This document shows, in pieces, positions 1 to 64,000 of a DNA stretch of 64,000 bases (the stretch's first letter is position 1; each line of letters starts with the position of its first letter). The position numbers and the translations under genes are program-made. This DNA is from Acetomicrobium hydrogeniformans. Lineage in GTDB: Bacteria > Synergistota > Synergistia > Synergistales > JAFGMB01. The stretch covers positions 82,026 through 146,025 of the forward strand of contig JAENYO010000004.1 in assembly GCA_016841745.1 (NCBI GenBank), read 5' to 3'. The notes beneath the pieces are model-generated. The model did not search any database. It had not been told where the DNA came from and was given only the letters and a program-made list of their open reading frames with translations.

Positions 1-975
1 TATGGCATGGGCGGCGCATATCTTCACACATTCCCCGCACCCTATGCATTTGTTCGGGTCCTGTACGGGGCGGGATATCATGGTATTTCCAAAGAATTTA
101 AGGAAGCCGGGCAGCACGTGAAGGCTGTCGAGACGGGGTATATCCACTCCTTCAATTACGGAGAGGGGATCCAGATCTCCCCTGTAAAGCACTTCTTTGA
201 GGTCGGTCTGGCCTATATTTCTGCGTTTTGCCTCCCGGTAAAGGGGGAAGTCCTCCAGGGGCACACCGAGTATTCTGCAGATGGAGCAGTCCAGGGCTAC
301 GGCATCTGTTGAAGCAGCCAGGATCCCGAAGTTGCGGGGGTATCCGCTTCCGGGTCCGTGTCCTTCCATTCCCCAGATCCCGTCGAGAATTGTGATGACT
401 GGCCTTATAGCCTGGTATATGTCCAGATGAAGGGATGCAAAGATGTCCCTGTCCAGGCCCACCTTGTAGTGCCACTCCGCCTTTCTCTGGGCAACGACTG
501 TTCCGAAAAGGTTCTTTACTCCCAGGGTGAGAAGCATCTGGGCATGGGTCTTGAGCTTGGGAATGTTTATTACTTTATCTGCCTCAAGGACCTTTGAGGA
601 TATCTCTATGTTTTTAAACCTTGCATTTTCATTTCCGGGTACAGGTACCGGGCTGTCCAGCTCCATTACGGGTATACCCAGTTCCTCTCCTGTTTCAGCT
701 ATGCCTGAGGCTTTAGCAACCTGCGGAAATGGCTCTATTCCAGGACTGTCACCTATAAAAGGCTTTGCGCCGCAGTCGAGTACCATGCGGGCAATGATCC
801 TTACCACCATGGGATCGGTGGTTATTCTTTTTGCGACAGGCCTGGCCGACAGCATGTTCGGTTTGAGGAGAACCCTGTCTCCGGGTCTGATAAGGGAATC
901 CATCCCTCCAAGTTCCTGGAGAAGTTTTTCCATGGAGACTTCAAGTTCCTTTTCGGAGTAAGTTCTCTGCGACAT
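1..975 (-). CDS. DUF362-domain protein with ferredoxin-type CxxCxxC motif (C-terminus runs off the window)
   Basis: This gene is absent from the supplied ORF track because it is edge-truncated. My own minus-strand translation starts at the ATG at 975-973: MSQRTYSEKELEVSMEKLLQELGGMDSLIRPGDRVLLKPNMLSA...NIPKLKTHAQMLLTLGVKNLFG...ILDGIWGMEGHGPGSG...NKCIGCGECVKICAAHAI. The frame is open for all 325 codons down to position 1. The KPN, KLKTH and MEGxGPxxG motifs fit DUF362. Confidence 0.8.
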   Translation of the reverse strand, partial: MSQRTYSEKELEVSMEKLLQELGGMDSLIRPGDRVLLKPNMLSARPVAKRITTDPMVVRIIARMVLDCGAKPFIGDSPGIEPFPQVAKASGIAETGEELGIPVMELDSPVPVPGNENARFKNIEISSKVLEADKVINIPKLKTHAQMLLTLGVKNLFGTVVAQRKAEWHYKVGLDRDIFASLHLDIYQAIRPVITILDGIWGMEGHGPGSGYPRNFGILAASTDAVALDCSICRILGVPLEDFPLYREAKRRNIGQTDLKEVLYRGDLDPLSVIEGVDIPRLDSLHVLPGFLKFFGNTMISRPVQDPNKCIGCGECVKICAAHAI

Positions 976-1091
976 CAGTGCTACTGTGGACAAAGGGTAT
1001 CCCTCCTCTATGGCCTTATTCTATACCAGGTCATACCGGCACTCCAGCTTTTATGTTATTCTAATTCCGGACTTTAAATGGTATTGCATGA

Positions 1092-1649
1092 ATGGATAAA
1101 TACAGGTGTCCCGATGGAGAGGGGGGTAGGACTGTGACTTCGGATGAGCGTAGAGTTTCCATAATGGAGCTGTTGAAAACAAGGGGCAGGTGCATGAAGG
1201 GGATAGAGCTTGCAGAGATCTTCAATGTGAGCAGGCAGGTCATTGTTCAAGATATCGCTGTTCTTCGAGCTTCGGGCGAGGCTATAATCGCCACCCCAAC
1301 GGGCTACTTTGTTACTCCTCCCAGGGAGAGCGTTTCTCTCAGAAAGACCATTGTAACGAAACATGAAGGGGTGGATTCCATTGAAGAGGAACTTGTCACC
1401 ATAGTGGACAATGGAGGAAAGATCCTCGATGTGATAGTGGAGCACCCAGTCTACGGAGAGATAAGGGGAAACCTCATGGTGGGCACCAGGTACGATGTGG
1501 AGCAGTTCATGAAGAAGGTAAGGGAAGACAGGGCAGAACCACTTTCATCCCTCACGGAGGGACTGCATCTTCACACCATTGAAGTTCCCGATGAGGAAAC
1601 CTATGAACGTATTCTCCGGGAACTGAAAAAAAGAAACTACTTGATATAA
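1092..1649 (+). CDS. niaR: NiaR-type (HTH + 3H domain) niacin-responsive transcriptional repressor
   Basis: The N-terminus has an HTH (ERRVSIMELLKTRGRCMKGIELAEIFNVSRQVIVQDIAVLRASG). The C-terminus has a 3H-type domain (VEHPVYGEIRGNL...GLHLHTIE). The true start is probably the GTG near 1134, behind GGAGAGGGGGG. Confidence 0.8.
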   Translation: MDKYRCPDGEGGRTVTSDERRVSIMELLKTRGRCMKGIELAEIFNVSRQVIVQDIAVLRASGEAIIATPTGYFVTPPRESVSLRKTIVTKHEGVDSIEEELVTIVDNGGKILDVIVEHPVYGEIRGNLMVGTRYDVEQFMKKVREDRAEPLSSLTEGLHLHTIEVPDEETYERILRELKKRNYLI

Positions 1650-1728
1650 AACTCATAGACTGGTATATTTTTTTAACTGTTGGTGACAAGACAGCTGTAA
1701 AGTCATTTATATTTCCGAGGAGGTCCTC

Positions 1729-2751
1729 ATGACAGGCAAAACAGTAAAGTCCTTTGAAATCCAGGATTATGTAGTAAAGGTTCTGAATGGAATGGCCCTT
1801 GGCCTTTTTTCTTCGCTTATCATCGGCCTGATAATAAAACAGATAGCAAATTACACCGGTTTCGAGATGGCTGCTTCCTTTGGCCAGGTTGCCCAGTACA
1901 TGATGGGTCCTGCCATTGGTGCCGGTGTTGCCTACAGCGTGGGTGCTTCACCCCTGGGGATATTCGCTTCCATAATCACGGGAGCCATCGGAGCGGGTAC
2001 CATAGGTCTTGGTGGAGGTGCACCCACTCTCCATATTGGTGAGCCCATGGGGGCCCTTATCGCTTCTCTTACGGGAGCCGAGATCTCAAAGCTTATTCGG
2101 GGGAGGACCAAGGTGGATATAGTCCTGGTGCCAGCGGGAACAATTCTCGCAGGGGGATTGGCCGGCGTATATGCCGGGCCGTGGATAGCGGATCTCATGT
2201 ATTTCCTGGGAAACGTCATAAACATGGCCACCAGGCTCCACCCACTGCCCATGGGTATCCTTGTTTCGGTGATGATGGGGATGATCCTCACCCTTCCTAT
2301 AAGCAGTGCGGCCCTGGCTATTTCCCTTGGACTGAGCGGTCTGGCCGCCGGTGCGGCCACGGTGGGGTGTTCATGCCAGATGATCGGTTTTGCCGTTCAG
2401 AGCTATCGTGAAAATGGGCCGGGAGGTCTTATATCCCAGGGCCTTGGCACTTCCATGATCCAGATCCCGAATATAGTTAAAAATCCCTGGATATGGGTGC
2501 CCCCGACCCTGAGTTCCGCCATACTCGGGCCCTTTGCCACCCTGCTTTTCAGGATGGAGAACAACAAGATAGGGGCGGGAATGGGCACCAGCGGACTGGT
2601 GGGGCAGTTCGGTACCCTTGCCGTTATGGGTTCAAAGGCCTGGACGGGTATTATCCTTCTTCATTTCGTCCTCCCCGCCCTTCTCACCCTGTTCTTTTCC
2701 GAGTATATGAGGAAAAAGGGATTGATCAAGGCGGGGGATCTGTCTTTATAG
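1729..2751 (+). CDS. Polytopic membrane protein, PTS-EIIC-like (EIIC_2-type) putative transporter
   Basis: 340 aa, Gly/Ala-rich, about 9-10 predicted TM segments (LNGMALGLFSSLIIGLIIKQI...). There is an AGGAGG RBS before the ATG. It lies directly downstream of niaR. Confidence 0.6.
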   Translation: MTGKTVKSFEIQDYVVKVLNGMALGLFSSLIIGLIIKQIANYTGFEMAASFGQVAQYMMGPAIGAGVAYSVGASPLGIFASIITGAIGAGTIGLGGGAPTLHIGEPMGALIASLTGAEISKLIRGRTKVDIVLVPAGTILAGGLAGVYAGPWIADLMYFLGNVINMATRLHPLPMGILVSVMMGMILTLPISSAALAISLGLSGLAAGAATVGCSCQMIGFAVQSYRENGPGGLISQGLGTSMIQIPNIVKNPWIWVPPTLSSAILGPFATLLFRMENNKIGAGMGTSGLVGQFGTLAVMGSKAWTGIILLHFVLPALLTLFFSEYMRKKGLIKAGDLSL

Positions 2752-4326
2752 GATGGAGGGCCATCCCTCCAGTTTTCCGTAGCTTACGGTGCCGCCCACC
2801 ATGGTGAGGAGCGGTTTTACATACCTTAATGTATGGGGGGGTGCGGCTGTTATATCCCTGTCGAGAATTACAAGGTCGGCAGCATAGCCCTTCTTCAGCA
2901 TACCGAAGCGGGAGGAAAGGCCAATGGCCTTCCATGGGTTGGAGGTGAAGAGGGGCAGCGTTTCCTCCAGAGTGAGTTTCTGGTCCGGTTTCCATCCTCC
3001 CTCGGGAGATCCCGTTTCATCTGTCCTGTTGAGGGCTGCCCAGATCCCCCGAAAGGGGTCCGTCGATTCCACGGGGGCATCGCTCGATCCGGTGAGTAGA
3101 AGTCCTGCTTTTATAAGGTCCTTCCAGGCGTAGGCCCAGGGTTCCCTTTCCATCCCCAGTCTCTGGCCGGCTATGGAGATATCGCTGGGTACAAAACCGG
3201 GTTGTATGTCGCATATGGCCTGCAGTTTTTTTAGAGCCTCCATCTGCCCGGGGCGGCATATCTGCACATGGACGATCCTGTGGCGAAGGTTGGAAGTGCT
3301 CTGGGGACCATGGGCATAGGCATATCCCAATCCTTCAATAAACTGGTCAATGGCAGCATCTCCAATGGCATGTACCTGGACCTGAATATTTCTCGAGTGC
3401 ATTTCCAGCATACGTTCCCGGACCTCTTCGGCAGTATGGTTGAGGACCCCCATGTTACCGGGCTGATCCTCATAGGGCAGGGTAAGGGCGGCGGTCCTTC
3501 CTCCCAGGGAGCCGTCAAGGAACATCTTGTAACCTCCGTAGCGGATCCAGTCGTCTCCATCCCCGCTCTCTAAGCCCGGTTCGGGCAGGTCATCAGTGTA
3601 ATAGATCACTCTCAGGGGGAGTTTCTCTTCTTCTTTCAGTTTCCGGTATATATCCATATCTTCCTCAAGCCCGTAGGAAGTGCATCCGCATGTGTGGACG
3701 CAGGTCAGACCCTGGGATGCCATTTTCAGGCATGTGCGGTGCAGGGCATCTTTCATTCTGGAGGGATTGTACATCTGAAGCTGCATCTGTTCGGTTATCT
3801 TTGACGCCTGATCTTCATAAAGGACATCTATATTAGCAGGAAGGCCGACCTTTTTAAGAGCAAGAGAGTTGGCCACATGGATATGGGCACAGACCCTTAC
3901 CAGCACCACTGGGTTATCCAGGTTCAGTCCGTCGAGATCCTGCCTTGTGGGAAGCCTTTTTTCGGGCCAGGAAGAGTCATCGAACCTCACTCCATATATC
4001 CATTCCCCGGGGTTGAGGCGGGATGCTTTTTCTCTTATGATCTCCAGCATTTCCTTCAGGGACGATGCTTCATTCAACGAAAGGGCCTCCATCTGTTTTG
4101 CCACGGAAGCAAGGTGGAGGTGGGAATCTGTGAGCCCCGGGATAAGGGTGTTTCCTTCCAGATCGATCTTCAGGGCTCCTGCAGCTCCCGGATGACAATT
4201 CACTTCATCGGAACTGCCGATGCAGGCTATCCTGTTTTCCGAGATGATCATGGATCCCGCAAGAGGGGCTTCAGGGTTTCCTGTAAGAATGGTCCCGCCG
4301 GAGATAAGAAGATCTTTATAATACAT
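2746..4326 (-). CDS. Amidohydrolase-3 family metal-dependent hydrolase (YtcJ-like)
   Basis: 526 aa. The N-terminal beta-sandwich is followed by the LIPGLTDSHLHL metal motif, with VQVHAIGD and GSSDAP motifs downstream. It is divergent from the IclR gene. Confidence 0.85.
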   Translation of the reverse strand: MYYKDLLISGGTILTGNPEAPLAGSMIISENRIACIGSSDEVNCHPGAAGALKIDLEGNTLIPGLTDSHLHLASVAKQMEALSLNEASSLKEMLEIIREKASRLNPGEWIYGVRFDDSSWPEKRLPTRQDLDGLNLDNPVVLVRVCAHIHVANSLALKKVGLPANIDVLYEDQASKITEQMQLQMYNPSRMKDALHRTCLKMASQGLTCVHTCGCTSYGLEEDMDIYRKLKEEEKLPLRVIYYTDDLPEPGLESGDGDDWIRYGGYKMFLDGSLGGRTAALTLPYEDQPGNMGVLNHTAEEVRERMLEMHSRNIQVQVHAIGDAAIDQFIEGLGYAYAHGPQSTSNLRHRIVHVQICRPGQMEALKKLQAICDIQPGFVPSDISIAGQRLGMEREPWAYAWKDLIKAGLLLTGSSDAPVESTDPFRGIWAALNRTDETGSPEGGWKPDQKLTLEETLPLFTSNPWKAIGLSSRFGMLKKGYAADLVILDRDITAAPPHTLRYVKPLLTMVGGTVSYGKLEGWPSIL

Positions 4327-4467
4327 TGGAGTTCCCCCTTCAGGGTTTCGTGAAGATCAGTCTGGATAAACCGGATCTTTGCAGTTTGTCTCTATTTATA
4401 GTATACCTAATGGTGATTTCTTTACAATTTACGCTGCTATTTACGCTGCAGCAGGGGAGGTCATGAT

Positions 4468-5220
4468 TTGTCGAGTGTTAACAAGGCCCTTCAGATATTG
4501 AGGAAACTTGGAGAACCGCCCTACGAGTATTCCCTTACAGAGCTTTCTGGAGAACTGGGTTTGTCCAGGAGTAACCTTTTCAAGATCCTCAGGGACCTGG
4601 AAAACAATTTTTTTGTTATCAAGGCCCCTTCTTCGAAAAAATACCATCTTGGTCCCATAAATCTCAGGCTTGGAAGGGTTTACAGCAGGCTTGTGGGGTT
4701 TAACGAGATCGCAAAGCCGGTTCTGAAAAATCTTTGCGAAATAATCGGCGAGACCGTATATACCTGTATCTGGGAGGGAGACAGGGTAGTGGTCCTGGAC
4801 AAGGAAACCTGCCAGGGGAGCCTCTACGACAAGAATGATTTTATCGGTAAAAGCCTTCCCGTAAACTGCGGATCTTCCGGAAAACTGTTATTTGCATACA
4901 GGGAACCCGAAAAAATACCCCTTCTTATCAGGAATTTACCACTGCAGAAAAGGACTGAAAACACCCTTATGGATGTGGATCAGCTCCTCAAGGAGTACGC
5001 CGATATAAGGAAAAAGGGCTATTCCTTCGAGGATGAGACCTTCGACAGGGGAGTTATCGGGCTGTCTGTTCCCATTTTTTCCAAGAACGGTGAAGTTACC
5101 TTCTGTCTTTCCATGAATGCGGAGAAAACGGAGAAAAATCTTGACAGGGTACCCTTCTGGCTGCGAAACCTTCAGACCGCTGCCGAAAATATCTCCTATC
5201 ATCTACAGTTCAGATACTGA
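4468..5220 (+). CDS. IclR-family transcriptional regulator
   Basis: 250 aa with a wHTH (LTELSGELGLSRSNLFKILRDLENNFFV) and an IclR effector domain. The start is TTG, 7 nt after GGGGAGG. Confidence 0.85.
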   Translation: MSSVNKALQILRKLGEPPYEYSLTELSGELGLSRSNLFKILRDLENNFFVIKAPSSKKYHLGPINLRLGRVYSRLVGFNEIAKPVLKNLCEIIGETVYTCIWEGDRVVVLDKETCQGSLYDKNDFIGKSLPVNCGSSGKLLFAYREPEKIPLLIRNLPLQKRTENTLMDVDQLLKEYADIRKKGYSFEDETFDRGVIGLSVPIFSKNGEVTFCLSMNAEKTEKNLDRVPFWLRNLQTAAENISYHLQFRY

Positions 5221-5283
5221 GTATTCTTAATCTTCCATGGTTCAGCAGGGGAGTGTACCCGGACAGTAAAAAACTGCCGTAAG

Positions 5284-5340
5284 TTTTCCATATAGGAAAA
5301 AGGTTTTTTTACTTGACAAAAAGTGTCTATATATTAAGAT
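5284..5340 (+). promoter_or_regulatory. Candidate kamA promoter (TTGACA-16-TAAGAT) preceded by inverted repeat TTTTCC-ATATA-GGAAAA
   Basis: The inverted repeat is at 5284-5300. TTGACA is at 5313-5318 and TAAGAT at 5335-5340. The element sits between the IclR gene and kamA. Confidence 0.4.
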
Positions 5341-5403
5341 AATTCTGATAAGATGGAATTATCCTGGAGAAATTCTATTTTATTTTAACAAGGGGAGGAA
5401 AGT

Positions 5404-6681
5404 ATGATGCAGAAATATCGAGACAGGCGGTCAGTACCCATGTGGAAGGATGTTTCAGATGAAGACTGGAACAGCTGGAAATGGCAGATAGCCAACAGGA
5501 TAACCTCTGTGGAGAAACTAAGGCAGGTTATCAATATTTCAGATGAAGAGGCAGCGGTCATCGATAAAAGCCTGAACAGGCTCCGTATGGCCATAACTCC
5601 CTATTACGCTTCCCTCATGGATCCCGATGATCCGACCTGTCCTGTGCGTATGCAGGCTGTCCCGACGGTATCAGAAACTCATATAGCGGATTCGGACATT
5701 TGCGATCCCCTACACGAGGATGTGGATTCTCCCGTTCCAGGATTGACCCATCGTTATCCCGACAGGGGCCTTCTCCTTGTTACGGACCAGTGCTCCATGT
5801 ACTGCAGGCACTGTACCAGGAGGAGACATGCGGGAGAAACCGACAGGGCCTATTCACAGGAACAGATAGCTAAATGCATTGAATATGTGAAAAATACTCC
5901 CACATTCCGTGATGTTCTCCTTTCAGGAGGAGATCCATTCACCATTGATGAAGACCTTCTTGAATGGACCATTGCAGAGCTTTCGGCCATTCCCCATGTT
6001 GATTTTGTCCGTATAGGGACAAGGACTCCCGTGGTGTGTCCCCAGAGAGTGACGAAGAAGCTGTGCAGCATGCTTAAAAAATATCATCCCCTATGGATCA
6101 ATGTCCATTTCAACCATCCCAAGGAAATAACTCCGGAATCCACAAGGGCATGCAATATGCTGGCAGATGCAGGTGTGCCCCTCGGGAACCAGTCTGTTCT
6201 TCTTAAAGGCGTAAACGACTGTCCCCTCATCTTCAGGGAACTGAATCAGCAGCTGCTGAAAATAAGGGTAAGACCCTACTACATTTACCAGTGTGACCTT
6301 TCCGAGGGAATTGAGCATTTCAGGACTTCCATCGGCAAGGGTATCGAGATAATCGAGTTCCTCAGGGGCCATACCTCCGGCCTTGCTGTACCTTATTTCA
6401 TAGTGGATGCTCCAGGCGGCGGCGGCAAGATCCCCGTAATGCCCAACTACATCGTGTCCAGATCCGACAGGACGGTCCTTCTCAGGAATTACGAGGGTGT
6501 CATTACCACCTACAAGGAGCCGGAGGATAACCTGAGCAGGCCTGAAGAACTTTATCATCACGAAGAATATGTGGAGCGCCAGAAGGCTCTGTCCAACGAG
6601 GGACTGATCAAACTCTTCAATGGCCAGGAACTTTCCCTTGAACCATCCCATCTCGACCGGCACGAAAGGAACAAAAAATAA
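5404..6681 (+). CDS. kamA: L-lysine 2,3-aminomutase (radical SAM, PLP)
   Basis: 425 aa, near-collinear with my recollection of clostridial KamA. Shared motifs include WNSWKWQIANRI, LRMAITPYY, PLHEDVDSPVPGLTHRYPDR, the CSMYCRHCTRRR radical-SAM cluster motif, RPYYIYQCDLSEGIEHFRT and VDAPGGGGK. Confidence 0.95.
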   Translation: MMQKYRDRRSVPMWKDVSDEDWNSWKWQIANRITSVEKLRQVINISDEEAAVIDKSLNRLRMAITPYYASLMDPDDPTCPVRMQAVPTVSETHIADSDICDPLHEDVDSPVPGLTHRYPDRGLLLVTDQCSMYCRHCTRRRHAGETDRAYSQEQIAKCIEYVKNTPTFRDVLLSGGDPFTIDEDLLEWTIAELSAIPHVDFVRIGTRTPVVCPQRVTKKLCSMLKKYHPLWINVHFNHPKEITPESTRACNMLADAGVPLGNQSVLLKGVNDCPLIFRELNQQLLKIRVRPYYIYQCDLSEGIEHFRTSIGKGIEIIEFLRGHTSGLAVPYFIVDAPGGGGKIPVMPNYIVSRSDRTVLLRNYEGVITTYKEPEDNLSRPEELYHHEEYVERQKALSNEGLIKLFNGQELSLEPSHLDRHERNKK

Positions 6682-6691
6682 AGCATAAGAG

Positions 6692-7945
6692 GTGGATTAT
6701 CCGTTAAGGGAGGAAGCTTTGAAGGATCCCACAGGGAAAATAGCTGAGACATGCATCAGCCGGGAAAGGGTAATATCCCTTCTTGGTGACCTTGTGAAGA
6801 TACGGAGTCCCTACTTTTCCGAAAAGGACATAATGGATTTCACTCATAGCTGGCTTGAAGCCAGGGGAATTCCTGTCCATTTCCACCACTTTCACGAAAA
6901 GAAGATATGCGATTTCAGGGGAACAAACGTGATAGGGTCCATCGAAGGTGATTCGGTGGGCCCCACGGTTCTTCTCAACGGACATCTCGATACGGTAAAG
7001 CTCTGTGACGGATGGACCAGGGACCCCTACGGATGCGAGATGGAGGGGGACCGCATGTATGGTCTAGGCACCTGTGATATGAAGTCAGGCTGTGCCGCCC
7101 TTATGCTCGCCATTGAAGCCTTCCTTTGCAATACTGAAAATTTCTCAGGAAAGATAGTCTACAGTTTTGTCTGTGATGAAGAGGGACCCTTCGGCCTTGG
7201 GACGGATGCCCTCATCCTCGATGGCATAATTAACGATTCCATGGATGTCGCTGTAATAACCGAGCCCAGCAGTTCCTTTGCCCATGATCCCTATCCCAGC
7301 CTCAGTCTCGGAGCCAGGGGCGGCTGGAATTACAGGGTTCATGTCAGAGGCAGGTCATCCCACGGAGCTCAGCCGGAACTCGGAATAAATGCCATAAGCG
7401 AGGCTGCCAGGATCCTTCTGGAACTTGAAAAGACAGAACTTCCCATCCATGAAAAACTTGGTCCCGGATCCATATGCTGTATCGATTTTGAGGGAGGAGG
7501 AGCAGCTCTTTCCGTTCCGGATACGGCCTCCTTTTCAGTGTTCAGACATGTTACGGTTGGAGAGGACAAGGAAAACATCCTGGCTGAGGTTCAGGATGCA
7601 GTAAGAAGAGCCCATATACAGGGCCAGGCTTCCATCAGTTTCCGGGAAGCCCCCCACCCCCAATGTGACGGATTCCCTGCCTATGTTGTTCCCGAAGAAA
7701 ATCCCTTCGTACACATCATGAAAGAGTCCATTAAATCCACAACAGGAAAACTACCGGTCATTGATTATTTCAGCAGTGTTGGAGATTTCTGTTACACAGG
7801 AGGACGTCTTCATATTCCTACCCTGGTAACCGGACCCCAGGGGGGGAACTTCCATTCTGCTGATGAATACGTAAATATAAGTACCGTTGAGTCGACAGCA
7901 AAGGTCGTACTGGAGTTTCTGACCCGGACTTTGAGTGCCCGGTAA
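6692..7945 (+). CDS. M20-family metallo-deacylase/peptidase (ArgE/DapE/YodQ-like)
   Basis: It has the NGHLDTV and GLGTCDMKSG motifs and a dimerisation domain. The likely true start is TTG at 6719, 6 nt after AAGGGAGG. Confidence 0.85.
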   Translation: MDYPLREEALKDPTGKIAETCISRERVISLLGDLVKIRSPYFSEKDIMDFTHSWLEARGIPVHFHHFHEKKICDFRGTNVIGSIEGDSVGPTVLLNGHLDTVKLCDGWTRDPYGCEMEGDRMYGLGTCDMKSGCAALMLAIEAFLCNTENFSGKIVYSFVCDEEGPFGLGTDALILDGIINDSMDVAVITEPSSSFAHDPYPSLSLGARGGWNYRVHVRGRSSHGAQPELGINAISEAARILLELEKTELPIHEKLGPGSICCIDFEGGGAALSVPDTASFSVFRHVTVGEDKENILAEVQDAVRRAHIQGQASISFREAPHPQCDGFPAYVVPEENPFVHIMKESIKSTTGKLPVIDYFSSVGDFCYTGGRLHIPTLVTGPQGGNFHSADEYVNISTVESTAKVVLEFLTRTLSAR

Positions 7946-8106
7946 ACTCTCGGAAAGGAGAGGAACAGGATCACAGAGGGGACGGACATCCTGGTCTTTC
8001 GGGCTGTGTGGTGCGTTGCTTGAGTGTTGTTGTGTTTCCCTTTTACGGTTTTCCAGGGTATTGAAGGGAAGACAGGTAAAGGGACTGGAAAGGAGGAGAA
8101 GAGATC

Positions 8107-9597
8107 GTGAAGCTTCATCTGCTTGATGTCATCGTCGTTATCCTCTACTTTATTTCCCTTATCTCTATAGGATACTACATCATGAAACAGGCTACGGTAA
8201 ATAAGGAGAATGAGTCCTTCCTCGCTGCAGACAGGAATATGGGACTCATCAGGACCACCGGTTCTTCTGCCGCAACGGATCTTGGCGGAGGTTTCAGTAT
8301 TGCCATGGGAGGGCTCGGTTTCAGCATGGGGATCTCAGGATCCTGGCTTATAGGCGTTTCCGGACTAAGTGCCGTGCTGGCAGGTCTTTTTCTAGCCCCG
8401 AAGCTCAAACGCTGGTCGGACAAGGTCATGGGGCTCACTACGGGTGACCTTTTTGAATCCCGTTTTGACAAAAAAACAGGTCTGGTGGCGGCCCTGCTAA
8501 TAGGTCTTGCATGGTGGACCTTTGTGGGAGGACAGGTAATAGCCGGGGCAAAACTGGTTTCCGGTACTATCGGGCTAAGCGTGTCCACTACCATAATGAT
8601 AGCCGGGGCGATAATACTGGCCTATACTTCCATGGGCGGTCTGAAGGCTGTTATCACCCTCGATGTTTATCAGCTTGTAGTCCTTTTTACAGGAGTTATC
8701 TTTATCCTTGTGCCAATAGGTTTATCAAAGGTGGGCGGCCCCACTGCACTTTTCGAACAGCTGAGGGCAAACCCGGATACAGCGGGTCTTACAGAATGGG
8801 GAGCCGTGGGATGGAAGACGGCCATCGGCTGGTTCCTTTCCATCTTCCCGGTCTGGTTCATCTCCATAGCCACGTTCCAGAGGGTTATAGCAGCCAAGGA
8901 TGTGAAGACTGCAAAATGGGGCATCTTCCTTACAGGTTTTCCCATTGAATGGCCCCTTTTCGCAATAGGAATGACCCTGGTAGGGCTTCTGGCCCATTTG
9001 CTTGTTCCGGGGTTACAGGACGCAGAACTTGCTACCCCCACAATGATAGTTACCCTCCTTCCCGTGGGTCTGGCGGGTCTTGTAGTTGCTGCTTACATGG
9101 CTGCTGTCCTTTCAACGGCCGACTCCTGCCTGATGGGTTCAGTTGCTATTTTCACGAATGATATTTACAGAAAACGGATGAACCCCAAGGCCACCGACAA
9201 ACAGCTTATGAGGGTAAACAGGCTTGCTGTCCTTATCATGGGTGCATTTGCCATCGGTCTGGCCTACAAGATACCCAGGGTCATAGACCTGGTTATGTAT
9301 GCCTACACCTTCGGTGCAGGCGGATTATTCTTCCCCATGCTTGCTCTTCTGTTCTGGAGGAGGGCTACGGCCACTGGTGCTTTCTGGAGCATCCTTCTTG
9401 GGGGAGGTTCTTCACTTGTATGGTCCCTGATGGGCGATCCAGGCGGATTCTCCGGTTCCTATATCGGCTGGGCGGTATCTTTCATTGCCATTGTGGGCAT
9501 ATCCCTTATGACAGAGCATAGCCCGGATGAGCAGGTGGAACTCTTTTTTGAGGAAGATAAGGTGAGCGTAAGGACACAGAAAGGCGCTGCCGATTGA
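8107..9597 (+). CDS. Sodium:solute symporter family (SSF) transporter
   Basis: 496 aa with about 13 TM segments and SSF-like N-terminal organisation. The GTG start follows an AGGAGG. Confidence 0.8.
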   Translation: MKLHLLDVIVVILYFISLISIGYYIMKQATVNKENESFLAADRNMGLIRTTGSSAATDLGGGFSIAMGGLGFSMGISGSWLIGVSGLSAVLAGLFLAPKLKRWSDKVMGLTTGDLFESRFDKKTGLVAALLIGLAWWTFVGGQVIAGAKLVSGTIGLSVSTTIMIAGAIILAYTSMGGLKAVITLDVYQLVVLFTGVIFILVPIGLSKVGGPTALFEQLRANPDTAGLTEWGAVGWKTAIGWFLSIFPVWFISIATFQRVIAAKDVKTAKWGIFLTGFPIEWPLFAIGMTLVGLLAHLLVPGLQDAELATPTMIVTLLPVGLAGLVVAAYMAAVLSTADSCLMGSVAIFTNDIYRKRMNPKATDKQLMRVNRLAVLIMGAFAIGLAYKIPRVIDLVMYAYTFGAGGLFFPMLALLFWRRATATGAFWSILLGGGSSLVWSLMGDPGGFSGSYIGWAVSFIAIVGISLMTEHSPDEQVELFFEEDKVSVRTQKGAAD

Positions 9598-9620
9598 TAT
9601 CCAATAAAGGTGTGTGATCT

Positions 9621-9650
9621 AAAGGCTGCTTCCATAAGGGAGCAGCCTTT
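9621..9650. terminator. Bidirectional hairpin between convergent genes
   Basis: AAAGGCTGCT-tccataaggg-AGCAGCCTTT gives a perfect 10-bp stem, extendable, flanked by A and T runs. Confidence 0.7.
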
Positions 9651-9693
9651 GTAAATTGTTTTCTCTGCTGGAGCATTTACTATTGCCATGAGA

Positions 9694-12600
9694 CTATTCC
9701 TTTGGAAACAGGTTTTTCAGGATGCCTTCGAGGAACTGTTCCTTAAGCTGCTCACCCGTTTCATCGTCTTTTTTACTGCCCCCTGGACCGACGGGGAAAT
9801 TAAGCCTGATGGTGATCTGGTTGTTGTTTATCTTTTGTCTGTCCTTTTCCGAGTCTTCCATTTGCAGAAGATCCTGCAGGTATTCCTGCCCCCCTTCAAC
9901 TTTCAGATTCTTTATCTCGGGAGAGGCCCTGTTTCCTCCTATTTCAAAGTTTATGGTCCGAAAGTCCTTTCGTTTAATTCCAGTAAGGCTTCCAAGAATA
10001 TCTTTGACCAGGTCTCCCTGGGAGAGAACAGTTTTTAATGCGATCTGGAGGGTCCCCATAAAGGCATTGAAAGCCTGGATATTTACCTCTGCAGATCCCT
10101 TTAGATCGAGATCTCCGTCGTACTGGATGTTTCCATCCACCTCTATCTGCCGGTAGAGAGGGTATTTCCGGGGAGCTTCCACCCGGCTTCCTCCGAGGAT
10201 GGTAAGGCCGAACCCGTCTGCGAGGAAGTTGCTTCTCAGCTTCTGAAACCTGATCCTCTCTTCCCCTGCTGTAGCGGCGGCGGCCTTTATGGCCGGAATT
10301 CCTCCTATATCCCCTTCCCGTATTTCAAGAACACCGTATCCGAAAAAGCCGTAGGGGTTGAAGCCCCTTCCCTTGAATTTAACATCAAAAAAGGTTTTTC
10401 CCGTCAATTTCTGCGAAAGGGCGGGGATGGATTCTGTCGCCTTGCCCAGATCCAGGTCTACTCCCTTAAGGGACATATGCCATGCCAGATCGTCAAGGTC
10501 AATTCCCATGTCTCCGGATACTGTCCCTTCGAAACTTTTTATTTTCATTCCCTTTATCTCTGCTTTGTTTGCGGTTATGTCCAGGGGGATATCCATGCTT
10601 TCCAGGGGAAAGTCCTGAATAAGCAGAGCCCGGGAACTGATATTTCCTTCGCCGTTCAATTTACCCTTCGTAAAATTTCCCTGGATCTGCATGTCTATAT
10701 TGCCGGAAATATCGACAGAGCATGCTTCTTCCTCTCTGGGAAGAAGATAGGCCAGGTCCAGATCACTGCCTACAAGGTTGAAATAGATATCTGTCCCTTT
10801 CTCCAGGAGCATGAGGGACATGCCTCCCGTAAGAAGACCTTCTCCCACTTTTACATTGAGACTGGTTATGTCTATTTTTTTTCTTGAGGCGCTTCCCCTG
10901 AGATCTATGGATCTCAGCACAGCACAGCCGGAAGAGACAAGGGGAGATAATGCCTGGAAGGAAATCTTTGGGTCGGAGGGTGATCCCTTTATGGTGATGG
11001 TTCCTTCTGTAGTTCCCTTTGTAACAGGAAGGCCTGTAAAGGGGAGATCCTCCAGTTCCAGGTTTTTGAAAGATGCCTTGAGGTCAAGAAGGGGGGAGGG
11101 TGCAGTAATGATCTTGCCAGCGGCAGTAAATTCCCCATCAAGAATGGATGTGCTGATGTCCCGTATGATCAGGTCAGGAGCCTTCCATGAAATGTTGGCA
11201 TTTACATCCTGCAGGACCATATCGCTTATTGTGGCGAGGGGAGTGGATATCTCGAGGAGAGGTTCTTCCTGCCCCTTTATGGAAGCCTTTGCCTCGATGG
11301 TTTCGGCCTTTACAAGGTCTCCCATTCTAAACTGCCTGCCCTGTAAAGTTCCTTCAATGAGGAGGTTCTTGAGTGGTCCTCTGATAGAAGCCTTCAGGTC
11401 TGCCTTTCCTTTTAGATCTTCCGGCGGTGATGGGACCAGACGGGCGGCCCTTTCAAGATCCAGGTTTTTTCCGGAGATCCCGAGATCCAGAACGGGAGAA
11501 GTGAATATGGACAGGATCTTTCCGCTTCCGGTTAATTCTCCTCCCAGCATTTTTGCATATAGCCTGTCCAGGTTCATGGTACCCTTTGCGACCGAAAAGA
11601 AAATGCTGAAATCATCAAAGGGTTCCTTCCTGATACTGAATTTCCTGGATGAAAGGGAACCCTTTATTGCGGGATCCTTTATATTTCCTCTGAGTTCAAG
11701 GGATAATGCCATTGAACCCTCAGGTTCGAGCGCAGAGAGTGACGGAGCCATCCTTGGGAGAATTGCGAGGTCAATGACCGGGGCTTTGAGGCTGAACTCC
11801 ATGGCGGGTTCTTTCGACAGGTCCAAAGTCCCCCCGGCCTGTGCCTCTGTTCCTGACCATGAGAGGGATGAATCCAGAAGGATCTTCTTTCCTTCCAGAA
11901 GGATATTGAGTTTCATGGAATCGAATTTCTGTCCCGAAATAGAGAAACCTCCTGAAGCGAGGTCCATTCTTCCCGTTAACCATGGAAGTTTCCCAGATAC
12001 ATCCAGCTGGAGGTTGTCTATCCTGCCATTCATTTCGGGGATGGCCATTTTCAGTTCTGATGCCTTTGACAGGTCCAGGTCCCTGCCTTGTGCCTTTATC
12101 TTCAGTTCTCCCTCTGTGTTTATGGAAAGGTCCCCTTCGATCCTGCTTCCCAGGATCTCATTAACCATCTCATCAATTTTGAAGGCATTCTGTGCAAAGG
12201 ACCATCGGCCGGATATGGAACCGATCGACTTTCCTCCTATTTCTCCTCCTGCCAGGGAAAATGTCCCTCCTGCCTCGGGTTCGGCCGGAGTGCCCTTTCC
12301 ATAGAGGGTGGAACTGAAGATCCCCTTTGCGTCCATAAATCTTTCATCCAGGCTGCTAAGGCCGGACAGGTCCAGACTCTCCACAGTTCCGGTTATATCC
12401 ATTAGGGGACTTATGTCACCCGAAAGGACGATGCGTCCCTCCTTACCCAGGTCGAACATGCCTTTGGCGAGATGGATCCTGTCTCCCATTTCAAGAATTG
12501 TTTCGATTTTCCATGGCAGGGTGTCGACTCTGCCGGACAGGTCCAGATCTACTGTTTCTGAGCTATATAATATTCTCCCCCTGTCAGCAAGGATCTGATG

Positions 12601-13077
12601 GCCGGGGATCCTGACGTCGAAACTCTCTAATTCAATGGGCAGGGGAGGGATAGGCAGTTTTTTACCGGATGGTTCCGATCTCAAAAGGGCCAGCTTTGCG
12701 GGATCCTTTATGTCTATCATGGAGCCGGAAATACCTATCTTTTCGACGGGGTCCCAGGTGAAAACTTTAAGCAGATCCAGATCGACCTCTATTGTCTGGA
12801 TGGAGGCACTGAAGATATCATCAGAGGCCAGGTAAAGACCCTCTATACGATAACCCTGCCAGGGGTTGCCGGTTACCCTTTCGATATTTCCCTCAAAACC
12901 GGCTGAAATCAGACCTTTCACAATGGCCTTATGTATCATTCCGGTTGCCATATCCCTGTTCTTCAAGAAAGGAATAAGGCCAAGGGATAGAAGAAGGAGG
13001 AAGAGCAGTAAATATTTAAAGATCCTCCAAAGGGGAAACTTCTTTTTTTCAGGTTGATTCTTTTTTGTTTCAGCCAT
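9694..13077 (-). CDS. AsmA/TamB-like giant envelope protein (N-terminal anchor, long beta-rich repeat body)
   Basis: 1127 aa. The N-terminus is KKKFPLWRIFKYLLLFLLLLSLGLIPFL, a signal anchor. The body consists of repetitive segments of the type G.L.L.G.. D.. I.G. Confidence 0.6.
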   Translation of the reverse strand: MAETKKNQPEKKKFPLWRIFKYLLLFLLLLSLGLIPFLKNRDMATGMIHKAIVKGLISAGFEGNIERVTGNPWQGYRIEGLYLASDDIFSASIQTIEVDLDLLKVFTWDPVEKIGISGSMIDIKDPAKLALLRSEPSGKKLPIPPLPIELESFDVRIPGHQILADRGRILYSSETVDLDLSGRVDTLPWKIETILEMGDRIHLAKGMFDLGKEGRIVLSGDISPLMDITGTVESLDLSGLSSLDERFMDAKGIFSSTLYGKGTPAEPEAGGTFSLAGGEIGGKSIGSISGRWSFAQNAFKIDEMVNEILGSRIEGDLSINTEGELKIKAQGRDLDLSKASELKMAIPEMNGRIDNLQLDVSGKLPWLTGRMDLASGGFSISGQKFDSMKLNILLEGKKILLDSSLSWSGTEAQAGGTLDLSKEPAMEFSLKAPVIDLAILPRMAPSLSALEPEGSMALSLELRGNIKDPAIKGSLSSRKFSIRKEPFDDFSIFFSVAKGTMNLDRLYAKMLGGELTGSGKILSIFTSPVLDLGISGKNLDLERAARLVPSPPEDLKGKADLKASIRGPLKNLLIEGTLQGRQFRMGDLVKAETIEAKASIKGQEEPLLEISTPLATISDMVLQDVNANISWKAPDLIIRDISTSILDGEFTAAGKIITAPSPLLDLKASFKNLELEDLPFTGLPVTKGTTEGTITIKGSPSDPKISFQALSPLVSSGCAVLRSIDLRGSASRKKIDITSLNVKVGEGLLTGGMSLMLLEKGTDIYFNLVGSDLDLAYLLPREEEACSVDISGNIDMQIQGNFTKGKLNGEGNISSRALLIQDFPLESMDIPLDITANKAEIKGMKIKSFEGTVSGDMGIDLDDLAWHMSLKGVDLDLGKATESIPALSQKLTGKTFFDVKFKGRGFNPYGFFGYGVLEIREGDIGGIPAIKAAAATAGEERIRFQKLRSNFLADGFGLTILGGSRVEAPRKYPLYRQIEVDGNIQYDGDLDLKGSAEVNIQAFNAFMGTLQIALKTVLSQGDLVKDILGSLTGIKRKDFRTINFEIGGNRASPEIKNLKVEGGQEYLQDLLQMEDSEKDRQKINNNQITIRLNFPVGPGGSKKDDETGEQLKEQFLEGILKNLFPKE

Positions 13078-13265
13078 ATTAAGCCCCTTAAGACCATTTA
13101 ATAATCTGTTTAAAGTGGTACAGTCTATAATATTATACCTTACTATTTTGGCTAATTAGTCAATGGCAGCTGAAAGTTCTCTTGAACCCTGTGAGTTTTA
13201 TTACATAACAGGTATAATTACCTTGAATCTTTTATTCCATTCCAGTAGCAGAGAGAGGTGTTTCC

Positions 13266-14102
13266 ATGAGCCAGCAGTTCAGTATATGGCCCCTGTTATT
13301 TATTTTTTTTATTATCTATCCCCAGGTAACCCAGTGGATCTTGAGGTATAGAAGAGTTACAGCTTTGAGAACTTGTGAAAAGAACAGGGGAAGCAGGATC
13401 ATAACCCTTATCCACAGGCAGGAAAGTGTGGGATTCCTGGGTATGTTTTCCCGGAATTACATAAACATCGAAGATTCAGAAGAGGTTCTCAGGGCTATCC
13501 GGATGACCTCCGATGACACCCCCATTGACCTGATAATCCATACACCCGGCGGACTTCTCCTTGCAGCAGAACAGATCGCCAAGGCCCTGAATGACCATCC
13601 TGCAAAGGTTACTGTAGTTGTCCCCCATTATGCCATGTCAGGGGGAACCCTTATTGCCCTTGCTGCAGACGAGATCCTCATGGACAAACATGCCGTTCTT
13701 GGACCGGTGGATCCCCAGATAGGCCAGTTCCCTGCCGTTTCCCTTCTAAAGGTGGTTGAGGAAAAGCCTATTGCAGAAATTGATGACGAGACCCTTATCC
13801 TTGCTGATGTGGGAAGAAAGGCTATTGTTCAGACAAACAAATTCGTCTTTGACCTCCTGGTAGATAATATGGATGAGAATAAGTCCAGGGAAATTGCCAC
13901 CAAGCTTACCGAGGGCCGCTGGACCCATGATTATCCCATCACCCCCGAAGAGGCAAAAGAGATAGGCCTTCCCATCAATACGGAACTGGATGGACACATA
14001 TGTAACATAATGAGCCTTTATCCCCAGTCGGGGAAGGGCAGACCTTCCGTACAGTATATTCCCATGCCCTATCCCAAGGTTCCGGGTACAAAGGGGAACT
14101 GA
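13266..14102 (+). CDS. SDH-family ClpP-fold serine protease (membrane-anchored)
   Basis: It has an N-terminal TM segment, then RGSRIITLIHRQE and IDLIIHTPGGLLLAAEQIAKAL...HYAMSGGTLIALAADEILM. Confidence 0.8.
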   Translation: MSQQFSIWPLLFIFFIIYPQVTQWILRYRRVTALRTCEKNRGSRIITLIHRQESVGFLGMFSRNYINIEDSEEVLRAIRMTSDDTPIDLIIHTPGGLLLAAEQIAKALNDHPAKVTVVVPHYAMSGGTLIALAADEILMDKHAVLGPVDPQIGQFPAVSLLKVVEEKPIAEIDDETLILADVGRKAIVQTNKFVFDLLVDNMDENKSREIATKLTEGRWTHDYPITPEEAKEIGLPINTELDGHICNIMSLYPQSGKGRPSVQYIPMPYPKVPGTKGN

Positions 14103-14175
14103 AGATCTGCAGGAAATGTAGAGTAGAGTATCTGCCCGGTCTTGTCTTTGTTTTCTTCAGAAGAATGATTTCAGA

Positions 14176-14207
14176 AGAGGGTTCCGGACAGTTTCGGAGC
14201 CCTCTTT
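14176..14207 (+). terminator. Hairpin after the protease gene
   Basis: AGAGGGtTCCG-gacagttt-CGGAgCCCTCT followed by TTT. Confidence 0.45.
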
Positions 14208-14238
14208 AAGTTTACAGGGAGAGGAGTAGATATACCGG

Positions 14239-15543
14239 ATGTCATGGTCCAGGCGATTTGCTCCAGATGTTTTAAATCTTAAAAAAGTTCGAGCTCATCA
14301 TCTCCTTCGGGCGATGAAACATAGAAACTACAGGATATTCTTTATGGGAGAGGTCGTCTCTCTGAGCGGTCTGTGGATGCAGAGAGTTGCCATGAGCTGG
14401 CTTGTCTACAGATTGACCGATTCTGCATTCATGCTGGGAGCTGTGGATTTTGTGGGCCAGATCCCGGTTTTTTTTCTTGGTATGTTCGCAGGGGTCGTTC
14501 TTGAGAAGATGGATCTGAAAAAGGTGATATTTTTGTGCCAGGGACTGAGTATGGTCCATGCCTTTGTCCTGGCATTTCTTACCCTCACAGGACGGGTGGA
14601 ATACTGGCATATAATTATCCTCAGTTCCATGCTGGGGGTGGTAAATGCCTTTGAAATTCCTGCTCGGCAGGCCTTTGTGGTCCATCTGGTGGATAAGAGC
14701 GAAGATCTCGGTAATGCCATTGCCCTGAATTCTTCTCTTTTCAATGTGGCCAGACTTCTCGGTCCTTCACTGGGAGGACTTATCATCGCGGCATTTGGAG
14801 AGGGTATATGTTTTGTTATAAACGGATTGAGTTATTTTGCCACCCTTGCTGCCCTTATGATAATGAAACTGAGGGAATGCAGGGGAGATCGTGACGGACC
14901 TCCCCGCAGGGTCATTGAGGGGCTCAGGGAAGGGCTGGTTTATGTAAAAGGATTTTCTCCCATACGTAATACCCTTATGGCCCTGGTCGTGATAAGTTTT
15001 GCCGGTATACCCTATCTTGTACTTTTACCCGTTTTTGCGAGGGAGATACTCAGCGGCGGTCCCCAGACCCTGGGGTTTCTAATGGCCGCAAGCGGCATCG
15101 GAGCCCTTGCCGGTTCTATCGGTCTGGCCCTGAGAAGGTCTCCTGTGGGACTTGGAAAGATAATGGCCTTTTCCATGTCCTTTTTCGGCATTTCAGTATC
15201 CCTTTTTTCCCTTTCCAGGTCACTGACACTGTCCATGTTTCTCATGGTCTTTGTGGGACTTTTCATGGTATCCTCCATGGTTTCATGCAACACTTTCATC
15301 CAGACCCTTGTGGATGATAACAAGAGGAGCAGGGTGATGAGCCTCTATATAGTTTCCATTCTCGGAATTGCTCCCATTGGAAGCCTTAACGCAGGTTGGC
15401 TGGCCTCCATGTTCGGTGCTCCCCTTACCCTGGCGGGCGGGGGTGTGGTCTGTGTCGCCATGGGTATTATTTTGTGGAAACAGCACCCGGGAATGTGGGA
15501 GGCGGCCCTGCCGGTCTACCGCAGGAAGAACATGGTGAAATGA
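14239..15543 (+). CDS. MFS transporter (MFS_3 / EntS-like)
   Basis: 434 aa with 12 TM segments. The N-terminal HRNYRIFFMGEVVSLSGLWMQRVAMSWLVY is typical of this subfamily. The start may be internal, at MKHRNY. Confidence 0.8.
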   Translation: MSWSRRFAPDVLNLKKVRAHHLLRAMKHRNYRIFFMGEVVSLSGLWMQRVAMSWLVYRLTDSAFMLGAVDFVGQIPVFFLGMFAGVVLEKMDLKKVIFLCQGLSMVHAFVLAFLTLTGRVEYWHIIILSSMLGVVNAFEIPARQAFVVHLVDKSEDLGNAIALNSSLFNVARLLGPSLGGLIIAAFGEGICFVINGLSYFATLAALMIMKLRECRGDRDGPPRRVIEGLREGLVYVKGFSPIRNTLMALVVISFAGIPYLVLLPVFAREILSGGPQTLGFLMAASGIGALAGSIGLALRRSPVGLGKIMAFSMSFFGISVSLFSLSRSLTLSMFLMVFVGLFMVSSMVSCNTFIQTLVDDNKRSRVMSLYIVSILGIAPIGSLNAGWLASMFGAPLTLAGGGVVCVAMGIILWKQHPGMWEAALPVYRRKNMVK

Positions 15544-15550
15544 TAAAAAG

Positions 15551-15595
15551 CTGTTTTACCGCTAAGGCGCAAAGTACGCAAATCCGCCAAAAACC
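15551..15595 (+). repeat. Copy 1 of an intergenic element: CTGTTTTACCGC followed by three 9-nt units (AGGCGCAAA GTACGCAAA TCCGCCAAA)
   Basis: Read directly from the sequence. The 12-nt leader is identical to the one at 15729. Confidence 0.7.
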
Positions 15596-15728
15596 ACTGA
15601 ATAAACCGGGGACGGGCGGACGCTTCGCGGGTCTAGGAGATTAAGAAATAGGCCACTTTGTCGGCTGCGCAAAATGGTCACCCTATTTTGCACGATAAAA
15701 GATAAAAACAATACCAAAACCGGAAAAC

Positions 15729-15770
15729 CTGTTTTACCGCAGAGAGCGCAGAGGACGCAGAGGAAGGCAT
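15729..15770 (+). repeat. Copy 2 of the same element: CTGTTTTACCGC followed by 9-nt units (GAGCGCAGA GGACGCAGA GGAAGGCAT)
   Basis: Read directly from the sequence. It is in the same orientation as copy 1, 178 bp downstream. Confidence 0.7.
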
Positions 15771-15977
15771 AAACCTTTGGGGCAGGTTGAGGTTCGTTAA
15801 GTTTGCTCAAAATGGTGCGTTATGGAAAAAAGATGATTAAGGTTATATTATTAACAGTAAGAAGGATAAACTTCCTTAGTTTCAGATCTATTAACCTTCA
15901 AATAACTTGAGACTTTTCATCTGTGCCCCGGGCAAAAAGGGGGTTACTCATATTTTCATACGGAGAGAAGGATAGGG

Positions 15978-18098
15978 ATGTTTACATCGGGCCGCAGGTT
16001 TTCCCTTTATCTTTTTTTACTGGTAATGATCTTTCTTTCGTCTTCCCTTCTTCTGGTTTACCGGCCCCTTCAGGTAGAGCTGAAGATGAGCCTGGAGCAG
16101 AATTTCGCAGGTAAGGCAGACAATTCCCTCATAATCCTGGACAACTCCATCCAGGATTTCATCCAGAATGCCAAGACCCTTTCAAGCAGGACGGCTATCC
16201 GTCAGAAGGCCTATTCCTTCATCAGGGGAGAGGCATCTCTTGAAGATCTTGTTTCTTTTTCTCTTCCAAGATGGATAGAAGGTGTGGAGACTCTCAAGGG
16301 TGCTGTCTTTGCCACCAGGCGTATTGCCGGTAACGAGATAGCAAACTACGGAGAAAGACCCCCATCCCTGCCTTCTATGTCCACGAAATGCCGGGAGACA
16401 CTTGTTGAATATTTACGTTACGGCGGCAGAACAGGTGTCAGTGTCTGCACTCCCATTTACGAAGAGGATGATCTTCTCGGTTATGACCTGGTCCTCTTCG
16501 ATCTTTCTTCTGTTCTGGAGAGGATCCGGAAAGACAATATCCATTATCGTCTGATCCTCAAGGACGAACCTGTTTATGAAGATGCTCTTCAGCACCTGGG
16601 CAGTATGGTTGCAGAAAATGACCGGGATGAGGAGGTTATAGCCTTTTACAGGGCGGTGACCGGATCCGGACTTCTACTCAGGGCTTCCATACCGGGTGCG
16701 GAACTTTACAGTTACAGCAGGGCCCTTGCTCGAAAGTTCACCCTCTGGTTCGCTGCTTTTACGGTCCTCCTGACCCTTGGGCTGACCTTCCTTGTCCAGA
16801 AAAGGAATATGGGGCAGATAAGGATGATGAAGGACCTCCAGGTAAAGTTGTCCGAGAACGAAGCCCGGTTCCGGCTCCTTTTTGACAAAGGGTCCGATGC
16901 CATCCTTGTGAACCATATTTCCCAGGATGGCGAGGTGAGCACCTTCATAGAGGCAAACGACATTGCCTGCCAGTTCCTTGGCTATACACGGGAAGAGCTG
17001 CTTGAACTGACTCCACTCAATGTCCTTGTTCCTGAATATGAAAATACTGTTGCCATAATAAGGGAAAAACTGATGCTTAATGGAATGGCCCTGGCTGAAA
17101 TAACTGCCCTTGCCAAGAACGGAAAGAGAATACCCGGAGAGATAAATGCTCATCTATTCAACCTTAACGGCAAACCAACGGTCCTTTCCATAATCAGGGA
17201 TATTACAGAACGAAAGTCTTCGGAAAAAACGCTGAGAGATAGTGAGCGGCGCTATGCAAGCCTTTTTCATGAAAATGAGGCAGTTATGCTTCTTGTGGAT
17301 CCTGAAACAGGTCTTATCCGGGATGCTAACCCGGCCGCCTGTTCATTCTATGACTATGACTATGATGATCTCATCGGATTCAGATTCTCTGATATAACAC
17401 CTGGTACAGATAGTTCTGACCCTTCCGATCAGCTGAACCAGGTAAATCTGGGGACAAAAAAGCATTTTTATCTTGAAAATATGACGTCATCGGGAATAGT
17501 GCATAATGTTGAGATCTACAGTACAAAGCTTTTCTTTGATAACAGGTCTGTTCTTCTTCTTATGGTCCATGATATTTCTGAAAAAGTAAGGGCTGAGGAA
17601 AGGGCGAAAAGGCTGAATGATGAACTTCTGGCAATTTCCACCACAGATAAGCTGACGGGAGTAAACAACAGAAGGCATCTGGAAGAGATACTTCAATGGG
17701 AACTGAACAAATCAAGACGCTATGGTGATAACCTGTCACTGATAATGTTCGACCTTGACGGATTCAAGGCAGTCAATGATCGTTACGGACACTCCAGGGG
17801 AGACGAAGTCCTGAAGCAGATCGCCAGGAAATGTGTCTCCAATCTGAGGAGTTCCGACTTCTTCGGCAGATGGGGAGGGGATGAATTCCTGGTGATTACA
17901 CCTGTTTCGGAGGATAGTGCTTTATTTCTTGCGAAAAAACTGCTTATCATCATGAAGGAATCAGACCTTGGTGTTACGGCGAGTATGGGTGTAACTGGTT
18001 TCCACCAGGGAGACTCTTTAAGTTCCCTTCTTGAGAGGGCCGACAAGTCCATGTATGCTGCAAAGCAGCAGGGAGGAGACAGATATATCCTTTCCTGA
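15978..18098 (+). CDS. Membrane sensor diguanylate cyclase (periplasmic domain, 2 PAS, GGDEF)
   Basis: 706 aa. It has an N-terminal TM segment, a second TM near residue 255, PAS regions and RSSDFFGRWGGDEF (RxxD I-site plus GGDEF). Confidence 0.85.
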   Translation: MFTSGRRFSLYLFLLVMIFLSSSLLLVYRPLQVELKMSLEQNFAGKADNSLIILDNSIQDFIQNAKTLSSRTAIRQKAYSFIRGEASLEDLVSFSLPRWIEGVETLKGAVFATRRIAGNEIANYGERPPSLPSMSTKCRETLVEYLRYGGRTGVSVCTPIYEEDDLLGYDLVLFDLSSVLERIRKDNIHYRLILKDEPVYEDALQHLGSMVAENDRDEEVIAFYRAVTGSGLLLRASIPGAELYSYSRALARKFTLWFAAFTVLLTLGLTFLVQKRNMGQIRMMKDLQVKLSENEARFRLLFDKGSDAILVNHISQDGEVSTFIEANDIACQFLGYTREELLELTPLNVLVPEYENTVAIIREKLMLNGMALAEITALAKNGKRIPGEINAHLFNLNGKPTVLSIIRDITERKSSEKTLRDSERRYASLFHENEAVMLLVDPETGLIRDANPAACSFYDYDYDDLIGFRFSDITPGTDSSDPSDQLNQVNLGTKKHFYLENMTSSGIVHNVEIYSTKLFFDNRSVLLLMVHDISEKVRAEERAKRLNDELLAISTTDKLTGVNNRRHLEEILQWELNKSRRYGDNLSLIMFDLDGFKAVNDRYGHSRGDEVLKQIARKCVSNLRSSDFFGRWGGDEFLVITPVSEDSALFLAKKLLIIMKESDLGVTASMGVTGFHQGDSLSSLLERADKSMYAAKQQGGDRYILS

Positions 18099-18233
18099 TA
18101 GTGTGCCCCTCAGGATGATTTATATATAAAGTTTCTCGGGACCTTCTTGTTTCCACGGGTCCCAATTCTTTTAGTTCTTAAGACCTATATGTTTTAGTGC
18201 CATTGATATCTGTACTATGGTTCACAGGGGACT

Positions 18234-19988
18234 ATGCTCCCTATTCAGAATATCTATACTTTTAGCTGTGATAGAAATAAATTTATTCTGGAGGGACACA
18301 TGGAATCTGATATTAAGTTTTCCGTAAACGAAGTGGAGAAACAGGAAGGTAATATTTCCGTTACTCAACGTTTACTTATAGAGACTCTTCTAAATAACCT
18401 GCATGATGGTGTGAGGGTAATGGATCGAGAACTCAACGTTATCAGGGTAAACCAGGTGTCCATGAAAAAACACGGTTTATCTGAAGTTCCCGAGAAAGAA
18501 AAATGTTACAGGATCTTCAAAGGCAGAAGTGGTCCTTGTCAGGGATGTCCCTGTATTGTCAGTCTGGAGAAGGGGATCATGGAGAGAAGTATCATGGAGT
18601 GTAACAGTGTAAATGGTCCTACGCTGAATGAAGTTTCTTCTTTTCCAATTGTGGAAGAAGATGGCTCCATATGGGGCGTCATTGAAATTGCAAAGGACAT
18701 TACCGAACAGAAAACACTCCAGGACAAGCTCAAAAAGGAAAAGGAAAAATACAAGGAGCTTTTTGATAACAGCGATAATGCCATTTTCATCCAGATCCTG
18801 AAAGAGGGAAATCTTTCAGAGGAGCTCATGGAAGTGAACAGAATGGCCTGTGAACGTTATGGATACACAAGGGATGAGTTCCTGGCTATGTCGGCTATGG
18901 ACATAGCCATCCCTGAATACCACCCGCTGTTAAAGGAGATGCTAAGTAAAGTCTGGTCAGGTCAGAAGGTAGTGGAACAGCTCTATCACAGGAAACGAAA
19001 CGGTGAGGTTTTTCCTGTGGAGGTTGAAATAAGACCTTATGACCTGGAGGGCAGTGCCGGGATCATCTTCTTTGCCAGGGATATTTCAGGTAAATTTGAG
19101 ACGCGGGATGCTCTCGAGAGCATGGAGAGGCTTTATGCGAATCTTTTTCGGAATAATCACGCTGTAATGCTTGTTATCGATCCTGAAAAGGGAGATCTTA
19201 AAGATGCGAATCCAGCGGCCTGCCGTTACTACGGCTATTCACGGAAAGAAATGCTCCGGTTGAAAGGATGGGATCTCAATGCCCTTTCCGAAAAGGATCA
19301 GCAGGAGGCTATGAGCAAGGCCAAGTCTGGAGAGCAGGAGTTCTTTCAGTTCAAGCACAGGCTGAGCAATGGAGAAACAAGGGATGTTGAGGTCTATACA
19401 GGGCCCATAGAAATGGATGGGAAAAAATACCTTTATTCCATAGTTCATGATATTACAGAAAGAATACTGGCTGAAGAAGCTGCCCACAGGCTCACTACGG
19501 AACTTCTCAAGGCTTCCAGAAAGGATAAACTTACGGGTATTTTCAACAGGGCCTATTTTGAAGAAACCCTTATGCGGGAGATAGATAAGGCCAGGAGATA
19601 CCAGACATGTCTTTCCCTCATAATGTTCGATCTCGACAATTACAAGGAGATAAATGATTCCCTGGGTCACATGGCAGGAGATATGGTCCTTAAAAGGGTT
19701 GCCGAGTCAGTAAATACAAATGTTCGAAAGTCGGATTACCTTGTCAGGTGGGGAGGGGACGAATTCATGATCCTTACTCCCATGAGGCTGCCCAGTGCCT
19801 TGAAACTTGCCGAGAAACTCAGGGGCGTAATTGAAAAACTGGATTGTGGAGTGACTGCCAGTTTCGGAACGGCGGAATTCAGTCGGGAAGATACCATAGA
19901 TCAGCTAACCAGAAGGGTCGACAGAGCCCTTTACCAGGCCAAGGCAAAGGGAAAAAATACTATATCAACCTATGAAGAACCTCTCTGA
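18234..19988 (+). CDS. Cytoplasmic multi-PAS diguanylate cyclase (GGDEF)
   Basis: 584 aa. It carries RKSDYLVRWGGDEF. The C-terminal PAS-GGDEF half is paralogous to the preceding gene. An alternative start is ATG 18300, behind GGAGGG. Confidence 0.85.
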   Translation: MLPIQNIYTFSCDRNKFILEGHMESDIKFSVNEVEKQEGNISVTQRLLIETLLNNLHDGVRVMDRELNVIRVNQVSMKKHGLSEVPEKEKCYRIFKGRSGPCQGCPCIVSLEKGIMERSIMECNSVNGPTLNEVSSFPIVEEDGSIWGVIEIAKDITEQKTLQDKLKKEKEKYKELFDNSDNAIFIQILKEGNLSEELMEVNRMACERYGYTRDEFLAMSAMDIAIPEYHPLLKEMLSKVWSGQKVVEQLYHRKRNGEVFPVEVEIRPYDLEGSAGIIFFARDISGKFETRDALESMERLYANLFRNNHAVMLVIDPEKGDLKDANPAACRYYGYSRKEMLRLKGWDLNALSEKDQQEAMSKAKSGEQEFFQFKHRLSNGETRDVEVYTGPIEMDGKKYLYSIVHDITERILAEEAAHRLTTELLKASRKDKLTGIFNRAYFEETLMREIDKARRYQTCLSLIMFDLDNYKEINDSLGHMAGDMVLKRVAESVNTNVRKSDYLVRWGGDEFMILTPMRLPSALKLAEKLRGVIEKLDCGVTASFGTAEFSREDTIDQLTRRVDRALYQAKAKGKNTISTYEEPL

Positions 19989-20014
19989 TCCACGGGAATT
20001 CATACTCCTGTTTG

Positions 20015-21229
20015 TCATGCGAGACTGCCTGCAAAGTTCATCCATTTCTTGAGGGATTTAGTCACCAGGAAGTTTTCCCGGACATGCTGATAGGCTCTTT
20101 CTCCCATCTGACACCTTGTATCTACACATGATAGAAGGGTGCATATATGCTGGGCTGCTTCAACGTAGGACTTGACTCTGTAACCGTTATACTCGTGATC
20201 TATCTGAAGGCGGATCCCTCCAGTATCTCCACCGATGACGGGTTTTCTCTTCCACAATGCCTCTGACACTGTCAGGCCGAAGCCTTCCCGGAGAGATTTC
20301 TGCAGGACCACGGTGGCCGCCCTCTGAAGGGCATTTATGGTCAGGTGTGCATCCGGTGGGAGAAGGAGAATGTGGATGTCTTCATCTCCGCCAGACTCCC
20401 TGTAGACTTCCTCCAGCACCTTCTGACCTTCGGGGTCGTCATCGGCGCCACCTCCAGCCAGAACCAGCTGAACATCGGGGAATTCCTTTTTTACAAGTCT
20501 ATAGGCACGTATAACTCCTATGGGATCTTTGAAGTAGTCGTAACGGGATACCTGCAGCATGACAGGTCTGCAGACGTCTATGTCGAAATCGCGGCAGACC
20601 CTTGCTACAAGCAGGATATCCATCAGAGCGTTTTTAGGGCTCAGTGGATCTATGGAAGGACAGATAATCTTCTGGTGGTGGGGCATGGGTTTCAGGAATT
20701 CTTCCATGGAAAAAACGCTGGCATCGTATCCCTCGACCCATCCGCTTACAAAATCCCACACTTCGGGATGGGGGGTAGCCGCATCAATATGACAACGCCA
20801 GATCCATTTCCCCTTCCGGTTATCACAGAAATGCAGGAGTGATGCCGGCTGAGGATCGTGAATGATAACCAGGTCAGCGTTCTCAAGCTTGTTTTTCAAC
20901 CTCTCTGCATTCTGGCGGCCGGTCTCCTCGAAGTTATTCTTCATAAGAGGTGTGAATTCGACGGGGTTACCCTGAAGGCCGTTATGTATGGTCTTGGTGG
21001 CATGGTAAAATTCCTGGTTCCCTTCCATTACCTCCCAGGAGCATTTCATACCAAGTTCATTCATGAGGGGAACAAAACTATTCAGAAGTTCTGCTACACC
21101 TCCGCCCTGTTTTGTTGAATTTACATGGACTATTTCCTTCCCTCTGAAGGGGCTGGCCAGGTCATAGAGTTCCTGGACCTCTTTTTCTCCTACTATTGAC
21201 CCGTACCTGGAAAGAAGATGGGACTGCAT
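20015..21229 (-). CDS. GT4 glycosyltransferase, TreT-like (trehalose glycosyltransferring synthase family)
   Basis: 404 aa. The N-terminus (IVHVNSTKQGGGVAELLNSFVPLMNELGMKCSWEVMEGNQEFYHATKTIHNGLQG) matches the TreT signature as I recall it. The C-terminal half is a GT1/GT4-type domain. Confidence 0.7.
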   Translation of the reverse strand: MQSHLLSRYGSIVGEKEVQELYDLASPFRGKEIVHVNSTKQGGGVAELLNSFVPLMNELGMKCSWEVMEGNQEFYHATKTIHNGLQGNPVEFTPLMKNNFEETGRQNAERLKNKLENADLVIIHDPQPASLLHFCDNRKGKWIWRCHIDAATPHPEVWDFVSGWVEGYDASVFSMEEFLKPMPHHQKIICPSIDPLSPKNALMDILLVARVCRDFDIDVCRPVMLQVSRYDYFKDPIGVIRAYRLVKKEFPDVQLVLAGGGADDDPEGQKVLEEVYRESGGDEDIHILLLPPDAHLTINALQRAATVVLQKSLREGFGLTVSEALWKRKPVIGGDTGGIRLQIDHEYNGYRVKSYVEAAQHICTLLSCVDTRCQMGERAYQHVRENFLVTKSLKKWMNFAGSLA

Positions 21230-21409
21230 CTGATCACGTCCTGTTCAAAATTATTTTTAGATGGATGCGTTGTGAAGATCGTGAGAACAGCAGGTCACGC
21301 TATATGGTCCAATGTTCTGGAACGATACCAGATGTGGGTATCTAACACCCTGGGAGGGTGTCTGTCAATAGGGGTAAATTAACCAGGGAAAGTATTCTGT
21401 CGATTTTTT

Positions 21410-23593
21410 TCAATTGCCTATGATAACAATTCCAAGATGGCCGTCAACTGTAAGCCTTTTTCCCGTCGAGATTATATCCACGGCGCCGGGTATTCCCGTA
21501 ACACAGGGGAGGCCGTATTCCCTTGCGATTATGGCTCCATGAATGAGCATGCCCCCCCTTCTTTCCACTATGGCCGAGGCAAGGGGAACTACGAAGGTCA
21601 TGTTGGGTTCTATGGCATCACAGACAAGTATCTCCCCTTTTTTAAATTCAAAGAGATCCCCATCGTGACGGATCACCCGGGCTGTTCCTGTTGCTATCCC
21701 GGGACTGGCGGGCTGTCCCTTCACCTGTCTTACCCTTATCTCCACGGCAGACGTAATTTCCGGAACCGTATCCTGGCCTGGATCCGGGGAAGGAGGCATG
21801 TAGTCCGGATCATCGAGGGCTCTGGCCACATCTCCTGCTTCCCTGTAAAGATCAGGATCCTTTCGGTTCATCTTCTGAATCCTTCTTTTACCTTCTGAAG
21901 AAGCTCTTTCGACCTCGACCTTAATTCTTGCAAGGTATATGTTGTCGTTATCTCTCAGTTTCCAGCTGGCCCTTCCAAGTTCCAGAAGATCCTGTGCCAG
22001 AAGTCTTTCCTTTCCCTGGAAACTGGCAAGATACCTGTCCTTCATATTCGAGGTCTTTTTTCCCTTCTCCTCATGTGAGGAAGGCGGAGAATCTGCCATC
22101 TCAAGGATGAGCTGAATGATCCTTCCGGATATGAGATCAGGCTCTGATGAGCCCGGTATGGTTTCGTAGGCAGTTACAAATCCCTGGACCTTTGCCAGAA
22201 AGGGGGCCGGGATATCAAGACCCTTACCCAGTTTTTCCCTGAGGGGCCCGTCCCTTCGTATCTCCTCTGCCAGATCTTCCAGAACTGTATTTCGGGCGAT
22301 ACTTGTCATTTCGGTACCTACAAGCAGGTCTACGAACTCGTAGGGGTCCTTAGGGGTCATCCTGTCGTTGTAAAACTGGCCGAAGAGCCTGGCCCCATGA
22401 GCAAAGGGAATGAAATCATCCCAGTAGACCTTTTCCCATTTTTCCAACACTGAAAGACGGTCTGTTATTTCCCGGGACAATTCATTATCTGTAAGGGGGA
22501 TAAGGTCCATTTTCTTGAACTTCAGTGCATCTTCATCCATCGCTGGAAGGAGAGTTGTTTCTATCCTTTCCCGAAGTCCCTTGAGATTATCCAGGCTTCT
22601 GGTGAGGGAAAGATACCAGGATCTCCTGTCTTCTCCAGCCTTGCCTATGGTTGTGACAGGCCTTGACTGAAGAAGGTAGGTCCTGTTTCCTCTTATGGTC
22701 CATTCCATGTCCTGGGGTGCAAGGAAAATATCCTCCACTCTCATTCCCAGTTTTAAAAGTTTTTCTGCTTCCTGGTCGGAAAGGGGGGGTGTCTTCGACC
22801 TCTCGTCATCAAGAGTCATTATCATGGTTCCATCTGTAGAGGGGATGACTATCCTGTCTCTCTGAGATGGAGGTGTATGGGATATGGTTTTGCCTGTTTC
22901 TCTCAGGAAGAACCATCTGTCAGGTTCAACCGTTCCATCCACAAAACCCTGGTTAAGCCCCCATACTGCCTCAAGTATGGAATTATGGCTGTTGTCTGGA
23001 GCTTCGGTAAATGCGACTCCGGACCTCTCTCCTTTTATGATCTCCTGTATAACCACAGCCATAGTGCTTTTATGTACATCAAGGCCGAGTTCCCTGCGGT
23101 AAAGGATGGCCCCGTCGGACCAGAGGGAAGCCCATACCCTCCGTACTGCAGCGATTATGTCCCTCCTGCCCCTGACATTGACTACTGATTCATGTAGACC
23201 TGCAAAGGAAGTGGCTGCAGAGTCTTCAGAGGGGGCGGAAGAACGGACAACAGTTGGAGATGTTCCGAAATAATAAAGGATATTTTTCTCCAGAAGTGAT
23301 GCTATCTCTGGAGGCATTTTCATTCTGAGGAAATGGTTCCTTATCCTCAGAGAAACATCCCAGATCTCCTCCCATCGCATCTCCTCGAAGGACTTTCTGT
23401 TAAGTTCCAGCTGGACTATGTCCTCAAGACCTGTCTGATGGATAAAAAGCCTGTAGACTTCAGATGTGATGCATATACCTTCAGGTACATTTATCCCTTC
23501 CTGAAGGAGTCTTGATAAAGCCCATGCCTTGCCGCCAGCCAGGGGACGATCTCCCGCTGTTATCTCAGCAAGGGGAATTATCATTTTCATCAT
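21410..23593 (-). CDS. PEP-utilising-enzyme family phosphotransferase: N-terminal PPDK_N ATP-grasp, central helical region, C-terminal swivel phospho-His domain; no PEP/pyruvate TIM barrel
   Basis: 727 aa. The N-terminus reads RPLAGGKAWALSRLLQEGINVPEGICIT. The C-terminus reads GTARVIRHDGDLFEFKKGEILVCD...ERRGGMLIHGAIIAREYGLPCVTG, a swivel-His motif. Confidence 0.8.
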   Translation of the reverse strand: MMKMIIPLAEITAGDRPLAGGKAWALSRLLQEGINVPEGICITSEVYRLFIHQTGLEDIVQLELNRKSFEEMRWEEIWDVSLRIRNHFLRMKMPPEIASLLEKNILYYFGTSPTVVRSSAPSEDSAATSFAGLHESVVNVRGRRDIIAAVRRVWASLWSDGAILYRRELGLDVHKSTMAVVIQEIIKGERSGVAFTEAPDNSHNSILEAVWGLNQGFVDGTVEPDRWFFLRETGKTISHTPPSQRDRIVIPSTDGTMIMTLDDERSKTPPLSDQEAEKLLKLGMRVEDIFLAPQDMEWTIRGNRTYLLQSRPVTTIGKAGEDRRSWYLSLTRSLDNLKGLRERIETTLLPAMDEDALKFKKMDLIPLTDNELSREITDRLSVLEKWEKVYWDDFIPFAHGARLFGQFYNDRMTPKDPYEFVDLLVGTEMTSIARNTVLEDLAEEIRRDGPLREKLGKGLDIPAPFLAKVQGFVTAYETIPGSSEPDLISGRIIQLILEMADSPPSSHEEKGKKTSNMKDRYLASFQGKERLLAQDLLELGRASWKLRDNDNIYLARIKVEVERASSEGKRRIQKMNRKDPDLYREAGDVARALDDPDYMPPSPDPGQDTVPEITSAVEIRVRQVKGQPASPGIATGTARVIRHDGDLFEFKKGEILVCDAIEPNMTFVVPLASAIVERRGGMLIHGAIIAREYGLPCVTGIPGAVDIISTGKRLTVDGHLGIVIIGN

Positions 23594-24047
23594 GAAAGAT
23601 CACTTCCCTGACGTTCTGGAAATGGCTCACAAGGATATACCTGTGTACATGGATCTTTATGGTGGCGGTGGTGGGGGAAGAGAGAAAGTCTTCCAGATAG
23701 GGATGCCTTGCTGTCATAAGGGAAAGGGCCAGATCCTTTTCTTCTTCCCCGAGTTCCTCTGATCTTCCGATGACAGTGACAGCCTTTGCCTGAAAAAGGT
23801 CGTCAACCCTGTTCGTTCTATTATCAACAAGCATGGATACCATGTTGTGGGAACTTATATTGGAATATTTTCTTGTGGCCCTGGTGGTAGCAAAAAATAT
23901 GTGTCTCAGATCATCTGAAAAAGTGTAAGAAACGATATTGGTATAGGGTCCCATTTCTCCTTCGGTTGCCAGTACGGCAAGTTTCTGTCTTTCCAGTAGA
24001 GCCGCTATTTCCTTTATTATGGGTCCGGTCTGACATCCATCTCCCAT
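23565..24047 (-). CDS. Pyridoxamine 5'-phosphate oxidase-like FMN-binding split-barrel protein
   Basis: 160 aa (LAVLATEGEMGPYTNIVSYTFSDDLRHIFFATTRATRKYSNI). Its end overlaps the downstream phosphotransferase start by 29 nt. Confidence 0.7.
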   Translation of the reverse strand: MGDGCQTGPIIKEIAALLERQKLAVLATEGEMGPYTNIVSYTFSDDLRHIFFATTRATRKYSNISSHNMVSMLVDNRTNRVDDLFQAKAVTVIGRSEELGEEEKDLALSLMTARHPYLEDFLSSPTTATIKIHVHRYILVSHFQNVREVIFHDENDNSPC

Positions 24048-24238
24048 GGGATCGCCTCCTTCTGCATCTCTCTTATGAGATCAGCTTACCACATTTACGC
24101 TGATAAGTTAAAATGATAAAAATTAAAGAATATCATAAAAAATAGAAGCTAGAAGGAGTAAATGTGAACTTTAGGAGGTTATCGGTATTTAAAGCAGTGT
24201 CTTTAACCGGGTGTTCTCCAGAGCGATAAGGTAGATAG

Positions 24239-24289
24239 TTGACATGAATAGAAATGGGTCATATCATTCAATTAATTGGTAAGGCCAAT
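24239..24289 (+). promoter_or_regulatory. Candidate promoter (TTGACA-17-TATCAT) and palindromic operator ATTGG-TAAGG-CCAAT upstream of the GntR gene
   Basis: TTGACA is at 24239-24244 and TATCAT at 24262-24267. The palindrome is at 24275-24289, followed by a related GTCCAACAGACCAAT. Confidence 0.4.
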
Positions 24290-24331
24290 AGTCCAACAGA
24301 CCAATAAAGTCTTGCAGACAGGTGTAGAAAA

Positions 24332-25048
24332 ATGCCAATGTTTGAGAGAGTGAATAAAAAGACCATATGCGAACAGGTAATAGACCAGATCAAAAACAGT
24401 ATAACCGCAGGTGATCTGACCCCAGGGGAAAAACTTCCCTCCGAACGGGCCCTTGCAGATTTTTTTTCAGTGAGCAGGGCAACTGTCAGAGAAGCCCTTA
24501 GAGCCCTTCAGTACATGGGGATCCTGGAGATACGAATGAACGACGGTGCATACCTCATGCAAGATATAAACCTCCTTTCGGACCAGGTGAAAACTTCTTA
24601 TCTGTTGAAACAGTTCACCCTCATGGAACTGCTTGAGGCTCGAAAATTTCTCGAAGTTGCCATTGTGTCCCTGGCAGCGGAACGTGCATCGCCGGAACAG
24701 ATCCGATACCTTGAAAAGATCTACAATGAAGAGGTTAAACACCAGGGGGACAGGAAAAAATTCATTAAGGCTGATGTCACTTTTCACATGGCCCTTGCCG
24801 ATGCATGCCAGAACAGTTTTTTTCGAAAAATGATCGAGCCGGTGCGGGAACTGCTGGAAGAATCGAACGAGGGTCAGTACGAAAAGATCAGGCAGATAGA
24901 GATAACCCTGGATTACCATCGGCGGATCCTTGAGGCAGTAAAGAATGGAGACCCTGAAAAGGCATCAGGGATCATGGGAAAACATCTTGAAAATATAGTC
25001 AGGACTACCAGCGAAGTCTACAGAAACAAACTTGCCCGGGAAAGGTAA
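24332..25048 (+). CDS. GntR-family regulator, FadR/FCD subfamily
   Basis: 238 aa with a wHTH (LPSERALADFFSVSRATVREALRALQYMGILE) and a helical FCD effector domain. Confidence 0.85.
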   Translation: MPMFERVNKKTICEQVIDQIKNSITAGDLTPGEKLPSERALADFFSVSRATVREALRALQYMGILEIRMNDGAYLMQDINLLSDQVKTSYLLKQFTLMELLEARKFLEVAIVSLAAERASPEQIRYLEKIYNEEVKHQGDRKKFIKADVTFHMALADACQNSFFRKMIEPVRELLEESNEGQYEKIRQIEITLDYHRRILEAVKNGDPEKASGIMGKHLENIVRTTSEVYRNKLARER

Positions 25049-25098
25049 AACTGCAATATGAGATCATTTTCCCGAGTTCCATATTTTGAAAAGAAGGG

Positions 25099-26589
25099 GT
25101 GAAAATATTGACTGTTTCCTTGATTGACAAAACAAAAGGGTATCTTACCCTGAAGATAATCAAACGGATCGCGGACAGGATCCGAAGAGGAGAATCAGGG
25201 GAAGTGGCGGATCTCTTTGAATCACTGGCAAAGATAGCTCCGGCGAAATATCACAGGGAAAGTTTTAAACTTCTTGCCGGAAAGATCAGAAATGACGATC
25301 CCTTCGCACAGCCCTTCCTCAGAATGATCAGGGAGCTCAGTCCCCATTGTCTGCAGAAGTTTATGCAGAACGTATTTGTGAACTTCATGGTCATGGGAAG
25401 GGGGATCAGGGACAGAAAGTCCCGAGAGCTGGGAGTTCATCTTCCGAACTTTATGGTCATAAGCCCTACCATGAAGTGCAATCTGCACTGTAAGGGCTGT
25501 TATGCTGCCGAATATGACCAGAACCAGGACCTTCCCTATGAGGTCTTCGACAGGCTCCTTGGGGAAGGGAAATCCCTCGGAATGTATTTTTATACTTTAA
25601 GCGGGGGGGAAGTCCTTCTTTACCCACGAATCTTTGAACTCCTGGAGAAACACAATGACTGTTACTTCCAGTTCTATACCAACGGGACCCTTTTGACTGA
25701 GGAGATCGTGGACCGTCTTGCTGAACTGGGCAACGTAGCACCCATGATCTCCATTGAGGGAACTAAGGAACATACAGATTCCAGGAGGGGTCCTGGTGTA
25801 TATGAAAAAATGATAAGTGCCTATTCCCTGATGAAGGAAAGGGGAATGGTCTACGGTTTCAGTACCACCTTTACCAATGCCAATGCCGAATATATCACCA
25901 GTGATGGTTTCATTTCCCGAATGATAGATTTTGGATGCACCTTCGGCTGGATCTTCCAGTACATCCCCATTGGTGCGAAACCTGATCTTTCATACATGGC
26001 ATCTCCTCTCCAGCGTAATCAGCTGAGAGAGAAGGTTGCGGGCTGGAGAGAGAGCAAGGACTATCCCATCCTCTTTGGAGATTTCTGGAATGATGGTCCA
26101 TACGTGGATGGATGCATGGCTGGAGGAAGAAGATACTGGCATGTCATTCACAGCGGAATGGTTGAACCCTGTGTCTTCGTTCCCTTTGCAGTGGATAACG
26201 TAAAGGAAAAGAGTATCGCCGAAATAGCGGCCAGTCCCTTTTTTAAAGCCATTCGTGAATCCCAGCCCTACGATGATGACGATCTTCTCCGTCCATGCAT
26301 GATCATAGATCATCCGGAAGTATTGAGAGACCTTGTCCGAAAATATGGAGCCAGACCCTGTCACCCCGGTCTTGAGGCAATGCTTGAGGGAAAAGTGGCA
26401 GAGGGTCTCGACAGGTATGCTGAGAAACTTAAGGCGATTTACGATCCTGTATGGGATGAAAGCTGGAGAGCCAGGTACTGGAAAAGTCTTGAAAGGGAGG
26501 AAGATTCCTATACCCTTGAAAAGGCGAGAAAACATTTTCCCGCAACATGTGAAGGCTGCAGTCGCCAATGGGCCGGTTGCAATAAATAA
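25099..26589 (+). CDS. Radical SAM enzyme with C-terminal SPASM/twitch-like Cys motifs; function unknown
   Basis: 496 aa. It has the CNLHCKGCYA (CxxxCxxC) motif, YTLSGGEVLL and FYTNGTLL. The later CMAGGRRYWHVIHSGMVEPCVFVPF resembles the CxAG...G.v.PC auxiliary-cluster motif. The tail has extra Cys residues (CEGCSRQWAGC). Confidence 0.8.
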   Translation: MKILTVSLIDKTKGYLTLKIIKRIADRIRRGESGEVADLFESLAKIAPAKYHRESFKLLAGKIRNDDPFAQPFLRMIRELSPHCLQKFMQNVFVNFMVMGRGIRDRKSRELGVHLPNFMVISPTMKCNLHCKGCYAAEYDQNQDLPYEVFDRLLGEGKSLGMYFYTLSGGEVLLYPRIFELLEKHNDCYFQFYTNGTLLTEEIVDRLAELGNVAPMISIEGTKEHTDSRRGPGVYEKMISAYSLMKERGMVYGFSTTFTNANAEYITSDGFISRMIDFGCTFGWIFQYIPIGAKPDLSYMASPLQRNQLREKVAGWRESKDYPILFGDFWNDGPYVDGCMAGGRRYWHVIHSGMVEPCVFVPFAVDNVKEKSIAEIAASPFFKAIRESQPYDDDDLLRPCMIIDHPEVLRDLVRKYGARPCHPGLEAMLEGKVAEGLDRYAEKLKAIYDPVWDESWRARYWKSLEREEDSYTLEKARKHFPATCEGCSRQWAGCNK

Positions 26590-26610
26590 TTCAGTATATG
26601 AAGATAGTCA

Positions 26611-26642
26611 GGGGTATGTCCTCCCGGGGCATACCTTTTTTT
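26611..26642 (+). terminator. Intrinsic terminator after the radical SAM gene
   Basis: GGGGTATG-tcctcccgggg-CATACCtt followed by T7. Confidence 0.6.
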
Positions 26643-26752
26643 AATGGAGAGAATTGTCTGACTGTTGTTATGAAGTGTTTTCTGCTATGCTTTTACAAAT
26701 TTCCAGCATCGTACCAGGAGATAAAACTGCTTTTTACAAGGGAGGTACTTCC

Positions 26753-27982
26753 ATGGTGAGAGTCGAAAGAATAAGAAAAGATCTGGAATTTCTGGCCGGG
26801 ATAACGTCAACCCCGGGAGAAGGTGTTACGAGGCTTGCTTTCAGTGCTGAAGAGACTCGGGCAAGGGAATATCTGCGGAAAGAGATGGAGGCCGCAGGTC
26901 TTGAAATATATCAGGATAATGCCGGCAATCTTTTCGGAAGAAGGGAAGGCACTCTGAAGGATGCCCCTGTGGTCATGTTCGGTTCCCACATAGATTCAGT
27001 TGTCAACGGAGGTGCTTTTGACGGTCCAGCCGGTGTTATTTCGGCCCTGGAAGCCTTAAGGGTTATAAATGAAGAGGGCATGGAAACTGTCAATCCCCTG
27101 GAAATGGTCGTGATGACGGAGGAAGAGGGAGGCCGTTTTGGCTCAGGGGTCTGGGGAAGCAGGGCTATGGCAGGTATTGTTTCTGAAGATGAAATATATA
27201 AGGGAACCGATTCCCTGGGAATAACAAAGGCTGAAGCTATGGAATCCTTTGGACTCGATCCTGCATCAGTTGGTAAGGCCAGGCGGGAGCAAGGCAGCAT
27301 AAAGGCTTTTCTGGAATTACATATAGAGCAGGGGCCAGTTCTGGAACAGAATGGCTGTGACGCAGGTATAGTCGAGTCTATTGTGGGGATAAGGACTTTC
27401 TTTGTAACGGTAAAAGGTAAGGCAGATCACGCCGGAACCACCCCTATGGATTTCAGAAGGGATGCTCTGGTCGGAGCGAGCAGGGTGATCTCCGAGATCG
27501 ACGCCATAGCCCGAAGGGCCGGTAAGGGAACAGTGGCCACGGTGGGAATGGTGAATGTCAGGCCGGGGGCCTTTAACATTGTCCCGGAGGAAGTGCAGTT
27601 CAGCATAGATCTTCGTGACAGTTCCGAGCCGGTTATTGAAGCTGCCGCTTCTGAAATAAAAAAATACCTTGAGGAGCAGTGCTCTTCCCGGGGACTTGCT
27701 TTTTCATGGGAAGAACGTCTTTCTATCTCTCCCGTCAGGATAGATCCCGGGATAATGTCCATATTCCAGGAGGTTGCAGCAGAAAAGAATATTTCCACCC
27801 ATGTAATGCCGAGCGGTGCGGGCCATGATGCCATGGTGATGGCCAGGGTGGCGCCGGTTGGAATGATATTTGTTCCAAGCAGGAATGGTAAAAGTCACTG
27901 TCCTGAAGAGTGGACCGATTATGATCAGGTCGCCAGGGGTGCGGAAATGATCCTTGGAGCGGTAATAAGGCTTGCAGATTAA
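26753..27982 (+). CDS. M20-family N-carbamoyl-amino-acid / beta-ureidopropionase / allantoate amidohydrolase-type hydrolase
   Basis: The start is ATG 26753, 7 nt after GGGAGG (the track ORF starts earlier, at 26654). MVRVERIRKDLEFLAGITSTPGEGVTRLAFS, GSHIDSVVNGGAFDGPAGV and EEEGGRFG are typical of the AmaB/HyuC/AllC clade. Confidence 0.8.
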   Translation: MVRVERIRKDLEFLAGITSTPGEGVTRLAFSAEETRAREYLRKEMEAAGLEIYQDNAGNLFGRREGTLKDAPVVMFGSHIDSVVNGGAFDGPAGVISALEALRVINEEGMETVNPLEMVVMTEEEGGRFGSGVWGSRAMAGIVSEDEIYKGTDSLGITKAEAMESFGLDPASVGKARREQGSIKAFLELHIEQGPVLEQNGCDAGIVESIVGIRTFFVTVKGKADHAGTTPMDFRRDALVGASRVISEIDAIARRAGKGTVATVGMVNVRPGAFNIVPEEVQFSIDLRDSSEPVIEAAASEIKKYLEEQCSSRGLAFSWEERLSISPVRIDPGIMSIFQEVAAEKNISTHVMPSGAGHDAMVMARVAPVGMIFVPSRNGKSHCPEEWTDYDQVARGAEMILGAVIRLAD

Positions 27983-28001
27983 TATTTAATTCTTCAATGT
28001 A

Positions 28002-28050
28002 AAAGGCAAAGAAGCAGGGAGGTATGTCTTTCCTGTCTCTTTGCCTTTTT
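28002..28050 (+). terminator. Intrinsic terminator
   Basis: AAAGGCAAAGA...TCTTTGCCTTT followed by TTT. Confidence 0.6.
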
Positions 28051-28299
28051 TCCGGGGAGTCAAAGCTGTTATTATCCTTCAGGTGATTCCCTATCCTTTC
28101 CCGGATGGATCCCTCCCTCTTTTTTGCCTGGGTCCGGAGGTTCTTCTTTGAGTATTCCTGTTATAAATTGCAGGTATTATGAAAAATATTACAGGGATAT
28201 TGTATTATTGTTACGCGCGGAAGAACAAATAATTCAGGTTTCTCTGTTATCAGACAGTTTATAGCTATTGAGATCATCATATCCGGGGAGGTCTTTCAG

Positions 28300-28470
28300 A
28301 TGGAATTCTTTGCTGACAATATAGCACCCATTATCCTTTACCTATGCGCCGCAATTATGTTTTTTATGGGACTGAGGCGATTTAGATATGGTCAGCCCGT
28401 GAAGGGACTCGCAAATATTGCCCTGGCAGGAGTTATGGCCATAATGGGCTGGTACTTTGGCGGGATGTAG
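28300..28470 (+). CDS. Unlisted 56-aa two-TM membrane protein
   Basis: It falls below the ORF-track size cut-off. A GGGGAGG RBS lies 9 nt upstream of the ATG. The product is MEFFADNIAPIILYLCAAIMFFMGLRRFRYGQPVKGLANIALAGVMAIMGWYFGGM. A strong terminator follows. Confidence 0.55.
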   Translation: MEFFADNIAPIILYLCAAIMFFMGLRRFRYGQPVKGLANIALAGVMAIMGWYFGGM

Positions 28471-28489
28471 GGAAAGAGCATTCTGATTT

Positions 28490-28515
28490 AAAACCCGGCA
28501 TAAGCCGGGTTTTTC
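28490..28515 (+). terminator. Intrinsic terminator
   Basis: AAAACCCGGC-ataa-GCCGGGTTTT followed by TC. Confidence 0.75.
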
Positions 28516-28657
28516 TTTAAGGTATTTACTTCATCTAGATGACCTGCTAGTATAATCAAGTAGATTCTATTCTCATTTTTCCTCTCTTCCAGAATTATCC
28601 CGGATTTACAGTTATTTATTTTCGAACCATAACAGTTCTATAAAGGAGGTTGAAAAT

Positions 28658-29671
28658 ATGGTTGATCTGAAAACCAGTTATATGGGTATTGAACTGGATA
28701 ATCCCTTTGTTGTCGGAGCATGTGAAATGACTTCTCACGTTGAAACCCTTAAAAAGATCGAAGAAGCCGGGGCAGGTGCTATCGTGTTGAAGTCCCTTTT
28801 TGAGGAGCAGATCCAGCTTGAAAGACTTCAACTGGATGATTCTCTTACTGAATATGACGAAAGACATGCAGAAATGACAGGGATCCATCCACGTATGGAA
28901 CACTCAGGACCGGAAGAACACCTTTACTGGGTCAAAAAGAGCAGGGAGATAGTTGATATACCTTTAATTGCGAGCCTCAATGCCGTGAACAGGGAAATCT
29001 GGGTGGAATATGCCAAACTTCTTGAGAAGACCGGCGTAGACGGGCTGGAACTTAATTTCTATTCCAGTCCCACTGATCCGGACAGGGATGGTGCCCAGAT
29101 AGAGAAGGAGCAGATCGAGACCCTTTGCGAGATAAGGGAAAAAATATCTATCCCTGTGAGTGTAAAACTCAGTCCCTTTTATGCAAATCCCGTTAATTTG
29201 ATATCAAAGATGGATCTGGCAGGAGCCGGAGCCTTCGTTTTATTCAACCGTTTCTTCCAGCCAGACCTTGATATCGACAGGGAAGTCAATCTTCTGAACT
29301 TCGATCTGAGCTGCGAGGGAGATTACAAACTTCCATTGAGATTTACAGGACTTCTTTACGGGCAGATCCAGGGTGATATCTGTGCCAGCGGAGGAATATA
29401 TTCGGGCAGGGATGCGGCCAAGCTGATAATGGCAGGTGCTTCCTGCGTTCAGCTGGTAAGCGCCCTTTACAAGAGTAAACTTGAGCATTTAAGGTTTATC
29501 AGGAGGGAACTTATCAAATGGATGGAGGGTAAGAACCTTGACTCTCTTCAGGAATTCCGCGGAAGAATGAGCAAGAAGAACTTGTCCGACCCCTTCGCAT
29601 ATGAGCGGGCCCAGTACGTGGGAATGCTCATGAAACCCGACACTATAATTAAGCAGTTCCCCCAGTATTAG
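28658..29671 (+). CDS. Dihydroorotate-dehydrogenase-like FMN TIM-barrel protein (class-1-sized, no Fe-S extension)
   Basis: 337 aa. Matches include YMGIELDNPFVVGACEMT, GAGAIVLKS, LELNFYSSP (Ser where class 1 DHODs have the catalytic Cys) and ICASGGIYSGRDAAKLIMAGASCVQL. There is an AAGGAGG RBS. Confidence 0.75.
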   Translation: MVDLKTSYMGIELDNPFVVGACEMTSHVETLKKIEEAGAGAIVLKSLFEEQIQLERLQLDDSLTEYDERHAEMTGIHPRMEHSGPEEHLYWVKKSREIVDIPLIASLNAVNREIWVEYAKLLEKTGVDGLELNFYSSPTDPDRDGAQIEKEQIETLCEIREKISIPVSVKLSPFYANPVNLISKMDLAGAGAFVLFNRFFQPDLDIDREVNLLNFDLSCEGDYKLPLRFTGLLYGQIQGDICASGGIYSGRDAAKLIMAGASCVQLVSALYKSKLEHLRFIRRELIKWMEGKNLDSLQEFRGRMSKKNLSDPFAYERAQYVGMLMKPDTIIKQFPQY

Positions 29672-29683
29672 GTTCTGCAAGTG

Positions 29684-29709
29684 AGCCGCCCGAAAAGGGC
29701 GGCTTTTTT
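29684..29709 (+). terminator. Intrinsic terminator
   Basis: AGCCGCCC-gaaaa-GGGCGGCT followed by TTTTT. Confidence 0.8.
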
Positions 29710-29823
29710 CATATGTTGAGATTTAACTTTCCGCTTTCTGTAAAGTTATGTTAAAATACGGCGAATTTAATTGTAACTGGTAAAGTTTTTCATTAGAACT
29801 TTCAACAAGAGGTGATCGTTGCT

Positions 29824-30210
29824 ATGTTCCTCAATATGTTCAAGGGTAAGATCCATAGAGCTACCGTTACCCAGGCTGAGCTTGACTATGTGGGTAGCAT
29901 TACAATAGATAAACTTCTTCTGGATGCAGCGGGTATCCTTCCCGGAGAAAAAGTCCAGATCGTCAATGTGAATAACGGTGCCCGACTTGAGACCTACGCC
30001 ATAGAGGGCCCGGAGGGCAGCGGGATAGTCTGTCTCAACGGAGCGGCCGCAAGGTCTGTGCAGGTGGGAGACAGGGTGATAATAATTTCCTACTGCTGGA
30101 TTTCGGAGCAAGAGACGGCAAGTTTTGAGGCCAGGGTGGTATTCGTGGATGATAACAACAGGATAATGGATCAGTCTTCAAGTGAGATCCACGGCGAGAT
30201 CAGAAAATGA
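29824..30210 (+). CDS. panD: Aspartate 1-decarboxylase proenzyme
   Basis: [29 protein letters not shown] contains the G-S self-processing site. The ATG at 29824 follows AGAGGTG. The track start at 29812 is a GTG extension. Confidence 0.95.
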
Positions 30211-30215
30211 ATGAT

Positions 30216-30257
30216 AAATTGCAGGGGGATCCTTTTTTCTGGATCCCCCTGCAATTT
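30216..30257 (+). terminator. Perfect 17-bp hairpin after panD
   Basis: AAATTGCAGGGGGATCC-ttttttct-GGATCCCCCTGCAATTT. Confidence 0.6.
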
Positions 30258-30332
30258 ATGGAACAGGGATAAACGAATTATGACAAAGTGCTGAATTATA
30301 GAACTATTGATCCCAACTGGAGGTGTTTTCCT

Positions 30333-31181
30333 TTGTTTGTATCAGCAACAGTAGAAGGAGCAAGGCAGTTTCTTTCAGATCATGCCCAGGGACGTCCCCC
30401 TGGACTGGTCCCGACAATGGGTTTTCTCCATGAGGGACATCTATCCCTTGTACGAAAATGCCGCAGCCAGAATGAAATTACGGCTGTTTCAATATTTGTG
30501 AATCCCATCCAGTTTGGTCCGGGAGAGGACCTGGAGGCCTATCCGAGGGATATGGAAAGGGATCTTGCCCTTCTGGATTCCGAAGGAGCTGACCTGGTCT
30601 TTGCACCCTCTCCTGGAGAAATGTACCCGGAGAACTTTTCAGTCCACGTGGAAGAGAATGACCTCAGCAGAGTCCTTTGCGGAGCCTCAAGGCCGGGACA
30701 TTTCAGGGGAGTCTGTACGGTGGTAGCTAAGCTCTTCAATATAGTGAGACCAGGGAAAGCCTATTTTGGTCAGAAAGACTACCAGCAGGTCCAGGTAATT
30801 AAACGCATGGTCAGAGACCTGGACATGCCTGTGGAGATAGTAACATGTCCCATTGTACGGGAAGAAGATGGGCTTGCCATGAGCAGCCGTAATCTTTACC
30901 TTACCCCGGAGCAGAGAAAGTCTGCTCTTCTCCTGAACCGTTCCCTGGCCATGGCAGAAGAGATGGTGAGAAAGGGAGAGATCTCATCTGACAAGATCAT
31001 GGGTGCTGTAAGTGAAAAAATATCTTCAGATCCGGCACTGTCAATAGATTACGTTTCCCTCAAGGATGCCGGGAATCTCAGGGACCTTGAGAACATGGAC
31101 AGGAAAGCCGTTCTTGCCCTTGCTGTAAGGGTGGGAAAGGCTAGACTCATAGACAATATAATTCTGGATCCAGGTGTTTGA
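30333..31181 (+). CDS. panC: Pantoate--beta-alanine ligase
   Basis: LVPTMGFLHEGHLSLV (HIGH-type motif), FVNPIQFGPGEDL, RPGHFRGVCTVVAKLFNIV and YFGQKDYQQ all fit PanC. The probable start is TTG 30333, 7 nt after GGAGGTG. The track ORF starts at 30288. Confidence 0.95.
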   Translation: MFVSATVEGARQFLSDHAQGRPPGLVPTMGFLHEGHLSLVRKCRSQNEITAVSIFVNPIQFGPGEDLEAYPRDMERDLALLDSEGADLVFAPSPGEMYPENFSVHVEENDLSRVLCGASRPGHFRGVCTVVAKLFNIVRPGKAYFGQKDYQQVQVIKRMVRDLDMPVEIVTCPIVREEDGLAMSSRNLYLTPEQRKSALLLNRSLAMAEEMVRKGEISSDKIMGAVSEKISSDPALSIDYVSLKDAGNLRDLENMDRKAVLALAVRVGKARLIDNIILDPGV

Positions 31182-31256
31182 CAGGGTCCTCCATGTAATA
31201 AATAAGGGGAAGGCCCGAAGGCGGGATCTTCCCCTTGTTTTTGAGTTCAAGGTGGT

Positions 31257-32084
31257 CTATTTCTTATCCGGTTCTATCTTGTCATCTATTTTTCTGTCCT
31301 CTGTTTTCCGTGGTTCGGCCTTTTCAGGGCTGAAGGCTTTTTTCTTTTCCCTGATCTGGCCTGATATGAACCTCTTTACCATATAAAGAAGTCTCGCCAC
31401 TTCGAGGTAAACCCAGCCGACTGTGACCATTATTCCCAGTACTGCCGTCCATTCTGCCCTTTTGCGGGTGCCCATATCTTCTCTTTCTCTGATGAACTCC
31501 ATGTCGCTTACAAGATTGATGGATCCAACTACCACTATGGCCAGGCAGATGGCCATACCTATGGGACTGATAAACCTGAGTATATTGATAGAGAAGATGC
31601 CCATAATGAATTTAAGGACATAAAAAATAATTATGGAACCGGCGGCAAGGGTAAATATGCGAAAAAAACGGTTTCCTGCAGTCAGGAAATCGAAGCGGTA
31701 CATCAACAGAAGGAGGAGGGCGGCAATGTAGGTAAGGGTGACAGCATTCAATACGACCCCTGGATAGAAGAATTCCACCAGGGCTGAAACTCCTCCTACA
31801 GTAAGGCCTTCCAGGATCATGAAAAGCGGGACTGTAACGACAGAGATCTCCGGTACGCGGAAGGAAACATAAAATCCTGCAAGACCTCCGCCCATCGCGA
31901 TAATCGTGGGCAGAATTATTCCTTTCCCTGCGTAATAACCTGTCCACATATATGCTGTGGATATTACAAGTATGAACAGGCATATCAGGGCTTTATTGAC
32001 CACATTTCTGACTTTGAGGGGTGCGGATCCTGTTGATTTTGCCGTGACTTCAAAGCCTTCGTTTTTCCAGACTGGATTAGCCAT
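31257..32084 (-). CDS. Bax-inhibitor-1-like (BI-1 like, SNPV/ANPV N-terminus type) membrane protein with a charged C-terminal tail
   Basis: 275 aa with 7 TM segments. The N-terminus is MANPVWKNEGF and the C-terminal 40 aa are Lys/Glu-rich. Confidence 0.65.
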   Translation of the reverse strand: MANPVWKNEGFEVTAKSTGSAPLKVRNVVNKALICLFILVISTAYMWTGYYAGKGIILPTIIAMGGGLAGFYVSFRVPEISVVTVPLFMILEGLTVGGVSALVEFFYPGVVLNAVTLTYIAALLLLLMYRFDFLTAGNRFFRIFTLAAGSIIIFYVLKFIMGIFSINILRFISPIGMAICLAIVVVGSINLVSDMEFIREREDMGTRKRAEWTAVLGIMVTVGWVYLEVARLLYMVKRFISGQIREKKKAFSPEKAEPRKTEDRKIDDKIEPDKK

Positions 32085-32266
32085 TGTTCAAGCCTCCTTG
32101 AGGAGCATAAGATCTTGAGTGGATCAGTAAGTTTTCTTTTGTCTATATGATACGATAAAGCGAATAGGATGTCATTGGAAAACGTCCTGTTTTGTCATGT
32201 TTCATCTGTCTTGAGGAATCAGATCCTTAACAGGGAGTACTGCCATAATATATAAGGGGGGATTTC

Positions 32267-32860
32267 ATGAGAAACGTCGGTATATGGGTTTTCGACAACA
32301 TGGAACTTCTTGATCTTGCAGGACCCTATGAGGTTTTTTCCATAAGGATAGACAAGGAGGAAGAACCTCTGTTCAATGTTTTTACCCTATCCTGGAATGG
32401 TGAGGCCATAAATACCGCTAACGGTCTGAAAGTTTTTCCCGACCATTCCTTCCGGGATCACCCCCATATAGATATTCTTATCCTTCCGGGGGGCAGGGGA
32501 ACCCGTAAAGAAGTTAATAATGAGAATGTATTGAACTGGGTCTCGGCGTGCCATAAGGAAAGCGAGATAACCATTTCAGTATGTACAGGCTCCTTTATCC
32601 TTGGCAGACTGGGTCTCCTTGACGGACTGGAATGTACCACCCATCACAGTGTCACGGATCTCTTCAGGGAGATAGCCCCCAAAGCAGAAATTGTCAGGGG
32701 CAGGCGGTTCGTGGATAACGGAAAGATCCTTACAGCAGCCGGAATATCGGCAGGTATAGACCTTTCCTTACATGTGGTGGCAAGGCTGCATGGCCAGGAT
32801 GAGGCGGACAGAAGGGCCGTACATATGGAATACGGGAACTGGGAGAGTAAGGACATTTAG
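32267..32860 (+). CDS. DJ-1/PfpI family protein
   Basis: 197 aa with ILILPGG and the nucleophile elbow ISVCTGSFILGRLGLLDG. Confidence 0.85.
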   Translation: MRNVGIWVFDNMELLDLAGPYEVFSIRIDKEEEPLFNVFTLSWNGEAINTANGLKVFPDHSFRDHPHIDILILPGGRGTRKEVNNENVLNWVSACHKESEITISVCTGSFILGRLGLLDGLECTTHHSVTDLFREIAPKAEIVRGRRFVDNGKILTAAGISAGIDLSLHVVARLHGQDEADRRAVHMEYGNWESKDI

Positions 32861-32976
32861 CCTGATCTGCCCGGGGGATATGGGGCGCAGCCATTTGCCT
32901 TGAAGAATTGTTCCCGAAAGCTTAGAAATTGAAAAACAAAGGTTCCTTGAAAAGATATTGTCGCAGGAGGATTACA

Positions 32977-33288
32977 ATGATGAGAATACGAAAGGGGATT
33001 CTCCTCCAGGATCCCCGTTTTGCGATCGCCAATAGAGAAGCCCTTTATACCCTGGTTCTGGCGTTCCTGTATTTTGCATGGTGGTACCTGACCGCCTATG
33101 GACTGGGTTCCAGTCCAGTTGAAGAGTATTCCTATATTGCAGGTTTCCCTTCATGGTTTTTTCTCAGCTGTATAGCCGGTTTTATTGTTTTTTCGATCCT
33201 CGCTTTACTTATGGTGGTTTTCCTTTTTCGGGATATGCCCCTTGAGAAGCCAGCCGGAGATGGAAAGGGAAGAATGGACCATGACTGA
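32977..33288 (+). CDS. yhdT: YhdT-like small membrane protein (DUF997), partner of PanF
   Basis: The ATG at 32977 lies 6 nt after GCAGGAGG. It has 2 TM segments (ALYTLVLAFLYFAWWYL...). Its stop overlaps the panF start. Confidence 0.75.
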   Translation: MMRIRKGILLQDPRFAIANREALYTLVLAFLYFAWWYLTAYGLGSSPVEEYSYIAGFPSWFFLSCIAGFIVFSILALLMVVFLFRDMPLEKPAGDGKGRMDHD

Positions 33289-34753
33289 TTACCGGGTTGT
33301 AGCTCCGCTGTTCATATATCTTGCCCTGGTTTACCTTATGGCCTTTTACAGTAACCGGGTTCTTTCCAGAACCGGCAATTTCCTGGAAGAATATTTTATC
33401 GGAAGCAGGGGTATGGGCGGTTTTGTGCTAGCTATGACACTGGTGGCAACTTACACCAGTGCGAGCAGTTTTGTGGGAGGGCCAGGGGTTGCATATAAGA
33501 TGGGCCTCGGGTGGATCCTCCTTGCAATGATACAGCTTCCAGCAGCATGGCTTACTCTTGGCGTTCTGGGAAAAAAATTTGCCATCGTAGCGAGAAGGAT
33601 AAATGCCGTTACCATTAATGATATCCTTCATGAAAGGTACCGGAGCCGGGCTGTTGTTATCTTCGGATCCCTGAGCCTCCTCGTTTTCTTTATTGCGGCA
33701 ATGGTCGCGCAGTTTATCGGAGGGGCAAGGCTCTTTGAAGGTGTAACGGGACTTTCATATAATACGGGACTGATCATTTTTGCTGTCACAGTGATAATCT
33801 ATACCACCATTGGCGGTTTCAGGGCTGTAGCGCTTACTGATGCGGTCCAGGGCTGTGTTATGATGGTGGGGACCTTCGCCCTGCTCTTAGGTATAATAAA
33901 GATCGGCGGAGGGGTGAGCAATATCGTAACCGATCTCAAGGCTATCGATCCTGCCCTGGTGACGCCCTTCGGACCCAAGGATTTTATTTCCAGACCCTTC
34001 ATCCTATCCTTCTGGATACTTGTCTGTTTTGGAGTTATCGGACTGCCCCATACGGCGGTCCGATGTTTTGGATATCGTGACAGCAGATCAATGCATATGG
34101 CCATAGTTCTGGGTACGGTAGTGGTGGGTTTCCTGATGCTGGGGATGCACTTATGCGGTGCCTTTGGCAGGGCCATAATTCCAGACCTTACAGTAGGAGA
34201 CAGGATAATGCCGGCCCTCATACTCAAGGTTCTTCCACCTTATATGGCCGGAGTATTCCTGGCCGGGCCCCTGGCAGCTATCATGTCTACCATAGATTCT
34301 CAGCTCATCCTTGCTTCGGCCACCATTGTAAAGGACCTTTATCTGAATTACATAAATCCTGGAGCCGGAAAAAAGGGAAATGAGACTTCCAGGATCCATC
34401 GGCTGAGTTTCTGGACTACTGCCATAGTGGGTATTATCGTCTTTGCTGCCTCCTTTAATCCCCCCGACCTCATCGTATGGATAAATCTTTTTGCTTTTGG
34501 CGGAATGCAGGCAGCCTTTTTATGGCCCCTTGTGCTGGGGCTGTACTGGAAAGGAGCAAATGCAGCCGGGGCTCTTGCTTCCATGACAGGGGGAGTAGCA
34601 TCCTATTTTTACCTTGTCATTTATGTTAAAAGGTTATGGGGTATGCATGTGATCGTTCCCACACTGCTCATAGCTCTTGTTCTTTTCCTTATCTTCAGCA
34701 TTGCCACAGAGGAACCTGAAGATGACGTTATCCGGATATTCTGGGGGGAGTAA
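33281..34753 (+). CDS. panF: Sodium/pantothenate symporter (SSF)
   Basis: The start MTDYRVVAPLFIYLALVYLMAFYSNR overlaps the yhdT stop (ATGACTGA arrangement). It is about 490 aa and has an SSF fold. The yhdT-panF pairing is as in E. coli. Confidence 0.8.
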   Translation: MTDYRVVAPLFIYLALVYLMAFYSNRVLSRTGNFLEEYFIGSRGMGGFVLAMTLVATYTSASSFVGGPGVAYKMGLGWILLAMIQLPAAWLTLGVLGKKFAIVARRINAVTINDILHERYRSRAVVIFGSLSLLVFFIAAMVAQFIGGARLFEGVTGLSYNTGLIIFAVTVIIYTTIGGFRAVALTDAVQGCVMMVGTFALLLGIIKIGGGVSNIVTDLKAIDPALVTPFGPKDFISRPFILSFWILVCFGVIGLPHTAVRCFGYRDSRSMHMAIVLGTVVVGFLMLGMHLCGAFGRAIIPDLTVGDRIMPALILKVLPPYMAGVFLAGPLAAIMSTIDSQLILASATIVKDLYLNYINPGAGKKGNETSRIHRLSFWTTAIVGIIVFAASFNPPDLIVWINLFAFGGMQAAFLWPLVLGLYWKGANAAGALASMTGGVASYFYLVIYVKRLWGMHVIVPTLLIALVLFLIFSIATEEPEDDVIRIFWGE

Positions 34754-34758
34754 ATAAT

Positions 34759-35688
34759 ATGCCTGTCGATAGTATTCTCGCCAATCCCGTTTTTTTCAGA
34801 CATGTTCTTGAGGAGTTATACGATGGTGTATATATCGTGGATACTTCGAGAAAGATCCTCTTCTGGAACAAGGGTGCTGAAAGGATAACGGGATATACTT
34901 CAGAAAAAGTTCTGGGAAAATGCTGTGCGGATAATATCCTTATGCATGTGGATAACAGGGGAAAAAAACTCTGTCTGGAAGGATGTCCCCTTCATGAGAC
35001 ATTAAAGGATGGACTTGACAGGGAAGTATCTGTATTCCTCCATCACAGTGATGGGTACAGGGTTCCCGTTCTGGTAAGAATTTCTCCTCTCCGTGACAGC
35101 GAAGGAAGGATCATTGGTGCGGTGGAGGTGTTCAGCGATAACACCAAACTGGACAGATCCATGAGGACGATCCGGAAACTGGAAAAGGAAGCCTTTAGAG
35201 ATCCACTTACATCAGTCATGAACAGAAGGTATGGCCATACCTTCATTTCTCTTAAACTCCATGAAATGAAATCCCTTGAGCTGTCTCCACTGGGCCTTCT
35301 TTTCCTGGATATTGATCATTTTAAAAAATTTAATGATTTATACGGCCATCAGGTGGGAGATAATGTTCTTGTAATGGTGGCGGCTACTCTGAAAAACATC
35401 CTGAGGTCGGAAGATCTGGTGTGTCGATGGGGTGGAGAAGAATTTGTAATTGCCCTTCCTGAATCTTCGCTTTCCATGCTGGAGAATGTCGCAGAGAGGA
35501 TAAGGATACTGGTCGAATCTTCTATCTTTACTGAAAATATGGATAGTATGAGGGTTACCGTTTCCATCGGCGGATCTCTGGGAAGGGTCGATGATAGCGC
35601 AGATACCCTCATTAATCGTTCAGATCAGATGATGTACAGAAGTAAGCAGGCCGGGAGAAACATGGTTACTATTGAAGGGGTTTCCTGA
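34759..35688 (+). CDS. PAS-GGDEF diguanylate cyclase
   Basis: 309 aa with a PAS domain carrying CC-x16-C-x3-C, and RSEDLVCRWGGEEF (I-site plus GGEEF). Confidence 0.85.
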   Translation: MPVDSILANPVFFRHVLEELYDGVYIVDTSRKILFWNKGAERITGYTSEKVLGKCCADNILMHVDNRGKKLCLEGCPLHETLKDGLDREVSVFLHHSDGYRVPVLVRISPLRDSEGRIIGAVEVFSDNTKLDRSMRTIRKLEKEAFRDPLTSVMNRRYGHTFISLKLHEMKSLELSPLGLLFLDIDHFKKFNDLYGHQVGDNVLVMVAATLKNILRSEDLVCRWGGEEFVIALPESSLSMLENVAERIRILVESSIFTENMDSMRVTVSIGGSLGRVDDSADTLINRSDQMMYRSKQAGRNMVTIEGVS

Positions 35689-35771
35689 ATCTTGAGCCGG
35701 CAATTAATCTTATGACCAGTTTCTTCTGAAAGCCTCTTTTTTACTGCCGTAAATACGGGAGATGATCCGAT

Positions 35772-36647
35772 ATGAAGGACGAAGGACATGGAGAAAGTGA
35801 AAAAAGGATCTTCAGGATCACGTTGAGGATAGTATTTTTTTATATTCTTATTGCCGGGGGATGGATATTTTTTTCCGATACCCTTATTGAACATCTTGCA
35901 AAATCTCCGGAGCAGCTTTCGAGATTCCAGACCTACAAGGGCTTGTTATTTGTCATCGTGAGCGGCATTCTCCTTTTTTTCTACATCTATGGCGAACTGA
36001 AAGGGCGTTCTATTATAGAAAAAAGATATGAAAATGAGGTTCGTCTCAATTATGAAAGAATGGCAAAAACCCTTGACAGTGCTATAAGGTCCATAAGCAA
36101 GATCCTTGAAACCAAAGATCCCTACACCCAGGGTCACCAGGAGAGAGTGACCCTGCTCGCTGTTGCCATAGCAGGGAAAATGGGTCTTTCAGAAGATGAG
36201 ACTGAATGTCTGAGGATAAGCTCCATGATACATGACATCGGTAAGATCAGCCTTCCCTCCGATCTCCTGACAAAACCTGGTGATCTGTCTGAGCTTGAAT
36301 ACAGGATGATACAGACTCATCCAAAGATGGGGAAGGATATAGTAGACGAGATAGATTTTCCATGTCCGGTAGCCGAGATCATTTCCCAGCATCATGAAAG
36401 GATGGATGGTTCCGGTTATCCTTACGGGCTTAAGGGTGAGAAAATACATCTCTGTTCGAGGATAATAGCAGTAGCTGATGTAGTTGAGACCATGTCTTCC
36501 AATCGCCCCTACAGGGCCGCAGTAGGACTTGATGAAGCTCTTGAAGCTATAAGTAAGGACAGTGAAAGACTGTTTGACCCCCATGTAGTGGAAGCCTGTA
36601 TTGATGTTTTCAGGGAAGATGGGTTTTCTTTTGGAGATAATACTTGA
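35772..36647 (+). CDS. Membrane-anchored HD-GYP c-di-GMP phosphodiesterase
   Basis: It has 2 N-terminal TM segments, HDIGK, and HHERMDGSGYPYGL. Confidence 0.85.
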   Translation: MKDEGHGESEKRIFRITLRIVFFYILIAGGWIFFSDTLIEHLAKSPEQLSRFQTYKGLLFVIVSGILLFFYIYGELKGRSIIEKRYENEVRLNYERMAKTLDSAIRSISKILETKDPYTQGHQERVTLLAVAIAGKMGLSEDETECLRISSMIHDIGKISLPSDLLTKPGDLSELEYRMIQTHPKMGKDIVDEIDFPCPVAEIISQHHERMDGSGYPYGLKGEKIHLCSRIIAVADVVETMSSNRPYRAAVGLDEALEAISKDSERLFDPHVVEACIDVFREDGFSFGDNT

Positions 36648-36687
36648 AGCAGATCATGGCTGAAAGGATATTTTCCATGTTTTCACA

Positions 36688-36725
36688 TTAAGGTATGGCC
36701 GGGAATCTTCCCGGCCATACCTTAA
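36688..36725. terminator. Bidirectional terminator hairpin
   Basis: TTAAGGTATGGCCGGGAA-tc-TTCCCGGCCATACCTTAA, between convergent genes. Confidence 0.75.
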
Positions 36726-36734
36726 TCATGTCTT

Positions 36735-37448
36735 TTACTTTGTATATTTCTTGAGCCTGGCCAGGTTCTTTGAAATCCTGCTCCAGTAAACAGATGCCGA
36801 GCCTCCGTAATAACGCCCAAGAGCCTTCTCCGGTGTGCCATAGGCTTTAAGATACCGGGAAACAAGAAGAGTTCCTGCTGCTATTCCCTTCATCGGATCG
36901 TGAAGGTCTTCTTCATAAGAAATCCCGTTTGCCTGAAGCAGTGCTTCATGAACCCGCCATGTAACCTGCATAACCCCTGCGGAACCATGTCCGCTCTTCG
37001 CCTCGGGGTCAAAATGACTCTCAGTATTGGCAACAGCTATAACAAGATCAATGGGTACTTCGTATTTTGTACTGTAGTGGATGAAGGCAACGGCCTCCTG
37101 AATGGCAGTAAGGTCGTCGATCCTGCTGTTCTGTTTCTGGATATATTGCGAGATCAGTTCCGCCTGGTCCTGGATATCCAGTGCAAGTTCGTACATTCCG
37201 GAAAATGCCTGGAGGGGACCTGTATCCAGATTTCTGCCGAGGGATTTTATCATAGAGGGCATTTCCTGGACCAGAGCCATTGCCGTGGAGTCGGGATCCA
37301 CTATGAGTTTATGAGAATTTTCTTTATCATTCCCCAACCCGCTGACAGCAAGACATGGGAGTATGGCGTTTGTTATGAAAAATGCAGATACTGAAAGCAG
37401 AAGGAGGGCGAAGATCGTGCAGGTCGCTTTTCTATGCAATTTGATCAT
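36735..37448 (-). CDS. Lytic transglycosylase (SLT domain) with signal peptide
   Basis: TESHFDPEAKSGHGSAGVMQV contains the catalytic Glu motif. The N-terminus is hydrophobic. Confidence 0.8.
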   Translation of the reverse strand: MIKLHRKATCTIFALLLLSVSAFFITNAILPCLAVSGLGNDKENSHKLIVDPDSTAMALVQEMPSMIKSLGRNLDTGPLQAFSGMYELALDIQDQAELISQYIQKQNSRIDDLTAIQEAVAFIHYSTKYEVPIDLVIAVANTESHFDPEAKSGHGSAGVMQVTWRVHEALLQANGISYEEDLHDPMKGIAAGTLLVSRYLKAYGTPEKALGRYYGGSASVYWSRISKNLARLKKYTK

Positions 37449-37750
37449 CCTCCTCGTTCTTTCTTTACTTTTATTCGGCGTAAAAATTAACCATGAATGA
37501 AAGTGAGGTCATTATAAAGCATAAATTGAAAAAAACAAGACCCTATTGTCCTGAGTTTTTGGAATAGACACAACAATACAGACTTTATAACTCACTATGA
37601 GAGTAAAATACGTAGAATTACCGAGATGTGCTAGAACATACTAACCAAATATCAATAGAAAGTAAAGATGTGCTGAAAAGATGATCCTGATAGCTTCAAG
37701 GAAGTGTCTTTTCGTATTTGAGATATAATAATTACAGCTGAATTCAAGGA

Positions 37751-38494
37751 ATGGGGAAAGCTGATATGACTGAAATAGATGTAGTCCTTTCACCGGCAGA
37801 AAAGCTTCCCGAAATGGATACGTGGCTTGTCGTTGATATACTAAGGGCCACCAGCAACATAGTTCACTTTTTTCACCAGGGAGGCAGACTTATGATACCT
37901 GTTGAAGAAGTTGATCAGGCCCGCCGTATCCGGGAAACATACGGAGATGAGTGGCTTCTCATGGGAGAAAGGGATGCCCTTCCTCCGGAAGGTTTTGATA
38001 TGGGGAATTCTCCTCTTGAATATTCGAAGGATACCCTGCAGGAGAAACCCTTTGCTGTGATCACGACAACTAATGGCACGAAGGCTCTGATAAGGGCCAG
38101 GGAACAGGAAGTCCCCGTTTATGCAGCCTGTGCTAGAAATGCATCTGCCGCCGTTGAAAGAGCCCTGAATACAGGTGAGAAGATAGGCTTTCTCTGTGCA
38201 GGAAGGCTGGGCAGGGTGGCCCTGGATGATGTTATCTGCTGCGGACTAATGGTAGAGATAATAAGAAGGATCCGGAATGATGCAGTCATGTCTGATGGGG
38301 CAGTTATGGCACTGGAGCTATGGGAAAGCTGTTTTGGCAATCTCAGGAGGGGGGTAGAGCAGGCCGGTCATTGCAGCCTTCTCTATGATATGGGCATGGA
38401 AAAGGACATTGCCTTCTGTTGTGAAACAGATCAGACAGAGATCGTTCCCAGGCTGTCATCCTGGGAACAGTATCCTGCTTTTATGAATTACTGA
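37751..38494 (+). CDS. comB: 2-phosphosulfolactate phosphatase family protein
   Basis: VVDILRATSNI, GERDALPPEGFDMGNSPLEY and TTTNGTKAL all fit the family. Confidence 0.8.
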   Translation: MGKADMTEIDVVLSPAEKLPEMDTWLVVDILRATSNIVHFFHQGGRLMIPVEEVDQARRIRETYGDEWLLMGERDALPPEGFDMGNSPLEYSKDTLQEKPFAVITTTNGTKALIRAREQEVPVYAACARNASAAVERALNTGEKIGFLCAGRLGRVALDDVICCGLMVEIIRRIRNDAVMSDGAVMALELWESCFGNLRRGVEQAGHCSLLYDMGMEKDIAFCCETDQTEIVPRLSSWEQYPAFMNY

Positions 38495-38553
38495 TCCCCC
38501 TGATTTCTGTTTTGAGGGAAGTCTCCCGGACTTCCCTGTCAGCAGGCCCCTTT

Positions 38554-39552
38554 TCAGCCTCCGGGCGGATATGTTATGGCGACCCTGTGTCCGATCTTTG
38601 CAAAAAAGTCAAAGTGTGAATCCTCTTTCATCGGGTGGTTTTCTATAGCTTCCATACTCATGGACCAGATGTCCATGGGATTGGCGGGACCTGTGAGCTC
38701 TTCTGCCAGAGGACTGAATGTCTCATAAAATCGTATTGCTTCCTCTTCAGTTTCAGTTATGTACATAAGGGCATTCAGATTTCCCTGCTCGTGAATGTCT
38801 ATATCGAAGTTGCCCGGGAGGATAAGGTGCCTGTAGTAGAGAAGGAAAAGATGGAATTTCCCTATATCTTGGAAGAGCTGCAAGGGGTCATCATAAAATT
38901 CTTTTCTGACAAAATTCATATAGAAACGATCGGCATGCAGGAGTTTTAATGTGTCCGATGCCGGAGCTACCTTGTGCATATAGTGCACGAAGTCACAATA
39001 ATGAAGGAAAAGCACGTCGATCTCAAGAGATCCTGCTTCCATGCCCCTTTCAACCATCCATCCTTTTATCTCCTGAATGGAGGGGTGACGATCTGTTTGC
39101 CTGTTCTGGGGGAAGGTTTCCCTGATTTCCTTGATGATAGCCATCTCGTTGTATAGCCATCGGGGTTTCTTTGAAGGACTGATGGAGCAGATATCTCCGT
39201 TTTTTAACCCCGGGTAATAGGATAAACGTTGTCCCACATGGAAATTCTTCACGCCCCATCTCCCCACAAAGGATCTGTTCAGTAGCAGGGAAAGCCTGCA
39301 TTTCAGAAGTTCTTTTCCATGATCTTCGGCTGGATCTGCCGGGGTGGCATCATAATAGTATTCCCTGGCTATTTCAGTGAAAGCGTTTCTTCCTGCCGGG
39401 GTCAGAGAATAGGTCCCATTCTCTTTGACCAGAAGTTCTCTTCCCTTCAGGTCCTGCAGGAAAGTCGGGTTTTCTCCAGCCAGATCAACGAGTTCCTCAT
39501 TCCAGCAGGGATAGCCTTTGCTGAAAAGCAGTAAAACATTTTCCCGAGACAT
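38554..39552 (-). CDS. Hypothetical protein, no family recognised (possible N-terminal wHTH)
   Basis: About 332 aa. The ATG at 39552 lies 8 nt after GGAGGAG (the track start at 39561 is a GTG). Codon usage looks coding. I recognise no motif. Confidence 0.6.
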   Translation of the reverse strand: MSRENVLLLFSKGYPCWNEELVDLAGENPTFLQDLKGRELLVKENGTYSLTPAGRNAFTEIAREYYYDATPADPAEDHGKELLKCRLSLLLNRSFVGRWGVKNFHVGQRLSYYPGLKNGDICSISPSKKPRWLYNEMAIIKEIRETFPQNRQTDRHPSIQEIKGWMVERGMEAGSLEIDVLFLHYCDFVHYMHKVAPASDTLKLLHADRFYMNFVRKEFYDDPLQLFQDIGKFHLFLLYYRHLILPGNFDIDIHEQGNLNALMYITETEEEAIRFYETFSPLAEELTGPANPMDIWSMSMEAIENHPMKEDSHFDFFAKIGHRVAITYPPGG

Positions 39553-39714
39553 TCTCAACACTCCTCCGATCCATCTTATTCTTAAGGTTTATCAAGTCTC
39601 TTTCCAGACTATATGTAAGGAGTAGATCTGTCACTATATCTATTGCACAAAAATGATATTTGATCCAATATTCTCCTTTATTGCGGTAAAACCGGCTTAC
39701 CTCGCTCAGCTGTT

Positions 39715-40959
39715 TCAGGATTCCTCTTTTTCATGGAGTCCTGGACCAATGAATTTTTCCAGTCGAAGAGCAAGATACAGTTTCAGGGTGTCCCGGTAAT
39801 TCTTGATTTCTATGTTTCCTATCCTTTTGATCTTTTCCAATCTGTAGTTAAGTGTGTTTCTGTGAATGTGAAGTTCCCGGGCTGCGCTTACCAGAGAAAA
39901 GTTGCTTTCACACCATGTCAGGAAGGTCTGTCTGAGCTCTTCCCAGTCGTTCTGCTGTCTGAAAGCAGCCACGTTTCTCTGGATAAAACGATTTCTCAGG
40001 GCAGGCTGAAGAGATGCCAGGAGTTCTTCAATCCTGTAATCCTGAATATTGTATATACCTGGACCCTGGTTATATTTTTTACCAAGCTGTAAAGCCCGCC
40101 AGGCTTCCTGGTATGAATTGGATAATTCTTCCAGATTCCCGGCCATGGAGCCTATACCGATGGCTGCATTAAGATTCATCTTTGCCAGATCTTCCAGTAT
40201 CTGGCTGCAGGAAGAGGCGGTGTATCTGTAGATCGACCGCTCTCGTCCTGATGGGCTGTTTCCCACGGAATGAAGGATAAAATACTTGTTATTTCCTGTC
40301 ATTACGGAAATATCTGCCGGATCGGGAAAGGCCAGGCGTATCTTTTTCAGGATCTCATTCTTGGTCTTCTGTATAAGGAGTTCAGGGGTTTCTGTTCTGT
40401 CTTCCGAGCAGTCTTTTCGTATTTTTCTGGCATATCTCGCGAACTGGTAGAGATCGACAGCGATGGGGATATAGTGAAATGAAGGGTCAAATCCGAATTC
40501 CCTTGCCCTGGATAAAAGCATTCTACGATCCGATATACCGGAAATGTAATGGGAGATATCGTGAATTATTGTCTGCAGAGTCTCCTCCCTGTTTGTAGCG
40601 TATTCCTGAAGTTCTCTTTCGCGAAGAAGGATCTCAATCTGTTTCTTTACTATAAGCGCGAAGGGTTTTACGTTTACAGGTTTGCCGGTTATGGCCATAG
40701 AACCTACAACTTTACCGGTCATGGACTGAATAGGGTAAGTTACTCCAGGCAGGGTTCCCCTGAATTTCTGTGCTTCTGTTTCGTTAACAGCAGCACCCCG
40801 GTTATACCTGATCACATCAAGGGACTGCTCATGAAGGGAACCGAGTCTAAGGAGGTTGCTAGCTCCTATTATTATCCCTTCCGTATCTGTGATGATCACA
40901 TCATATCCTATAACTTCAGCTGTTGATCCAGCGATCTCGGCAGCCCACTTTGTAAGCAT
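39715..40959 (-). CDS. CdaR/PucR-family regulator (diacid-recognition-like N-domain, C-terminal PucR HTH)
   Basis: 414 aa. The N-terminus reads VIGYDVIITDTEGIIIGASN and the C-terminus reads AARELHIHRNTLNYRLEKIKRI. It is divergent from grdE. Confidence 0.8.
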   Translation of the reverse strand: MLTKWAAEIAGSTAEVIGYDVIITDTEGIIIGASNLLRLGSLHEQSLDVIRYNRGAAVNETEAQKFRGTLPGVTYPIQSMTGKVVGSMAITGKPVNVKPFALIVKKQIEILLRERELQEYATNREETLQTIIHDISHYISGISDRRMLLSRAREFGFDPSFHYIPIAVDLYQFARYARKIRKDCSEDRTETPELLIQKTKNEILKKIRLAFPDPADISVMTGNNKYFILHSVGNSPSGRERSIYRYTASSCSQILEDLAKMNLNAAIGIGSMAGNLEELSNSYQEAWRALQLGKKYNQGPGIYNIQDYRIEELLASLQPALRNRFIQRNVAAFRQQNDWEELRQTFLTWCESNFSLVSAARELHIHRNTLNYRLEKIKRIGNIEIKNYRDTLKLYLALRLEKFIGPGLHEKEES

Positions 40960-41252
40960 TACCTGCCTCCTCTATGTTTTGCCCCCGGTTCTTCATGGTA
41001 AGGGCCATCATCTGATAGTCCCCGAACGTTTTAACAGGGACTCTTATCTGAAGCTTTTCCTGAAAACAAAAGAGGTGTTTGTCTTATTTGTACTATCTGC
41101 ACTAAAAAACACTTCCATGGTACTTTAAATACCATATGATTCGTACGATGTAAATGAGGTTACATCTTCTTATAATTTTTACGTTGGAAAGAGTCTGTTA
41201 AGGGGATATTCATATCCTGTCCCTGAAATATGTAAAAGAAGGAGGCTTCAAT

Positions 41253-42539
41253 ATGAGGTTGGAACTTCATAATGCTTTAGTGAAGGAGATTCAGTGGGGT
41301 GAAAAGACCTCCCTGAAGGATAATGTCCTTTATGTCAACAGGGAAGAAGCCATCGAAGTTGTTGCGGCAGATGAAAATTTTGCTGATGTACAGCTTGAGC
41401 TGGCCCGTCCCGGGGAAAGTGTCAGGATAATACCTGTCAAGGATGTAGTGGAACCAAGGATCAAGCTGGAAGGAGGGACTTCTTTCTTTCCAGGTTTCTG
41501 TGCTCCCATGGAACCGGTAGGCGAGGGTGTAACCTTTGTTCTCAAGGGTGCTTCTGTAATTACCTGCGGTCCCATAGTAGCCTTCCAGGAAGGTTTTATT
41601 GACATGAGCGGTCCCGCCAGTCCCTATAATCCCTTTTCAGAGACCTTTAATGTCGTAATAGTAGCAGAACCTGTTGCAGATCTTGAAAAACATGCCTACG
41701 AGAGATCCCTCAGGGAAGCAGGGCTGAAACTTTCCGTTTACCTTGCTGACCAGTGCAAGGGGACAAAAGCCGATAACGTCGAGGTCTTCGACAAGGGTTC
41801 CATAGTTGAGGAAAACAATAAATACCCGGACCTCCCCAAGATAACCTATTTCTGCATGTCCATTACCCAGGGGCTTCTCCACGATACTTTCCTCTACGGA
41901 GCTGACATGAAGTCCATAGTTCCCACTCTGGTCCATCCCAATGAGATACTTGACGGAGCAATGGTCTCAGGAAACTGCGTTTCCGCCTGTGACAAGAATA
42001 CAACCTTCCATCATGTGAACGATCCTATCGTTCTTGAGCTCTACAAACGTCATGGCAAGGAGATTAATTTCATTGGTGTTATTCCAACTCTTGAAAGCAC
42101 AGTGCTGGCTGGCAAGGAGAGAACCACCTGGATGAATGCCAATCTGGCCAGACAGCTCGGAGCAGATGGTGTAGTTATTTCGGAAGAAGGCTATGGCAAT
42201 CCGGATACCGACCTTTGCATGAATGCCAAGAAGTGTGAAGACTGGGGCATTAAAACTGTAGTTATTTCAGATGAGGCAGCAGGAGTTGATGGTTCCAGCC
42301 AGGGTCTTGCAGATGCGACACCTGAAATGGACGGTTTTGTTTCAGCCGGAAATGTTAATGAGATGATAGAAGTTCCGGCCATGGATAAGATCATAGGATT
42401 CCCGGAAGCCATCGCTTATCTCTCCGGAGGAGCGTCGGACAGTCTGCGTGAGGATGGTTCCATGTATGTTGAACTCCAGTCGATCATTGGTTCCACCAAT
42501 GAGCTGGGATTCAGCAAACTAGGCTGCGAATGGGTCTAG
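41253..42539 (+). CDS. grdE: Glycine/sarcosine/betaine-type reductase component B proprotein (alpha/beta, pyruvoyl-forming)
   Basis: 428 aa. The N-terminus is MRLELHNALVKEIQWGEKTSLKDNVLYVN. An Asn-Cys dipeptide at residues 241-242 (TGC at 41976-41978) sits in the expected self-cleavage position. There is an AAGGAGG RBS. Confidence 0.85.
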   Translation: MRLELHNALVKEIQWGEKTSLKDNVLYVNREEAIEVVAADENFADVQLELARPGESVRIIPVKDVVEPRIKLEGGTSFFPGFCAPMEPVGEGVTFVLKGASVITCGPIVAFQEGFIDMSGPASPYNPFSETFNVVIVAEPVADLEKHAYERSLREAGLKLSVYLADQCKGTKADNVEVFDKGSIVEENNKYPDLPKITYFCMSITQGLLHDTFLYGADMKSIVPTLVHPNEILDGAMVSGNCVSACDKNTTFHHVNDPIVLELYKRHGKEINFIGVIPTLESTVLAGKERTTWMNANLARQLGADGVVISEEGYGNPDTDLCMNAKKCEDWGIKTVVISDEAAGVDGSSQGLADATPEMDGFVSAGNVNEMIEVPAMDKIIGFPEAIAYLSGGASDSLREDGSMYVELQSIIGSTNELGFSKLGCEWV

Positions 42540-42561
42540 TTGAGGTTAAGGAGGTAGAAAA

Positions 42562-43872
42562 ATGACCTACAGGGTTGTTCATTATATAAATCAGTTTTAT
42601 GCAGGAATGGGTGGAGAAGATACAGCCCATGTACCCCCATCATCCCGGGATGGGATAGTGGGTCCCGGCCTTCAGCTTCAGAACCTGCTTCAGGGAGAGG
42701 CAGAAGTCATAGGTACGGTTATCTGCGGTGACAGTTATTACGGTGAAAATATGGAAAAAGCCCAGGCTGAGTGTATTGAAATGATAAAGGCTTTCAAGCC
42801 TGATATGCTTATTGCCGGTCCTGGTTTCAATGCCGGACGTTATGGCGTTGCCTGCGGTGATATCTGTGCAGCTGCGGGAGAAATGCTTGGAATCCCTACA
42901 GTTACAGCCCTTTATGGGGAAAATCCCGGTGTCGAAATGTACCATAAAAAAACATACATTGTCGAAACCAGTGACAGCGCCAGGGGTATGAGAGATGCCC
43001 TGTCCAGAATGGTGACTCTAGCTTTGAAACTGCTGAAAAAAGAGAAACTCGGTACTGCCCGCTTTGAAGGCTATATCCACAGAGGTATCCGTAAAAGCTT
43101 TTTCCATGAAAAGTCGGGGGCAGAAAGAGGAGTTGATATGCTTCTCAAGAAGATCCGGGGAGAAGCTTTTGAAACAGAACTTGAAATGCCGGTATTCAAA
43201 AAGATAGATCCGGCAGCTCCCATAGCAGACCTGAGTAAGGTTACTATTGCCCTTTGTACTTCCGGCGGTATTGTTCCCTTTGGTAATCCTGATCACATAA
43301 GGGTTTCCTCTGCTGAAAAATTCGGCAAATACAATATTTCCGAACTCAAAGACCTTACATCGGAAAATTATGAGTCCATCCATGGAGGTTATGACAGGGT
43401 TTATGCGAACGATAACCCCGATGTAGTCCTTCCCCTTGATATTATGCGAGAGATGGAAAAAGAAGGGGTTTTCGCCAAACTTCATGATTTCGTTTACTGT
43501 ACTACCGGAACCGGTACAGCAGTAGCCAATGCCGAAGGTTTCGGCCAGGCCATCGGCAAGGAACTGAAAGAGGCTGGTGTTGATGCCGTCATTCTGACAT
43601 CCACCTGAGGTACCTGTACTCGATGCGGTGCATCGATGGTTCGGGAAATAGAGAAAGAAGCAGGTATCCCTGTAGTCCAGATAGCAACAATAGTACCTAT
43701 AATGCTCACAGTTGGAGCTAACAGGATAGTTCCCGGTGTAGCTATTCCTCATCCGGTAGGAGATCCTGAATCAGGACCCGAAGGAGACAGGAAGAAGAGA
43801 AGAGAGCTCCTTCAGAGGGCTTTCAAGGCCATGTCTACAGAAATAAAGGAACAGACCATATTTAAAGACTAA
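42562..43872 (+). CDS. grdB: Reductase component B selenoprotein subunit; in-frame UGA (43606-43608) read as selenocysteine
   Basis: Track ORFs 42562..43608 and 43636..43872 are in the same frame. The junction reads ILTST-U-GTCTRCGASMVREIEKEAGIPVV, which is the UxxCxxC selenoprotein B motif. A hairpin starts 12 nt downstream of the UGA. Confidence 0.9.
43620..43636 (+). promoter_or_regulatory. Candidate SECIS hairpin for grdB
   Basis: UCGAUGC-GGU-GCAUCGA forms a perfect 7-bp stem with GGU at the apex. It starts 12 nt after the UGA. Confidence 0.65.
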
Positions 43873-43943
43873 AACAGGTTTCAGGGACAGAATCTACTTT
43901 TCTGTCCCTTTACGAATGAATTCAATTGAAAGGGGGTGCACAA

Positions 43944-44420
43944 ATGGGCAAATTAACAGGGAAAAAACTGCTTCTCCTGGGAGAAAGAGACGGAGTTCCA
44001 GGGCCAGCTATGGAAGCGTGTCTTAAAGACACAGGAGCAGAGATAGTATTTTCAGTTACGGAATGTTTTGTCTGAACTGCGGCAGGTGCTATGGATTTGC
44101 AGAATCAGCAGAGAATCAAGGATGCAGGCGATAAATATGGCAAAGAGAACCTGGTAGTTGTACTTGGTTCTTCAGATGCCGAGGGTGCCGAGATCTATGC
44201 TGAAACCGTTGCAAACGGAGATCCGACTTTTGCAGGTCCACTGGCCGGAGTCCAGTTGGGACTCGCCGTATATGACATTTTTGAAGATGAAATTCGCAAC
44301 GAAGCTGATGAAACCGCGTGGGAAGAGAATATCTCCATGATGGAGATGGTTCTGGATACTGACGGTCTCTGTGCAGCAGTCAAATCAATGAGAGAAGAGT
44401 TCAGTCAATTTTCTATCTAA
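43944..44420 (+). CDS. grdA: Selenoprotein A of glycine-type reductases; in-frame UGA (44073-44075) read as selenocysteine
   Basis: The ATG at 43944 follows AAGGGGGTG. The product begins [62 protein letters not shown]..., which contains the CxxU motif. The track lists only the post-UGA part (44091..44420). Confidence 0.92.
44077..44102 (+). promoter_or_regulatory. Candidate SECIS stem-loop for grdA
   Basis: CUGCGG...UUGCAG forms the lower stem (including G-U pairs), with a short upper stem and a GGUGCUA apical loop. It was folded by eye only. Confidence 0.4.
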
Positions 44421-44444
44421 AGGTTTCCCCCCTTTGGATATTCC

Positions 44445-44467
44445 GGGCGGGGCTTTCTGCCCCGTCC
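44445..44467 (+). other. GC-rich intercistronic stem-loop between grdA and grdX, with no U-tract
   Basis: GGGCGGGGC-uuucu-GCCCCGUCC forms 9 bp, one of them a G-U pair. It is followed by ACCGGAUAAAAAUG. Confidence 0.5.
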
Positions 44468-44507
44468 ACCGGATAAAAATGTATGTGTCTGAAGGAAGTG
44501 TTCACAG

Positions 44508-44852
44508 TTGAAAGTTATAAGCAACAATCCTTTTGTTCTGAAGAAGATAGAAGATAATCATCCCGTCAGCGGAAATCCCCTGGACGTGCTTCTGGAAGTC
44601 AGGAAGTTTCTTGAATCGGGTCATAAACTTGTGACTATGCCTTTGCCTGCAAACCAGAGGCTTTTCATGAATCCCTACAGATCCATCCTTGTAGATAAAC
44701 CTTCAAAGGACATGGATATGAAGGGACTGGTTCTTCTGGAAAAAGCAGTGGAGAGATTCCGCTCACAGGTTTTTTATGATGATCAGGGAGCAGATGGAGA
44801 TTTTGCTCTTATGGACCTGGAACAGGTCATGATCTCCATGAAGATGGTATGA
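44508..44852 (+). CDS. grdX: GrdX-family protein
   Basis: 114 aa. MKVISNNPFVLKKIED...VTMPLPANQRL resembles small GrdX proteins encoded in grd operons. The start is TTG, behind GAAGGAAG. Confidence 0.65.
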   Translation: MKVISNNPFVLKKIEDNHPVSGNPLDVLLEVRKFLESGHKLVTMPLPANQRLFMNPYRSILVDKPSKDMDMKGLVLLEKAVERFRSQVFYDDQGADGDFALMDLEQVMISMKMV

Positions 44853-44923
44853 TCTCAGAAAACCTTTTTACTGATCACATATTTCAGACCATGATCAGGT
44901 CATCTTTACAGGAGGTCAATAAC

Positions 44924-46447
44924 ATGAGGTTATCTTCAATTCTTGCACCGACAACCAGGAATAATCCGGCAAAAGTAAAGGATCAGCGACTTATAAGGCT
45001 TGTAAAGGCCGGATATGCTGTTTATGACAATTCTGCTGAAGAAATACTGCTCACTCCTTTGGGCATGGGGTTACTCGCGCAGGTTTCAGGAAAATTAAAA
45101 GAAACCTTCGAAAACAGAGGTGCTCAGGAAATATCGGGTAACCATAATGAAGCTGCATTCGCTTTGATGGTAAGGGTACTGAAAACACAAGATCAGCTTC
45201 CGCTGATCCTTATGGAGGAAAAGAACCGGAATATCCAGCTTACAGCTTTTTCCGCTGTGGAAGACAATGTTTCGACACAAATGGAAACTTGTCTTCAGAC
45301 CTGCCGGGAAGCTTTGCTTTCCCGGGGTATGAGGATCTTCTCATTGAAAGAGGTCATTTCCAGCGGAGAGAGGATCGCTATGGTTGTAGAAGGAGATAAA
45401 AAGGCCCTTGGATCAAGGGACGGTCTTGTCTGCCCGTCATGTGGATGGAAGGGGTTCACCTCTTCTCCCATGGGCAAAAACACCGTCTCTCATGGAGGAA
45501 AAGAAGAACTTGAAGAAATATATACTCCGGGAGCTACAACCATTGTTGAACTATGCAGGCAGCTGGATCTGCCCCCTTCTCAGACATTAAAGACCATGTT
45601 CTATGCGATGGATAATGGAACCGGTCAGCTTGTGGTTGCTCTGATGAGAGGGGACAGGGATATTTCCCTTGAGAAGCTTTCTTTTTACCTTGGAGGGGTA
45701 AAACTCAGGAGAGCAACTGAGAACGAGCTGAAAGATGCCATAGGGGAAGTCGCCGGATTCTGTGGTCCCATAGGACTGCCGGAAGAAATAACAGTAGTAG
45801 CAGATGAAAGCGTTGAGGGTGCAATAAACCTGGCAGCAGGTGCCAACAAACCGGATTTCCATTTCAGAGGTGCATGCTGGGAAAGGGATTTCAAAGCCGA
45901 TATGGTGCGCGATATAGCCGCCTTCGGAAAGGATACCCCCTGTCCTTCCTGTGGAGAAATGATGGATAAGGGCTATTTTACAGAGCTAGGTGCTTTCTAT
46001 TTTACAAGACATCTTTCTGAAGACTATCCTTCTTTAAATTACATCAATGAAAACAGGGAAAAATGCTATCCCAAGGTATGGAGGGGAACCATAGATCTGG
46101 AACAGTTATTGCTCTCCGTCATGGGTTATGGTTCTGACAATCTGGCCGGGTGGTCTGCCTTTGACATTCATCTTATCGCTGCTCTTTCCAGGGAAGATGC
46201 TCTTTTTGCTGAAGTTGAGGACTTATACGATCGTCTTTCATCAAAAAACTTAAGAGTGCTCTTTGATGATCGGGATAAAAAGATAAACTCGAAACTGGAT
46301 GATTCCGTAGAAATGGGAATCCCTGTAAAAGTTCTGGCTGGAAAGGATACTTCAGGTGGTATGGAACTGGAAGTCTGGACCAGTGAAAGAGAGGGTATTA
46401 TCTTAAGCCCCGAAGACCTGGAAAAACATCTGTTCACTTTCAAATAG
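44924..46447 (+). CDS. Prolyl-tRNA-synthetase paralog retaining the INS/YbaK-type editing domain and anticodon-binding domain, with degenerate class II catalytic motifs
   Basis: The ATG at 44924 lies 8 nt after AGGAGG. An alternative start is ATG 44849, overlapping the grdX stop. MRLSSILAPTTRNNPAKVKDQRLIRLVKAGY aligns to the bacterial ProRS N-terminus. The INS region reads TLKTMFY...LVVALMRGDRDISLEKL...GFCGPIG...AAGANKPDFHF. The C-terminal part, LRVLFDDRDKKINSKLDDSVEMGIPVKVLAG, is an anticodon-binding domain. The motif 2 (FRDE...R) and motif 3 (GxGxGxxR) positions are not conserved. Confidence 0.75.
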   Translation: MRLSSILAPTTRNNPAKVKDQRLIRLVKAGYAVYDNSAEEILLTPLGMGLLAQVSGKLKETFENRGAQEISGNHNEAAFALMVRVLKTQDQLPLILMEEKNRNIQLTAFSAVEDNVSTQMETCLQTCREALLSRGMRIFSLKEVISSGERIAMVVEGDKKALGSRDGLVCPSCGWKGFTSSPMGKNTVSHGGKEELEEIYTPGATTIVELCRQLDLPPSQTLKTMFYAMDNGTGQLVVALMRGDRDISLEKLSFYLGGVKLRRATENELKDAIGEVAGFCGPIGLPEEITVVADESVEGAINLAAGANKPDFHFRGACWERDFKADMVRDIAAFGKDTPCPSCGEMMDKGYFTELGAFYFTRHLSEDYPSLNYINENREKCYPKVWRGTIDLEQLLLSVMGYGSDNLAGWSAFDIHLIAALSREDALFAEVEDLYDRLSSKNLRVLFDDRDKKINSKLDDSVEMGIPVKVLAGKDTSGGMELEVWTSEREGIILSPEDLEKHLFTFK

Positions 46448-46565
46448 CTGTATCTTTTTCAACTTGAATTCACAGTATTCTTTTCTGTACTGAAAGTGAA
46501 AAATTTCATTCTGGTTCTCTTCGAAGGTTGATGGTTGAACAACAGAACTGAAGGGAGAGAAATAC

Positions 46566-47927
46566 ATGGAACAGAAACGAGAAAGTTGGGGTAGCCGCTT
46601 TGGCTTTATTATGGCAACAGCTGGTTTTGCAATAGGACTTGGGAATATATGGAGATTTCCCTACATGGTAGGAACCAATGGAGGCGGAGCCTTTCTGGTT
46701 GTTTACCTGGCCATCTGTTTTACTATATGCGTACCTCTTTTTATCGCAGAGATCAGTCTTGGGAGAAAGACACGGCTCAATCCCATTCAGGGAATGCAGA
46801 AACTGACCCGCAAAGGCAGTCCCTGGGTAATGATCGGCTGGATAGGAGCCATCGCATGTGTTCTTCTGATGTCCTATTACCTGATGGTCATTGGCTGGAT
46901 GGCAGCATATTTTGTCAAGGCTCTTACAGGGGTCTTTGCAGGAGCAACACCCGAACAGACAAGTGTTATGTATGACACTTTTGTTTCTGACCCGCTACAG
47001 GTGGGTGCTTATACTCTTGGAGTTGTTGTGGTACTTGGTGTTATCGTTACCCGGGGTCTCAAAGACGGAGTCGAGAAGGCCTGTAAATGGATGCTTCCAG
47101 CTCTTATGATAATGCTCCTTATTCTGGCAGCAAAATCTCTCATGATGTCTCCCCAGGTTGAAGGTGCGGCAGGTGCTATGGCCGGCCTCAAATGGTATGT
47201 AACCCCTGATTTCTCAAAGATAAATGGCGGTGTGGTCCTTGCAGCACTGGGTCAGGCCTTCTTCTCAATCGGCATTGGTATAGCATGTGCCTTTGTATAC
47301 GGCAGCTATCTTGCTCCCGATTCAGATCTTCCCGCAGATGCTACAATTGTTATCGCCCTTGATACGGGAATTGCTGTTGTAGCAGGACTGGTTATCTTTC
47401 CGGCCCTCTTCTGCTTTGGAATGGATCCCCAGGCTGGTCCCGGTCTTCTTTTCAAGACCATGCCTGTTATTTTCGGCCAGCTTCCTGGTGGAAGTATTTT
47501 TGCCTCCATGTTTTTCTTCCTTGTGGTTCTGGCAGGTCTCACATCCGGTATGGGCTACCTTGAAGCTCCAGCAGCGACCTTTTCCGAGCTTTTCGGGATC
47601 AGCAGGAAAAAGTCAGTATGGGGTATTCTTGCCATTATGTATATCCTCGGTATTCCTTCCATTCTTTCACAGGGTCCATGGAGTCATATACTGATCTTTG
47701 GAAGGAATTTCTTTGACCTTGCAGACTACATATCCGGCAATGTCATGATGCCGGTGGATGCCCTTCTCATTGCCATTTACACTGCCTTTGTGTGGAAGTT
47801 TGCCAACTTCAAAGATGATAGCAACGTGGGAGCAAAGACCTTCAGGATCGCCAATTCATGGAAGCCCTTTGTTGTCGCTGTTGTTCCTGTGGCCGTTTTG
47901 ATAATCATGATAACAGCCATTTTTTAA
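46566..47927 (+). CDS. Neurotransmitter:sodium symporter (NSS/SNF) family transporter
   Basis: GFIMATAGFAIGLGNIWRFPYMVGTNGGGAFLVVYL is the NSS signature. 453 aa. Confidence 0.9.
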   Translation: MEQKRESWGSRFGFIMATAGFAIGLGNIWRFPYMVGTNGGGAFLVVYLAICFTICVPLFIAEISLGRKTRLNPIQGMQKLTRKGSPWVMIGWIGAIACVLLMSYYLMVIGWMAAYFVKALTGVFAGATPEQTSVMYDTFVSDPLQVGAYTLGVVVVLGVIVTRGLKDGVEKACKWMLPALMIMLLILAAKSLMMSPQVEGAAGAMAGLKWYVTPDFSKINGGVVLAALGQAFFSIGIGIACAFVYGSYLAPDSDLPADATIVIALDTGIAVVAGLVIFPALFCFGMDPQAGPGLLFKTMPVIFGQLPGGSIFASMFFFLVVLAGLTSGMGYLEAPAATFSELFGISRKKSVWGILAIMYILGIPSILSQGPWSHILIFGRNFFDLADYISGNVMMPVDALLIAIYTAFVWKFANFKDDSNVGAKTFRIANSWKPFVVAVVPVAVLIIMITAIF

Positions 47928-47966
47928 GTTTACTTGAGCATTTCCTCTTATCTTATCTACGCCATG

Positions 47967-48007
47967 GAGAATGGAGGACGCCTGCAGGCGTCCTCCATTC
48001 TCTTTTT
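47967..48007 (+). terminator. Intrinsic terminator closing the grd-NSS transcription unit
   Basis: GAGAATGGAGGACGCC-tgca-GGCGTCCTCCATTCTC followed by TTTTT. Confidence 0.85.
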
Positions 48008-48098
48008 CTGAACTTTTATAATGCTGTTTGAAAAAAAGGTTATCCATGACTATACTGGAGATGAAAGGACTATTTAAGGCACTCCCATATCCTTTCGG

Positions 48099-48353
48099 AT
48101 GGAGATGATCGACTTGAAGATATTTCTCCTGACTTTTCCTGTAGGTGCCATGTTCGGCCTGATACTGGTAAAGATCATATATCGACGGACATATCTTGAA
48201 AAACTTCGAAAGAAAGACCCTTATGCCCTTGCAGCTTTTGGAGCAGTCGGATATTTCCTTTTCCTGGAAGGGATCCTGTTCTTCTGTAATTCCCTTCAGG
48301 CGGGCCTGGGATACCTGGCTGGATTGTGTCTTTTCAATGTTGTCGAGAGATGA
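48099..48353 (+). CDS. Small membrane protein (about 84 aa), hypothetical
   Basis: It has 2-3 hydrophobic segments. The RBS is weak. Confidence 0.45.
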   Translation: MEMIDLKIFLLTFPVGAMFGLILVKIIYRRTYLEKLRKKDPYALAAFGAVGYFLFLEGILFFCNSLQAGLGYLAGLCLFNVVER

Positions 48354-48451
48354 AAGGTCCTATTAATATCTGTTCAGCTGTTCAGGCTGGATCCTGCAAA
48401 CCTTTATTTTGAGGCAGATCCTTCCCACACATTCTTTGAGGAGAGGTTATT

Positions 48452-49600
48452 TTGACCAATACCCTTTTTAAGCTCTTTGCCGGGAACTATGCTATTTTCG
48501 GTTTTTCTACCATTTTCTTCTTTTTCGCACCCTACCTTAGCTTTCATAGTTTCCCTCCCCACCTTACGGGCTGGGTGATAGGAGCATTCTATGCTTCTTC
48601 GACGCTGGTCAAACCCTTTGCAGGAATGCTTATGGAGAATCTAGGTGTCAGAAGATCCTTGATAATAGCCGGCTTTCTTGGTTTGTCCAGCGGTATTGGC
48701 CTAATAGTGGCACCCATGGCCTTTTTACCTCTCTTTTCCCTTAGGCTTGTTATGGGGCTTTCCTTCGGCATATTCATGGTAGGTCTTACGGCATACCAGA
48801 ATATTATGGTTCCCGATTCAGAACGGGGCACCTCCTTTGCAGTGACAACCATAGGCAGCATCTGTCCCATGTTTACCCTTATGCCTGTGTGCGATATGCT
48901 TATCAGTTCGAATAATTTTGGGATTTACCTGCTCTTACCTGCTTTTATGGGTGGAATATGTACATTTCTTGCATTTTCTCTGGATAAAGTGAGTGGAGTA
49001 AGGGGTGCGGAGGATCGTGCATGGGGGAGTTATAGTGATCTTTTCAGGGAAGCGCCACTGGGACGACTTGCCTTGACAGTCGTTTTCTTTGCCTTTGTCG
49101 ATGCCTCTGTTATCTACATCTCCAGCCTGGCTTTTTATCAGGGGTTAAGTCCTTCTTTTTTTATGGTAGCTTTAGCAGGAGGAGCCATTTTTATCAGAAT
49201 GGCGGGTCGGAACTATTTCAACAGGACTCCCAGGATCCTTATTATGGGGCCATCTCTGTTTTGTATGGGAATAGCTCTTTTTATGGCTACAATTCTTAAA
49301 AACAATGTTTTTCTTGCCTTTACCGGTTTTATCTATGGTCTGGGAATGGGCTATGGCTTCCCGGCCCTTCTTTCTCTGGCAGGAGACCTGGTTCCCATTT
49401 ACCTGAGACCCAAGATAACCTCTTTTATCCTCTTTTTCATGGATCTGAGCTGGTTCCTCCTTCCCCTTTATATAGGTTATGTTTCCTCATTGGGAGGGAT
49501 AGTCCTTGCATATAGACTGATGGCCATAGCTTCCGTTATCCTTGCAAGTCTGATGCATCTTATATGGCTCAACTTCCACAGAAAGAAAGGGAGCTTATGA
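48452..49600 (+). CDS. MFS transporter
   Basis: 382 aa with about 12 TM segments. The TTG start follows GAGGAGAGG. Confidence 0.75.
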   Translation: MTNTLFKLFAGNYAIFGFSTIFFFFAPYLSFHSFPPHLTGWVIGAFYASSTLVKPFAGMLMENLGVRRSLIIAGFLGLSSGIGLIVAPMAFLPLFSLRLVMGLSFGIFMVGLTAYQNIMVPDSERGTSFAVTTIGSICPMFTLMPVCDMLISSNNFGIYLLLPAFMGGICTFLAFSLDKVSGVRGAEDRAWGSYSDLFREAPLGRLALTVVFFAFVDASVIYISSLAFYQGLSPSFFMVALAGGAIFIRMAGRNYFNRTPRILIMGPSLFCMGIALFMATILKNNVFLAFTGFIYGLGMGYGFPALLSLAGDLVPIYLRPKITSFILFFMDLSWFLLPLYIGYVSSLGGIVLAYRLMAIASVILASLMHLIWLNFHRKKGSL

Positions 49601-50472
49601 TACAGGAAAAAAAAGGTACCATATACGGAGTACTATGCTTAGGTGTATTGTGTATTTCCACTGGAGCCATCTTTGCACGGGTTGCAGATGCTCCACCCCT
49701 TGCCATTGCTGCATACCGGGTTGGAATTGCCGGGCTTCTGCTCCTGCCGGCGGCTTTATTCAAAAGGAAACAGGAATTTTTGTTACTTCAAAAAAAAGAC
49801 TGGATCCTGGGTATTGTTTCCGGCGCTTTTCTTGCCCTTCACTTTTTTACCTGGATAAGTTCCCTGGAAAAAACTACAGTGGCAACGAGTGTTGTCCTTG
49901 TGAACACAAGTCCAATCTGGGCGGCCATGATAGCCCCCCTTATGGGAGACAGGATCTCAAGATTGACCTTTGCAGGTATTTTTCTCAGTTTTTCAGGAGC
50001 TTCTGTCATCGGCTGGAATGACCTGCAGCTGGGAGGCGGAGCTTTCTATGGGGATATCCTTGCCATCCTGGGAGCACTTTTCCTGACCGGTTATCTCTTT
50101 GGAGGAAGAATTCTAAGAAGAAAACTCTCCCTTCTGGCCTATATCACCATCTGTTACTGTTCGGCGGGGGTGTTCCTCTGGATGGCAGTTCTGTTAACAG
50201 GTACCCGTTTTACCGGTTTTTCCGGAATGACCTGGTTGATGTTTCCAGCCATGGCTATTATTCCACAGATCCTTGGGCACAGCTCCTACAACTGGGCATT
50301 GAAGTACCTGAGTGCTCCCATGGTGGCTATCAGCCTCCTTGGTGAGCCTGTGGGAAGCACTCTTCTTGCCATGGTTTTCCTGGGGGAGGCTTTAACCTGT
50401 ACCACTGTCGCAGGGGCGCTGATGATAATGGCTGGTATCGTCCTCGCTGCAAGGGGTGAAATTAAGAATTGA
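49597..50472 (+). CDS. EamA/DMT-family transporter
   Basis: The ATG at 49597 overlaps the MFS stop (ATGA). It has 10 TM segments in two EamA repeats. Confidence 0.8.
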   Translation: MIQEKKGTIYGVLCLGVLCISTGAIFARVADAPPLAIAAYRVGIAGLLLLPAALFKRKQEFLLLQKKDWILGIVSGAFLALHFFTWISSLEKTTVATSVVLVNTSPIWAAMIAPLMGDRISRLTFAGIFLSFSGASVIGWNDLQLGGGAFYGDILAILGALFLTGYLFGGRILRRKLSLLAYITICYCSAGVFLWMAVLLTGTRFTGFSGMTWLMFPAMAIIPQILGHSSYNWALKYLSAPMVAISLLGEPVGSTLLAMVFLGEALTCTTVAGALMIMAGIVLAARGEIKN

Positions 50473-50500
50473 TGGATCCTGGCCCGGAATGAATTAAACA

Positions 50501-50535
50501 AGAGGGGAGGCGGTCTTCAAGGCCAATTCCCCTCT
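50501..50535. terminator. Bidirectional hairpin between convergent genes
   Basis: AGAGGGGA...TCCCCTCT with an inner GGC/GCC pairing. Confidence 0.5.
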
Positions 50536-50539
50536 GTTG

Positions 50540-51652
50540 TTACCAGTTTTCAGGGTTGAGGTTCTGAAGTTTATCCATTACGAAGGAGCCATCTTTTCTG
50601 ATAAGTACATCATCAAAATAGATATCTCCTCCTCCATAGTCATTTCTCTGTATAGATACAAGATCCCAATGGATGGCAGATCTGTTCCCGTTTGGTGCTT
50701 CTTCATAGCAGTTCCCTGGAGTGAGATGGAAGCTTCCGGCTATCTTTTCATCAAAAAGGGTATCTGTCATGGAGTGAAGGATCCTTGGATTTACACCCAG
50801 GGCAAATTCTCCGATATATCTAGCTCCCTTATCCGTATTCAGTATTTCATTAAGCCTGGTACTGTTGTTTGATGTGGCTTTTATGATCTTTCCGTTACTG
50901 AACTCAAAGGATATATTTTCATAAATGAAACCCTGGTATGCTGAAGGAGTGTTATATGTAAGAATACCATTAACCGAGTCCTTAACAGGGGCGGTAAAAA
51001 CCTCTCCGTCAGGTACGTTTATCTTGCCAAAACATGGTACAACGGGAATATCCTTTATGGAAAATGTCAGATCTGTGCCTGGTCCCTTTATCCGGACCTT
51101 ATCTGTCTTTTCCATGATATCCACAAGGGGTTTAAGATCATTCTCCATTTTCCTGTAATCCACAAGGCATGCGTCGAAGAAGAAATTCTCAAATTCTTCA
51201 GTACTCATTTTTGCCAGCTGAGCCATGGATCCATTGGGATAGCGAAGTACCACCCACCTGGTATTATTGACCCTTTCCCGACTATGGACAGGTTCGAGGT
51301 AGTATTTCTGAAAGACTGCCATTCCTGATGACGGAACATCCTTCAATTCACTCTGGTTTACGGTAGATCTCACTCCTATGTAGGCATCCATATCCTTCAT
51401 AAGGGCAAGGTCGTGTCTGGCCATTGTTCTGGCATGTTTTTCGTCCATTTTCATGAGCAGGGCTCTTTGTATAAGATTGTCCCTGATAGTAACGAAGGGT
51501 GTTCCTCCGGCCTTGTAGGCTTCTTCGACGAGAGCCTTTCCCAGGGGCTCGGCATCCCCAAAGATCTCTATGAGTATTTTTTCGCCCTTTTGGAGTTCTG
51601 TGCAGTAATTAATGAGCATTTCTGCCAGTTTTCTAACTCTGAGGTCTTCCAA
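50540..51652 (-). CDS. M29-family aminopeptidase (AmpS/PepS-like)
   Basis: 370 aa. The N-terminus is MEDLRVRKLAEMLINYCTELQKGEKILI and the C-terminal region has FLDEKI-like and HLTPG-type motifs. Confidence 0.85.
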   Translation of the reverse strand: MEDLRVRKLAEMLINYCTELQKGEKILIEIFGDAEPLGKALVEEAYKAGGTPFVTIRDNLIQRALLMKMDEKHARTMARHDLALMKDMDAYIGVRSTVNQSELKDVPSSGMAVFQKYYLEPVHSRERVNNTRWVVLRYPNGSMAQLAKMSTEEFENFFFDACLVDYRKMENDLKPLVDIMEKTDKVRIKGPGTDLTFSIKDIPVVPCFGKINVPDGEVFTAPVKDSVNGILTYNTPSAYQGFIYENISFEFSNGKIIKATSNNSTRLNEILNTDKGARYIGEFALGVNPRILHSMTDTLFDEKIAGSFHLTPGNCYEEAPNGNRSAIHWDLVSIQRNDYGGGDIYFDDVLIRKDGSFVMDKLQNLNPENW

Positions 51653-51728
51653 TTTTATCCCTCCATAAAAAAGGAAGAAAAGGGATATTCCCCTTTTCTT
51701 CCTGATCTTTGTTTTCGGGTTCTCTGTA

Positions 51729-54602
51729 TTAAGGGGTTATTTCCCTATCTACGGAGGCTGGCTCTCTATCCTTATCGGGATCTTCCTGAATAGAGGATAA
51801 AAGGGCCATCTTCTTTATCACTTTTTCCAGTTTTACCATTTCACTCCCGTAGGTTTCCCAGTCTGCATTTTTAAGGGCTTTCTGGGAGGATTCCCAGTAT
51901 CCCTGTGCCTGGGCAGCAAGCCTGGAAATATCTTCTTCTCCGGTATAGGCAGGGGAAGTAATAAATTCTGTGCCTTCTGTTCTTTCGGCGCCTGTCTGGT
52001 ATCGTTGTCCCATTAGTTTAACAAGGGCTTTATCGAGGGTTGTATCCCAGACAACCCTGCCTCCCGTAGAAACTATTACCCTCTTGAGTTCAGGCAGATC
52101 GCTGGTTTCAGCCCTCAGGTAAAGGGGCTGAACGTACAGAAGGGAGTTCTCGATAGGTATGACCAGGAGATGTCCCCTTATTACATCCGATCCTCTTTGG
52201 CTCCATAGAGAAAGCTGGGCGGAAATTTCCGGGTTCTGATCGGTCAGGGCTTCTATCTGGGATGGTCCATAGATAAGTTTCTGTTTCGGGAAACGATAGA
52301 CCAGGAGCTGGCCGTAATTCGCGCCATCAGATCTGCCAGCCATCCATGCTATCATGTTGTCCCTTCCCACGGGCATGAAGGGAGCAATAAGGATAAACTC
52401 TGCCTTTTCCTCTCCAGCGAGCCTCATTATCATGTAATAGGCATCAAGTCGATCCTGGCGATCTCCCTGGCTTATTACTTCCCAGACATCTTCCTTGTTG
52501 TAGAAGGTGTTGGGATCCGTCATGTGATAGGTCCTGTAGATCTCGCTCTGGACACTGAAGAGTCCCTTGGGATACCTCAGGTGATCCTTCATGATCGGAG
52601 GCATTTTTTCCAGGGGAGAAAAAAGTCCCGGAAAAATCTCTGACCATGTTTTTATCAGGGGGTCCGATTTATCCGCAATATAGAAATGCATATCACCATC
52701 ATAGGCGTCTACTGTTGCCTTGACGCTGTTGCGGATGTAGTTGATCCTGCCGTATTCTGTGGAATTATTCCCTGCGATGGGGACTGGTTCTGAATAGGGA
52801 TAACGATCGGAAATACTGTATGCATCCATTATCCAGACAAGTCTTCCGTTTATAACAGCCAGGTAGGGATCGCTGTCATACATAAGGAAGGGAGCGACGT
52901 GCTGCAGCCTTTCTCTTATGTTCATGTGGTACATTACCTTGCTTTCAGGGGTAAATACATTGGTGAAAAGGATCTTGGAATCGCCGAAACTGAGGGTAAA
53001 GAGGAGCCTTCTGAAAAGAGTGCCTATTGATACGCCTCCCTTTCCGGCATAGGTTGTCCGGGCATTCGATTCACCCATGGGATAGTCGAATTCCTTTACA
53101 GTGGTATTGACAAAAAGATATGTGCTGGCCTTTTCGCCGTAATAGATCTCCGGCCTGTTCAGTTCCAGCGGAACGGAGAGATTTGGTGGTATATCCTTTA
53201 CCCACAGGACGGGAAGACCGCTGGGGCTTACCTCGTTGACAGGGTTCATAACGATGCCGTATCCATGGGTGAATTCAAGGTGGGTATTAACCCATGTGGG
53301 ATTCTGAAGACCCTTCAGATCCAACTCCCTTGCTGCGAGAATGACTTGTCTATATTCATCTCCGAACTTGTACCTGTCGATATCAACATCGGGAAAATCA
53401 TAATAGGAACGGATCTCCTGGAGCTGCTTGTAGGTTCTTGTAAGAGGCCGATAGTCCCAAAGGCGGATGTTCTGGATGGTGTCAAAGTTACTGTTTATCT
53501 GTGCCACCTCTACCTGGTCATCGGGCACTATCATTTCTGTTTCCAGATCTGACAGTTTATAGGCATCGAGGGTCGCCTTTATATTATGTTCTATATAGGG
53601 CATTTCCTTGCCGAATTCATTAGGCAAAACAACATATTTCTGAACAAGTCCCGGATAGATGCCCCTGAGAACGACATTTGTCAAAACCAGAATAACCACC
53701 AGACCTACAGAAAATTTCCATGTCTTCTTGAGGAAAAGGCTTAAAAGAAGCAGGAGCGCCACCAGAAGGGTAAGGATGGTCATTACATTCAGAGCAAGAA
53801 GATCGGCGTGGATATCGGTGTAACTGGCCCCGAAAGCGACACCTCTCGGAGAGTAGAGGAGGTAATACCTCTGTATCCAGTAACCGGCCGCCCATAGAGA
53901 AATTATGGCAGAACCCACCAGGGTGAGATGGAACTGGAGTTTTCTGGGTACGGGAACCTTCCCCTGCTGTTGAAACTGTGGCATGAGGGCAAGGAAATAG
54001 ATCACTCCGCATCCGAGAAGACATAAGATCCCGACATTAAGAAGCCACCCCTGGAAGAAGGATAAGAAGGGAAGGCTGAATATATAAAAGCCCGCATCCT
54101 TTCCAAAGATAGGATCTGCATGATTGAAGGGAGATCTGTGCAGAAAGCGCAGGACCATTGCCCATTCTCCCCTTGTTGCAAGTCCGTTGGCTATTGCCAT
54201 TACAGCAGCAACTGCAAGGAGGGCTATAACAGGAAAACGCCTTCCTAAAAACTTCTGGAGATCTGTACTTGCCATTGTCAGGGCATTTTTGAAAGCTTTC
54301 CTGAAGTTGAACCAGTAAACCAGAAGAGCTGTAAGTCCGGCTGCTCCAAAAAGCACCCATTGAGGCAGAAGTTTCTTCCAGAAAACCTGTGATAGTCCTC
54401 TAGCCCTGTACCATAAAAGTTCTGTGTAAAAATCTGCAAATACGGGTAATATTACGATCACCGCAGCCATTATCAGCAGGATTATCCAGACCGGCCTGCT
54501 TATTTTGAAGGGGAACCTGGGTCTTGCAGGAAATTTTTCCCCTCCTTCACCATCATCGTTCTTGAACCATTCTTCATTAGGAAACCATTTATTTTTCATC
54601 AT
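51729..54602 (-). CDS. UPF0182-family large membrane protein
   Basis: 957 aa. It has an N-terminal block of about 7 TM segments (FADFYTELLWYRARG) followed by a large soluble domain. This is characteristic of COG1615/UPF0182. Confidence 0.8.
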   Translation of the reverse strand: MMKNKWFPNEEWFKNDDGEGGEKFPARPRFPFKISRPVWIILLIMAAVIVILPVFADFYTELLWYRARGLSQVFWKKLLPQWVLFGAAGLTALLVYWFNFRKAFKNALTMASTDLQKFLGRRFPVIALLAVAAVMAIANGLATRGEWAMVLRFLHRSPFNHADPIFGKDAGFYIFSLPFLSFFQGWLLNVGILCLLGCGVIYFLALMPQFQQQGKVPVPRKLQFHLTLVGSAIISLWAAGYWIQRYYLLYSPRGVAFGASYTDIHADLLALNVMTILTLLVALLLLLSLFLKKTWKFSVGLVVILVLTNVVLRGIYPGLVQKYVVLPNEFGKEMPYIEHNIKATLDAYKLSDLETEMIVPDDQVEVAQINSNFDTIQNIRLWDYRPLTRTYKQLQEIRSYYDFPDVDIDRYKFGDEYRQVILAARELDLKGLQNPTWVNTHLEFTHGYGIVMNPVNEVSPSGLPVLWVKDIPPNLSVPLELNRPEIYYGEKASTYLFVNTTVKEFDYPMGESNARTTYAGKGGVSIGTLFRRLLFTLSFGDSKILFTNVFTPESKVMYHMNIRERLQHVAPFLMYDSDPYLAVINGRLVWIMDAYSISDRYPYSEPVPIAGNNSTEYGRINYIRNSVKATVDAYDGDMHFYIADKSDPLIKTWSEIFPGLFSPLEKMPPIMKDHLRYPKGLFSVQSEIYRTYHMTDPNTFYNKEDVWEVISQGDRQDRLDAYYMIMRLAGEEKAEFILIAPFMPVGRDNMIAWMAGRSDGANYGQLLVYRFPKQKLIYGPSQIEALTDQNPEISAQLSLWSQRGSDVIRGHLLVIPIENSLLYVQPLYLRAETSDLPELKRVIVSTGGRVVWDTTLDKALVKLMGQRYQTGAERTEGTEFITSPAYTGEEDISRLAAQAQGYWESSQKALKNADWETYGSEMVKLEKVIKKMALLSSIQEDPDKDREPASVDREITP

Positions 54603-54712
54603 AATGCTATTTTATAGCACCTTCGTGATAAGTCAAAAATAATGATTATCGATGATGAAAGGAAAAGAAAACAATAAATTGGATTTTTGTCAGAAAATTT
54701 ATTCAAAAAACC

Positions 54713-54741
54713 TTGACAATGGATGTCAGGGGTTATACAAT
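54713..54741 (+). promoter_or_regulatory. Sigma70-like promoter TTGACA-17-TACAAT
   Basis: TTGACA is at 54713-54718 and TACAAT at 54736-54741. It lies about 45 nt upstream of the small ORF. Confidence 0.55.
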
Positions 54742-54783
54742 TCCCCCAATATTGAAAATATTTCCCCGAAGGAGGGATCTAAA

Positions 54784-54876
54784 GTGAAAATGAACAGTCT
54801 GCTTTCTATACTCAACCTAGTCCTAATAGTCGTTATTATTATCTGCGGGTCCCTCTCTGGGTCGGTCGGCAGTTAG
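54784..54876 (+). CDS. 30-codon hydrophobic peptide (VKMNSLLSILNLVLIVVIIICGSLSGSVGS)
   Basis: AGGAGGG lies 7 nt upstream of GTG 54784, and an ATG sits 2 codons later. It has a single TM-like helix plus a Gly/Ser tail, and is bracketed by its own promoter and terminator. Confidence 0.5.
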   Translation: MKMNSLLSILNLVLIVVIIICGSLSGSVGS

Positions 54877-54896
54877 TCTGCTGTACGAGTAGAGCC

Positions 54897-54937
54897 AGAG
54901 CCGGGATCCTTTAAAGGATTCCGGCTCTTTTTTTTTG
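54897..54937 (+). terminator. Intrinsic terminator
   Basis: AGAGCCGGGATCC-tttaaa-GGATTCCGGCTCT followed by T9. Confidence 0.85.
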
Positions 54938-54951
54938 CTGCAGGAGCATAC

Positions 54952-55179
54952 ATGCAATTTCAGAGTGTTGGAAACAGGGGAAAAGTGCTTTTGAGGAAGG
55001 AAACCATATTTCCGAAAGGGGAGATAATTATGAAATCCGAATGGAAACCCGCAGGCCGATTTAATCCGTCAAGATCTTTTGTTGAAGAATCTGATCCATC
55101 AAGAGATTCATATGAGCAGTTCGATTCCTTTGATCTTGGAAATGTTCGCTGGAGAGGGCCCTTTGAGGGCTATAGATAG
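54952..55179 (+). CDS. Hypothetical small hydrophilic protein (75 aa, or 49 aa from the internal ATG)
   Basis: An AGGAGC lies before ATG 54952 and a GGGGAG before ATG 55030. I recognise no homology. Confidence 0.3.
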   Translation: MQFQSVGNRGKVLLRKETIFPKGEIIMKSEWKPAGRFNPSRSFVEESDPSRDSYEQFDSFDLGNVRWRGPFEGYR

Positions 55180-55286
55180 GTTTTATCCTGATCCATTTTC
55201 TGCTAATCAAGTTGTGAACGGTCAATCCCCCAAATTTTGATCGTCTCCAGGAGAAAGAGAGGTTCTGCCCCGTTCCTCTCTTTCTC

Positions 55287-56462
55287 TTACTTTTTCAGGG
55301 GAGTTATTGCCCCTTTCAGATAATAGGGAAAGGGTATGAGAGGCAGGAGTGATACCCCTATCATGGTATGAGTTATCCCGAAAATATCCGCGGCAAACCC
55401 TATTAATACAACTGTCAGTCCACCGAGTCCCCAGCAGAGACCCATAATAAGGGAACTGGCCATACTTCTTGATCCGGGAGCCAGATCCTGGGCACATGCG
55501 ATTGTGAGGGGGTTGGTAGCTTCCAGAAGTCCGTTGCCCGCCATCAGAAGCAAGAGAGAAACAAAACCTCTGGTCATAACTGCCGGAATAAGAAAGAATG
55601 GAGCAGCACCTATACATATGAGGGTCAGTTTTGTCTTGTCCATATCCAGGGACAGTCTGCCCGCCGCCAGGGGCATAACTGCTGAAGAAAGAGTAATTGC
55701 AAAAAGGATGGATCCTATTTTTTCGATCCCTCCTCCCCTTGATGCGATAAGGAGGGGGAGGAGAAACTTGAATCCCTGTAGAGTTACATCTCTGGCATAG
55801 GACAGGGCCCATACCCGGCTGATCTTTCTCAGTACGGAATGAATGGCCTTGATCATATTCTTCTCCCGGGAATCGGGATGGTTCTCGGGATCCCTTATGA
55901 CAGGTACAAATCTGTAAAAGAGCAGGGCCATAATACATACGGGTATAATTGTAACTACGGGCATAAGTACCGTACCCAGTCCCTTATAGAGGGTAATGGC
56001 ATAGACAGGGCTTATGGTGAAGCCCAGCATTCCAGCAAGGGAAAAGAGCGAGAGGTTGAAAGCAAGCCCCTCTGTCCCTCCCAGATAGCCTATGGCTCCA
56101 TTGGCCTGAGGGTGAAAGGTGGCGCTTCCAAGCCCCCATAGGCCCACGAACATAAGGGCCAGGGGATAATTGGCTGCACCGGGCAGCAGAGATGCTCCGA
56201 GGGCTGTAACAAAAGGGCCTATGATGATCATGTATGAGCGGGATGTCCTGTCAGAAAAGTAGCCAAGTACCGGTTGTGCCAGGACGTGCATTATTCCCGG
56301 TATGGAAGACAGGAATCCTGCCTGGGTAAGGGATAGTCCCAGTCTTCCTACTATCGAAGGAAGGAAGACCGAAAGAAAGTTTCCGTGACTGTCGTTGATA
56401 AAATGTCCAAGAGAGACAAGAGCAATTTTGAAAAGGGGATCTTTGGATGTGATCTTTTTCAT
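55287..56462 (-). CDS. MFS transporter, Fsr (fosmidomycin-resistance)-like
   Basis: LGHFINDSHGNFLSVFLPSIVGRLGLSLTQAGFLSS is an Fsr-type N-terminus. 391 aa. Confidence 0.8.
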   Translation of the reverse strand: MKKITSKDPLFKIALVSLGHFINDSHGNFLSVFLPSIVGRLGLSLTQAGFLSSIPGIMHVLAQPVLGYFSDRTSRSYMIIIGPFVTALGASLLPGAANYPLALMFVGLWGLGSATFHPQANGAIGYLGGTEGLAFNLSLFSLAGMLGFTISPVYAITLYKGLGTVLMPVVTIIPVCIMALLFYRFVPVIRDPENHPDSREKNMIKAIHSVLRKISRVWALSYARDVTLQGFKFLLPLLIASRGGGIEKIGSILFAITLSSAVMPLAAGRLSLDMDKTKLTLICIGAAPFFLIPAVMTRGFVSLLLLMAGNGLLEATNPLTIACAQDLAPGSRSMASSLIMGLCWGLGGLTVVLIGFAADIFGITHTMIGVSLLPLIPFPYYLKGAITPLKK

Positions 56463-56471
56463 CTGTTCGAT

Positions 56472-57668
56472 CTATTCCTGATCCTGTTCAGAAGGGGAAG
56501 GTATTTCTCTCCACCTGGTGAGAAGTATTATCACTGATATGTAAGGTATAAAGATCACACAAAGCATGGTTGTCTTTATACTTGTGATGTCTGCTAATGC
56601 TCCTACTGGCGTCATCATCATTCCGCTTATGCCAAAGGATAGTCCCATGATAAGAGAACTTGCCATGCTTCTTGACTCCGGGGCCAGTTCCTGTGCTGTG
56701 GCTGCTGTTATTGGAAGGCTGCATCCTAACAGGGCAAAGCCTGCAGCAAGAAGGACCATGGAAAGGGTTCCTTCAACAAGAACTGAAGAAAGCAGTAGAA
56801 GAGGTGATATTCCCAGGGTGATCAGAAGTGTCGGCCGCTTCCCAATGGAGTCTGATATCCTGGCTACGATCATTGTGAGAACTGATCTTGAAAGGTTTAG
56901 AATGAAAAGGGTGGTTCCGATCCTGCCCAGTCCGCCTCCCTGAGAAGATATAAGAACCGGGATGAGGAACCGTATAGCCTGGGTTGTCAGATCTCTGCTA
57001 AAGGCGACTGTCCATACGGGCCATATTTTTTTAAAAACGCCCAGTGCAGTTTTGAAAAAACCTGTTGTATCGGGTTTACGTTTATCCGTGCCACCATGGA
57101 TGTCAGGAATATAGAAATAGTACAATAATGCCAGTATTGTCACCGGGATCATGCATACAACAGGCATGTATCCCAGACCTACCGTTTTAACCAGGGATAC
57201 GGCATAAAGTGAGCTAAGGGTAATGCCGAAGGCTCCCCCTACCTGGAAAAGGGAAATATTAAATGAAATATGTCCGGGAGAGGTTAAATATCCGACAGAG
57301 CCCAGACCCTGGGGATGGAATAGGGCGCTACCGATTCCCCAGAGTCCTACCACGAGGAAGGACACTGCATAGGTTGGAGAAAGAGGAAGCATTGAGGCTC
57401 CGAGAGCAGTTAGCATAGGGCCGAATATTATCATATAAGGTCTGGACTGCCTGTCGGAGAGATATCCGAGCATGGGCTGGAGGAAAACATGTATCAATCC
57501 GGGTAGAGAAGTAAGAACTCCGGCCTGGGTAAGGGAAAGTCCCAATTTCCCAATTATCGTAGGGAGGAAGGTTGGAAGGAAATTGCCATGGATATCATTG
57601 AGTAAATGTCCAATTGTCAGTAGGAATATCTTAAAGTAATTACCATTTGTCTTTTCTTTACTAATCAT
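56472..57668 (-). CDS. MFS transporter, Fsr-like (tandem paralog)
   Basis: IGHLLNDIHGNFLPTFLPTIIGKLGLSLTQAGVLTS. The start is taken at MISKEK (57668); the track ORF extends to 57725. Confidence 0.8.
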   Translation of the reverse strand: MISKEKTNGNYFKIFLLTIGHLLNDIHGNFLPTFLPTIIGKLGLSLTQAGVLTSLPGLIHVFLQPMLGYLSDRQSRPYMIIFGPMLTALGASMLPLSPTYAVSFLVVGLWGIGSALFHPQGLGSVGYLTSPGHISFNISLFQVGGAFGITLSSLYAVSLVKTVGLGYMPVVCMIPVTILALLYYFYIPDIHGGTDKRKPDTTGFFKTALGVFKKIWPVWTVAFSRDLTTQAIRFLIPVLISSQGGGLGRIGTTLFILNLSRSVLTMIVARISDSIGKRPTLLITLGISPLLLLSSVLVEGTLSMVLLAAGFALLGCSLPITAATAQELAPESRSMASSLIMGLSFGISGMMMTPVGALADITSIKTTMLCVIFIPYISVIILLTRWREIPSPSEQDQE

Positions 57669-57813
57669 GAATAGGACCTTTCTGTCGGGAAGTAGTGACA
57701 CAATTGAGTAGAATTGTAACACCATTTGGCTTTGTTATGATATCAAAATTAAAGAACTGAAAATGAGAGGACTATTACTTTACAATAATTCCAGAGAACT
57801 TGAGGTGTAGCAA

Positions 57814-58761
57814 ATGAAAGTTATAAGAAAATACTGGTTCCTTGTCGGGCTGGGGATCATTATCATGTTAACCATGATGGATCCCTCAGGTGTTTTCCCC
57901 GGACTCGGGGAGTGGCTGAAAAATCACAGGGGAGCCGATTCAGTTATATTCATAATGTTCCTGTTTTCCGGTTTTTCCCTGAACCTGAGCCAGGTTCGTG
58001 ACGGAATTCTTGACTACAAGGGAACATTACTGGCTTTGGCCCTGATATTTATTGTTTCTCCCATAGTGGCATGGTTTTTTTCATTTCTGCCTCTTCCCCT
58101 TGAGATAGCTGTAGGTCTTATCCTTGTCGCAGTGGTGCCTTCAACTCTTACAAGCGGAGTCGTAATGACTGGAAGCGCCGGTGGTAATATGGCCCATGCC
58201 CTTCTCATCACCATAATTGCCAATTCCATAGTAGTTTTTACTTTACCGCTGACTCTTCCCCTTCTGATGAATCTTTCAGGTGAGGCTGTTACTATTGATG
58301 GTGCCGCAATAATGATGAAGATGGCTCAGCTGGTGCTGTTTCCCCTTTTCCTTGGTATGACCCTTCAAAAGCCTTCAAGGCGGTTAATTGAAAGACTGCC
58401 CGTAAGCCTGTCTGTAATAAGCCAGTGCCTTATCTGGTGCCTTATCTGGATGGCCCTTTCCGGTTCCAGAGGGGCCATCATGGAGAATATCCCTCATGTG
58501 GGTATCGTTATCCTCCTATCCGTAGCTTTTCACGGTGTAATTCTTTTAATAGCATTTTCGCTGGTAAAAGTTCTTGGAATAAGGCGGGGAAAGATGGAGA
58601 GCATAATTTTCATGGGAGGACAGAAGACCCTTACCCTTGCCATTCTTCTGCAGGTAACTCTTTTCCCTCAATTGGGTATGGCCCTTGCCGTCTGTGTCAT
58701 ATACCACTTTGTCCATCTGACCATGGATGGTTATCTTGTCGGGTATCTACAGGAGAACTGA
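57814..58761 (+). CDS. Bile acid:sodium symporter (BASS/SBF-like, YfeH-type) family transporter
   Basis: 315 aa with about 9-10 TM segments. The N-terminus KYWFLVGLGIIIMLTMMDP is typical of SBF-like proteins. Confidence 0.7.
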   Translation: MKVIRKYWFLVGLGIIIMLTMMDPSGVFPGLGEWLKNHRGADSVIFIMFLFSGFSLNLSQVRDGILDYKGTLLALALIFIVSPIVAWFFSFLPLPLEIAVGLILVAVVPSTLTSGVVMTGSAGGNMAHALLITIIANSIVVFTLPLTLPLLMNLSGEAVTIDGAAIMMKMAQLVLFPLFLGMTLQKPSRRLIERLPVSLSVISQCLIWCLIWMALSGSRGAIMENIPHVGIVILLSVAFHGVILLIAFSLVKVLGIRRGKMESIIFMGGQKTLTLAILLQVTLFPQLGMALAVCVIYHFVHLTMDGYLVGYLQEN

Positions 58762-58884
58762 TCTTTTTCCCCTTTAGATGAACCTGAAAGGATCTTTTCT
58801 GAATAAAATCCAGGCTCCAAAGGGTCTCTATGGATGTATAATAAATCGCTACCCTGGTAAAAAGATATCAAGGGAGGGATTCCT

Positions 58885-59094
58885 GTGAAAATTTCAGCCA
58901 GAAACGTATTAAAGGGCAAAGTCAAACAGGTCAACCATGGTGCTGTCAATTCTGAAGTTGTGGTGGAGCTGGAAAAGGGTGTTGAAATAGTGTCCATTAT
59001 TACGAAGACTTCGGCAGAGAACCTGGGTCTTGCGGAAGGAAAAGAGATCAACGCTGTTATCAAGGCTTCCAACGTTATCATCGCATCAGACTGA
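58885..59094 (+). CDS. mop: Molybdate/tungstate-binding Mop (TOBE) protein
   Basis: 69 aa. MKISARNVLKGKVKQVNHGAVNSEVVVELEKGVEIVSIITKTSAENLGLAEGKEINAVIKASNVIIA is a canonical single TOBE domain. Confidence 0.9.
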   Translation: MKISARNVLKGKVKQVNHGAVNSEVVVELEKGVEIVSIITKTSAENLGLAEGKEINAVIKASNVIIASD

Positions 59095-59139
59095 GAGCAG
59101 GTATGTATCTTTCACCAGTCGGTTCAATCGTTTTTGAAG

Positions 59140-59181
59140 AAACTGCCGGGTCCGGTCTTCCGATTGGCCCCGGCAGTTTTT
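59140..59181. terminator. Bidirectional terminator
   Basis: AAACTGCCGGG...CCCGGCAGTTT followed by TT, between convergent mop and the lyase gene. Confidence 0.75.
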
Positions 59182-59186
59182 AAGGC

Positions 59187-60374
59187 TTATTTTGTCCTGA
59201 GTTTTAAAATGCTTTTTTCCAGCCGGACCAGGCCTTCTTCAAGAAGTTTCCTGGGGGTAGCGATGTTTATCCTGGCAAACCCTTCTCCTCCCGTCCCGAA
59301 CCAGTCTCCACCATCCAGTGCTATGCCTGCTTCATTGATGAAGAAATTCTGAAGTTCAGGGCCCGTCATGGAAAGGGTCCTGCAGTCGATCAAGGGGATG
59401 TAGGTTCCTTCAGGACGGACCAGGTTTATTTCCGGGATCTTTCTTTTCAGGAAGTCATCCATGAAGTTCAGGTTATCTTCCAGGTAAAGGAGAAGTTCTT
59501 CCAGCCATGGTTCGCCGAAATTGTAGGAGGCTTCGAGGGCCAGTGTTCCGAAGACATTTCCGCCGTTGATGTGAAGGAAATCAATAACCCTCTGGTAATT
59601 TTCCCTGATCCTCCGGTCCGGAATGATCACAACCGCGGTTTCAAGGCCTGCTATGTTGAAGGTTTTGCTTGGAGAGATACAGGTCATGGTTCTGCTGGCA
59701 AATTCTTCCGAGAGGCTGGCCAGGGGTACATGTTTCGATCCTTTAAAGACTATGTCAGAATGGATCTCGTCAGATACGATGAGGATATCGTTTTTAACAC
59801 ATATCCGGCCAAGTCGTTCCAACTCTTCCCCGGTCCAGACCCTTCCAACAGGATTATGGGGGCTGCATAGGAAGATCACCTTGACGGAGGGGTCGATCTT
59901 TTTTTCAAGATCGTCCAGATCCATGGAAAAATGTCCATTTTCGAAGATCAGGGGATTCTCCAGTATAGTCCGTCCTCTGCCGCCGATGACATCGAAAAAA
60001 GGATAATAGACTGGAGGCTGTATTATCACTTTGTCGCCGGGCTGGGTGAAGGCCAGCAAAGCCATGGAGAGGGCAGGCACTACGCCAGGGGAATGACATA
60101 GCCATTCCTTTTTTACTTCCCAGCCGTGTCTTTTTTTCATCCAGTTAATAACCGATTCATGATAGGGATCGAACCTGCCTGTATAACCGAATATACCGTG
60201 GTCAACTCTCTGACGAAGGACTTCTATAACTTCAGGGGGAGCCTTGAAATCCATATCCGCCACCCACATGGCGTGAAGGTCGGGGGCTCCGAATTTTTCT
60301 TCAACTCCATCCCATTTTTTACAGATCGTATTGCTTCTGTCGATTACTGTATCGAAATCATATCTGCGGGTCAT
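59187..60374 (-). CDS. PatB/MalY-type PLP-dependent C-S lyase (cystathionine beta-lyase family)
   Basis: MTRRYDFDTVIDRSNTICKKWDG and ISPSKTFNIAGL (PLP Lys). The ATG at 60374 lies 8 nt after GAGGAG. Confidence 0.85.
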   Translation of the reverse strand: MTRRYDFDTVIDRSNTICKKWDGVEEKFGAPDLHAMWVADMDFKAPPEVIEVLRQRVDHGIFGYTGRFDPYHESVINWMKKRHGWEVKKEWLCHSPGVVPALSMALLAFTQPGDKVIIQPPVYYPFFDVIGGRGRTILENPLIFENGHFSMDLDDLEKKIDPSVKVIFLCSPHNPVGRVWTGEELERLGRICVKNDILIVSDEIHSDIVFKGSKHVPLASLSEEFASRTMTCISPSKTFNIAGLETAVVIIPDRRIRENYQRVIDFLHINGGNVFGTLALEASYNFGEPWLEELLLYLEDNLNFMDDFLKRKIPEINLVRPEGTYIPLIDCRTLSMTGPELQNFFINEAGIALDGGDWFGTGGEGFARINIATPRKLLEEGLVRLEKSILKLRTK

Positions 60375-60641
60375 ACAAGTCACTCCTCATAATTATTTTT
60401 CATGAATACTTCAAGTAGCAGGAGAAGGATCAGCAACAGGTATTATCCTACCATTTAGCAGGGAGAATATGAAGTAATAACTCCAGACAGGCTGTTTGTT
60501 AAAACTTGAATACCAAACCTCCAGATATGAACGCAATTCACAAAGGGGGTGTGTAAATTATTTAAAGAACTCTTTACAATTCTGAAGTACAATATAAAGA
60601 GCTGTATAATGGGGAAATAATTGAGCAGGGAGTGATGGAAT

Positions 60642-62504
60642 ATGACGTTATGGAAGGGAAGACGAACCTGGGTAGATCTTTCCAGCGGTGATATCAGGAA
60701 TGAAGATCTTCCCGAAAGTTACGCCCGGAAATGGGGAGGTATGAGGGGCCTTGCCCTGCCCATCCTCATGGATAAACTTTCTCCGGAGACTGATCCCCTG
60801 GGATCTGACAATCCACTGATCATAGCCTGCGGACTTCTGAATGGGCTTCCATTTCATGGACTGAATCGTTACGGTGTATATGCCAGAAGTCCACTGACAG
60901 GTGCCTATGGTGAATCAGAGGCGGGAGGATTCTTCGGACCAGGTCTGAAGGGGCAGGGAATAGAAGCAATTGTAATGGAAGGACAGGCTGAAAAACCGGT
61001 ATATCTCTGGGTGGAAAATGGAAAGGTCGAGATCAGGGATGCCAGTCACCTATGGGGACTTGAGACTGGTCCTGCCATGGATATATTGAAGAAGGAGCAT
61101 GGGAAGATCACGGCAATAATGATAGGACCAGGGGGAGAGAATCTGGTACGTTATGCCTGTATCCTTAATGATCTTCATCATGCTAACGGCAGAACCGGTA
61201 TGGGTGCGGTCATGGGTTCAAAAAAGATCAAAGCGGTAGTATGTCCCTATCCAAAGGCGCAGGAACCCTGGGACAGGGAATTGCTGAAACAGATGCATGA
61301 AGCCTACAGGGGATGGAAGGAAATACCCTTTTACTGGGGACTGAGGGAATTCGGTACAACGGCCACCGTTGAGGGCAATAACGATTCCGGAATGCTTCCA
61401 ACAAGAAACTTCAGAGAAGGAGTTTTCGAAGGGGCCTCAAAGGTTGGCGGCAGGTATATGAATGAAAATATGCTCATAGACCGTTATGCCTGTTTCAGTT
61501 GTGCCGTCAGGTGCAAAAGAGTGGTCGAGGGAGGGAAGCATAATGTGGACCCCGCCTATGGTGGTCCTGAGTACGAGACAATAGGTGCTTTTGGCCCTCT
61601 CTGCGGAATAGATGATCTGGAAACCATAGCCAAGGCCCATGAACTCTGTAACCGCTTCGGACTGGACACCATTTCCACCGGGGCAACCGTTGCATGGCTT
61701 ATGGAATGTGTGGAGGAAGGCATTATGTCCCCTGAAGAGGCCGAAATAATGGGTTTTGGAGATGAAGAAGGTCTGCTCCCTCTCATAGAGAAGATATCAC
61801 GGCGGGAAGGGCTCGGAAACCTCCTTGCAGAGGGTGTGAAGAGGGCTTCCGAAAGGGTTGGCAAGGGAAGTGATCGTTTTGCCCTTCACGTAAAAGGGCA
61901 GGAACTTCCCCTTCATGATCCCAGGGGAAAGTACGGGCTTGCCCTGGCTTATGCCCTTGCCCCGGGTGGAGCCGATCATATGCAGTTTCCCCATGATCCT
62001 CTTTTTTCAAAAGAGGGATCCATTCCAATGGAAGCGGTTAAATGTCTTGGAGTTAACGAAGCTCTCTCTCCTCTCAGTCTTGACGAGAAAAAGACCCTTG
62101 CCGTGACCTATCTCTGGCTCAGCTGGAGCATGATGAATCACCTCGGGATGTGCTTCTTTGTGTTTGCTTCAAGGGGTTATTTCCCCCATACCCTGGTCCC
62201 GTCCCTTATGGAATCAGCTCTTGGGTGGAAAACATCACTCTGGGAACTTATGAAGATGGCTGAAAGGGGTCTGACCGCTACTCGATTAGTGAATCTCAGG
62301 CTTGGTTTAAGCGAAAAGGATGACATCCTGCCGGCCAGGCTCTTCGAACCGATTCCAGAAGGCCCACTGAAGGGGAAGAGCGTCCCGGAAGATGAATTCT
62401 GGAAAGCAAGGGAGCTTTATTACAGATTGCTGGGTTGGGACGAGGATGGTATCCCATCCGAAACAAAGATGATAGAGCTGGGTCTGAATACCGATAAAAT
62501 CTAA
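60642..62504 (+). CDS. Aldehyde:ferredoxin oxidoreductase family (tungstopterin) enzyme
   Basis: 620 aa. The N-terminal AFOR_N domain reads VDLSSGDIRNEDLPE...GGMRGLA. The Fe-S/pterin ligand region is DRYACFSCAVRCKR. Confidence 0.9.
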   Translation: MTLWKGRRTWVDLSSGDIRNEDLPESYARKWGGMRGLALPILMDKLSPETDPLGSDNPLIIACGLLNGLPFHGLNRYGVYARSPLTGAYGESEAGGFFGPGLKGQGIEAIVMEGQAEKPVYLWVENGKVEIRDASHLWGLETGPAMDILKKEHGKITAIMIGPGGENLVRYACILNDLHHANGRTGMGAVMGSKKIKAVVCPYPKAQEPWDRELLKQMHEAYRGWKEIPFYWGLREFGTTATVEGNNDSGMLPTRNFREGVFEGASKVGGRYMNENMLIDRYACFSCAVRCKRVVEGGKHNVDPAYGGPEYETIGAFGPLCGIDDLETIAKAHELCNRFGLDTISTGATVAWLMECVEEGIMSPEEAEIMGFGDEEGLLPLIEKISRREGLGNLLAEGVKRASERVGKGSDRFALHVKGQELPLHDPRGKYGLALAYALAPGGADHMQFPHDPLFSKEGSIPMEAVKCLGVNEALSPLSLDEKKTLAVTYLWLSWSMMNHLGMCFFVFASRGYFPHTLVPSLMESALGWKTSLWELMKMAERGLTATRLVNLRLGLSEKDDILPARLFEPIPEGPLKGKSVPEDEFWKARELYYRLLGWDEDGIPSETKMIELGLNTDKI

Positions 62505-62510
62505 AGTAAA

Positions 62511-62544
62511 GAAAAGCCGGCATCCTGACAAATGCCGGCTTTTC
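62511..62544. terminator. Bidirectional terminator
   Basis: GAAAAGCCGGCAT-cctgacaa-ATGCCGGCTTTTC, between convergent AOR and crcB. Confidence 0.8.
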
Positions 62545-62547
62545 TTA

Positions 62548-62922
62548 TCAGATGGTTTTAGCAACCTCTATACCTGCCACGGCAGCCACAATTCCGAGGA
62601 TCTGCCCAACCCCCATATAAAGAATGGCAGAAAGCCAGCTTGACGTTTTTATAAGGTTTAGAGTTTCAAAGGTCATGGTGGAAAAAGTAGTGAAGGAACC
62701 TACAAAACCTGTCAGAATAATAAAACTCACCGATCTTGGTACAAGGAATCTTTCTTCGGCAAGGGTCCAGAGCAGACCGAAAAGGAGACAGCCCAGAACG
62801 TTCACTGCCATGGTTCCCCAGGGAAATCCATTACCGGTCTGTCCGTGTATCCAGGAGCAGAGAGCATAATGGCTTAATGCCCCAAGACCTCCCGCTATAA
62901 CAAGCAATAATACTGTTTTCAT
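62548..62922 (-). CDS. crcB: Fluoride channel CrcB/FluC
   Basis: 124 aa with 4 TM segments. It has GTMAVNVLGCLLFG and GFVGSFTTFST, and sits behind a fluoride riboswitch. Confidence 0.9.
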   Translation of the reverse strand: MKTVLLLVIAGGLGALSHYALCSWIHGQTGNGFPWGTMAVNVLGCLLFGLLWTLAEERFLVPRSVSFIILTGFVGSFTTFSTMTFETLNLIKTSSWLSAILYMGVGQILGIVAAVAGIEVAKTI

Positions 62923-63004
62923 GTGGCGTTGACCTCTTGTGAACTTCCCCTGTCAGTTCAAGTGTACAAAAAAACTGCACCCAGGGGCTTTAGCTGAAGA
63001 TAGA

Positions 63005-63057
63005 AAGGCGTCATAAGCTCCTTTAATGCAGCGGTTCAAGGCGAACGCCATCGCCTG
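63005..63057 (-). promoter_or_regulatory. Fluoride riboswitch (crcB RNA motif)
   Basis: The minus-strand RNA is AGGCGAUGGCGUUCGCCUUGAACCGCUGCAUUAAAGGAGCUUAUGACGCCUUUC. It matches the conserved GGCGAUGG..UUCGCC..AACCGC....CUnAUGAnGCCU core. A U7 tract lies at 62961-62967, with a possible competing stem CUGCAUU/GGUGCAG. Confidence 0.85.
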
Positions 63058-63241
63058 TATTTACGATCAATTCAGCGCAGATTTTATCAAAGTGCGATCT
63101 CTTTGTAAATCCTTGTTTCCGATTATTCACAAATAGTTCAGTTACCATTTCTTCTGAAAAGACCAGGAGTGAAAAAGAATACATCTGCAGCCGGGAAATT
63201 CATGGATCTGAAAATCGCATGTTTTTTCTCTTGCCTAATTA

Positions 63242-63287
63242 ACACTATTTGTGGTACTCTTTGTATGTTAAACGCTACATGTTGTGT
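63242..63287 (+). promoter_or_regulatory. Candidate NrdR boxes overlapping a putative nrdJ promoter
   Basis: Box 2 (63272-63287, ACGCTACATGTTGTGT) matches 13 of 16 positions of the acaCwAtATaTwGtgt consensus as I recall it. Box 1 (63242-63257, ACACTATTTGTGGTAC) is weaker. Their starts are 30 bp apart. A TTGTAT-18-TGTAAT motif overlaps box 2. Confidence 0.4.
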
Positions 63288-63393
63288 AATGTTATTTTAC
63301 TTCGCAGATATCCCGTGCTTGACCTTTTGAGGTGTGGATATCTGTGTTTTGTTTCAGGGATCTGTATTTTAACAGAGGAGGGCCCACCCGTCG

Positions 63394-64000
63394 ATGAAAA
63401 AAACATACAGAGAACGTTTCTGCAGCAGTCTTGATATTAATGCCCTGGAAAACCCTTCTGCTCAGAGGTTATCAGAAAATGCAATGTGGCTTCTAAGTCA
63501 GCGTTACTTTCTTGACCGTTTCGACAAAGAGTATGGTGGTACAAGGAAAGAAAAGAGTTTTGAGGAATTCGCAAGACGTGTCTCAAGAATAATAGCAAGT
63601 GCAGAAAGCCTTTATCTTGATCTGGATGATACTTCCTCCTTATCGTGGATAGTCACCCTTGAAAAGAACATATTCAACGATATTCTGAACCGCCGTTTCC
63701 TTTTCAATTCACCATGTCTTTTCGGATCAGGAGCTGGTATGTCGGTTCAACCTGAGCTTGCAGAGATAATATACAAGTCTCCGGAAGATATGTCTTTTGA
63801 GGATTACAGAACCCTGATTTCCTCAAAAAGTCCCAACCAGCAGCTTTTTGCATGCTTTGTTATAGATGTACCAGACAGTATCGAGGGTATTTTTGATTCA
63901 GTTAAGGACGCCGCCACCATCAGCAAGTTCGGTGGGGGAGTAGGCGGAAATTTCGGCAAGCTGCGGGAAAAGGGTGCTGATATTGATCACGGGACCGGCG
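63394..64000 (+). CDS. nrdJ: Class II (adenosylcobalamin-dependent) ribonucleotide reductase, N-terminal part (runs off the window)
   Basis: This gene is not in the ORF track because it is edge-truncated. My translation is MKKTYRERF...LSENAMWLLSQRYFLDR...FEEFARRVSRIIAS...RRFLFNSPCLFGSGAG...LFACFVIDVPDSIEGIFDSVKDAATISKFGGGVGGNFGKLREKGA. These are hallmark RNR motifs. Confidence 0.85.
   Translation, partial: MKKTYRERFCSSLDINALENPSAQRLSENAMWLLSQRYFLDRFDKEYGGTRKEKSFEEFARRVSRIIASAESLYLDLDDTSSLSWIVTLEKNIFNDILNRRFLFNSPCLFGSGAGMSVQPELAEIIYKSPEDMSFEDYRTLISSKSPNQQLFACFVIDVPDSIEGIFDSVKDAATISKFGGGVGGNFGKLREKGADIDHGTG

What the first reader, a model, noticed from the sequence alone, without database searches (positions are those of the whole stretch)
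2746..9597. IclR-centred module: amidohydrolase, then kamA, an M20 deacylase and an SSF symporter, with no beta-lysine fermentation or acetylation genes
The KamA here is a very close match to authentic lysine 2,3-aminomutase. The window lacks kamD/kamE, kdd, kce and kal (lysine fermentation), and it also lacks a GNAT gene such as ablB (N-epsilon-acetyl-beta-lysine synthesis). Instead kamA is co-transcribed with an ArgE/DapE-type M20 deacylase and a Na+ symporter. It is flanked divergently by an IclR regulator and an Amidohydro_3 hydrolase.

As far as I recall, an M20 deacylase (yodQ) also lies near kamA in Bacillus subtilis. One coherent reading is an uptake/salvage route. An N-acylated (beta-)lysine derivative, for example the methanogen osmolyte N-acetyl-beta-lysine, would be imported and deacylated. 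The reversible aminomutase would then convert it to L-lysine. The alternative reading is production of beta-lysine from an imported acyl-lysine.
Basis: partly seen in the sequence, partly recalled or inferred. Interest (0 to 1): 0.55.

Follow-up and report, generated by a model that had tools for sequence, protein, structure and literature searches.

The report
Lysine aminomutase operon with feeder hydrolase
A Synergistota bacterium links the enzyme that interconverts lysine and beta-lysine to an uncharacterised amide-cleaving enzyme and a sodium-driven importer in one regulated operon. The genome has no known use for beta-lysine, so the operon most likely salvages lysine from an imported beta-lysine compound.

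Summary
Amidohydro_3 (2746-4326, -), IclR (4468-5220), KamA (5404-6681), an M20 deacylase (6692-7945) and an SSF symporter (8107-9597) are all present.

- **KamA is authentic.** It scores 602 bits against TIGR03820 and keeps both lysine-binding Asp residues.
- **No known beta-lysine sink.** The whole 99.6%-complete genome lacks kamD/E, kdd, kamB, ablB and epmA. True kamD was found in 0 of 151 Synergistota genomes.
- **Conserved operon.** kamA-M20-SSF recurs in at least six Synergistota families.
- **The M20 clade tracks KamA.** It is uncharacterised. KamA is present in 46 of 50 genomes that carry it. It lies inside classical lysine-fermentation operons in Halanaerobium praevalens and Spirochaetia.
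- **Sister-genome comparison.** A same-genus genome keeps kamA and the amidohydrolase but has cleanly lost IclR and M20-SSF. It keeps a two-ATP-grasp plus GNAT beta-lysine ligase cassette, which this genome lacks. This scan has already met that cassette on other DNA in about 290 genomes.

Best reading (0.45): SSF imports a beta-lysine amide, M20 frees beta-lysine, and KamA runs backwards to give L-lysine. Main rival (0.3): an acyl-L-lysine is converted to lysine and then beta-lysine. The substrate is not identified. N-acetyl-beta-lysine remains a candidate, not a result.

The parts
2746..4326 (-). Amidohydro_3 (YtcJ-like) metal-dependent amidohydrolase, 526 aa, cytoplasmic. Possible second hydrolase of the system.
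   Evidence: PF07969, E = 2e-99. HxH motifs at residues 69 and 148, and no TM or signal segment. Closest solved structures are the uncharacterised 3ICJ and 3IGH. Orthologs (45-53% id) occur in 12 of 16 M20-positive Synergistota genomes, often adjacent to kamA or M20. It is retained at 89% identity in sister genome G176, which lost M20-SSF. It is not orthologous to the Clostridial M20-adjacent Amidohydro_3 genes.
4468..5220 (+). IclR-family transcription regulator, 250 aa
   Evidence: HTH_IclR plus IclR_C. It lies within a 1029-bp segment (4341-5369) that is absent from the same-genus genome G176, as is M20-SSF. It is present in the same position in L113/L114.
5284..5300 (.). Perfect inverted repeat TTTTCC-ATATA-GGAAAA, candidate IclR operator
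   Evidence: Read. It is 17/17 identical in L113, and together with the adjacent -35 box is the only strongly conserved block of the IclR-kamA spacer.
5313..5340 (+). Sigma-70-like promoter TTGACA-16-TAAGAT for kamA-M20-SSF
   Evidence: Best promoter-like match of 2600-9900, 10 of 12 positions. The -35 box and a GATAAT box are conserved in L113.
5404..6681 (+). kamA, lysine 2,3-aminomutase (radical SAM/PLP), 425 aa
   Evidence: TIGR03820 at 602 bits, cut-off 525.4. E = 1.5e-173 to 2A5H. C130xxxC134xxC137, D298 and D335 (= Asp293/Asp330 of 2A5H) and PLP-Lys K342 are present. Single copy in the genome. 61 synonymous against 8 nonsynonymous codon differences from G176.
6692..7945 (+). M20A (ArgE/DapE-like) dinuclear metallo-amidohydrolase of an uncharacterised clade. 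Probable start is TTG 6719, behind a GGGAGG ribosome-binding site.
   Evidence: PF01546 plus PF07687. Below every NCBIfam equivalog cut-off. The metal and catalytic residues H98, D100, D129, E163/E164, E191, H224 and H388 are invariant in 23 orthologs and align to the DapE motifs. AlphaFold model pLDDT 91.5; best folds are DapE/ArgE at 20-22% identity. KamA occurs in 46 of 50 genomes that carry this clade.
8107..9597 (+). Sodium:solute symporter (SSF), 496 aa, presumed importer of the substrate
   Evidence: PF00474, E = 7e-48. Below the PutP and PanF equivalog cut-offs. Multiple TM segments. 84-88% identical orthologs lie directly after M20 in Synergistota and 63-69% ones in Halanaerobiales.
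9620..9651 (+). Intrinsic terminator-like hairpin (14-bp stem) ending the operon
   Evidence: Top terminator-like site of the region.
6682..9694 (.). 3.0-kb segment (M20 plus SSF) absent from the same-genus genome G176, with clean breakpoints at the kamA stop codon and the TamB-like gene end
   Evidence: blastn of the window against L095.

Best explanation
kamA-M20-SSF is a self-contained salvage operon controlled by IclR. Its substrate is an amide-linked beta-lysine compound.

Proposed steps:
1. The SSF symporter imports the compound. (Inferred.)
2. The cytoplasmic M20 dinuclear amidohydrolase cleaves it to free beta-lysine, possibly helped by the divergently encoded Amidohydro_3 enzyme. (Inferred.)
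3. KamA, a reversible lysine 2,3-aminomutase, converts beta-lysine to L-lysine, which enters protein synthesis or general metabolism. (Enzyme identity is shown; the direction is inferred.)
4. IclR binds the conserved TTTTCC-N5-GGAAAA repeat over the promoter and releases it when the substrate or a product is present. (Inferred.)

Candidate substrates are N-acetyl-beta-lysine and the still unknown product of the beta-lysine ligase cassette (KamA, two ATP-grasp ligases, GNAT). Many other Synergistota carry that cassette, including the sister species.

The broader claim is that M20 plus its transporter form a feeder module functionally tied to KamA and to the lysine/beta-lysine pool. That claim is much better supported (about 0.75) than the direction of flux.
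For: **KamA identity**
- Authentic and lysine-specific.

**Operon structure and conservation**
- One promoter and one terminator bracket the three genes.
- The kamA-M20-SSF order recurs in L004, L007, L008, L009, L011, L015, L024, L033, L113-L115, and kamA-M20 recurs in Atribacterota.

**M20 tracks KamA**
- KamA is above cut-off in 45 of 50 M20-bearing genomes, plus one fragment at a contig end.
- In 151 Synergistota genomes, 15 of 16 M20-positive genomes have KamA, against 28 of 135 M20-negative ones.
- The same M20 clade lies inside lysine-fermentation operons: kamD-kamE-kce-kdd-M20-NhaC-kamB in Spirochaetia and the H. praevalens operon.

**No forward sink for beta-lysine in this genome**
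- No KamD, KamE, Kdd or KamB, no AblB, no EpmA, and no ATP-grasp/GNAT cassette.
- Yet kamA is under purifying selection: 61 synonymous against 8 nonsynonymous differences, and a tree branch as short as the sister's.
- A complete chromosome (G101 = G015) shows the same stand-alone operon.

**IclR belongs with M20-SSF**
- Sister genome G176 lost IclR and M20-SSF by two clean deletions but kept kamA.
- The outgroup L113 has the full arrangement, so it is ancestral.

**Other**
- The operator and promoter are conserved.
- Two genomes (G131, G072) have two kamA copies, one beside M20 and one elsewhere. In G131 the second copy is about 7 kb from the ATP-grasp cassette.
Against: - No biochemical data exist for this M20 clade, the amidohydrolase or the transporter.
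- The equilibrium of lysine 2,3-aminomutase favours beta-lysine (my own knowledge, not checked here), so reverse flux needs a pull.
- The genome has lysA and a DAP-pathway operon, so it is not an obvious lysine auxotroph.
- In several Synergistota the only kamA copy sits in this operon while an ATP-grasp cassette lies elsewhere (for example G122). There KamA must also work forwards.
- M20A enzymes usually cleave N-alpha-acyl groups next to a carboxylate (PMC10699109). [quoted passage not shown]
- The one kamDE-positive genome without true KamA (G001) has a KamA-like protein that keeps both Asp residues. It therefore does not prove that M20 yields beta-lysine.
- Absence of known sinks does not exclude an unknown one.
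Confidence: 0.45

Rival explanations
1. Forward supply route. SSF imports an N-acyl-L-lysine, such as N-alpha- or N-epsilon-acetyl-lysine released by proteolysis. M20 and/or the amidohydrolase free L-lysine. KamA then makes beta-lysine for a downstream user: fermentation in Firmicutes, the ATP-grasp cassette in most Synergistota, and an unknown sink or free beta-lysine here.
For: - M20A enzymes are the known alpha-aminoacylases, and YtcJ-like amidohydrolases are the known epsilon-lysine acylases (PMC10699109). This matches the M20 plus Amidohydro_3 pairing.
- The nearest folds are DapE and ArgE, which remove N-alpha-acyl groups from diamino acids.
- M20 co-occurs with KamA whatever lies downstream. 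That is what an enzyme acting before KamA would show.
- The H. praevalens operon places M20 and an Amidohydro_3 gene among the kamA, kamDE, kce and butyrate genes.
Against: In this genome and in G101, beta-lysine would be a dead end: no KamDE, Kdd, AblB, EpmA or ATP-grasp cassette. Yet kamA is conserved under purifying selection.
Confidence: 0.3
2. The substrate is specifically N-epsilon-acetyl-beta-lysine from methanogens.
For: - N-acetyl-beta-lysine is abundant in methanogens and some bacteria, and is barely turned over by its producers (PMC1224877; PMC11201294).
- The M20 clade is enriched in halophilic and alkaliphilic anaerobes and in digester Synergistota.
- No catabolic route was found in the searched literature.
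Against: [quoted passage not shown]
- It has only one amide bond, which does not explain the recurrent second hydrolase.
- There is no direct evidence of any kind.
Confidence: 0.15
3. M20-SSF is a generic peptide or amino-acid scavenging pair, or a DapE-like biosynthetic enzyme. On this view its position beside kamA has no functional meaning.
For: - The nearest sequence and structure relatives are DapE.
- The genome uses the acetylase DAP pathway, and its operon lacks a deacetylase gene.
- Amino-acid fermenters carry many M20 paralogs.
Against: - Adjacency to or embedding with kam genes occurs in four phyla.
- 46 of 50 M20-bearing genomes have KamA.
- The clade is present in only 16 of 151 Synergistota genomes and absent from the same-genus genome. 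It therefore cannot be the housekeeping DAP deacetylase.
- It is below all DapE and ArgE model cut-offs.
- It was lost together with IclR.
Confidence: 0.08

Closest known systems
Classical lysine fermentation pathway (KamA, KamDE, Kdd, Kce, Kal; Fusobacterium nucleatum, Clostridium subterminale; PMC3149608)
   Same: The same first enzyme, KamA, about 68% identical to the solved C. subterminale enzyme. The same M20 clade is embedded in such operons in H. praevalens and Spirochaetia.
   Different: This genome and all 151 Synergistota genomes searched lack KamD. This genome also lacks Kdd, KamB, and Kce in a kam context. The M20 and transporter are not part of the described pathway.
[quoted passage not shown]
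   Same: A KamA/AblA-type aminomutase used outside fermentation, in osmolyte-related beta-lysine chemistry.
   Different: There is no AblB-type GNAT in the genome. A hydrolase and an importer replace the acetyltransferase, which suggests breakdown or salvage rather than synthesis.
Bacillus subtilis yodT-yodS-yodR-yodQ-yodP-kamA operon (from my own knowledge; KamA's function there is still open, PMC6522883)
   Same: kamA is near an M20-type deacylase.
   Different: No GNAT, aminotransferase or CoA-transferase genes lie in or beside the operon here. Orthology of this M20 with YodQ could not be tested.
Streptomyces alpha-aminoacylase (M20A) and epsilon-lysine acylase (YtcJ-like amidohydrolase) (PMC10699109)
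   Same: The same two enzyme superfamilies, both acting on N-acyl amino acids or N-acyl-lysine.
   Different: Only distant homology. Those enzymes are not linked to KamA or to a transporter.
Ectoine catabolism (DoeA/DoeB hydrolase and deacetylase with uptake systems) (from my own knowledge)
   Same: It works alike: import of a compatible solute, then amide hydrolysis or deacetylation back to a proteinogenic-pathway amino acid.
   Different: Unrelated enzyme families and a different solute.
KamA plus two Ddl-like ATP-grasp ligases plus GNAT cassette
   Same: It shares KamA and beta-lysine as the hub. It co-occurs with KamA across Synergistota families and is present in the sister genome.
   Different: That cassette builds amide bonds, whereas this operon carries amide hydrolases and an importer. 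This genome lacks the cassette.

Membership tests
Lysine 2,3-aminomutase (KamA/AblA, EC 5.4.3.2) | Score above the curated equivalog cut-off (TIGR03820) | tested here: met
   602 bits against 525.4. The glutamate and arginine 2,3-aminomutase models and the EpmB model are all below their cut-offs.
Lysine 2,3-aminomutase (KamA/AblA, EC 5.4.3.2) | CxxxCxxC radical-SAM cluster, PLP-binding Lys, and the two Asp residues that bind the lysine epsilon-ammonium group (Asp293/Asp330 of 2A5H) | tested here: met
   C130/C134/C137, K342, D298 and D335.
Classical lysine fermentation system | kamD/kamE (beta-lysine 5,6-aminomutase), kdd, kce and the kamB reactivase in the genome | tested here: not met
   No hit with PF09043 or with KamD, KamE, Kdd and KamB proteins from real operons. 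The single BKACE gene lies in an LPS cluster. The search is sensitive: about 900 bits in positive genomes.
AblA/AblB N-acetyl-beta-lysine synthesis | AblB-type beta-lysine N-acetyltransferase (TIGR03827) | tested here: not met
   No match at E <= 0.001 in the 99.56%-complete genome. The controls include Methanosarcina.
EF-P beta-lysylation (EpmA/EpmB) | EpmA (GenX) ligase, and an EpmB-type aminomutase | tested here: not met
   The best TIGR00462 hit is 214.5 bits against a cut-off of 286.9, in a 520-aa open frame. KamA scores 233 against 369 on the EpmB model.
M20A ArgE/DapE-type deacylase | Dinuclear metal ligands (His, Asp, Glu, Glu, His), catalytic Asp and Glu, and the His of the dimerisation domain | tested here: met
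   H98, D129, E164, E191, H388, D100, E163 and H224 are invariant in 23 orthologs. They align to the DapE motifs. The fold matches DapE/ArgE with TM 0.7-0.77.
M20A ArgE/DapE-type deacylase | Membership of a named equivalog (DapE, ArgE, YgeY and others) | tested here: not met
   All NCBIfam models are below cut-off. The best is TIGR01910 at 183.7 against 217.6. The clade is absent from the same-genus genome.
B. subtilis yod-kamA operon | YodP GNAT, YodT aminotransferase and YodR/S CoA-transferase next to kamA and the M20 YodQ | tested here: not met
   None of these genes is in 1-16000 of the window. No AblB/YodP-type GNAT is in the genome. Orthology of this M20 with YodQ was not tested.
IclR-family regulator | N-terminal HTH_IclR domain plus C-terminal IclR effector domain | tested here: met
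   PF09339 and PF01614. A conserved palindrome lies upstream of the regulated promoter. Binding and effector are not testable with these tools.
Epsilon-lysine acylase (EC 3.5.1.17, YtcJ-like) | Close homology to SmELA/SgELA and activity on N-epsilon-acyl-lysine | not tested
   Only the shared superfamily is established (PF07969; PMC10699109).

The most novel reading that the evidence does not exclude
kamA-M20-SSF, together with the Amidohydro_3 enzyme, is the uptake-and-breakdown counterpart of the widespread beta-lysine ligase cassette (KamA, two ATP-grasp ligases, GNAT), whose product is unknown. M20 and the amidohydrolase would cleave the amide bonds that the two ligases and the GNAT make. 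Some community members would then produce the compound while others, such as this genome, only scavenge it. The hydrolases would give a direct enzymatic probe for identifying the compound.
Probability: 0.2. Interest if true: 0.8.

Novelty: new variant of a known kind. Interest (0 to 1): 0.6.

Why it matters
- **A missing function for KamA.** Lysine 2,3-aminomutase genes are common in anaerobes that neither ferment lysine nor make N-acetyl-beta-lysine, and their role there is unknown.
- **A defined candidate enzyme family.** This work defines an uncharacterised M20 clade, with a partner transporter, that tracks KamA across at least five phyla. The clade sits inside textbook lysine-fermentation operons without ever having been assigned a step.
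- **A possible new salvage route.** If the clade releases beta-lysine, this would be, as far as the searched literature shows, the first catabolic or salvage route for beta-lysine-based solutes, which their producers barely turn over. It would also show KamA used physiologically in reverse.
- **A handle on an unknown compound.** It could help identify the product of the widespread beta-lysine ligase cassette.
- **A modest result otherwise.** If the clade instead acts on acyl-L-lysines, it adds a feeder step for modified lysines to lysine fermentation.

Tried and rejected
- **Literature.** Searches on an N-acetyl-beta-lysine deacetylase or its catabolism, kamA with M20, yodQ, and Halanaerobium with aminomutase found no description of this enzyme or operon.
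- **Structured RNA.** Rfam at E <= 1 gave no leader or riboswitch in 4200-9900.
- **Structure and language-model look-ups.** The structure prediction with a PDB fold search, and the ESM Atlas, gave only generic DapE/ArgE/M20 matches and no clue to the substrate.
- **A natural KamA knockout.** G001 has a kamDE-kce-kdd-M20-NhaC-kamB operon and no true KamA. Its 363-aa KamA-like protein keeps both Asp residues and the PLP Lys, so the case is inconclusive.
- **Amidohydrolase orthology across phyla.** Rejected. In Clostridia, the window's amidohydrolase matches other paralogs better than the ones beside M20.
- **EF-P modification.** Rejected, because EpmA is absent.
- **Housekeeping DapE or N-acetyl-DAP deacetylase.** Rejected, given the patchy distribution and the absence from the sister genome.
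- **Lysine auxotrophy as the reason for salvage.** Rejected, because lysA and the dap operon are present.
- **Recent gain of M20-SSF by this genome.** Rejected. The outgroup L113 and the KamA tree show that the arrangement is ancestral and was lost in G176.

Full report
**1. What is in the window**

The five genes are real and lie at the stated coordinates.
- Amidohydro_3, 2746-4326 (-).
- IclR, 4468-5220 (+).
- KamA, 5404-6681 (+).
- An M20/M20_dimer protein, 6692-7945 (+).
- An SSF symporter, 8107-9597 (+).

KamA passes the curated lysine 2,3-aminomutase model, with 602 bits against a cut-off of 525.4. It fails the glutamate, arginine and EpmB models. It aligns end to end with the solved Clostridium subterminale enzyme 2A5H (E = 1.5e-173). 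It keeps the CxxxCxxC cluster (C130/134/137), the PLP lysine (K342) and both Asp residues that hold the epsilon-ammonium group of lysine (D298 and D335).

The M20 protein has every metal-binding and catalytic residue of the DapE/ArgE type, invariant in 23 orthologs. It models with confidence (pLDDT 91.5). It falls below every named NCBIfam model and is only 20-22% identical to any solved structure. M20 and the amidohydrolase have no signal or membrane segment. The SSF protein is polytopic.

**2. Operon and regulation**

The best promoter-like site of the region (TTGACA-16-TAAGAT, 5313-5340) precedes kamA. The best terminator-like hairpin (9620-9651) follows SSF. M20 probably starts at TTG 6719, behind a GGGAGG site and 38 nt after the kamA stop codon. 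SSF has an AAGGAGG site. No Rfam family matches.

The palindrome TTTTCC-ATATA-GGAAAA (5284-5300) lies just upstream of the -35 box. The palindrome and the -35 box form the only strongly conserved block of this spacer when it is compared with a more distant relative, L113. That is the expected behaviour of an operator.

**3. The absences hold for the whole genome and the whole phylum**

The window is C3:82026-146025 of a 3.04 Mb assembly that is 99.56% complete.
- tblastn with KamD, KamE, Kdd and KamB from genuine kam operons finds nothing.
- PF09043 finds nothing, although it scores about 900 bits in positive genomes.
- The single BKACE gene lies among DegT, WbqC, hexapeptide-transferase and GT2 genes, which form a sugar or LPS cluster.
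- AblB (TIGR03827) is absent, and so is EpmA.
- lysA and an asd-dapA-dapB-dapD(Ac)-ask-aminotransferase operon are present. The organism can therefore presumably make lysine.
- Across 151 Synergistota species genomes, true KamA occurs in 42-43. True KamD occurs in none; only OraE-like matches of about 150 bits appear.

**4. Synteny of the M20 clade**

An alignment of M20 orthologs retrieved 80 loci from species genomes.

| Lineage | Arrangement |
|---|---|
| Synergistota | kamA-M20-SSF in L004, L007, L008, L009, L011, L015, L024, L033 and in metagenome contigs L113-L115 |
| Synergistota | An orthologous amidohydrolase upstream in L009, L010, L014, L113 |
| Atribacterota | kamA-M20 |
| Spirochaetia | M20 inside kamD-kamE-kce-kdd-M20-NhaC-(kamA)-kamB |
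| Halanaerobium praevalens (isolate, complete genome) | kamD-kamE-NhaC-4HBT-kce-atoDA-NhaC-kamA-thl-M20-hbd-crt-Amidohydro_3-bcd-etfBA-racemase-FmdA/AmdA |
| Many Clostridia | A four-gene unit: NhaC-M20-Amidohydro_3-BTAD regulator |

The transporter family varies (SSF, NhaC or AGCS), but a transporter is almost always adjacent to M20.

**5. Co-occurrence**

Of 50 genomes that carry the M20 clade, 45 have KamA above cut-off, and one more has a fragment at a contig end. 35 have true KamD and 34 have Kdd. All 12 Synergistota genomes and the Atribacterota genome in that set lack KamD and Kdd. Nearly all the others have both.

In the phylum sample, 15 of 16 M20-positive genomes have KamA, against 28 of 135 M20-negative genomes. 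These genomes are related, so the counts are descriptive and not a statistical test. The M20-positive genomes are nevertheless spread over six families.

The common denominator of all the contexts is KamA, that is, the lysine/beta-lysine pair. It is not any particular downstream pathway.

**6. The sister-genome comparison**

A complete same-genus genome, G176, has the same neighbourhood: NiaR, EIIC_2, amidohydrolase (89% identity), KamA (98% identity) and a TamB-like gene. It lacks IclR, M20 and SSF. blastn gives clean breakpoints. Window 4341-5369 (IclR) and 6682-9694 (M20 plus SSF) have no counterpart in G176.

The more distant L113/L114 contigs have the full arrangement in the same chromosomal context. 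The KamA tree nests G176 inside the M20-linked rows. The arrangement is therefore ancestral, and G176 lost IclR and M20-SSF. The joint loss ties IclR to M20-SSF.

The two genomes also differ in the opposite direction. G176 carries a cluster of two Ddl-like ATP-grasp ligases, a GNAT and a GNAT-deacetylase fusion. This genome has a clean gap at the syntenic site, which lies outside the window.

kamA remains under purifying selection. There are 61 synonymous against 8 nonsynonymous codon differences, and the two terminal branches in the tree are equally short.

**7. KamA's usual partner in Synergistota**

In families f3, f4 and f5, kamA lies in an AG1-AG2-GNAT-kamA cluster. AG1 orthologs occur in 38 of 151 genomes, and their distribution by family almost mirrors that of KamA. 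Outside Synergistota, genomes with the M20 clade lack close AG1 orthologs.

This scan has noted the cassette before on other DNA, in about 290 genomes, and its product is unknown. Two genomes (G131, G072) hold two kamA copies, one beside M20 and one elsewhere. In G131 the two copies are recent duplicates.

**8. Interpretation**

*Shown:* an authentic KamA; an intact M20 amidohydrolase of an uncharacterised clade; conserved linkage of the two genes, and of M20 with a transporter; and absence of every known beta-lysine sink in this genome.

*Inferred:* M20 plus the transporter feed the lysine/beta-lysine pool by hydrolysing an imported amide.

The direction of flux is the open point. Here, and in the complete genome G101, the three-gene operon stands alone. 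The only output that connects to metabolism is L-lysine, which requires a beta-lysine-yielding substrate and reverse KamA flux. I put 0.45 on this reading.

The main rival (0.3) is acyl-L-lysine to lysine to beta-lysine. Enzyme-family precedent favours it. M20A enzymes are alpha-aminoacylases, and YtcJ-like amidohydrolases are epsilon-lysine acylases (PMC10699109). It is also favoured by genomes in which the single kamA of this operon must also serve an ATP-grasp cassette.

N-epsilon-acetyl-beta-lysine remains a candidate (PMC1224877), but nothing tested here singles it out.

**9. Limits**

- ORF calls in the fetched loci were made with a simple longest-ORF rule. Some rows in GC-rich loci are antisense artefacts. 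Conclusions rest on tblastn or HMM matches and not on those calls.
- Many of the genomes are MAGs.
- The amidohydrolase belongs to the system only within Synergistota. Its closest orthologs occur in 12 of 16 M20-positive genomes, but it is not orthologous to the Clostridial copies beside M20.
- YodQ orthology and homology to the epsilon-lysine acylases were not tested, because no reference sequences were available as tool objects.

Noticed in passing
L108:9136-13530 (sister genome G176). The syntenic gap in the window's own genome is at C3:249181-249701, outside the window.: The same-genus genome carries two Ddl-like ATP-grasp ligases, a GNAT and a GNAT-histone-deacetylase fusion. This genome has a clean gap of about 4.8 kb there. 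The pattern is reciprocal to the IclR/M20-SSF presence and absence.
   Followed up: partly
L098, L100, L101, L102, L104 (Synergistota families f3-f5): A conserved AG1-AG2-GNAT-kamA cluster. AG1 orthologs occur in 38 of 151 Synergistota genomes, with a family distribution almost identical to that of KamA. It is the same uncharacterised cassette that this scan has reported in about 290 other genomes.
   Followed up: partly
window 6430-6620 (KamA C-terminal region): The M20-linked Synergistota KamA clade lacks the C-terminal Cys triad that forms the Zn site in 2A5H. In its place is a PEELYHHEEY-like segment. The ATP-grasp-linked Synergistota, Atribacterota, Spirochaete and Clostridium KamA proteins keep the triad.
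   Followed up: partly
L105 (Halanaerobium praevalens CP002175, 1707333-1728541): A co-directional run of about 20 genes that combines lysine fermentation and butyrate genes with three amidohydrolases (M20, Amidohydro_3, FmdA/AmdA), an Orr-like racemase and two NhaC transporters. This suggests that modified or D-lysines are fed into the pathway.
   Followed up: no
L103:8857-15276 and L111:6398-11340: Another recurrent Synergistota unit: kamA beside NhaC-type transporters. In L103 a saccharopine-dehydrogenase-like gene also lies beside kamA. A 66% identical ortholog of that gene is in this genome at C8:200461-201750, not next to kamA.
   Followed up: no
own genome C10:65047-70658 (L116): The lysine biosynthesis operon asd-dapA-dapB-dapD(N-acetyltransferase type)-aspartate kinase-ArgD-like aminotransferase has no N-acetyl-DAP deacetylase gene. 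That step must be encoded elsewhere.
   Followed up: no
window 4426-4449: The direct repeat TTTACGCTGC occurs twice in the amidohydrolase-IclR spacer, just upstream of the IclR start. It is not conserved in L113.
   Followed up: partly
own genome C8:227500-231000 (L002:7047-11555): The genome's only BKACE (beta-keto acid cleavage enzyme) gene lies among DegT aminotransferase, WbqC, hexapeptide acetyltransferase and GT2 genes. This is an unusual setting for that family, inside a sugar or LPS cluster.
   Followed up: no
L085:1330-2421 (Spirochaetia genome G001): A 363-aa KamA-family protein lies next to an HD/Nudix protein. It keeps both lysine-binding Asp residues and the PLP Lys but falls below all equivalog cut-offs. 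It is the only KamA-like gene in a genome with a full kamDE-kce-kdd-M20 operon.
   Followed up: partly

Follow-up and report, generated by a model that had tools for sequence, protein, structure and literature searches.

RPH-type small-molecule dikinases have roles in antibiotic inactivation, prodiginine synthesis and phenol activation. In RPH itself (NF041857; RPH-Lm, PDB 5FBS, 5FBT, 5FBU and 5HV1), an ATP-grasp domain is followed by a helical substrate domain and a C-terminal domain carrying the swivel His, and its phosphotransfer mechanism is described in PMC4844700. PpsAB, CreHI and HpeHI, which act on phenol, 4-methylphenol and hydroxyphenylethanones, respectively, share homology with RPH and phosphorylate phenolic hydroxyls. 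Each consists of two polypeptides encoded in an aromatic catabolic cluster, with RPH-type ATP-grasp, swivel and helical domains and a phospho-His relay to the small-molecule hydroxyl; the mechanism of HpeHI has been described (PMC12167813).

Here, we analyzed a dikinase locus in a 64,000-nt stretch of Acetomicrobium hydrogeniformans DNA (the window). An earlier note on this DNA had described three co-directional minus-strand genes, the first two overlapping by 29 nt, and we found the ORFs at exactly those coordinates. They encode a PNPOx-like split-barrel protein (P0001; 160 aa, 23565..24047, minus strand), a small-molecule dikinase of RPH architecture (P0002; 727 aa, 21410..23593, minus strand), assigned from Pfam, NCBIfam, orthologues and Foldseek, and a TreT-family GT4 glycosyltransferase (P0003; 404 aa, 20015..21229, minus strand). 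With the kinase start placed at Met2, where its orthologues align, the 29-nt overlap shrinks to 26 nt. A 180-nt spacer (21230..21409, minus strand) separates the kinase from the glycosyltransferase gene. A PADLOC search for anti-phage defence with all three proteins gave 0 matches. The explanation that best accounts for the data jointly, and that we judge reasonably probable, is that the flavoprotein and the RPH-like dikinase form a coupled cassette with a role in stress, next to which TreT is incidental.

Domain organization of the dikinase

By Pfam, the kinase has an ATP-grasp (PPDK_N) nucleotide-binding domain at residues 17-322 (PF01326, 242 bits; 22628..23545, minus strand) and a PEP-utilizers, phospho-His swivel domain at residues 650-721 (PF00391, 69 bits; 21431..21646, minus strand). 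The same search found no PEP/pyruvate TIM barrel, and residues ~323-620 matched no Pfam family. These results agree with the earlier description of a PPDK_N domain and a C-terminal swivel His with the barrel absent. PEP synthase and pyruvate phosphate dikinase share the N-terminal PPDK_N and the swivel phospho-His domain with the kinase, but differ from it in having the TIM barrel and another domain order; PEP synthase models match the N-terminal and swivel parts only, with scores below cut-off. The ATP-grasp domain aligns with RPH-Lm residues 4-317 and, in an orthologue alignment, is invariant at G20 G21 K22, R117 S118 S119 and Q294 D295 E297 W298. Read back from the DNA, the swivel motif RRGGMLIHGAII contains His685, the carrier residue (codon at 21539-21541, minus strand). 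Across 14 of 14 orthologues the stretch GGMLIHGAIIAREYG, with His685, does not vary, and its counterpart in an alignment with RPH-Lm is the swivel domain, the motif GG..H-GA-IAREYGLP being common to RPH and the kinase. Hundreds of orthologues, each ~725 aa, share ~50% full-length identity with the kinase.

Between the two terminal domains lies a central second-substrate domain (residues 320-622; 21728..22636, minus strand), which the earlier note had described as a helical region of about 300 aa and which is indeed all-helical in the AlphaFold2 prediction (pLDDT 88.6 for the central-domain model). With the full-length kinase as query, the top Foldseek match was RPH-Lm (5hv1, E 1.4e-32), bearing out the claim that the domain order is that of RPH and not of PEP synthase. 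The structure search that the note had suggested for the central region led to the rifampin-binding domain of RPH: the best Foldseek rows were RPH entries (TMq 0.50-0.65), and VIA-align placed 290 residues on 5hv1_A (chain 379-791) with Z 14.8, the next match having Z 10.5. Atlas neighbours of the domain carry PF27448 (Rph_4th), and its invariant residues include W, Y, IPxAH, R, YN and RDxDN. Judged by its predicted fold, the central domain is homologous to the rifampin-binding domain of RPH but shorter.

RPH is thus the best fold match both to the whole kinase and to its central domain alone, but the two proteins are not equivalent. The central domain is ~440 aa long in RPH and ~300 aa in the kinase, without sequence-level similarity, and the kinase scores far below the cut-offs of the RPH equivalog models (NF041857, 263.7 against 999; NF000283, 175.1 against 1700), to which its terminal domains alone align. 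Unlike RPH, it has a near-obligate flavoprotein gene partner and a family context of UV and oxidative stress genes, not resistance. It also differs from PpsAB, CreHI and HpeHI in being a single 727-aa chain with a PNPOx-like partner.

The PNPOx-like partner and conservation of the pair

To score conservation of the pair, we used 80 orthologous kinase loci spanning many phyla, with carriers among the Desulfobacterota, Planctomycetota, Anaerolineales, Synergistota, Armatimonadota, Methanococcoides and Methanothrix. A PNPOx-like gene lies directly upstream of the kinase gene in 78 of them, in most cases with a 4-nt stop/start overlap (ATGA), and is thus a genuine partner, as its grouping with the kinase in the earlier note had implied. 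Because this gene is present in 78/80 loci and TreT, sought within 8 kb of the kinase, in 0/80, the conserved unit is a translationally coupled two-gene cassette of a flavoprotein and a small-molecule dikinase. Species-representative genomes gave matches to the kinase subfamily in at least 586 stretches, and its distribution within the Synergistota is patchy (10/184 genomes). A divergent GntR/FCD regulator (24332..25048, plus strand; Pfam GntR and FCD) shares synteny with the pair in this bacterial family alone: the order rSAM-GntR, then PNPOx-kinase, is kept in the same-genus genome G001 and the sister-genus genome G002, and the regulator does not recur among the neighbours in the 80 loci.

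The PNPOx-like gene has AGGAGG 9 nt upstream of its ATG. Its product matches PNPOx_N (PF01243, 48.4 bits against a cut-off of 28.1), with no Pfam match to the C-terminal PNPOx domain. A T-R-K-x-x-N motif is invariant across 31 of these partners, and its T-R-K part is similar to the FMN-phosphate motif of PdxH. Among solved structures, the closest are split-barrel proteins of the PNPOx_N fold family, which gave the best profile matches: PA4388 (2ARZ, 9e-8), general stress protein 26 (3EC6, 1e-6) and the HOZ/HugZ-like heme-binding proteins (9BL1, 6M09; 1e-4). All are distant from the partner protein (E 9e-8 to 1e-4), whose ligand may be FMN or a tetrapyrrole, and we know of none that is paired with a dikinase. 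The motif and these distant relatives suggest that the protein probably binds FMN, although some of the nearest solved relatives are heme binders. Family profiles matched E. coli PdxH structures at E ~6e-3 at best, over ~50 residues, and the Nim 5-nitroimidazole reductase model NF000261 gave 29.1 bits against a cut-off of 260.

The UV and light-stress neighbourhood

Across the 80 loci, the recurrent neighbours of the pair are photolyases, RudS, UvdE, MsrA, AhpC, CFA-synthase-like genes and DUF1295, at least one of which occurs in 45 loci; a light-type neighbour is absent in the other 35. The commonest are RudS-like genes (22), SDR-DUF2867 (21), PF00875 photolyases (13) and DPRP (11), with smaller numbers of AhpC (6), SOUL (6), CMAS (5) and DUF1295 (5), and at some loci UvdE and MsrA are tight operon partners of the pair. 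RudS genes have been reported in light-responsive operons (PMC11417400). Photolyase-family genes number 24 in 0.81 Mb of flanks, compared with 2 in the 3.04 Mb of the present genome. Within the Synergistota, 8/10 kinase-positive genomes have a photolyase, as against 28/174 others, a test that kinship among the genomes causes to overstate the association. Within ~8 kb of the pair, this genome and six other Synergistota loci have no photolyase, DPRP, RudS, SDR-DUF2867, CMAS, DUF1295, SOUL or AhpC, and the two photolyase-type genes of this genome lie on contigs other than that of the pair. Because the pair recurs across phyla beside photolyases, RudS, UvdE, MsrA, AhpC, CFA-synthase-like genes and DUF1295, we infer from gene neighbourhood that it is a UV or photo-oxidative stress cassette of mostly anaerobic microbes.

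By homology to RPH, PpsAB and HpeHI, ATP would be bound by the ATP-grasp domain and its beta-phosphate passed to His685 on the swivel domain, with release of AMP and Pi. The swivel domain would then ferry the phosphate to the helical central domain, where a hydroxyl group of a small molecule would receive it. As the kinase gene almost always comes with the flavoprotein gene, the product of the latter may make, consume or present the kinase's substrate. We tentatively propose, as a possibility with less than even odds, that the two proteins constitute a damage-control system, not previously described, in bacteria and archaea that are mostly anaerobic, acting sequentially on a harmful or damaged small molecule generated by light or UV. 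Candidate targets would include a flavin, pterin or B6 vitamer degraded by light, or a quinone that undergoes redox cycling; phosphorylation might trap, detoxify or recycle the target, complementing photolyase, UvdE and RudS at the chemical level. This kinase subfamily is tied to a flavoprotein and to UV and light repair genes. Finding its substrate would define a new chemical step in how anaerobes handle light and oxidative damage, and would correct the widespread annotation of these kinase genes as 'PEP synthase' or 'pyruvate, water dikinase'.

The TreT neighbour and alternative substrates

The glycosyltransferase carries the TreT N-terminal signature that had been noted earlier (TreT_GT1, PF21269, 188.2 bits against a cut-off of 27), together with Glycos_transf_1 (PF00534, 77.6 bits). 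It aligns end to end with the solved TreTs (EC 2.4.1.245) of Thermoproteus uzoniensis (6ZJ4, E 2.7e-119, residues 6-397) and Pyrococcus horikoshii (2X6Q, E 3e-104, residues 6-403), and on sequence grounds is probably a genuine trehalose synthase of the TreT family. It differs from these in being a bacterial (Synergistota) homologue, and falls below the equivalog cut-off of NF041139 (TreT_Thcocales; 378.5 bits against 775), a model built, by its name, for Thermococcales. Among 31 related genomes, kinase and TreT are adjacent only within the genus (G000, G001). One relative has them on different contigs, at least 10 have TreT without the kinase, and TreT was not found in two same-family genomes that carry the kinase. 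In the sister genus (G002), rSAM-GntR and PNPOx-kinase are followed by MFS_3, and because of this arrangement the TreT and two GGDEF genes that lie between the kinase and MFS_3 in the present genome look like an insertion. The functional coupling of kinase to TreT that the earlier note had proposed finds no backing in these comparisons, including the co-occurrence check it had called for: TreT is near the kinase in none of the 80 loci, adjacency is limited to the genus, and the two show no phyletic co-occurrence in the 31 relatives. TreT is an ordinary neighbour, adjacent in this Synergistota genus only and without a conserved functional tie to the cassette, and we see nothing new here in the way of a dikinase-trehalose pathway.

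As an alternative, the cassette might salvage or repair a cofactor, the kinase and the PNPOx-like oxidoreductase acting like PdxK and PdxH or doing the equivalent for a light-damaged flavin, pterin or quinone. A kinase and a PNPOx-fold protein formally make up the vitamin B6 salvage pair, the T-R-K motif is like that of PdxH, and a light-damage gene context suits photolabile cofactors; yet only the generic PNPOx_N domain is matched, true PNPOx structures match as weakly as given above, and we know of no precedent for an RPH-type kinase acting on B6 or flavins, so that we regard this reading as unlikely. A deazaflavin version is unsupported here, CofH not having been found in the 99.6% complete genome. 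We think it quite unlikely that the pair deals with xenobiotics, the kinase inactivating a rifamycin-like or other hydroxylated toxin and its partner reducing the same or a related compound in the manner of Nim or a quinone-type reductase. No solved protein is a closer homologue of the three kinase domains than RPH, the partner is weakly similar to the Nim and F420-dependent PPOX families, and the patchy Synergistota distribution fits an accessory gene, but the low RPH and Nim model scores, the shorter and dissimilar central domain and neighbours devoted to repair and oxidative stress, not to efflux or resistance, argue otherwise. Activation of a phenolic growth substrate, as by PpsAB, CreHI and HpeHI, would accord with the homology of those enzymes to RPH, with a fold match of HpeI (9goj) to the kinase ATP-grasp domain and with the many carriers that are anaerobic aromatic degraders (e.g. 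Desulfobacterota, Syntrophorhabdaceae). It is nonetheless very unlikely, in that carboxylase, decarboxylase and benzoyl-CoA pathway genes do not recur beside the pair, the known phenolic dikinases are two-component enzymes and the kinase single-chain, and methanogens and small Synergistota genomes carry the pair too.

Most improbable, in our estimate, is a single pathway of kinase and TreT in which the dikinase would make a phosphorylated compatible solute from trehalose, glucose or some other substrate or product of TreT. Sugar-acting dikinases do exist, the plant glucan water dikinases being described in PMC13553574, and the co-directional arrangement of the two genes is kept in the same-genus genome. 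Against this stand the 0/80 count, the lack of co-occurrence among the relatives and the insertion indicated by G002 synteny. Moreover, family members, most of which lack an adjacent TreT, retain ~40% identity in the kinase central domain, which makes one shared substrate likelier. At the boundary itself, the spacer is 91% identical to that of the same-genus genome, which has an 11-nt indel, and a promoter-like site (TTGACG-16-TATCAT, 10/12 positions, 21447-21420) lies in the 3' end of the kinase gene just upstream of it, such sites being no more numerous than in shuffled sequence. As contigs of two RNA (metatranscriptome) libraries, both from one study, span the gap, the kinase and TreT may be co-transcribed locally in this genus, or joined by read-through, which would be distinct from a conserved pathway.

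Pairing of the kinase with a PNPOx-like gene

Three ORFs lie on the minus strand at this locus: a PNPOx-like gene (23565..24047; 160 aa, P0001; Pfam PNPOx_N), a kinase gene (21410..23593; 727 aa; Pfam PPDK_N at residues 17-322 and a PEP-utilizers swivel domain at 650-721) and a TreT gene (20015..21229; 404 aa, P0003; Pfam TreT_GT1 and Glycos_transf_1). The earlier note had placed all three exactly and had correctly described a 29-nt overlap between the first two, which shortens to 26 nt when the second Met is taken as the start of the kinase, the point where its orthologues align. A spacer of 180 nt separates the kinase from TreT.

The kinase belongs to a large and tight family (~725 aa, ~50% identity over the full length, 4514 matches in a word-limited search). 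By scanning species-representative genomes we found at least 586 related stretches, from which 80 kinase loci with flanks of up to 8 kb were retained. They span Desulfobacterota, Planctomycetota, Anaerolineales, Synergistota, Armatimonadota, WS1, Acidobacteriota, Methylococcales, Methanococcoides and Methanothrix. Using tblastn, we find that the pairing is near-obligate: a PNPOx-like gene sits immediately 5' of the kinase in 78 of the 80 loci, and in most of them the stop of the PNPOx-like gene overlaps the start of the kinase gene by 4 nt. One of the two exceptions is a contig that begins within the kinase. The other, L025 (kinase at 8001-10196), is the only complete locus without an upstream PNPOx-like gene; its flanks hold PIN-domain and NTP_transf_8 (nucleotidyltransferase) genes, surroundings that look like a toxin–antitoxin or mobile context. 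A literature search found no account of the PNPOx-kinase pair, and complex prediction for the two proteins returned a score of 0.02, which counts neither in favor of binding nor against it.

The same pair is present in methanogenic archaea, on the chromosome of Methanococcoides sp. FTZ1 (L069) and in a Methanothrix MAG (L078). The archaeal kinases are 46-47% identical to the bacterial kinase, and the presence of the pair in archaea suggests that the cassette has passed between domains. The Methanococcoides pair has a RudS-like gene upstream of it.

Kinase architecture and the partner protein

The domain order that the earlier note had likened to that of rifampin phosphotransferase (RPH) was confirmed, and the central domain, which it had not recognised, matches RPH in two fold comparisons. 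Pfam searches of the kinase detected neither a PEP/pyruvate barrel nor any family at residues ~323-620, and its NCBIfam matches (PEP synthase, RPH, PigC, RedH) all fall far under their equivalog cut-offs, with only the terminal domains aligning. The swivel motif, read back from the DNA, is RRGGMLIHGAII. With a full-length AlphaFold2 model (pLDDT 75) as the query, the top Foldseek matches were RPH structures from Listeria (5hv1, E 1.4e-32). Folded separately from an alignment of 38 orthologues (A2), the central 303 residues gave an all-helical model (pLDDT 88.6), for which RPH entries again top the Foldseek list (TMq 0.50-0.65). VIA-align, which is independent of Foldseek, aligned 290 residues of this domain with chain residues 379-791 of 5hv1_A at Z 14.8; the runner-up matches, to generic spectrin-like bundles, reached Z 10.5 over just 125 residues. 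A sequence profile of the domain returned nothing meaningful from PDB sequences, so that RPH was found by fold comparison only, and ESM Atlas neighbours of the region are annotated as Pfam PF27448 ‘Rph_4th’. These fold matches identify the modelled central domain as a shortened version of the rifampin-binding (second-substrate) domain of RPH. The kinase has this architecture together with conserved catalytic residues.

Across 31 partner proteins the mean column identity is 48%, and a T-x-x-x-T-R-K-x-x-N motif is invariant; its T-R-K element is similar to the FMN-phosphate motif of PdxH. A profile of the partner family matches PA4388 (2arz, 9e-8), general stress protein 26 (1e-6) and the HOZ heme-binding proteins (1e-4), with true PNPOx and Rv1155 matching at only ~3e-3 to 7e-3. 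From the motif and these profile matches, the partner is a split-barrel protein, and its ligand is most likely a flavin. Alternatively, the ligand may be a tetrapyrrole. A deazaflavin (F0/F420) role for the pair is unsupported here, since CofH was not found in its own genome, which is 99.6% complete.

In many Desulfobacterales loci, the kinase has just 3' of it, in convergent orientation, another PNPOx-like gene that is divergent in sequence (~141-162 aa, 25-29% identity with P0001), as at 10309-10734 on the minus strand of L004 and likewise in L012, L014, L016, L017, L032, L033, L040, L041, L060, L074 and L077. A third, of 124 aa, is often found upstream in the same loci, giving up to three split-barrel paralogues per kinase.

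We also searched for PNPOx-kinase fusions by single-protein query, which yielded two long matches. P0141 (813 aa) was rejected as a natural fusion, being a frameshift-ridden, Arg/Pro-rich mistranslation. In P0140 (406 aa, JGI, 7 member sequences), a PNPOx-like domain 45% identical to P0001 is combined with a C-terminal fragment of GT1; the protein may be either a real fusion or an artefact of gene calling in a high-GC genome, and a relationship of its GT part to the TreT protein P0003 was ruled out (E 0.69). Long open frames in loci L056 and L075 and in the related genomes G009 and G027 are not fusions, as their reading frame differs from that of the PNPOx gene.

TreT as a neighbor

The TreT signature that the earlier note had read in the third gene was borne out. 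P0003 carries the TreT-specific N-domain and can be aligned over its full length with two TreTs of known structure, from Thermoproteus uzoniensis (E 2.7e-119) and Pyrococcus horikoshii (E 3e-104), making it a probable NDP-glucose:glucose trehalose synthase (reaction reviewed in PMC11046441). The same genome (G000) also encodes an OtsA-type (GT20) trehalose-6-phosphate synthase, unlinked to the cassette (C10:112085-113488).

The functional coupling of kinase and TreT that had been proposed did not hold up, as TreT was found by tblastn in 0 of the 80 kinase loci (flanks up to 8 kb). Within Synergistota, the phylum of the window's host (order Synergistales), the kinase adjoins TreT only in G000 and in the sole same-genus genome (G001; protein identities 92% and 96%), so the pairing is not conserved beyond these two. 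No TreT was found in two same-family genomes that have the kinase, nor in one further kinase-positive genome; one related genome carries the two genes on separate contigs, and at least 10 related genomes have TreT without the kinase. There is no conserved kinase-TreT link. In a genome of the sister genus (G002), the gene order is rSAM-GntR, PNPOx-kinase and a convergent MFS_3 gene. The window has this MFS_3 gene too, with TreT and a tandem pair of PAS-GGDEF diguanylate cyclase genes (706 and 584 aa; 15978-19988, plus strand) lying between it and the kinase; the pair is convergent to TreT. Because the kinase abuts the MFS_3 side in G002 without TreT or the GGDEF genes, their position indicates a genus-specific insertion or rearrangement.

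Co-transcription of TreT with the cassette is nevertheless possible in this genus. Two marine-sediment metatranscriptome libraries from a single study contain contigs of close strains (~95% identical). These cover the three genes as well as the spacer and end in the promoter region at 24.0-24.3 kb, where a DNA run carries on. One contig per RNA library bridges the kinase-TreT spacer, and thus the spacer is transcribed, though such contigs cannot prove a single transcript or separate read-through from a TreT promoter within the kinase 3' end. A TTGACG-16-TATCAT site is present there (21447-21420), but a TreT promoter is not established, as site counts in the promoter and terminator scan were not above those of shuffles. 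The public runs that match the window best are metagenomes from marine sediment. Within the spacer, at 21299-21305, an 11-nt indel separates G000 from G001; the metatranscriptome strain X5 has the G001-like form.

Genomic company and proposed role

ORFs flanking the pair in the 80 loci were grouped into clusters, to which we then assigned Pfam domains. UV and oxidative-stress genes are enriched around the pair. The recurrent neighbors comprise DUF523-DUF1722 (a RudS-type tRNA 4-thiouridine desulfidase; 22 loci), NmrA/SDR-DUF2867 (21), a second, 124-aa PNPOx-like protein (18), PF00875 photolyase (13), the photolyase-related DPRP (11), AhpC and SOUL (6 each), and CFA-synthase-like and DUF1295 proteins (5 each); UvdE (3 loci) and MsrA (2 loci) are tight operon partners. 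At least one light-type neighbor occurs in 45/80 loci, from several phyla, and in 29/47 among loci of at least 12 kb. Photolyase-family genes number 24 in 0.81 Mb of flanks vs 2 in the 3.04 Mb of the cassette's own genome, a ~45-fold enrichment. RudS genes have been reported within light-responsive operons (PMC11417400).

The kinase is patchy in the host phylum (10/184 genomes). There, PF00875 photolyase occurs in 8 of the 10 kinase-positive genomes vs 28 of the 174 others (naive Fisher p = 4e-5), an association that is supportive, not decisive, because it represents just about five independent lineages. None of the recurrent neighbor types that were looked for adjoins the pair in its own genome or in six other Synergistota loci. 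G000 has a PF00875 photolyase (C2:30303-30779) and a DPRP gene (C14:171251-171907), both unlinked to the cassette; a DUF1722/RudS gene was not found in this genome. A PADLOC search gave no matches for any of the three proteins.

On the model of RPH (PMC4844700) and of HpeHI/PpsAB (PMC12167813), we propose that the kinase would use a phospho-His relay to transfer phosphate onto a hydroxyl group of a small molecule. The kinase would be functionally tied to its putative flavoprotein partner, and the pair may act in UV or photo-oxidative stress.

On the other side of the cassette, a GntR/FCD regulator gene points away from the pair, and after it come genes for a radical-SAM/SPASM protein (496 aa), an M20 peptidase and a DHO_dh-like protein (24332-29671, plus strand). 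This group may form a small operon for a modified peptide or a metabolite; in G001 and G002, its GntR-rSAM part keeps its synteny with the pair.

Follow-up and report, generated by a model that had tools for sequence, protein, structure and literature searches.

The 64-kb window, i.e. the whole stretch of DNA analysed here, encodes a seven-gene module related to glycine reductase. Our best explanation, which we consider likely as a whole, is that a cdaR-type regulator gene and a divergent grdE-grdB-grdA-grdX-(dead ProRS paralogue)-NSS operon form one regulon, that GrdE and GrdB represent, judging from sequence comparisons, the founding pair of a distinct and almost Synergistota-only clade of protein-B paralogues (hereafter clade A), and that the module adds to, rather than replaces, the canonical riboswitch-controlled operon of Synergistota relatives. 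All seven genes were found in the order and on the strands given by a sequence-only reading of the same DNA, and its coordinates held overall, with only small shifts in the start of the ProRS-like gene (44924) and in the Sec codons, which lie 3 nt upstream of the positions implied by the ORF ends. The cdaR-like gene occupies the reverse strand (39715-40959; Pfam Diacid_rec, GGDEF_2 and HTH_30), and the remaining genes are read from the forward strand up to an intrinsic terminator at the operon end (47966-48010; 17-bp stem with 10 G-C pairs, 4-nt loop and T run). Metatranscriptome contigs of low depth, from a diverged strain, touch only three parts of the locus, namely the cdaR side, the stretch from grdA to the ProRS-like gene, and the gene for the NSS transporter.

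The window proteins share their domain architecture, GrdE cleavage site, GrdB selenocysteine motif with SECIS, GrdA CFVU motif and grdX with the canonical protein B/GrdA/GrdCD/TrxAB system of Clostridia (C. sticklandii / Peptoclostridium acidaminophilum type), of which L029, L053 and L057 are Synergistota counterparts. The GrdE-like proprotein of protein B (41253-42539, 428 aa; PF09338 at full length, 633 bits) keeps the N241/C242 site (GNCVSACD) at which cleavage would give the pyruvoyl group, with N241, C242 and C246 invariant in the GrdE alignment. The GrdB-like selenoprotein (42562-43872, 436 aa, Sec349; PF07355, 542 bits) has its in-frame UGA at 43606-43608 within TSTUGTCTRCGA, giving the motif U-x-x-C-x-x-C, and directly 3' of this codon lies a SECIS element (43609-43646, forward strand; Rfam RF01990 SECIS_4, 41.9 bits against a gathering score of 38) with a hairpin of -14 kcal/mol (z = -2.15). 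Selenoprotein A, encoded by grdA (43944-44420, 158 aa, Sec44; NF040748, 255 bits against a cut-off of 130; PF04723, 250 bits), carries its UGA at 44073-44075 within CFVUTAAGAMD; its start codon and RBS were located by reading the sequence, and scanning with the SECIS model and folding of grdA returned no match and no significant fold. The 114-aa product of grdX (44508-44852; NF038093 GrdX, 74 bits against a cut-off of 40) is encoded after grdB in most clade-A loci, was not detected in L006-type clade-A loci, and is the first gene in canonical operons.

A genome scan yielded 80 grd loci for comparison. Loci with 65-98% GrdE identity to the window are nearly all from Synergistota, while every other locus reaches at most 57%, and the window GrdE and GrdB share 52-57% identity with canonical proteins. 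Neighbour-joining (NJ) trees calculated separately for GrdE and GrdB place clade A apart from every canonical sequence, and each subunit has eleven fixed clade-A-specific substitutions at sites invariant in canonical sequences. The phylogenetic placement proposed as a check in the sequence-only reading therefore puts the pair outside the canonical glycine clade, in agreement with a GrdB score of 583.6 on TIGR01917 (cut-off 602.2; TIGR01918, 607). On TIGR01917, canonical GrdB proteins score 651-774 versus 566-603 for clade A, whose member L013 is just over the cut-off at 603.2. On the sarcosine GrdF model the respective ranges are 654-736 and 636-666, and on the GrdG model GrdE scores 660-665 in Firmicutes, 592 in canonical Synergistota and 535 in the window. 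Because clade A falls below canonical GrdB and GrdE on every curated model, a best match labelled sarcosine reductase carries no weight, and we rejected it as evidence for sarcosine.

The clade-A core, cdaR divergent from grdE-grdB-grdX, was seen in ~20 genomes and in further metagenome loci, and the genes beyond it are heterogeneous across loci, indicating no single substrate. Canonical Synergistota loci have the order NSS-grdX-trxA-grdE-grdA-grdB-grdC-grdD, i.e. X-(trx)-E-A-B-C-D as opposed to E-B-(A)-X in the window. Both types occur in the MAG UBA4066 (L012 and L029) and side by side on one contig (L015). In several clade-A loci, grdA or trxA-grdA directly follows the core, which argues for the protein-A route. 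The module had been called unusual, which holds only in relative terms, since split, multi-copy protein-B loci have already been described in Synergistota (PMC10838667), where many protein-B paralogues use a common A and C (PMC10838667).

Like the sarcosine (GrdG/GrdF) and betaine (GrdI/GrdH) systems of P. acidaminophilum, in which protein-B modules dedicated to one substrate, often accompanied by a transporter, feed a common A and C, the window module combines protein B with an importer. It nevertheless fails both the sarcosine (GrdE 535 against a GrdG cut-off of 780; GrdB 651 against a GrdF cut-off of 800) and the betaine models (GrdB 522 against a GrdH cut-off of 775), all of them models on which ordinary glycine proteins score higher, and unlike GrdI its GrdE keeps the pyruvoyl cysteines. 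A further likeness is to fluoroacetate reductase, farACEB, of the Synergistota genera Cloacibacillus and Pyramidobacter, a stand-alone protein-B-type module with its own transporter, for which GrdA and protein C are encoded elsewhere (PMC10838667). In that system the processing cysteines are missing from FarE and the C-x-x-C from FarB (PMC10838667), whereas the window proteins keep both, score 197 on the FarE model (cut-off 675) and have no radical-SAM partner.

Regulation separates the two types of locus as well. No glycine riboswitch was found in the 64-kb window at the gathering score or in 40800-44600 at E <= 1, so that the absence of a riboswitch core noted from sequence extends to the window-wide Rfam-type scan and the relaxed scan; the riboswitch was present in all eight canonical Synergistota loci tested versus none of the eight clade-A loci tested. 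The regulator scores 120 bits on the NCBIfam CdaR family, under the equivalog cut-off, and an orthologue is transcribed away from grdE in 17 of the 20 clade-A loci from genomes (in two of the remaining three the upstream sequence is too short) and is also present in metagenome loci L088, L090, L094, L096, L098 and L099. Control by a CdaR/PucR regulator, as previously suggested, is supported; a regulator of this type stands in place of the riboswitch of canonical operons. Among five aligned cdaR-grdE intergenic regions, from loci with GrdE proteins 82-98% identical, the only strongly conserved stretch is a 30-nt block, TTTAAATACCATATGATTCGTACGATGTAAA, at 41124-41155, just 5' of a TATAAT -10 box (41171-41176). 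Together they constitute a candidate CdaR operator and activator-dependent grdE promoter (41124-41176, forward strand).

The canonical operon includes grdCD and trx genes, which the window locus lacks. A Pfam scan of all ORFs of at least 150 aa revealed no grdC, grdD, trxA or trxB in the 64-kb window, and tblastn with TrxA, TrxB, GrdC and GrdD seeds, taken from one Clostridium and one Synergistaceae locus, gave no match in it at E <= 1e-3, bearing out the earlier statement that component C and thioredoxin genes are missing. Near clade-A genes, grdCD occurs only within a separate neighbouring set (L015, L017). In relatives the complete grdCD-trx set is accompanied by a separate grdE, grdA and grdB and by a glycine riboswitch; the window module is therefore an additional paralogue and not one half of the split glycine reductase that the earlier reading had named as its possible refutation. 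By analogy with these relatives, the window organism itself presumably has grdCD, trx and a canonical operon. The proposed combination of own protein B, own selenoprotein A and importer is supported, with grdE, grdB, grdA and an NSS gene in one operon, but the module is not autonomous and must borrow protein C and thioredoxin. Most likely it serves as an additional protein-B/A front end to a common protein C and thioredoxin.

Directly observed are the genes with their motifs, the placement in clade A, the distinct regulation and the lack of C/Trx genes in the window; we infer a reductase chemistry, an operon inducer and the use of common C/Trx. The NSS (SLC6-type) Na+-coupled permease (46566-47927, 453 aa; PF00209, 182 bits; NF037979, 140 bits), which is 41% identical to the NSS flanking canonical Synergistota grd operons and 54-66% identical to Clostridia NSS, would bring the substrate into the cell. 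The pyruvoyl group formed by GrdE self-cleavage at N241/C242 would bind the amine, primary or secondary, of a substrate of the type X-CH2-COO-. Sec349 of GrdB would attack the alpha-carbon and expel the amine, and the carboxymethyl group would be handed on to Sec44 of the GrdA from the same operon. Its conversion to acetyl phosphate and the re-reduction of GrdA would then fall to protein C (GrdCD) and the thioredoxin system, whose genes would lie outside the window. That the substrate cannot be read from sequence, as previously stated, agrees with the curated models and heterogeneous neighbours, which single out none. We lean slightly towards a substrate other than glycine and offer an N-substituted glycine such as sarcosine as a tentative best single guess.

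The ProRS-like gene, listed from 44849 as an ORF, has its conserved start at ATG 44924, with AGGAGG just 5' (44924-46447, 507 aa). It had been described as ProRS-like, and is indeed a ProRS relative, but the loss of class II motifs 2 and 3 makes it a pseudo-synthetase. Pfam tRNA_edit and HGTP_anticodon were found and tRNA-synt_2b was not, the ProRS equivalog score is 148 against a cut-off of 558, and alignment to true ProRS reveals deletion of the motif 2 loop and of a 33-aa segment and loss of motif 3; the INS editing site, four-Cys knuckle and anticodon-binding domain are kept. The 39 invariant columns fall mostly in the editing domain and four-Cys motif and include I207, L210, K223, G278, G281, P282, H313 and the four Cys. 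We take K223, H313, I207 and L210 to correspond to K279, H369, I263 and L266 of E. coli ProRS. An AF2 model (pLDDT 89.7) has the full bacterial ProRS fold, with 2j3l as the best Foldseek match (TM 0.81). On these sequence features the paralogue is predicted to be unable to aminoacylate, and is most likely a tRNAPro-directed trans-editing deacylase acting through its INS-type site. It resembles the ProRS INS domain and the trans-editing proteins ProXp-ala and YbaK (PMC3973320, PMC10164551) in its INS-type fold, K223, G-x-x-G-P loop (278-282), H313 and TPGA-TI-EL pocket residues, but unlike free-standing INS proteins it carries its editing domain inside a ProRS scaffold of full length, which has lost motifs 2 and 3 and usually keeps the anticodon-binding domain. 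No description of a pseudo-ProRS of such make-up was found in the literature searched. The family occurs almost only in Synergistota and is mostly unlinked to grd genes (~60 of 80 metagenome loci); in two sublineages (38-100% pseudo-ProRS identity) it lies directly 3' of clade-A genes, and short forms adjoin an M24 enzyme with a Creatinase/Prolidase N-terminal domain. A single ancestral change in gene order, as opposed to a functional link, may explain why it lies in the grd operon.

The module could instead be one more glycine reductase set of proteins B and A, with glycine as its substrate, regulated by a protein instead of a riboswitch and induced by, e.g. a peptide- or collagen-derived signal, which is possible though somewhat doubtful. 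Every catalytic hallmark of glycine-type protein B is kept, clade-A TIGR01917 scores lie close to the cut-off (above it in L013), the NSS resembles the transporter beside canonical operons, and the genes for hydroxyproline dehydratase HypD (NF043068, 1191 bits against a cut-off of 1100) and its activase share the orientation of cdaR in one sublineage, which would fit co-induction of a glycine sink in collagen-peptide fermentation. Plain duplicates, however, look near-identical, as in Terrisporobacter (L077), whereas clade A has 52-57% identity, scores beneath those of canonical proteins on all curated models and fixed substitutions at otherwise invariant sites, and both types, with their riboswitch split, occur in the same genomes. 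An independently evolved sarcosine or N-alkylglycine reductase, in which the INS site of the dead ProRS clears tRNAPro mischarged with an imported analogue (secondary amine, alanine isomer), appears unlikely. The kept pyruvoyl group needs a primary or secondary amine (PMC10838667 and references therein), the protein-A route implies an X-CH2-COO- substrate, and the residues lining the INS pocket are invariant in a pseudo-ProRS that directly follows clade-A genes in two sublineages and, in short forms, adjoins the M24 enzyme. Yet canonical glycine proteins come closer to the GrdF and GrdG models than clade A does, clade-A modules have no creatinase or sarcosine-producing gene as a neighbour, most pseudo-ProRS genes lie away from grd genes, and a ProRS misactivating sarcosine was not found in the literature searched.

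The same co-orientation of HypD and activase with cdaR (L006, L010, L021, L094, L098, L099) would suit a reductase of a proline- or hydroxyproline-derived secondary amine with the ProRS-like protein as proline accessory, as would the ProRS origin of that protein and the NSS homologues adjoining an OCD-family gene (L169) and OTCases (L168). This is very unlikely, as the HypD link is limited to one close lineage (HypD 92-96% identical) and absent from the window, GrdE and GrdB are full-length Grd-type proteins only remotely related to PrdA and PrdB (55 and 93 bits), the association with grdA or trxA-grdA indicates a carboxymethyl transfer unused in proline cleavage, and the proline and ATP site of the ProRS is destroyed. 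A decaying, non-functional remnant of a duplicated grd operon, as the missing C/Trx genes nearby, the grdA SECIS undetected by the model and the degenerate synthetase paralogue might suggest, is least credible of all. Against it, the ORFs are all intact, with conserved contexts around both Sec codons, a SECIS after the grdB UGA and strong RBSs, the core is kept across 65-98% identity in the ~20 genomes and metagenome loci, and the pseudo-ProRS retains its invariant columns and a confident structural model.

The gene order read from the sequence alone, a divergent cdaR-like gene and then grdE, grdB, grdA, grdX, a ProRS-like gene and an NSS transporter gene (39715-47927), was borne out by ORF listing and translation. 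The regulator (39715-40959, minus strand) is of the CdaR/PucR type, with the Pfam domains Diacid_rec (114 bits), GGDEF_2 (47 bits) and a PucR-type HTH (HTH_30, 62 bits), and falls below the E. coli CdaR equivalog (120 versus 612 bits). On the plus strand, grdE (41253-42539) is followed by grdB (42562-43872), with an in-frame UGA at 43606-43608 within TSTUGTCTRCGA, by grdA (43944-44420), with a UGA at 44073-44075 within CFVUTAAGAMD, and by grdX (44508-44852). The NSS gene (46566-47927) ends the operon ahead of a terminator with a 17-bp stem (47966-48003). Full-profile Pfam matches to Gly_reductase (PF09338, 633 bits) and GRDB (PF07355, 542 bits) lie side by side, and the U-x-x-C-x-x-C motif of GrdB carries selenocysteine with a SECIS_4 element directly after the UGA (43609-43646; Rfam 41.9 bits, gathering score 38), as is characteristic of the protein B superfamily. 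GrdA passes NF040748 (255 versus 130 bits) and contains ECFVU with selenocysteine as residue 44; no Rfam SECIS match was found for grdA and the fold downstream of its UGA was not significant. Between grdB and grdA lies a hairpin, GGGACAG-N11-CTGTCCC followed by TTTACG (43884-43908, plus strand), with a possible role in modulating the expression of grdA or as a processing site. The transporter belongs to the SNF family (PF00209, 182 bits; NF037979, 140 versus a cut-off of 50).

To place the module among its relatives, the best 80 GrdE loci of a genome scan were annotated with seed proteins, and neighbour-joining trees were built for GrdE and for read-through GrdB. These loci (handles of the form L001 denote genome or metagenome loci compared with the window) fall cleanly into two groups. 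In one, here clade A, the window is joined by about 20 genome loci whose GrdE is 65-98% identical to that of the window. Clade A is nearly all Synergistota, the exceptions being two contigs labelled Desulfovibrionaceae and Adiutricaceae, and its core consists of a divergent cdaR, then grdE-grdB and usually grdX. The tail varies: grdA-grdX-pseudoProRS-NSS in the window, L008, L001 and the metagenome loci L088, L090 and L110; grdX-trxA-grdA in L013, L016, L022 and L050; the pseudo-ProRS gene straight after grdB in L006, L021 and L092-L100; and a gene for an unannotated 360-aa protein in L003, present also upstream in L014. The 360-aa gene found after grdX in Dethiosulfovibrio had no family match and proved unrelated to the ProRS paralogue. 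The locus context table places grdCD outside clade-A modules. All other loci among the best 80 have at most 57% GrdE identity to the window and a classical layout, which is grdX-trxB-trxA-grdE-grdA-grdB-grdC-grdD in Firmicutes and NSS-grdX-trxA-grdE-grdA-grdB-grdC-grdD in canonical Synergistota (L029, L030, L038, L053, L057, L062 and others). Both types can occur together: the MAG UBA4066 holds a clade-A locus (L012) and a canonical one (L029), and on contig L015 a clade-A module is convergent with a full canonical set.

The closest homologues of the window GrdE are all from Synergistota; among cultured carriers, Dethiosulfovibrio, Synergistes jonesii and Cloacibacillus have orthologues of 68-70% identity. 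The genome scan gave a 98% identical GrdE on OY762654.1, a complete 2.95-Mb Synergistales MAG chromosome with the same gene order through to the NSS gene, and an exact-sequence lookup returned no record of the window GrdE itself. Metagenomes from marine sediments, from cold seeps and associated with algae make up most of the sequencing runs that contain the locus. The 1297 representatives in a 50%-identity library attest to the great diversity of the superfamily, and at that clustering level clade A and canonical proteins collapse and cannot be separated, the best representative being 51% identical. Neighbour clustering over the clade-A loci recovered nothing consistent beyond cdaR, grdE, grdB and grdX. 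A full-length leucyl-tRNA synthetase gene adjoins cdaR in one sublineage (L013, 5688-8186, minus strand; L016; L050); it is probably the housekeeping gene and its adjacency may be coincidental. In the window, cdaR is adjoined by a gene for a 335-aa protein (38554-39561, minus strand) with no Pfam or NCBIfam match, homologues of which stand beside clade-A modules in L001, L008 and L017. Just after the operon terminator, on the plus strand, are genes for an MFS transporter (48452-49600), with homologues near clade-A modules in L008, L011 and L019, and for an EamA-type carboxylate/amino acid/amine transporter (49564-50472); both could be product exporters.

Clade-A and canonical loci are also separated by their regulatory elements. 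A glycine riboswitch was present in all eight canonical Synergistota loci, immediately upstream of grdX in seven and of trxA in L029, and in none of eight clade-A loci. The sequence-only reading had seen no glycine riboswitch in 40960-41252, and this held: none was detected in the window at the gathering score or in the leader and operon at E <= 1, and a permissive scan of the leader returned no other riboswitch either. The cdaR-grdE intergenic region contains one strongly conserved 30-nt block in the window's sublineage (41124-41155), which abuts a TATAAT box (41171-41176) with no good -35 element; the arrangement suggests that 41124-41176 comprises a candidate CdaR operator and an activator-dependent grdE promoter. 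Marine-sediment metatranscriptome contigs of low depth and 90-99% identity overlap the grdA 3' end, grdX, the pseudo-ProRS gene, the NSS gene and the cdaR side, and are too sparse and diverged to delimit a transcript.

That genes for protein C (GrdC and GrdD) and thioredoxin are lacking was likewise confirmed within the 64-kb window. Pfam searches of all window ORFs of at least 150 aa returned no GrdC, GrdD or thioredoxin reductase, and tblastn with TrxA, TrxB, GrdC and GrdD from one Clostridium fallax locus and one Synergistaceae locus gave no window match at E <= 1e-3.

Assignment to a curated family was examined for both protein B subunits, and the window proteins scored below the cut-off of each substrate-specific model. 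GrdB reached 583.6 bits on the glycine model TIGR01917 (cut-off 602.2), 651 on the sarcosine GrdF model NF040794 (800) and 522 on the betaine GrdH model NF040795 (775), while GrdE reached 535 on the sarcosine GrdG model NF040793 (780). GrdE retains both cysteines, unlike the betaine-type partner, which has no pyruvoyl cysteines. The fluoroacetate reductase model FarE (NF053623) gave 197 versus 675, and the C-x-x-C and processing cysteines are kept, unlike in FarE/FarB; PrdA and PrdB (TIGR04480 and TIGR04483) gave only partial matches of 55 and 93 bits against 700 and 300. The GrdB models were calibrated with grdCD-linked proteins. Firmicutes canonical GrdB scored 730-774 on TIGR01917 and 694-736 on the GrdF model, one canonical Synergistota GrdB 677 and 696, and a clostridial GrdB from a locus without grdCD (L046) 651 and 654, compared with 566-603 and 636-666 for three other clade-A proteins. 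On TIGR01917 the four clade-A proteins thus span 566-603 and seven non-clade-A GrdB, grdCD-linked or other, 651-774. Similarly, on the GrdG model the Firmicutes canonical GrdE proteins scored 660-665, the Synergistota canonical one 592 and that of the window 535. Because canonical glycine proteins outscore clade A on the sarcosine models, clade A is, by these scores, further from those models than ordinary glycine reductases are. The argument that a best NCBIfam match to GrdF/GrdG makes the enzyme a sarcosine reductase was therefore rejected; that match is an artefact of model scale, and automatic "sarcosine reductase" labels on clade A are misleading. The distance between clade-A and canonical GrdB is of about the same order as that between canonical GrdB and the betaine model.

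At the residue level, the two groups differ at 11 positions per subunit at which each group is at least 90% conserved; among those of GrdB are E247R, N317T, H373Q, C375A and S381M. Clade A retains the catalytic hallmarks, namely U-x-x-C-x-x-C in GrdB and, in GrdE, the invariant processing site GNCVSACD (N241, C242, C246), whose retention predicts Asn-Cys cleavage to a pyruvoyl group. A PDB sequence search with GrdE and GrdB found no solved relatives that would allow the variable positions to be related to a binding site. Another non-canonical GrdE/GrdB pair is encoded on a contig (L171, 3-3503) carrying a transporter that its sources name as Tissierella praeacuta; the pair is directly followed by an NSS gene whose product is 54% identical to the window NSS. 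The GrdB of this pair (619 on GrdF, 603.5 on TIGR01917 and 560 on GrdH) has TTGTGT and xIHGG variants in common with clade A, yet is closer to Firmicutes GrdB.

We argue for the standard route from protein B to protein A in clade A, because clade A keeps a GrdE predicted to form the pyruvoyl group and its loci repeatedly include grdA or trxA-grdA. By this route, which PMC10838667 summarises citing Andreesen 2004, the substrate, an X-CH2-COO- compound that bears an amine, would be bound as an imine or iminium and attacked by Sec349, the amine would leave, and the carboxymethyl group would pass to Sec44 of GrdA. Release of acetyl phosphate would then need GrdCD, and re-reduction would need thioredoxin, both of which we infer to be supplied from a canonical operon outside the window, in line with what PMC10838667 proposes for the Cloacibacillus far operon.

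Which substrate enters this route is a matter of graded probability. The depth of the divergence, the fixed substitutions, the dedicated ligand-type regulator and the strict coexistence with a riboswitch-controlled canonical operon tilt the balance slightly towards a substrate other than glycine. A serious rival, to which we give an appreciable but lesser chance, is that clade A is a glycine isozyme that differs in its regulation. Within that preferred reading, the best single guess is an N-substituted glycine such as sarcosine, an identification that is itself unlikely to be right. Two potential clues to the substrate were set aside. One lineage (L006, L010, L021, L094, L098 and L099) has, after cdaR and in its orientation, genes for a glycyl-radical activase and the trans-4-hydroxy-L-proline dehydratase HypD (L006, 2639-7152; HypD 1191 versus 1100 bits on NCBIfam), which pairs hydroxyproline catabolism with a divergent grdE-grdB-pseudoProRS operon; the link is real but confined to one closely related lineage and absent from the window. 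The window NSS shares 41% identity with the NSS that flanks canonical operons and 54-66% with Clostridia transporters, and the neighbours of the latter (an OCD-family gene, OTCases, a sigma-54 two-component system and another non-canonical GrdE/GrdB) are too mixed to be decisive.

The ProRS-like gene was listed as an ORF from 44849; its likely start is ATG 44924, given that no homologue aligns upstream of Met26 and that this ATG is preceded at 8 nt by AGGAGG. Matches between the product and ProRS are confined to the editing domain (PF04073) and the anticodon-binding domain (PF03129), with no PF00587 match, and the product fails the ProRS equivalogs NF006625 and TIGR00409 (148 versus 558 and 97 versus 307 bits). 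An AlphaFold (AF2) model (pLDDT 89.7) superposes in Foldseek on full-length Enterococcus faecalis ProRS (2j3l/2j3m; TM 0.81-0.83, E = 1e-41), and the three-domain ProRS fold with INS insertion and anticodon-binding domain is retained in the predicted structure. Alignment with true ProRS shows that a 33-residue segment before the PTHEE region and the motif 2 loop (KfRDEPRPRgGliRvREF) are deleted, and that motif 3 (GcYGIG-gR), whose consensus is lost across the family, and the GIEVGH-FKLGT region are replaced. Invariant columns among 28 family members cluster in the editing domain (T201, P202, A204, I207, L210, K223, G278, G281, P282, H313, W319, R321 and D322) and at C170, C173, C340 and C343. 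We take K223, the G-x-x-G-P loop, H313 and I207/L210 to be the equivalents of K279, the GXXXP loop, H369 and I263/L266 of the E. coli INS domain, residues that carry out the hydrolysis of Ala-tRNAPro and define its size limit. We conclude that the protein is a pseudo-synthetase, probably retained as a tRNAPro trans-editing factor.

The pseudo-ProRS family comprises about 39 clusters, with a clear score gap to real ProRS, and all source-named members are Synergistota. In 15 of 80 metagenome loci the gene immediately follows clade-A grd genes or adjoins the linked NSS gene; the proteins from these loci are the most similar to that of the window (38-63% identity), and the genes of the more distant remainder stand alone. 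A true ProRS, which would show the type that Synergistota use, was found in none of the loci compared. The operon placement may be functional or historical; if functional, the protein would protect against a proline- or alanine-like substrate. An unlikely joint reading is that the reductase uses a Stickland-type electron acceptor outside the assigned Grd lineages (an N-substituted glycine, for example sarcosine by convergence, or another secondary amine tied to Pro/Hyp-rich substrates), that the co-transcribed dead ProRS serves as a substrate-coupled tRNAPro proofreader, and, more generally, that Synergistota have kept an inactivated ancestral ProRS purely for trans-editing; were it true, the dead ProRS would shield translation when that proline- or alanine-like compound is abundant in the cell. 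Short forms of about 420 aa without the anticodon-binding domain occur in some ten metagenome loci besides L143 (8001-13943), L150 and L167, and are followed by genes for an M24 peptidase with a Creatinase/Prolidase N-terminal domain (not in L150), a Peripla_BP_6 fusion protein and an AMP-binding enzyme.

Glycine-type selenoprotein reductases are energy-conserving electron sinks of amino-acid fermenters, and their acceptor range decides what such bacteria respire in guts, digesters and sediments. Multiple protein B paralogues with common A and C proteins are known in P. acidaminophilum and Synergistota, and PMC10838667 reports eight grdB genes in C. porcorum and gives a map with an SLC6 symporter; a split B/A module is thus an arrangement of a known kind. 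We found no literature that sets a conserved cdaR-grdE-grdB-grdX clade apart from the glycine-riboswitch operon, shows clade A to differ from the known sarcosine and betaine types, or describes the pseudo-ProRS family, and searches on sarcosine/ProRS misactivation returned nothing relevant. The conserved, separately regulated protein B lineage in Synergistota is a testable candidate for a new acceptor specificity. The pseudo-ProRS family provides a clean case of a synthetase that has lost synthesis and kept proofreading, and its recurrence downstream of a reductase operon hints that the catabolism of amino-acid analogues may be connected with translational quality control.

Elsewhere in the window, a fluoride riboswitch (RF01734, 47 bits; 62998-63064, minus strand) lies upstream of a gene for a 124-aa CrcB-like membrane protein (62548-62922), a standard fluoride-export unit. 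An AblA-type lysine 2,3-aminomutase gene (602 versus a cut-off of 525) followed by an M20 peptidase-family gene (5404-7945, plus strand) suggests beta-lysine metabolism. Within 25 kb upstream of the module are three PAS-GGDEF diguanylate cyclase genes (15978-19988 and 34759-35688, plus strand) and an HD-domain gene (HD_5, HD; 35772-36647).
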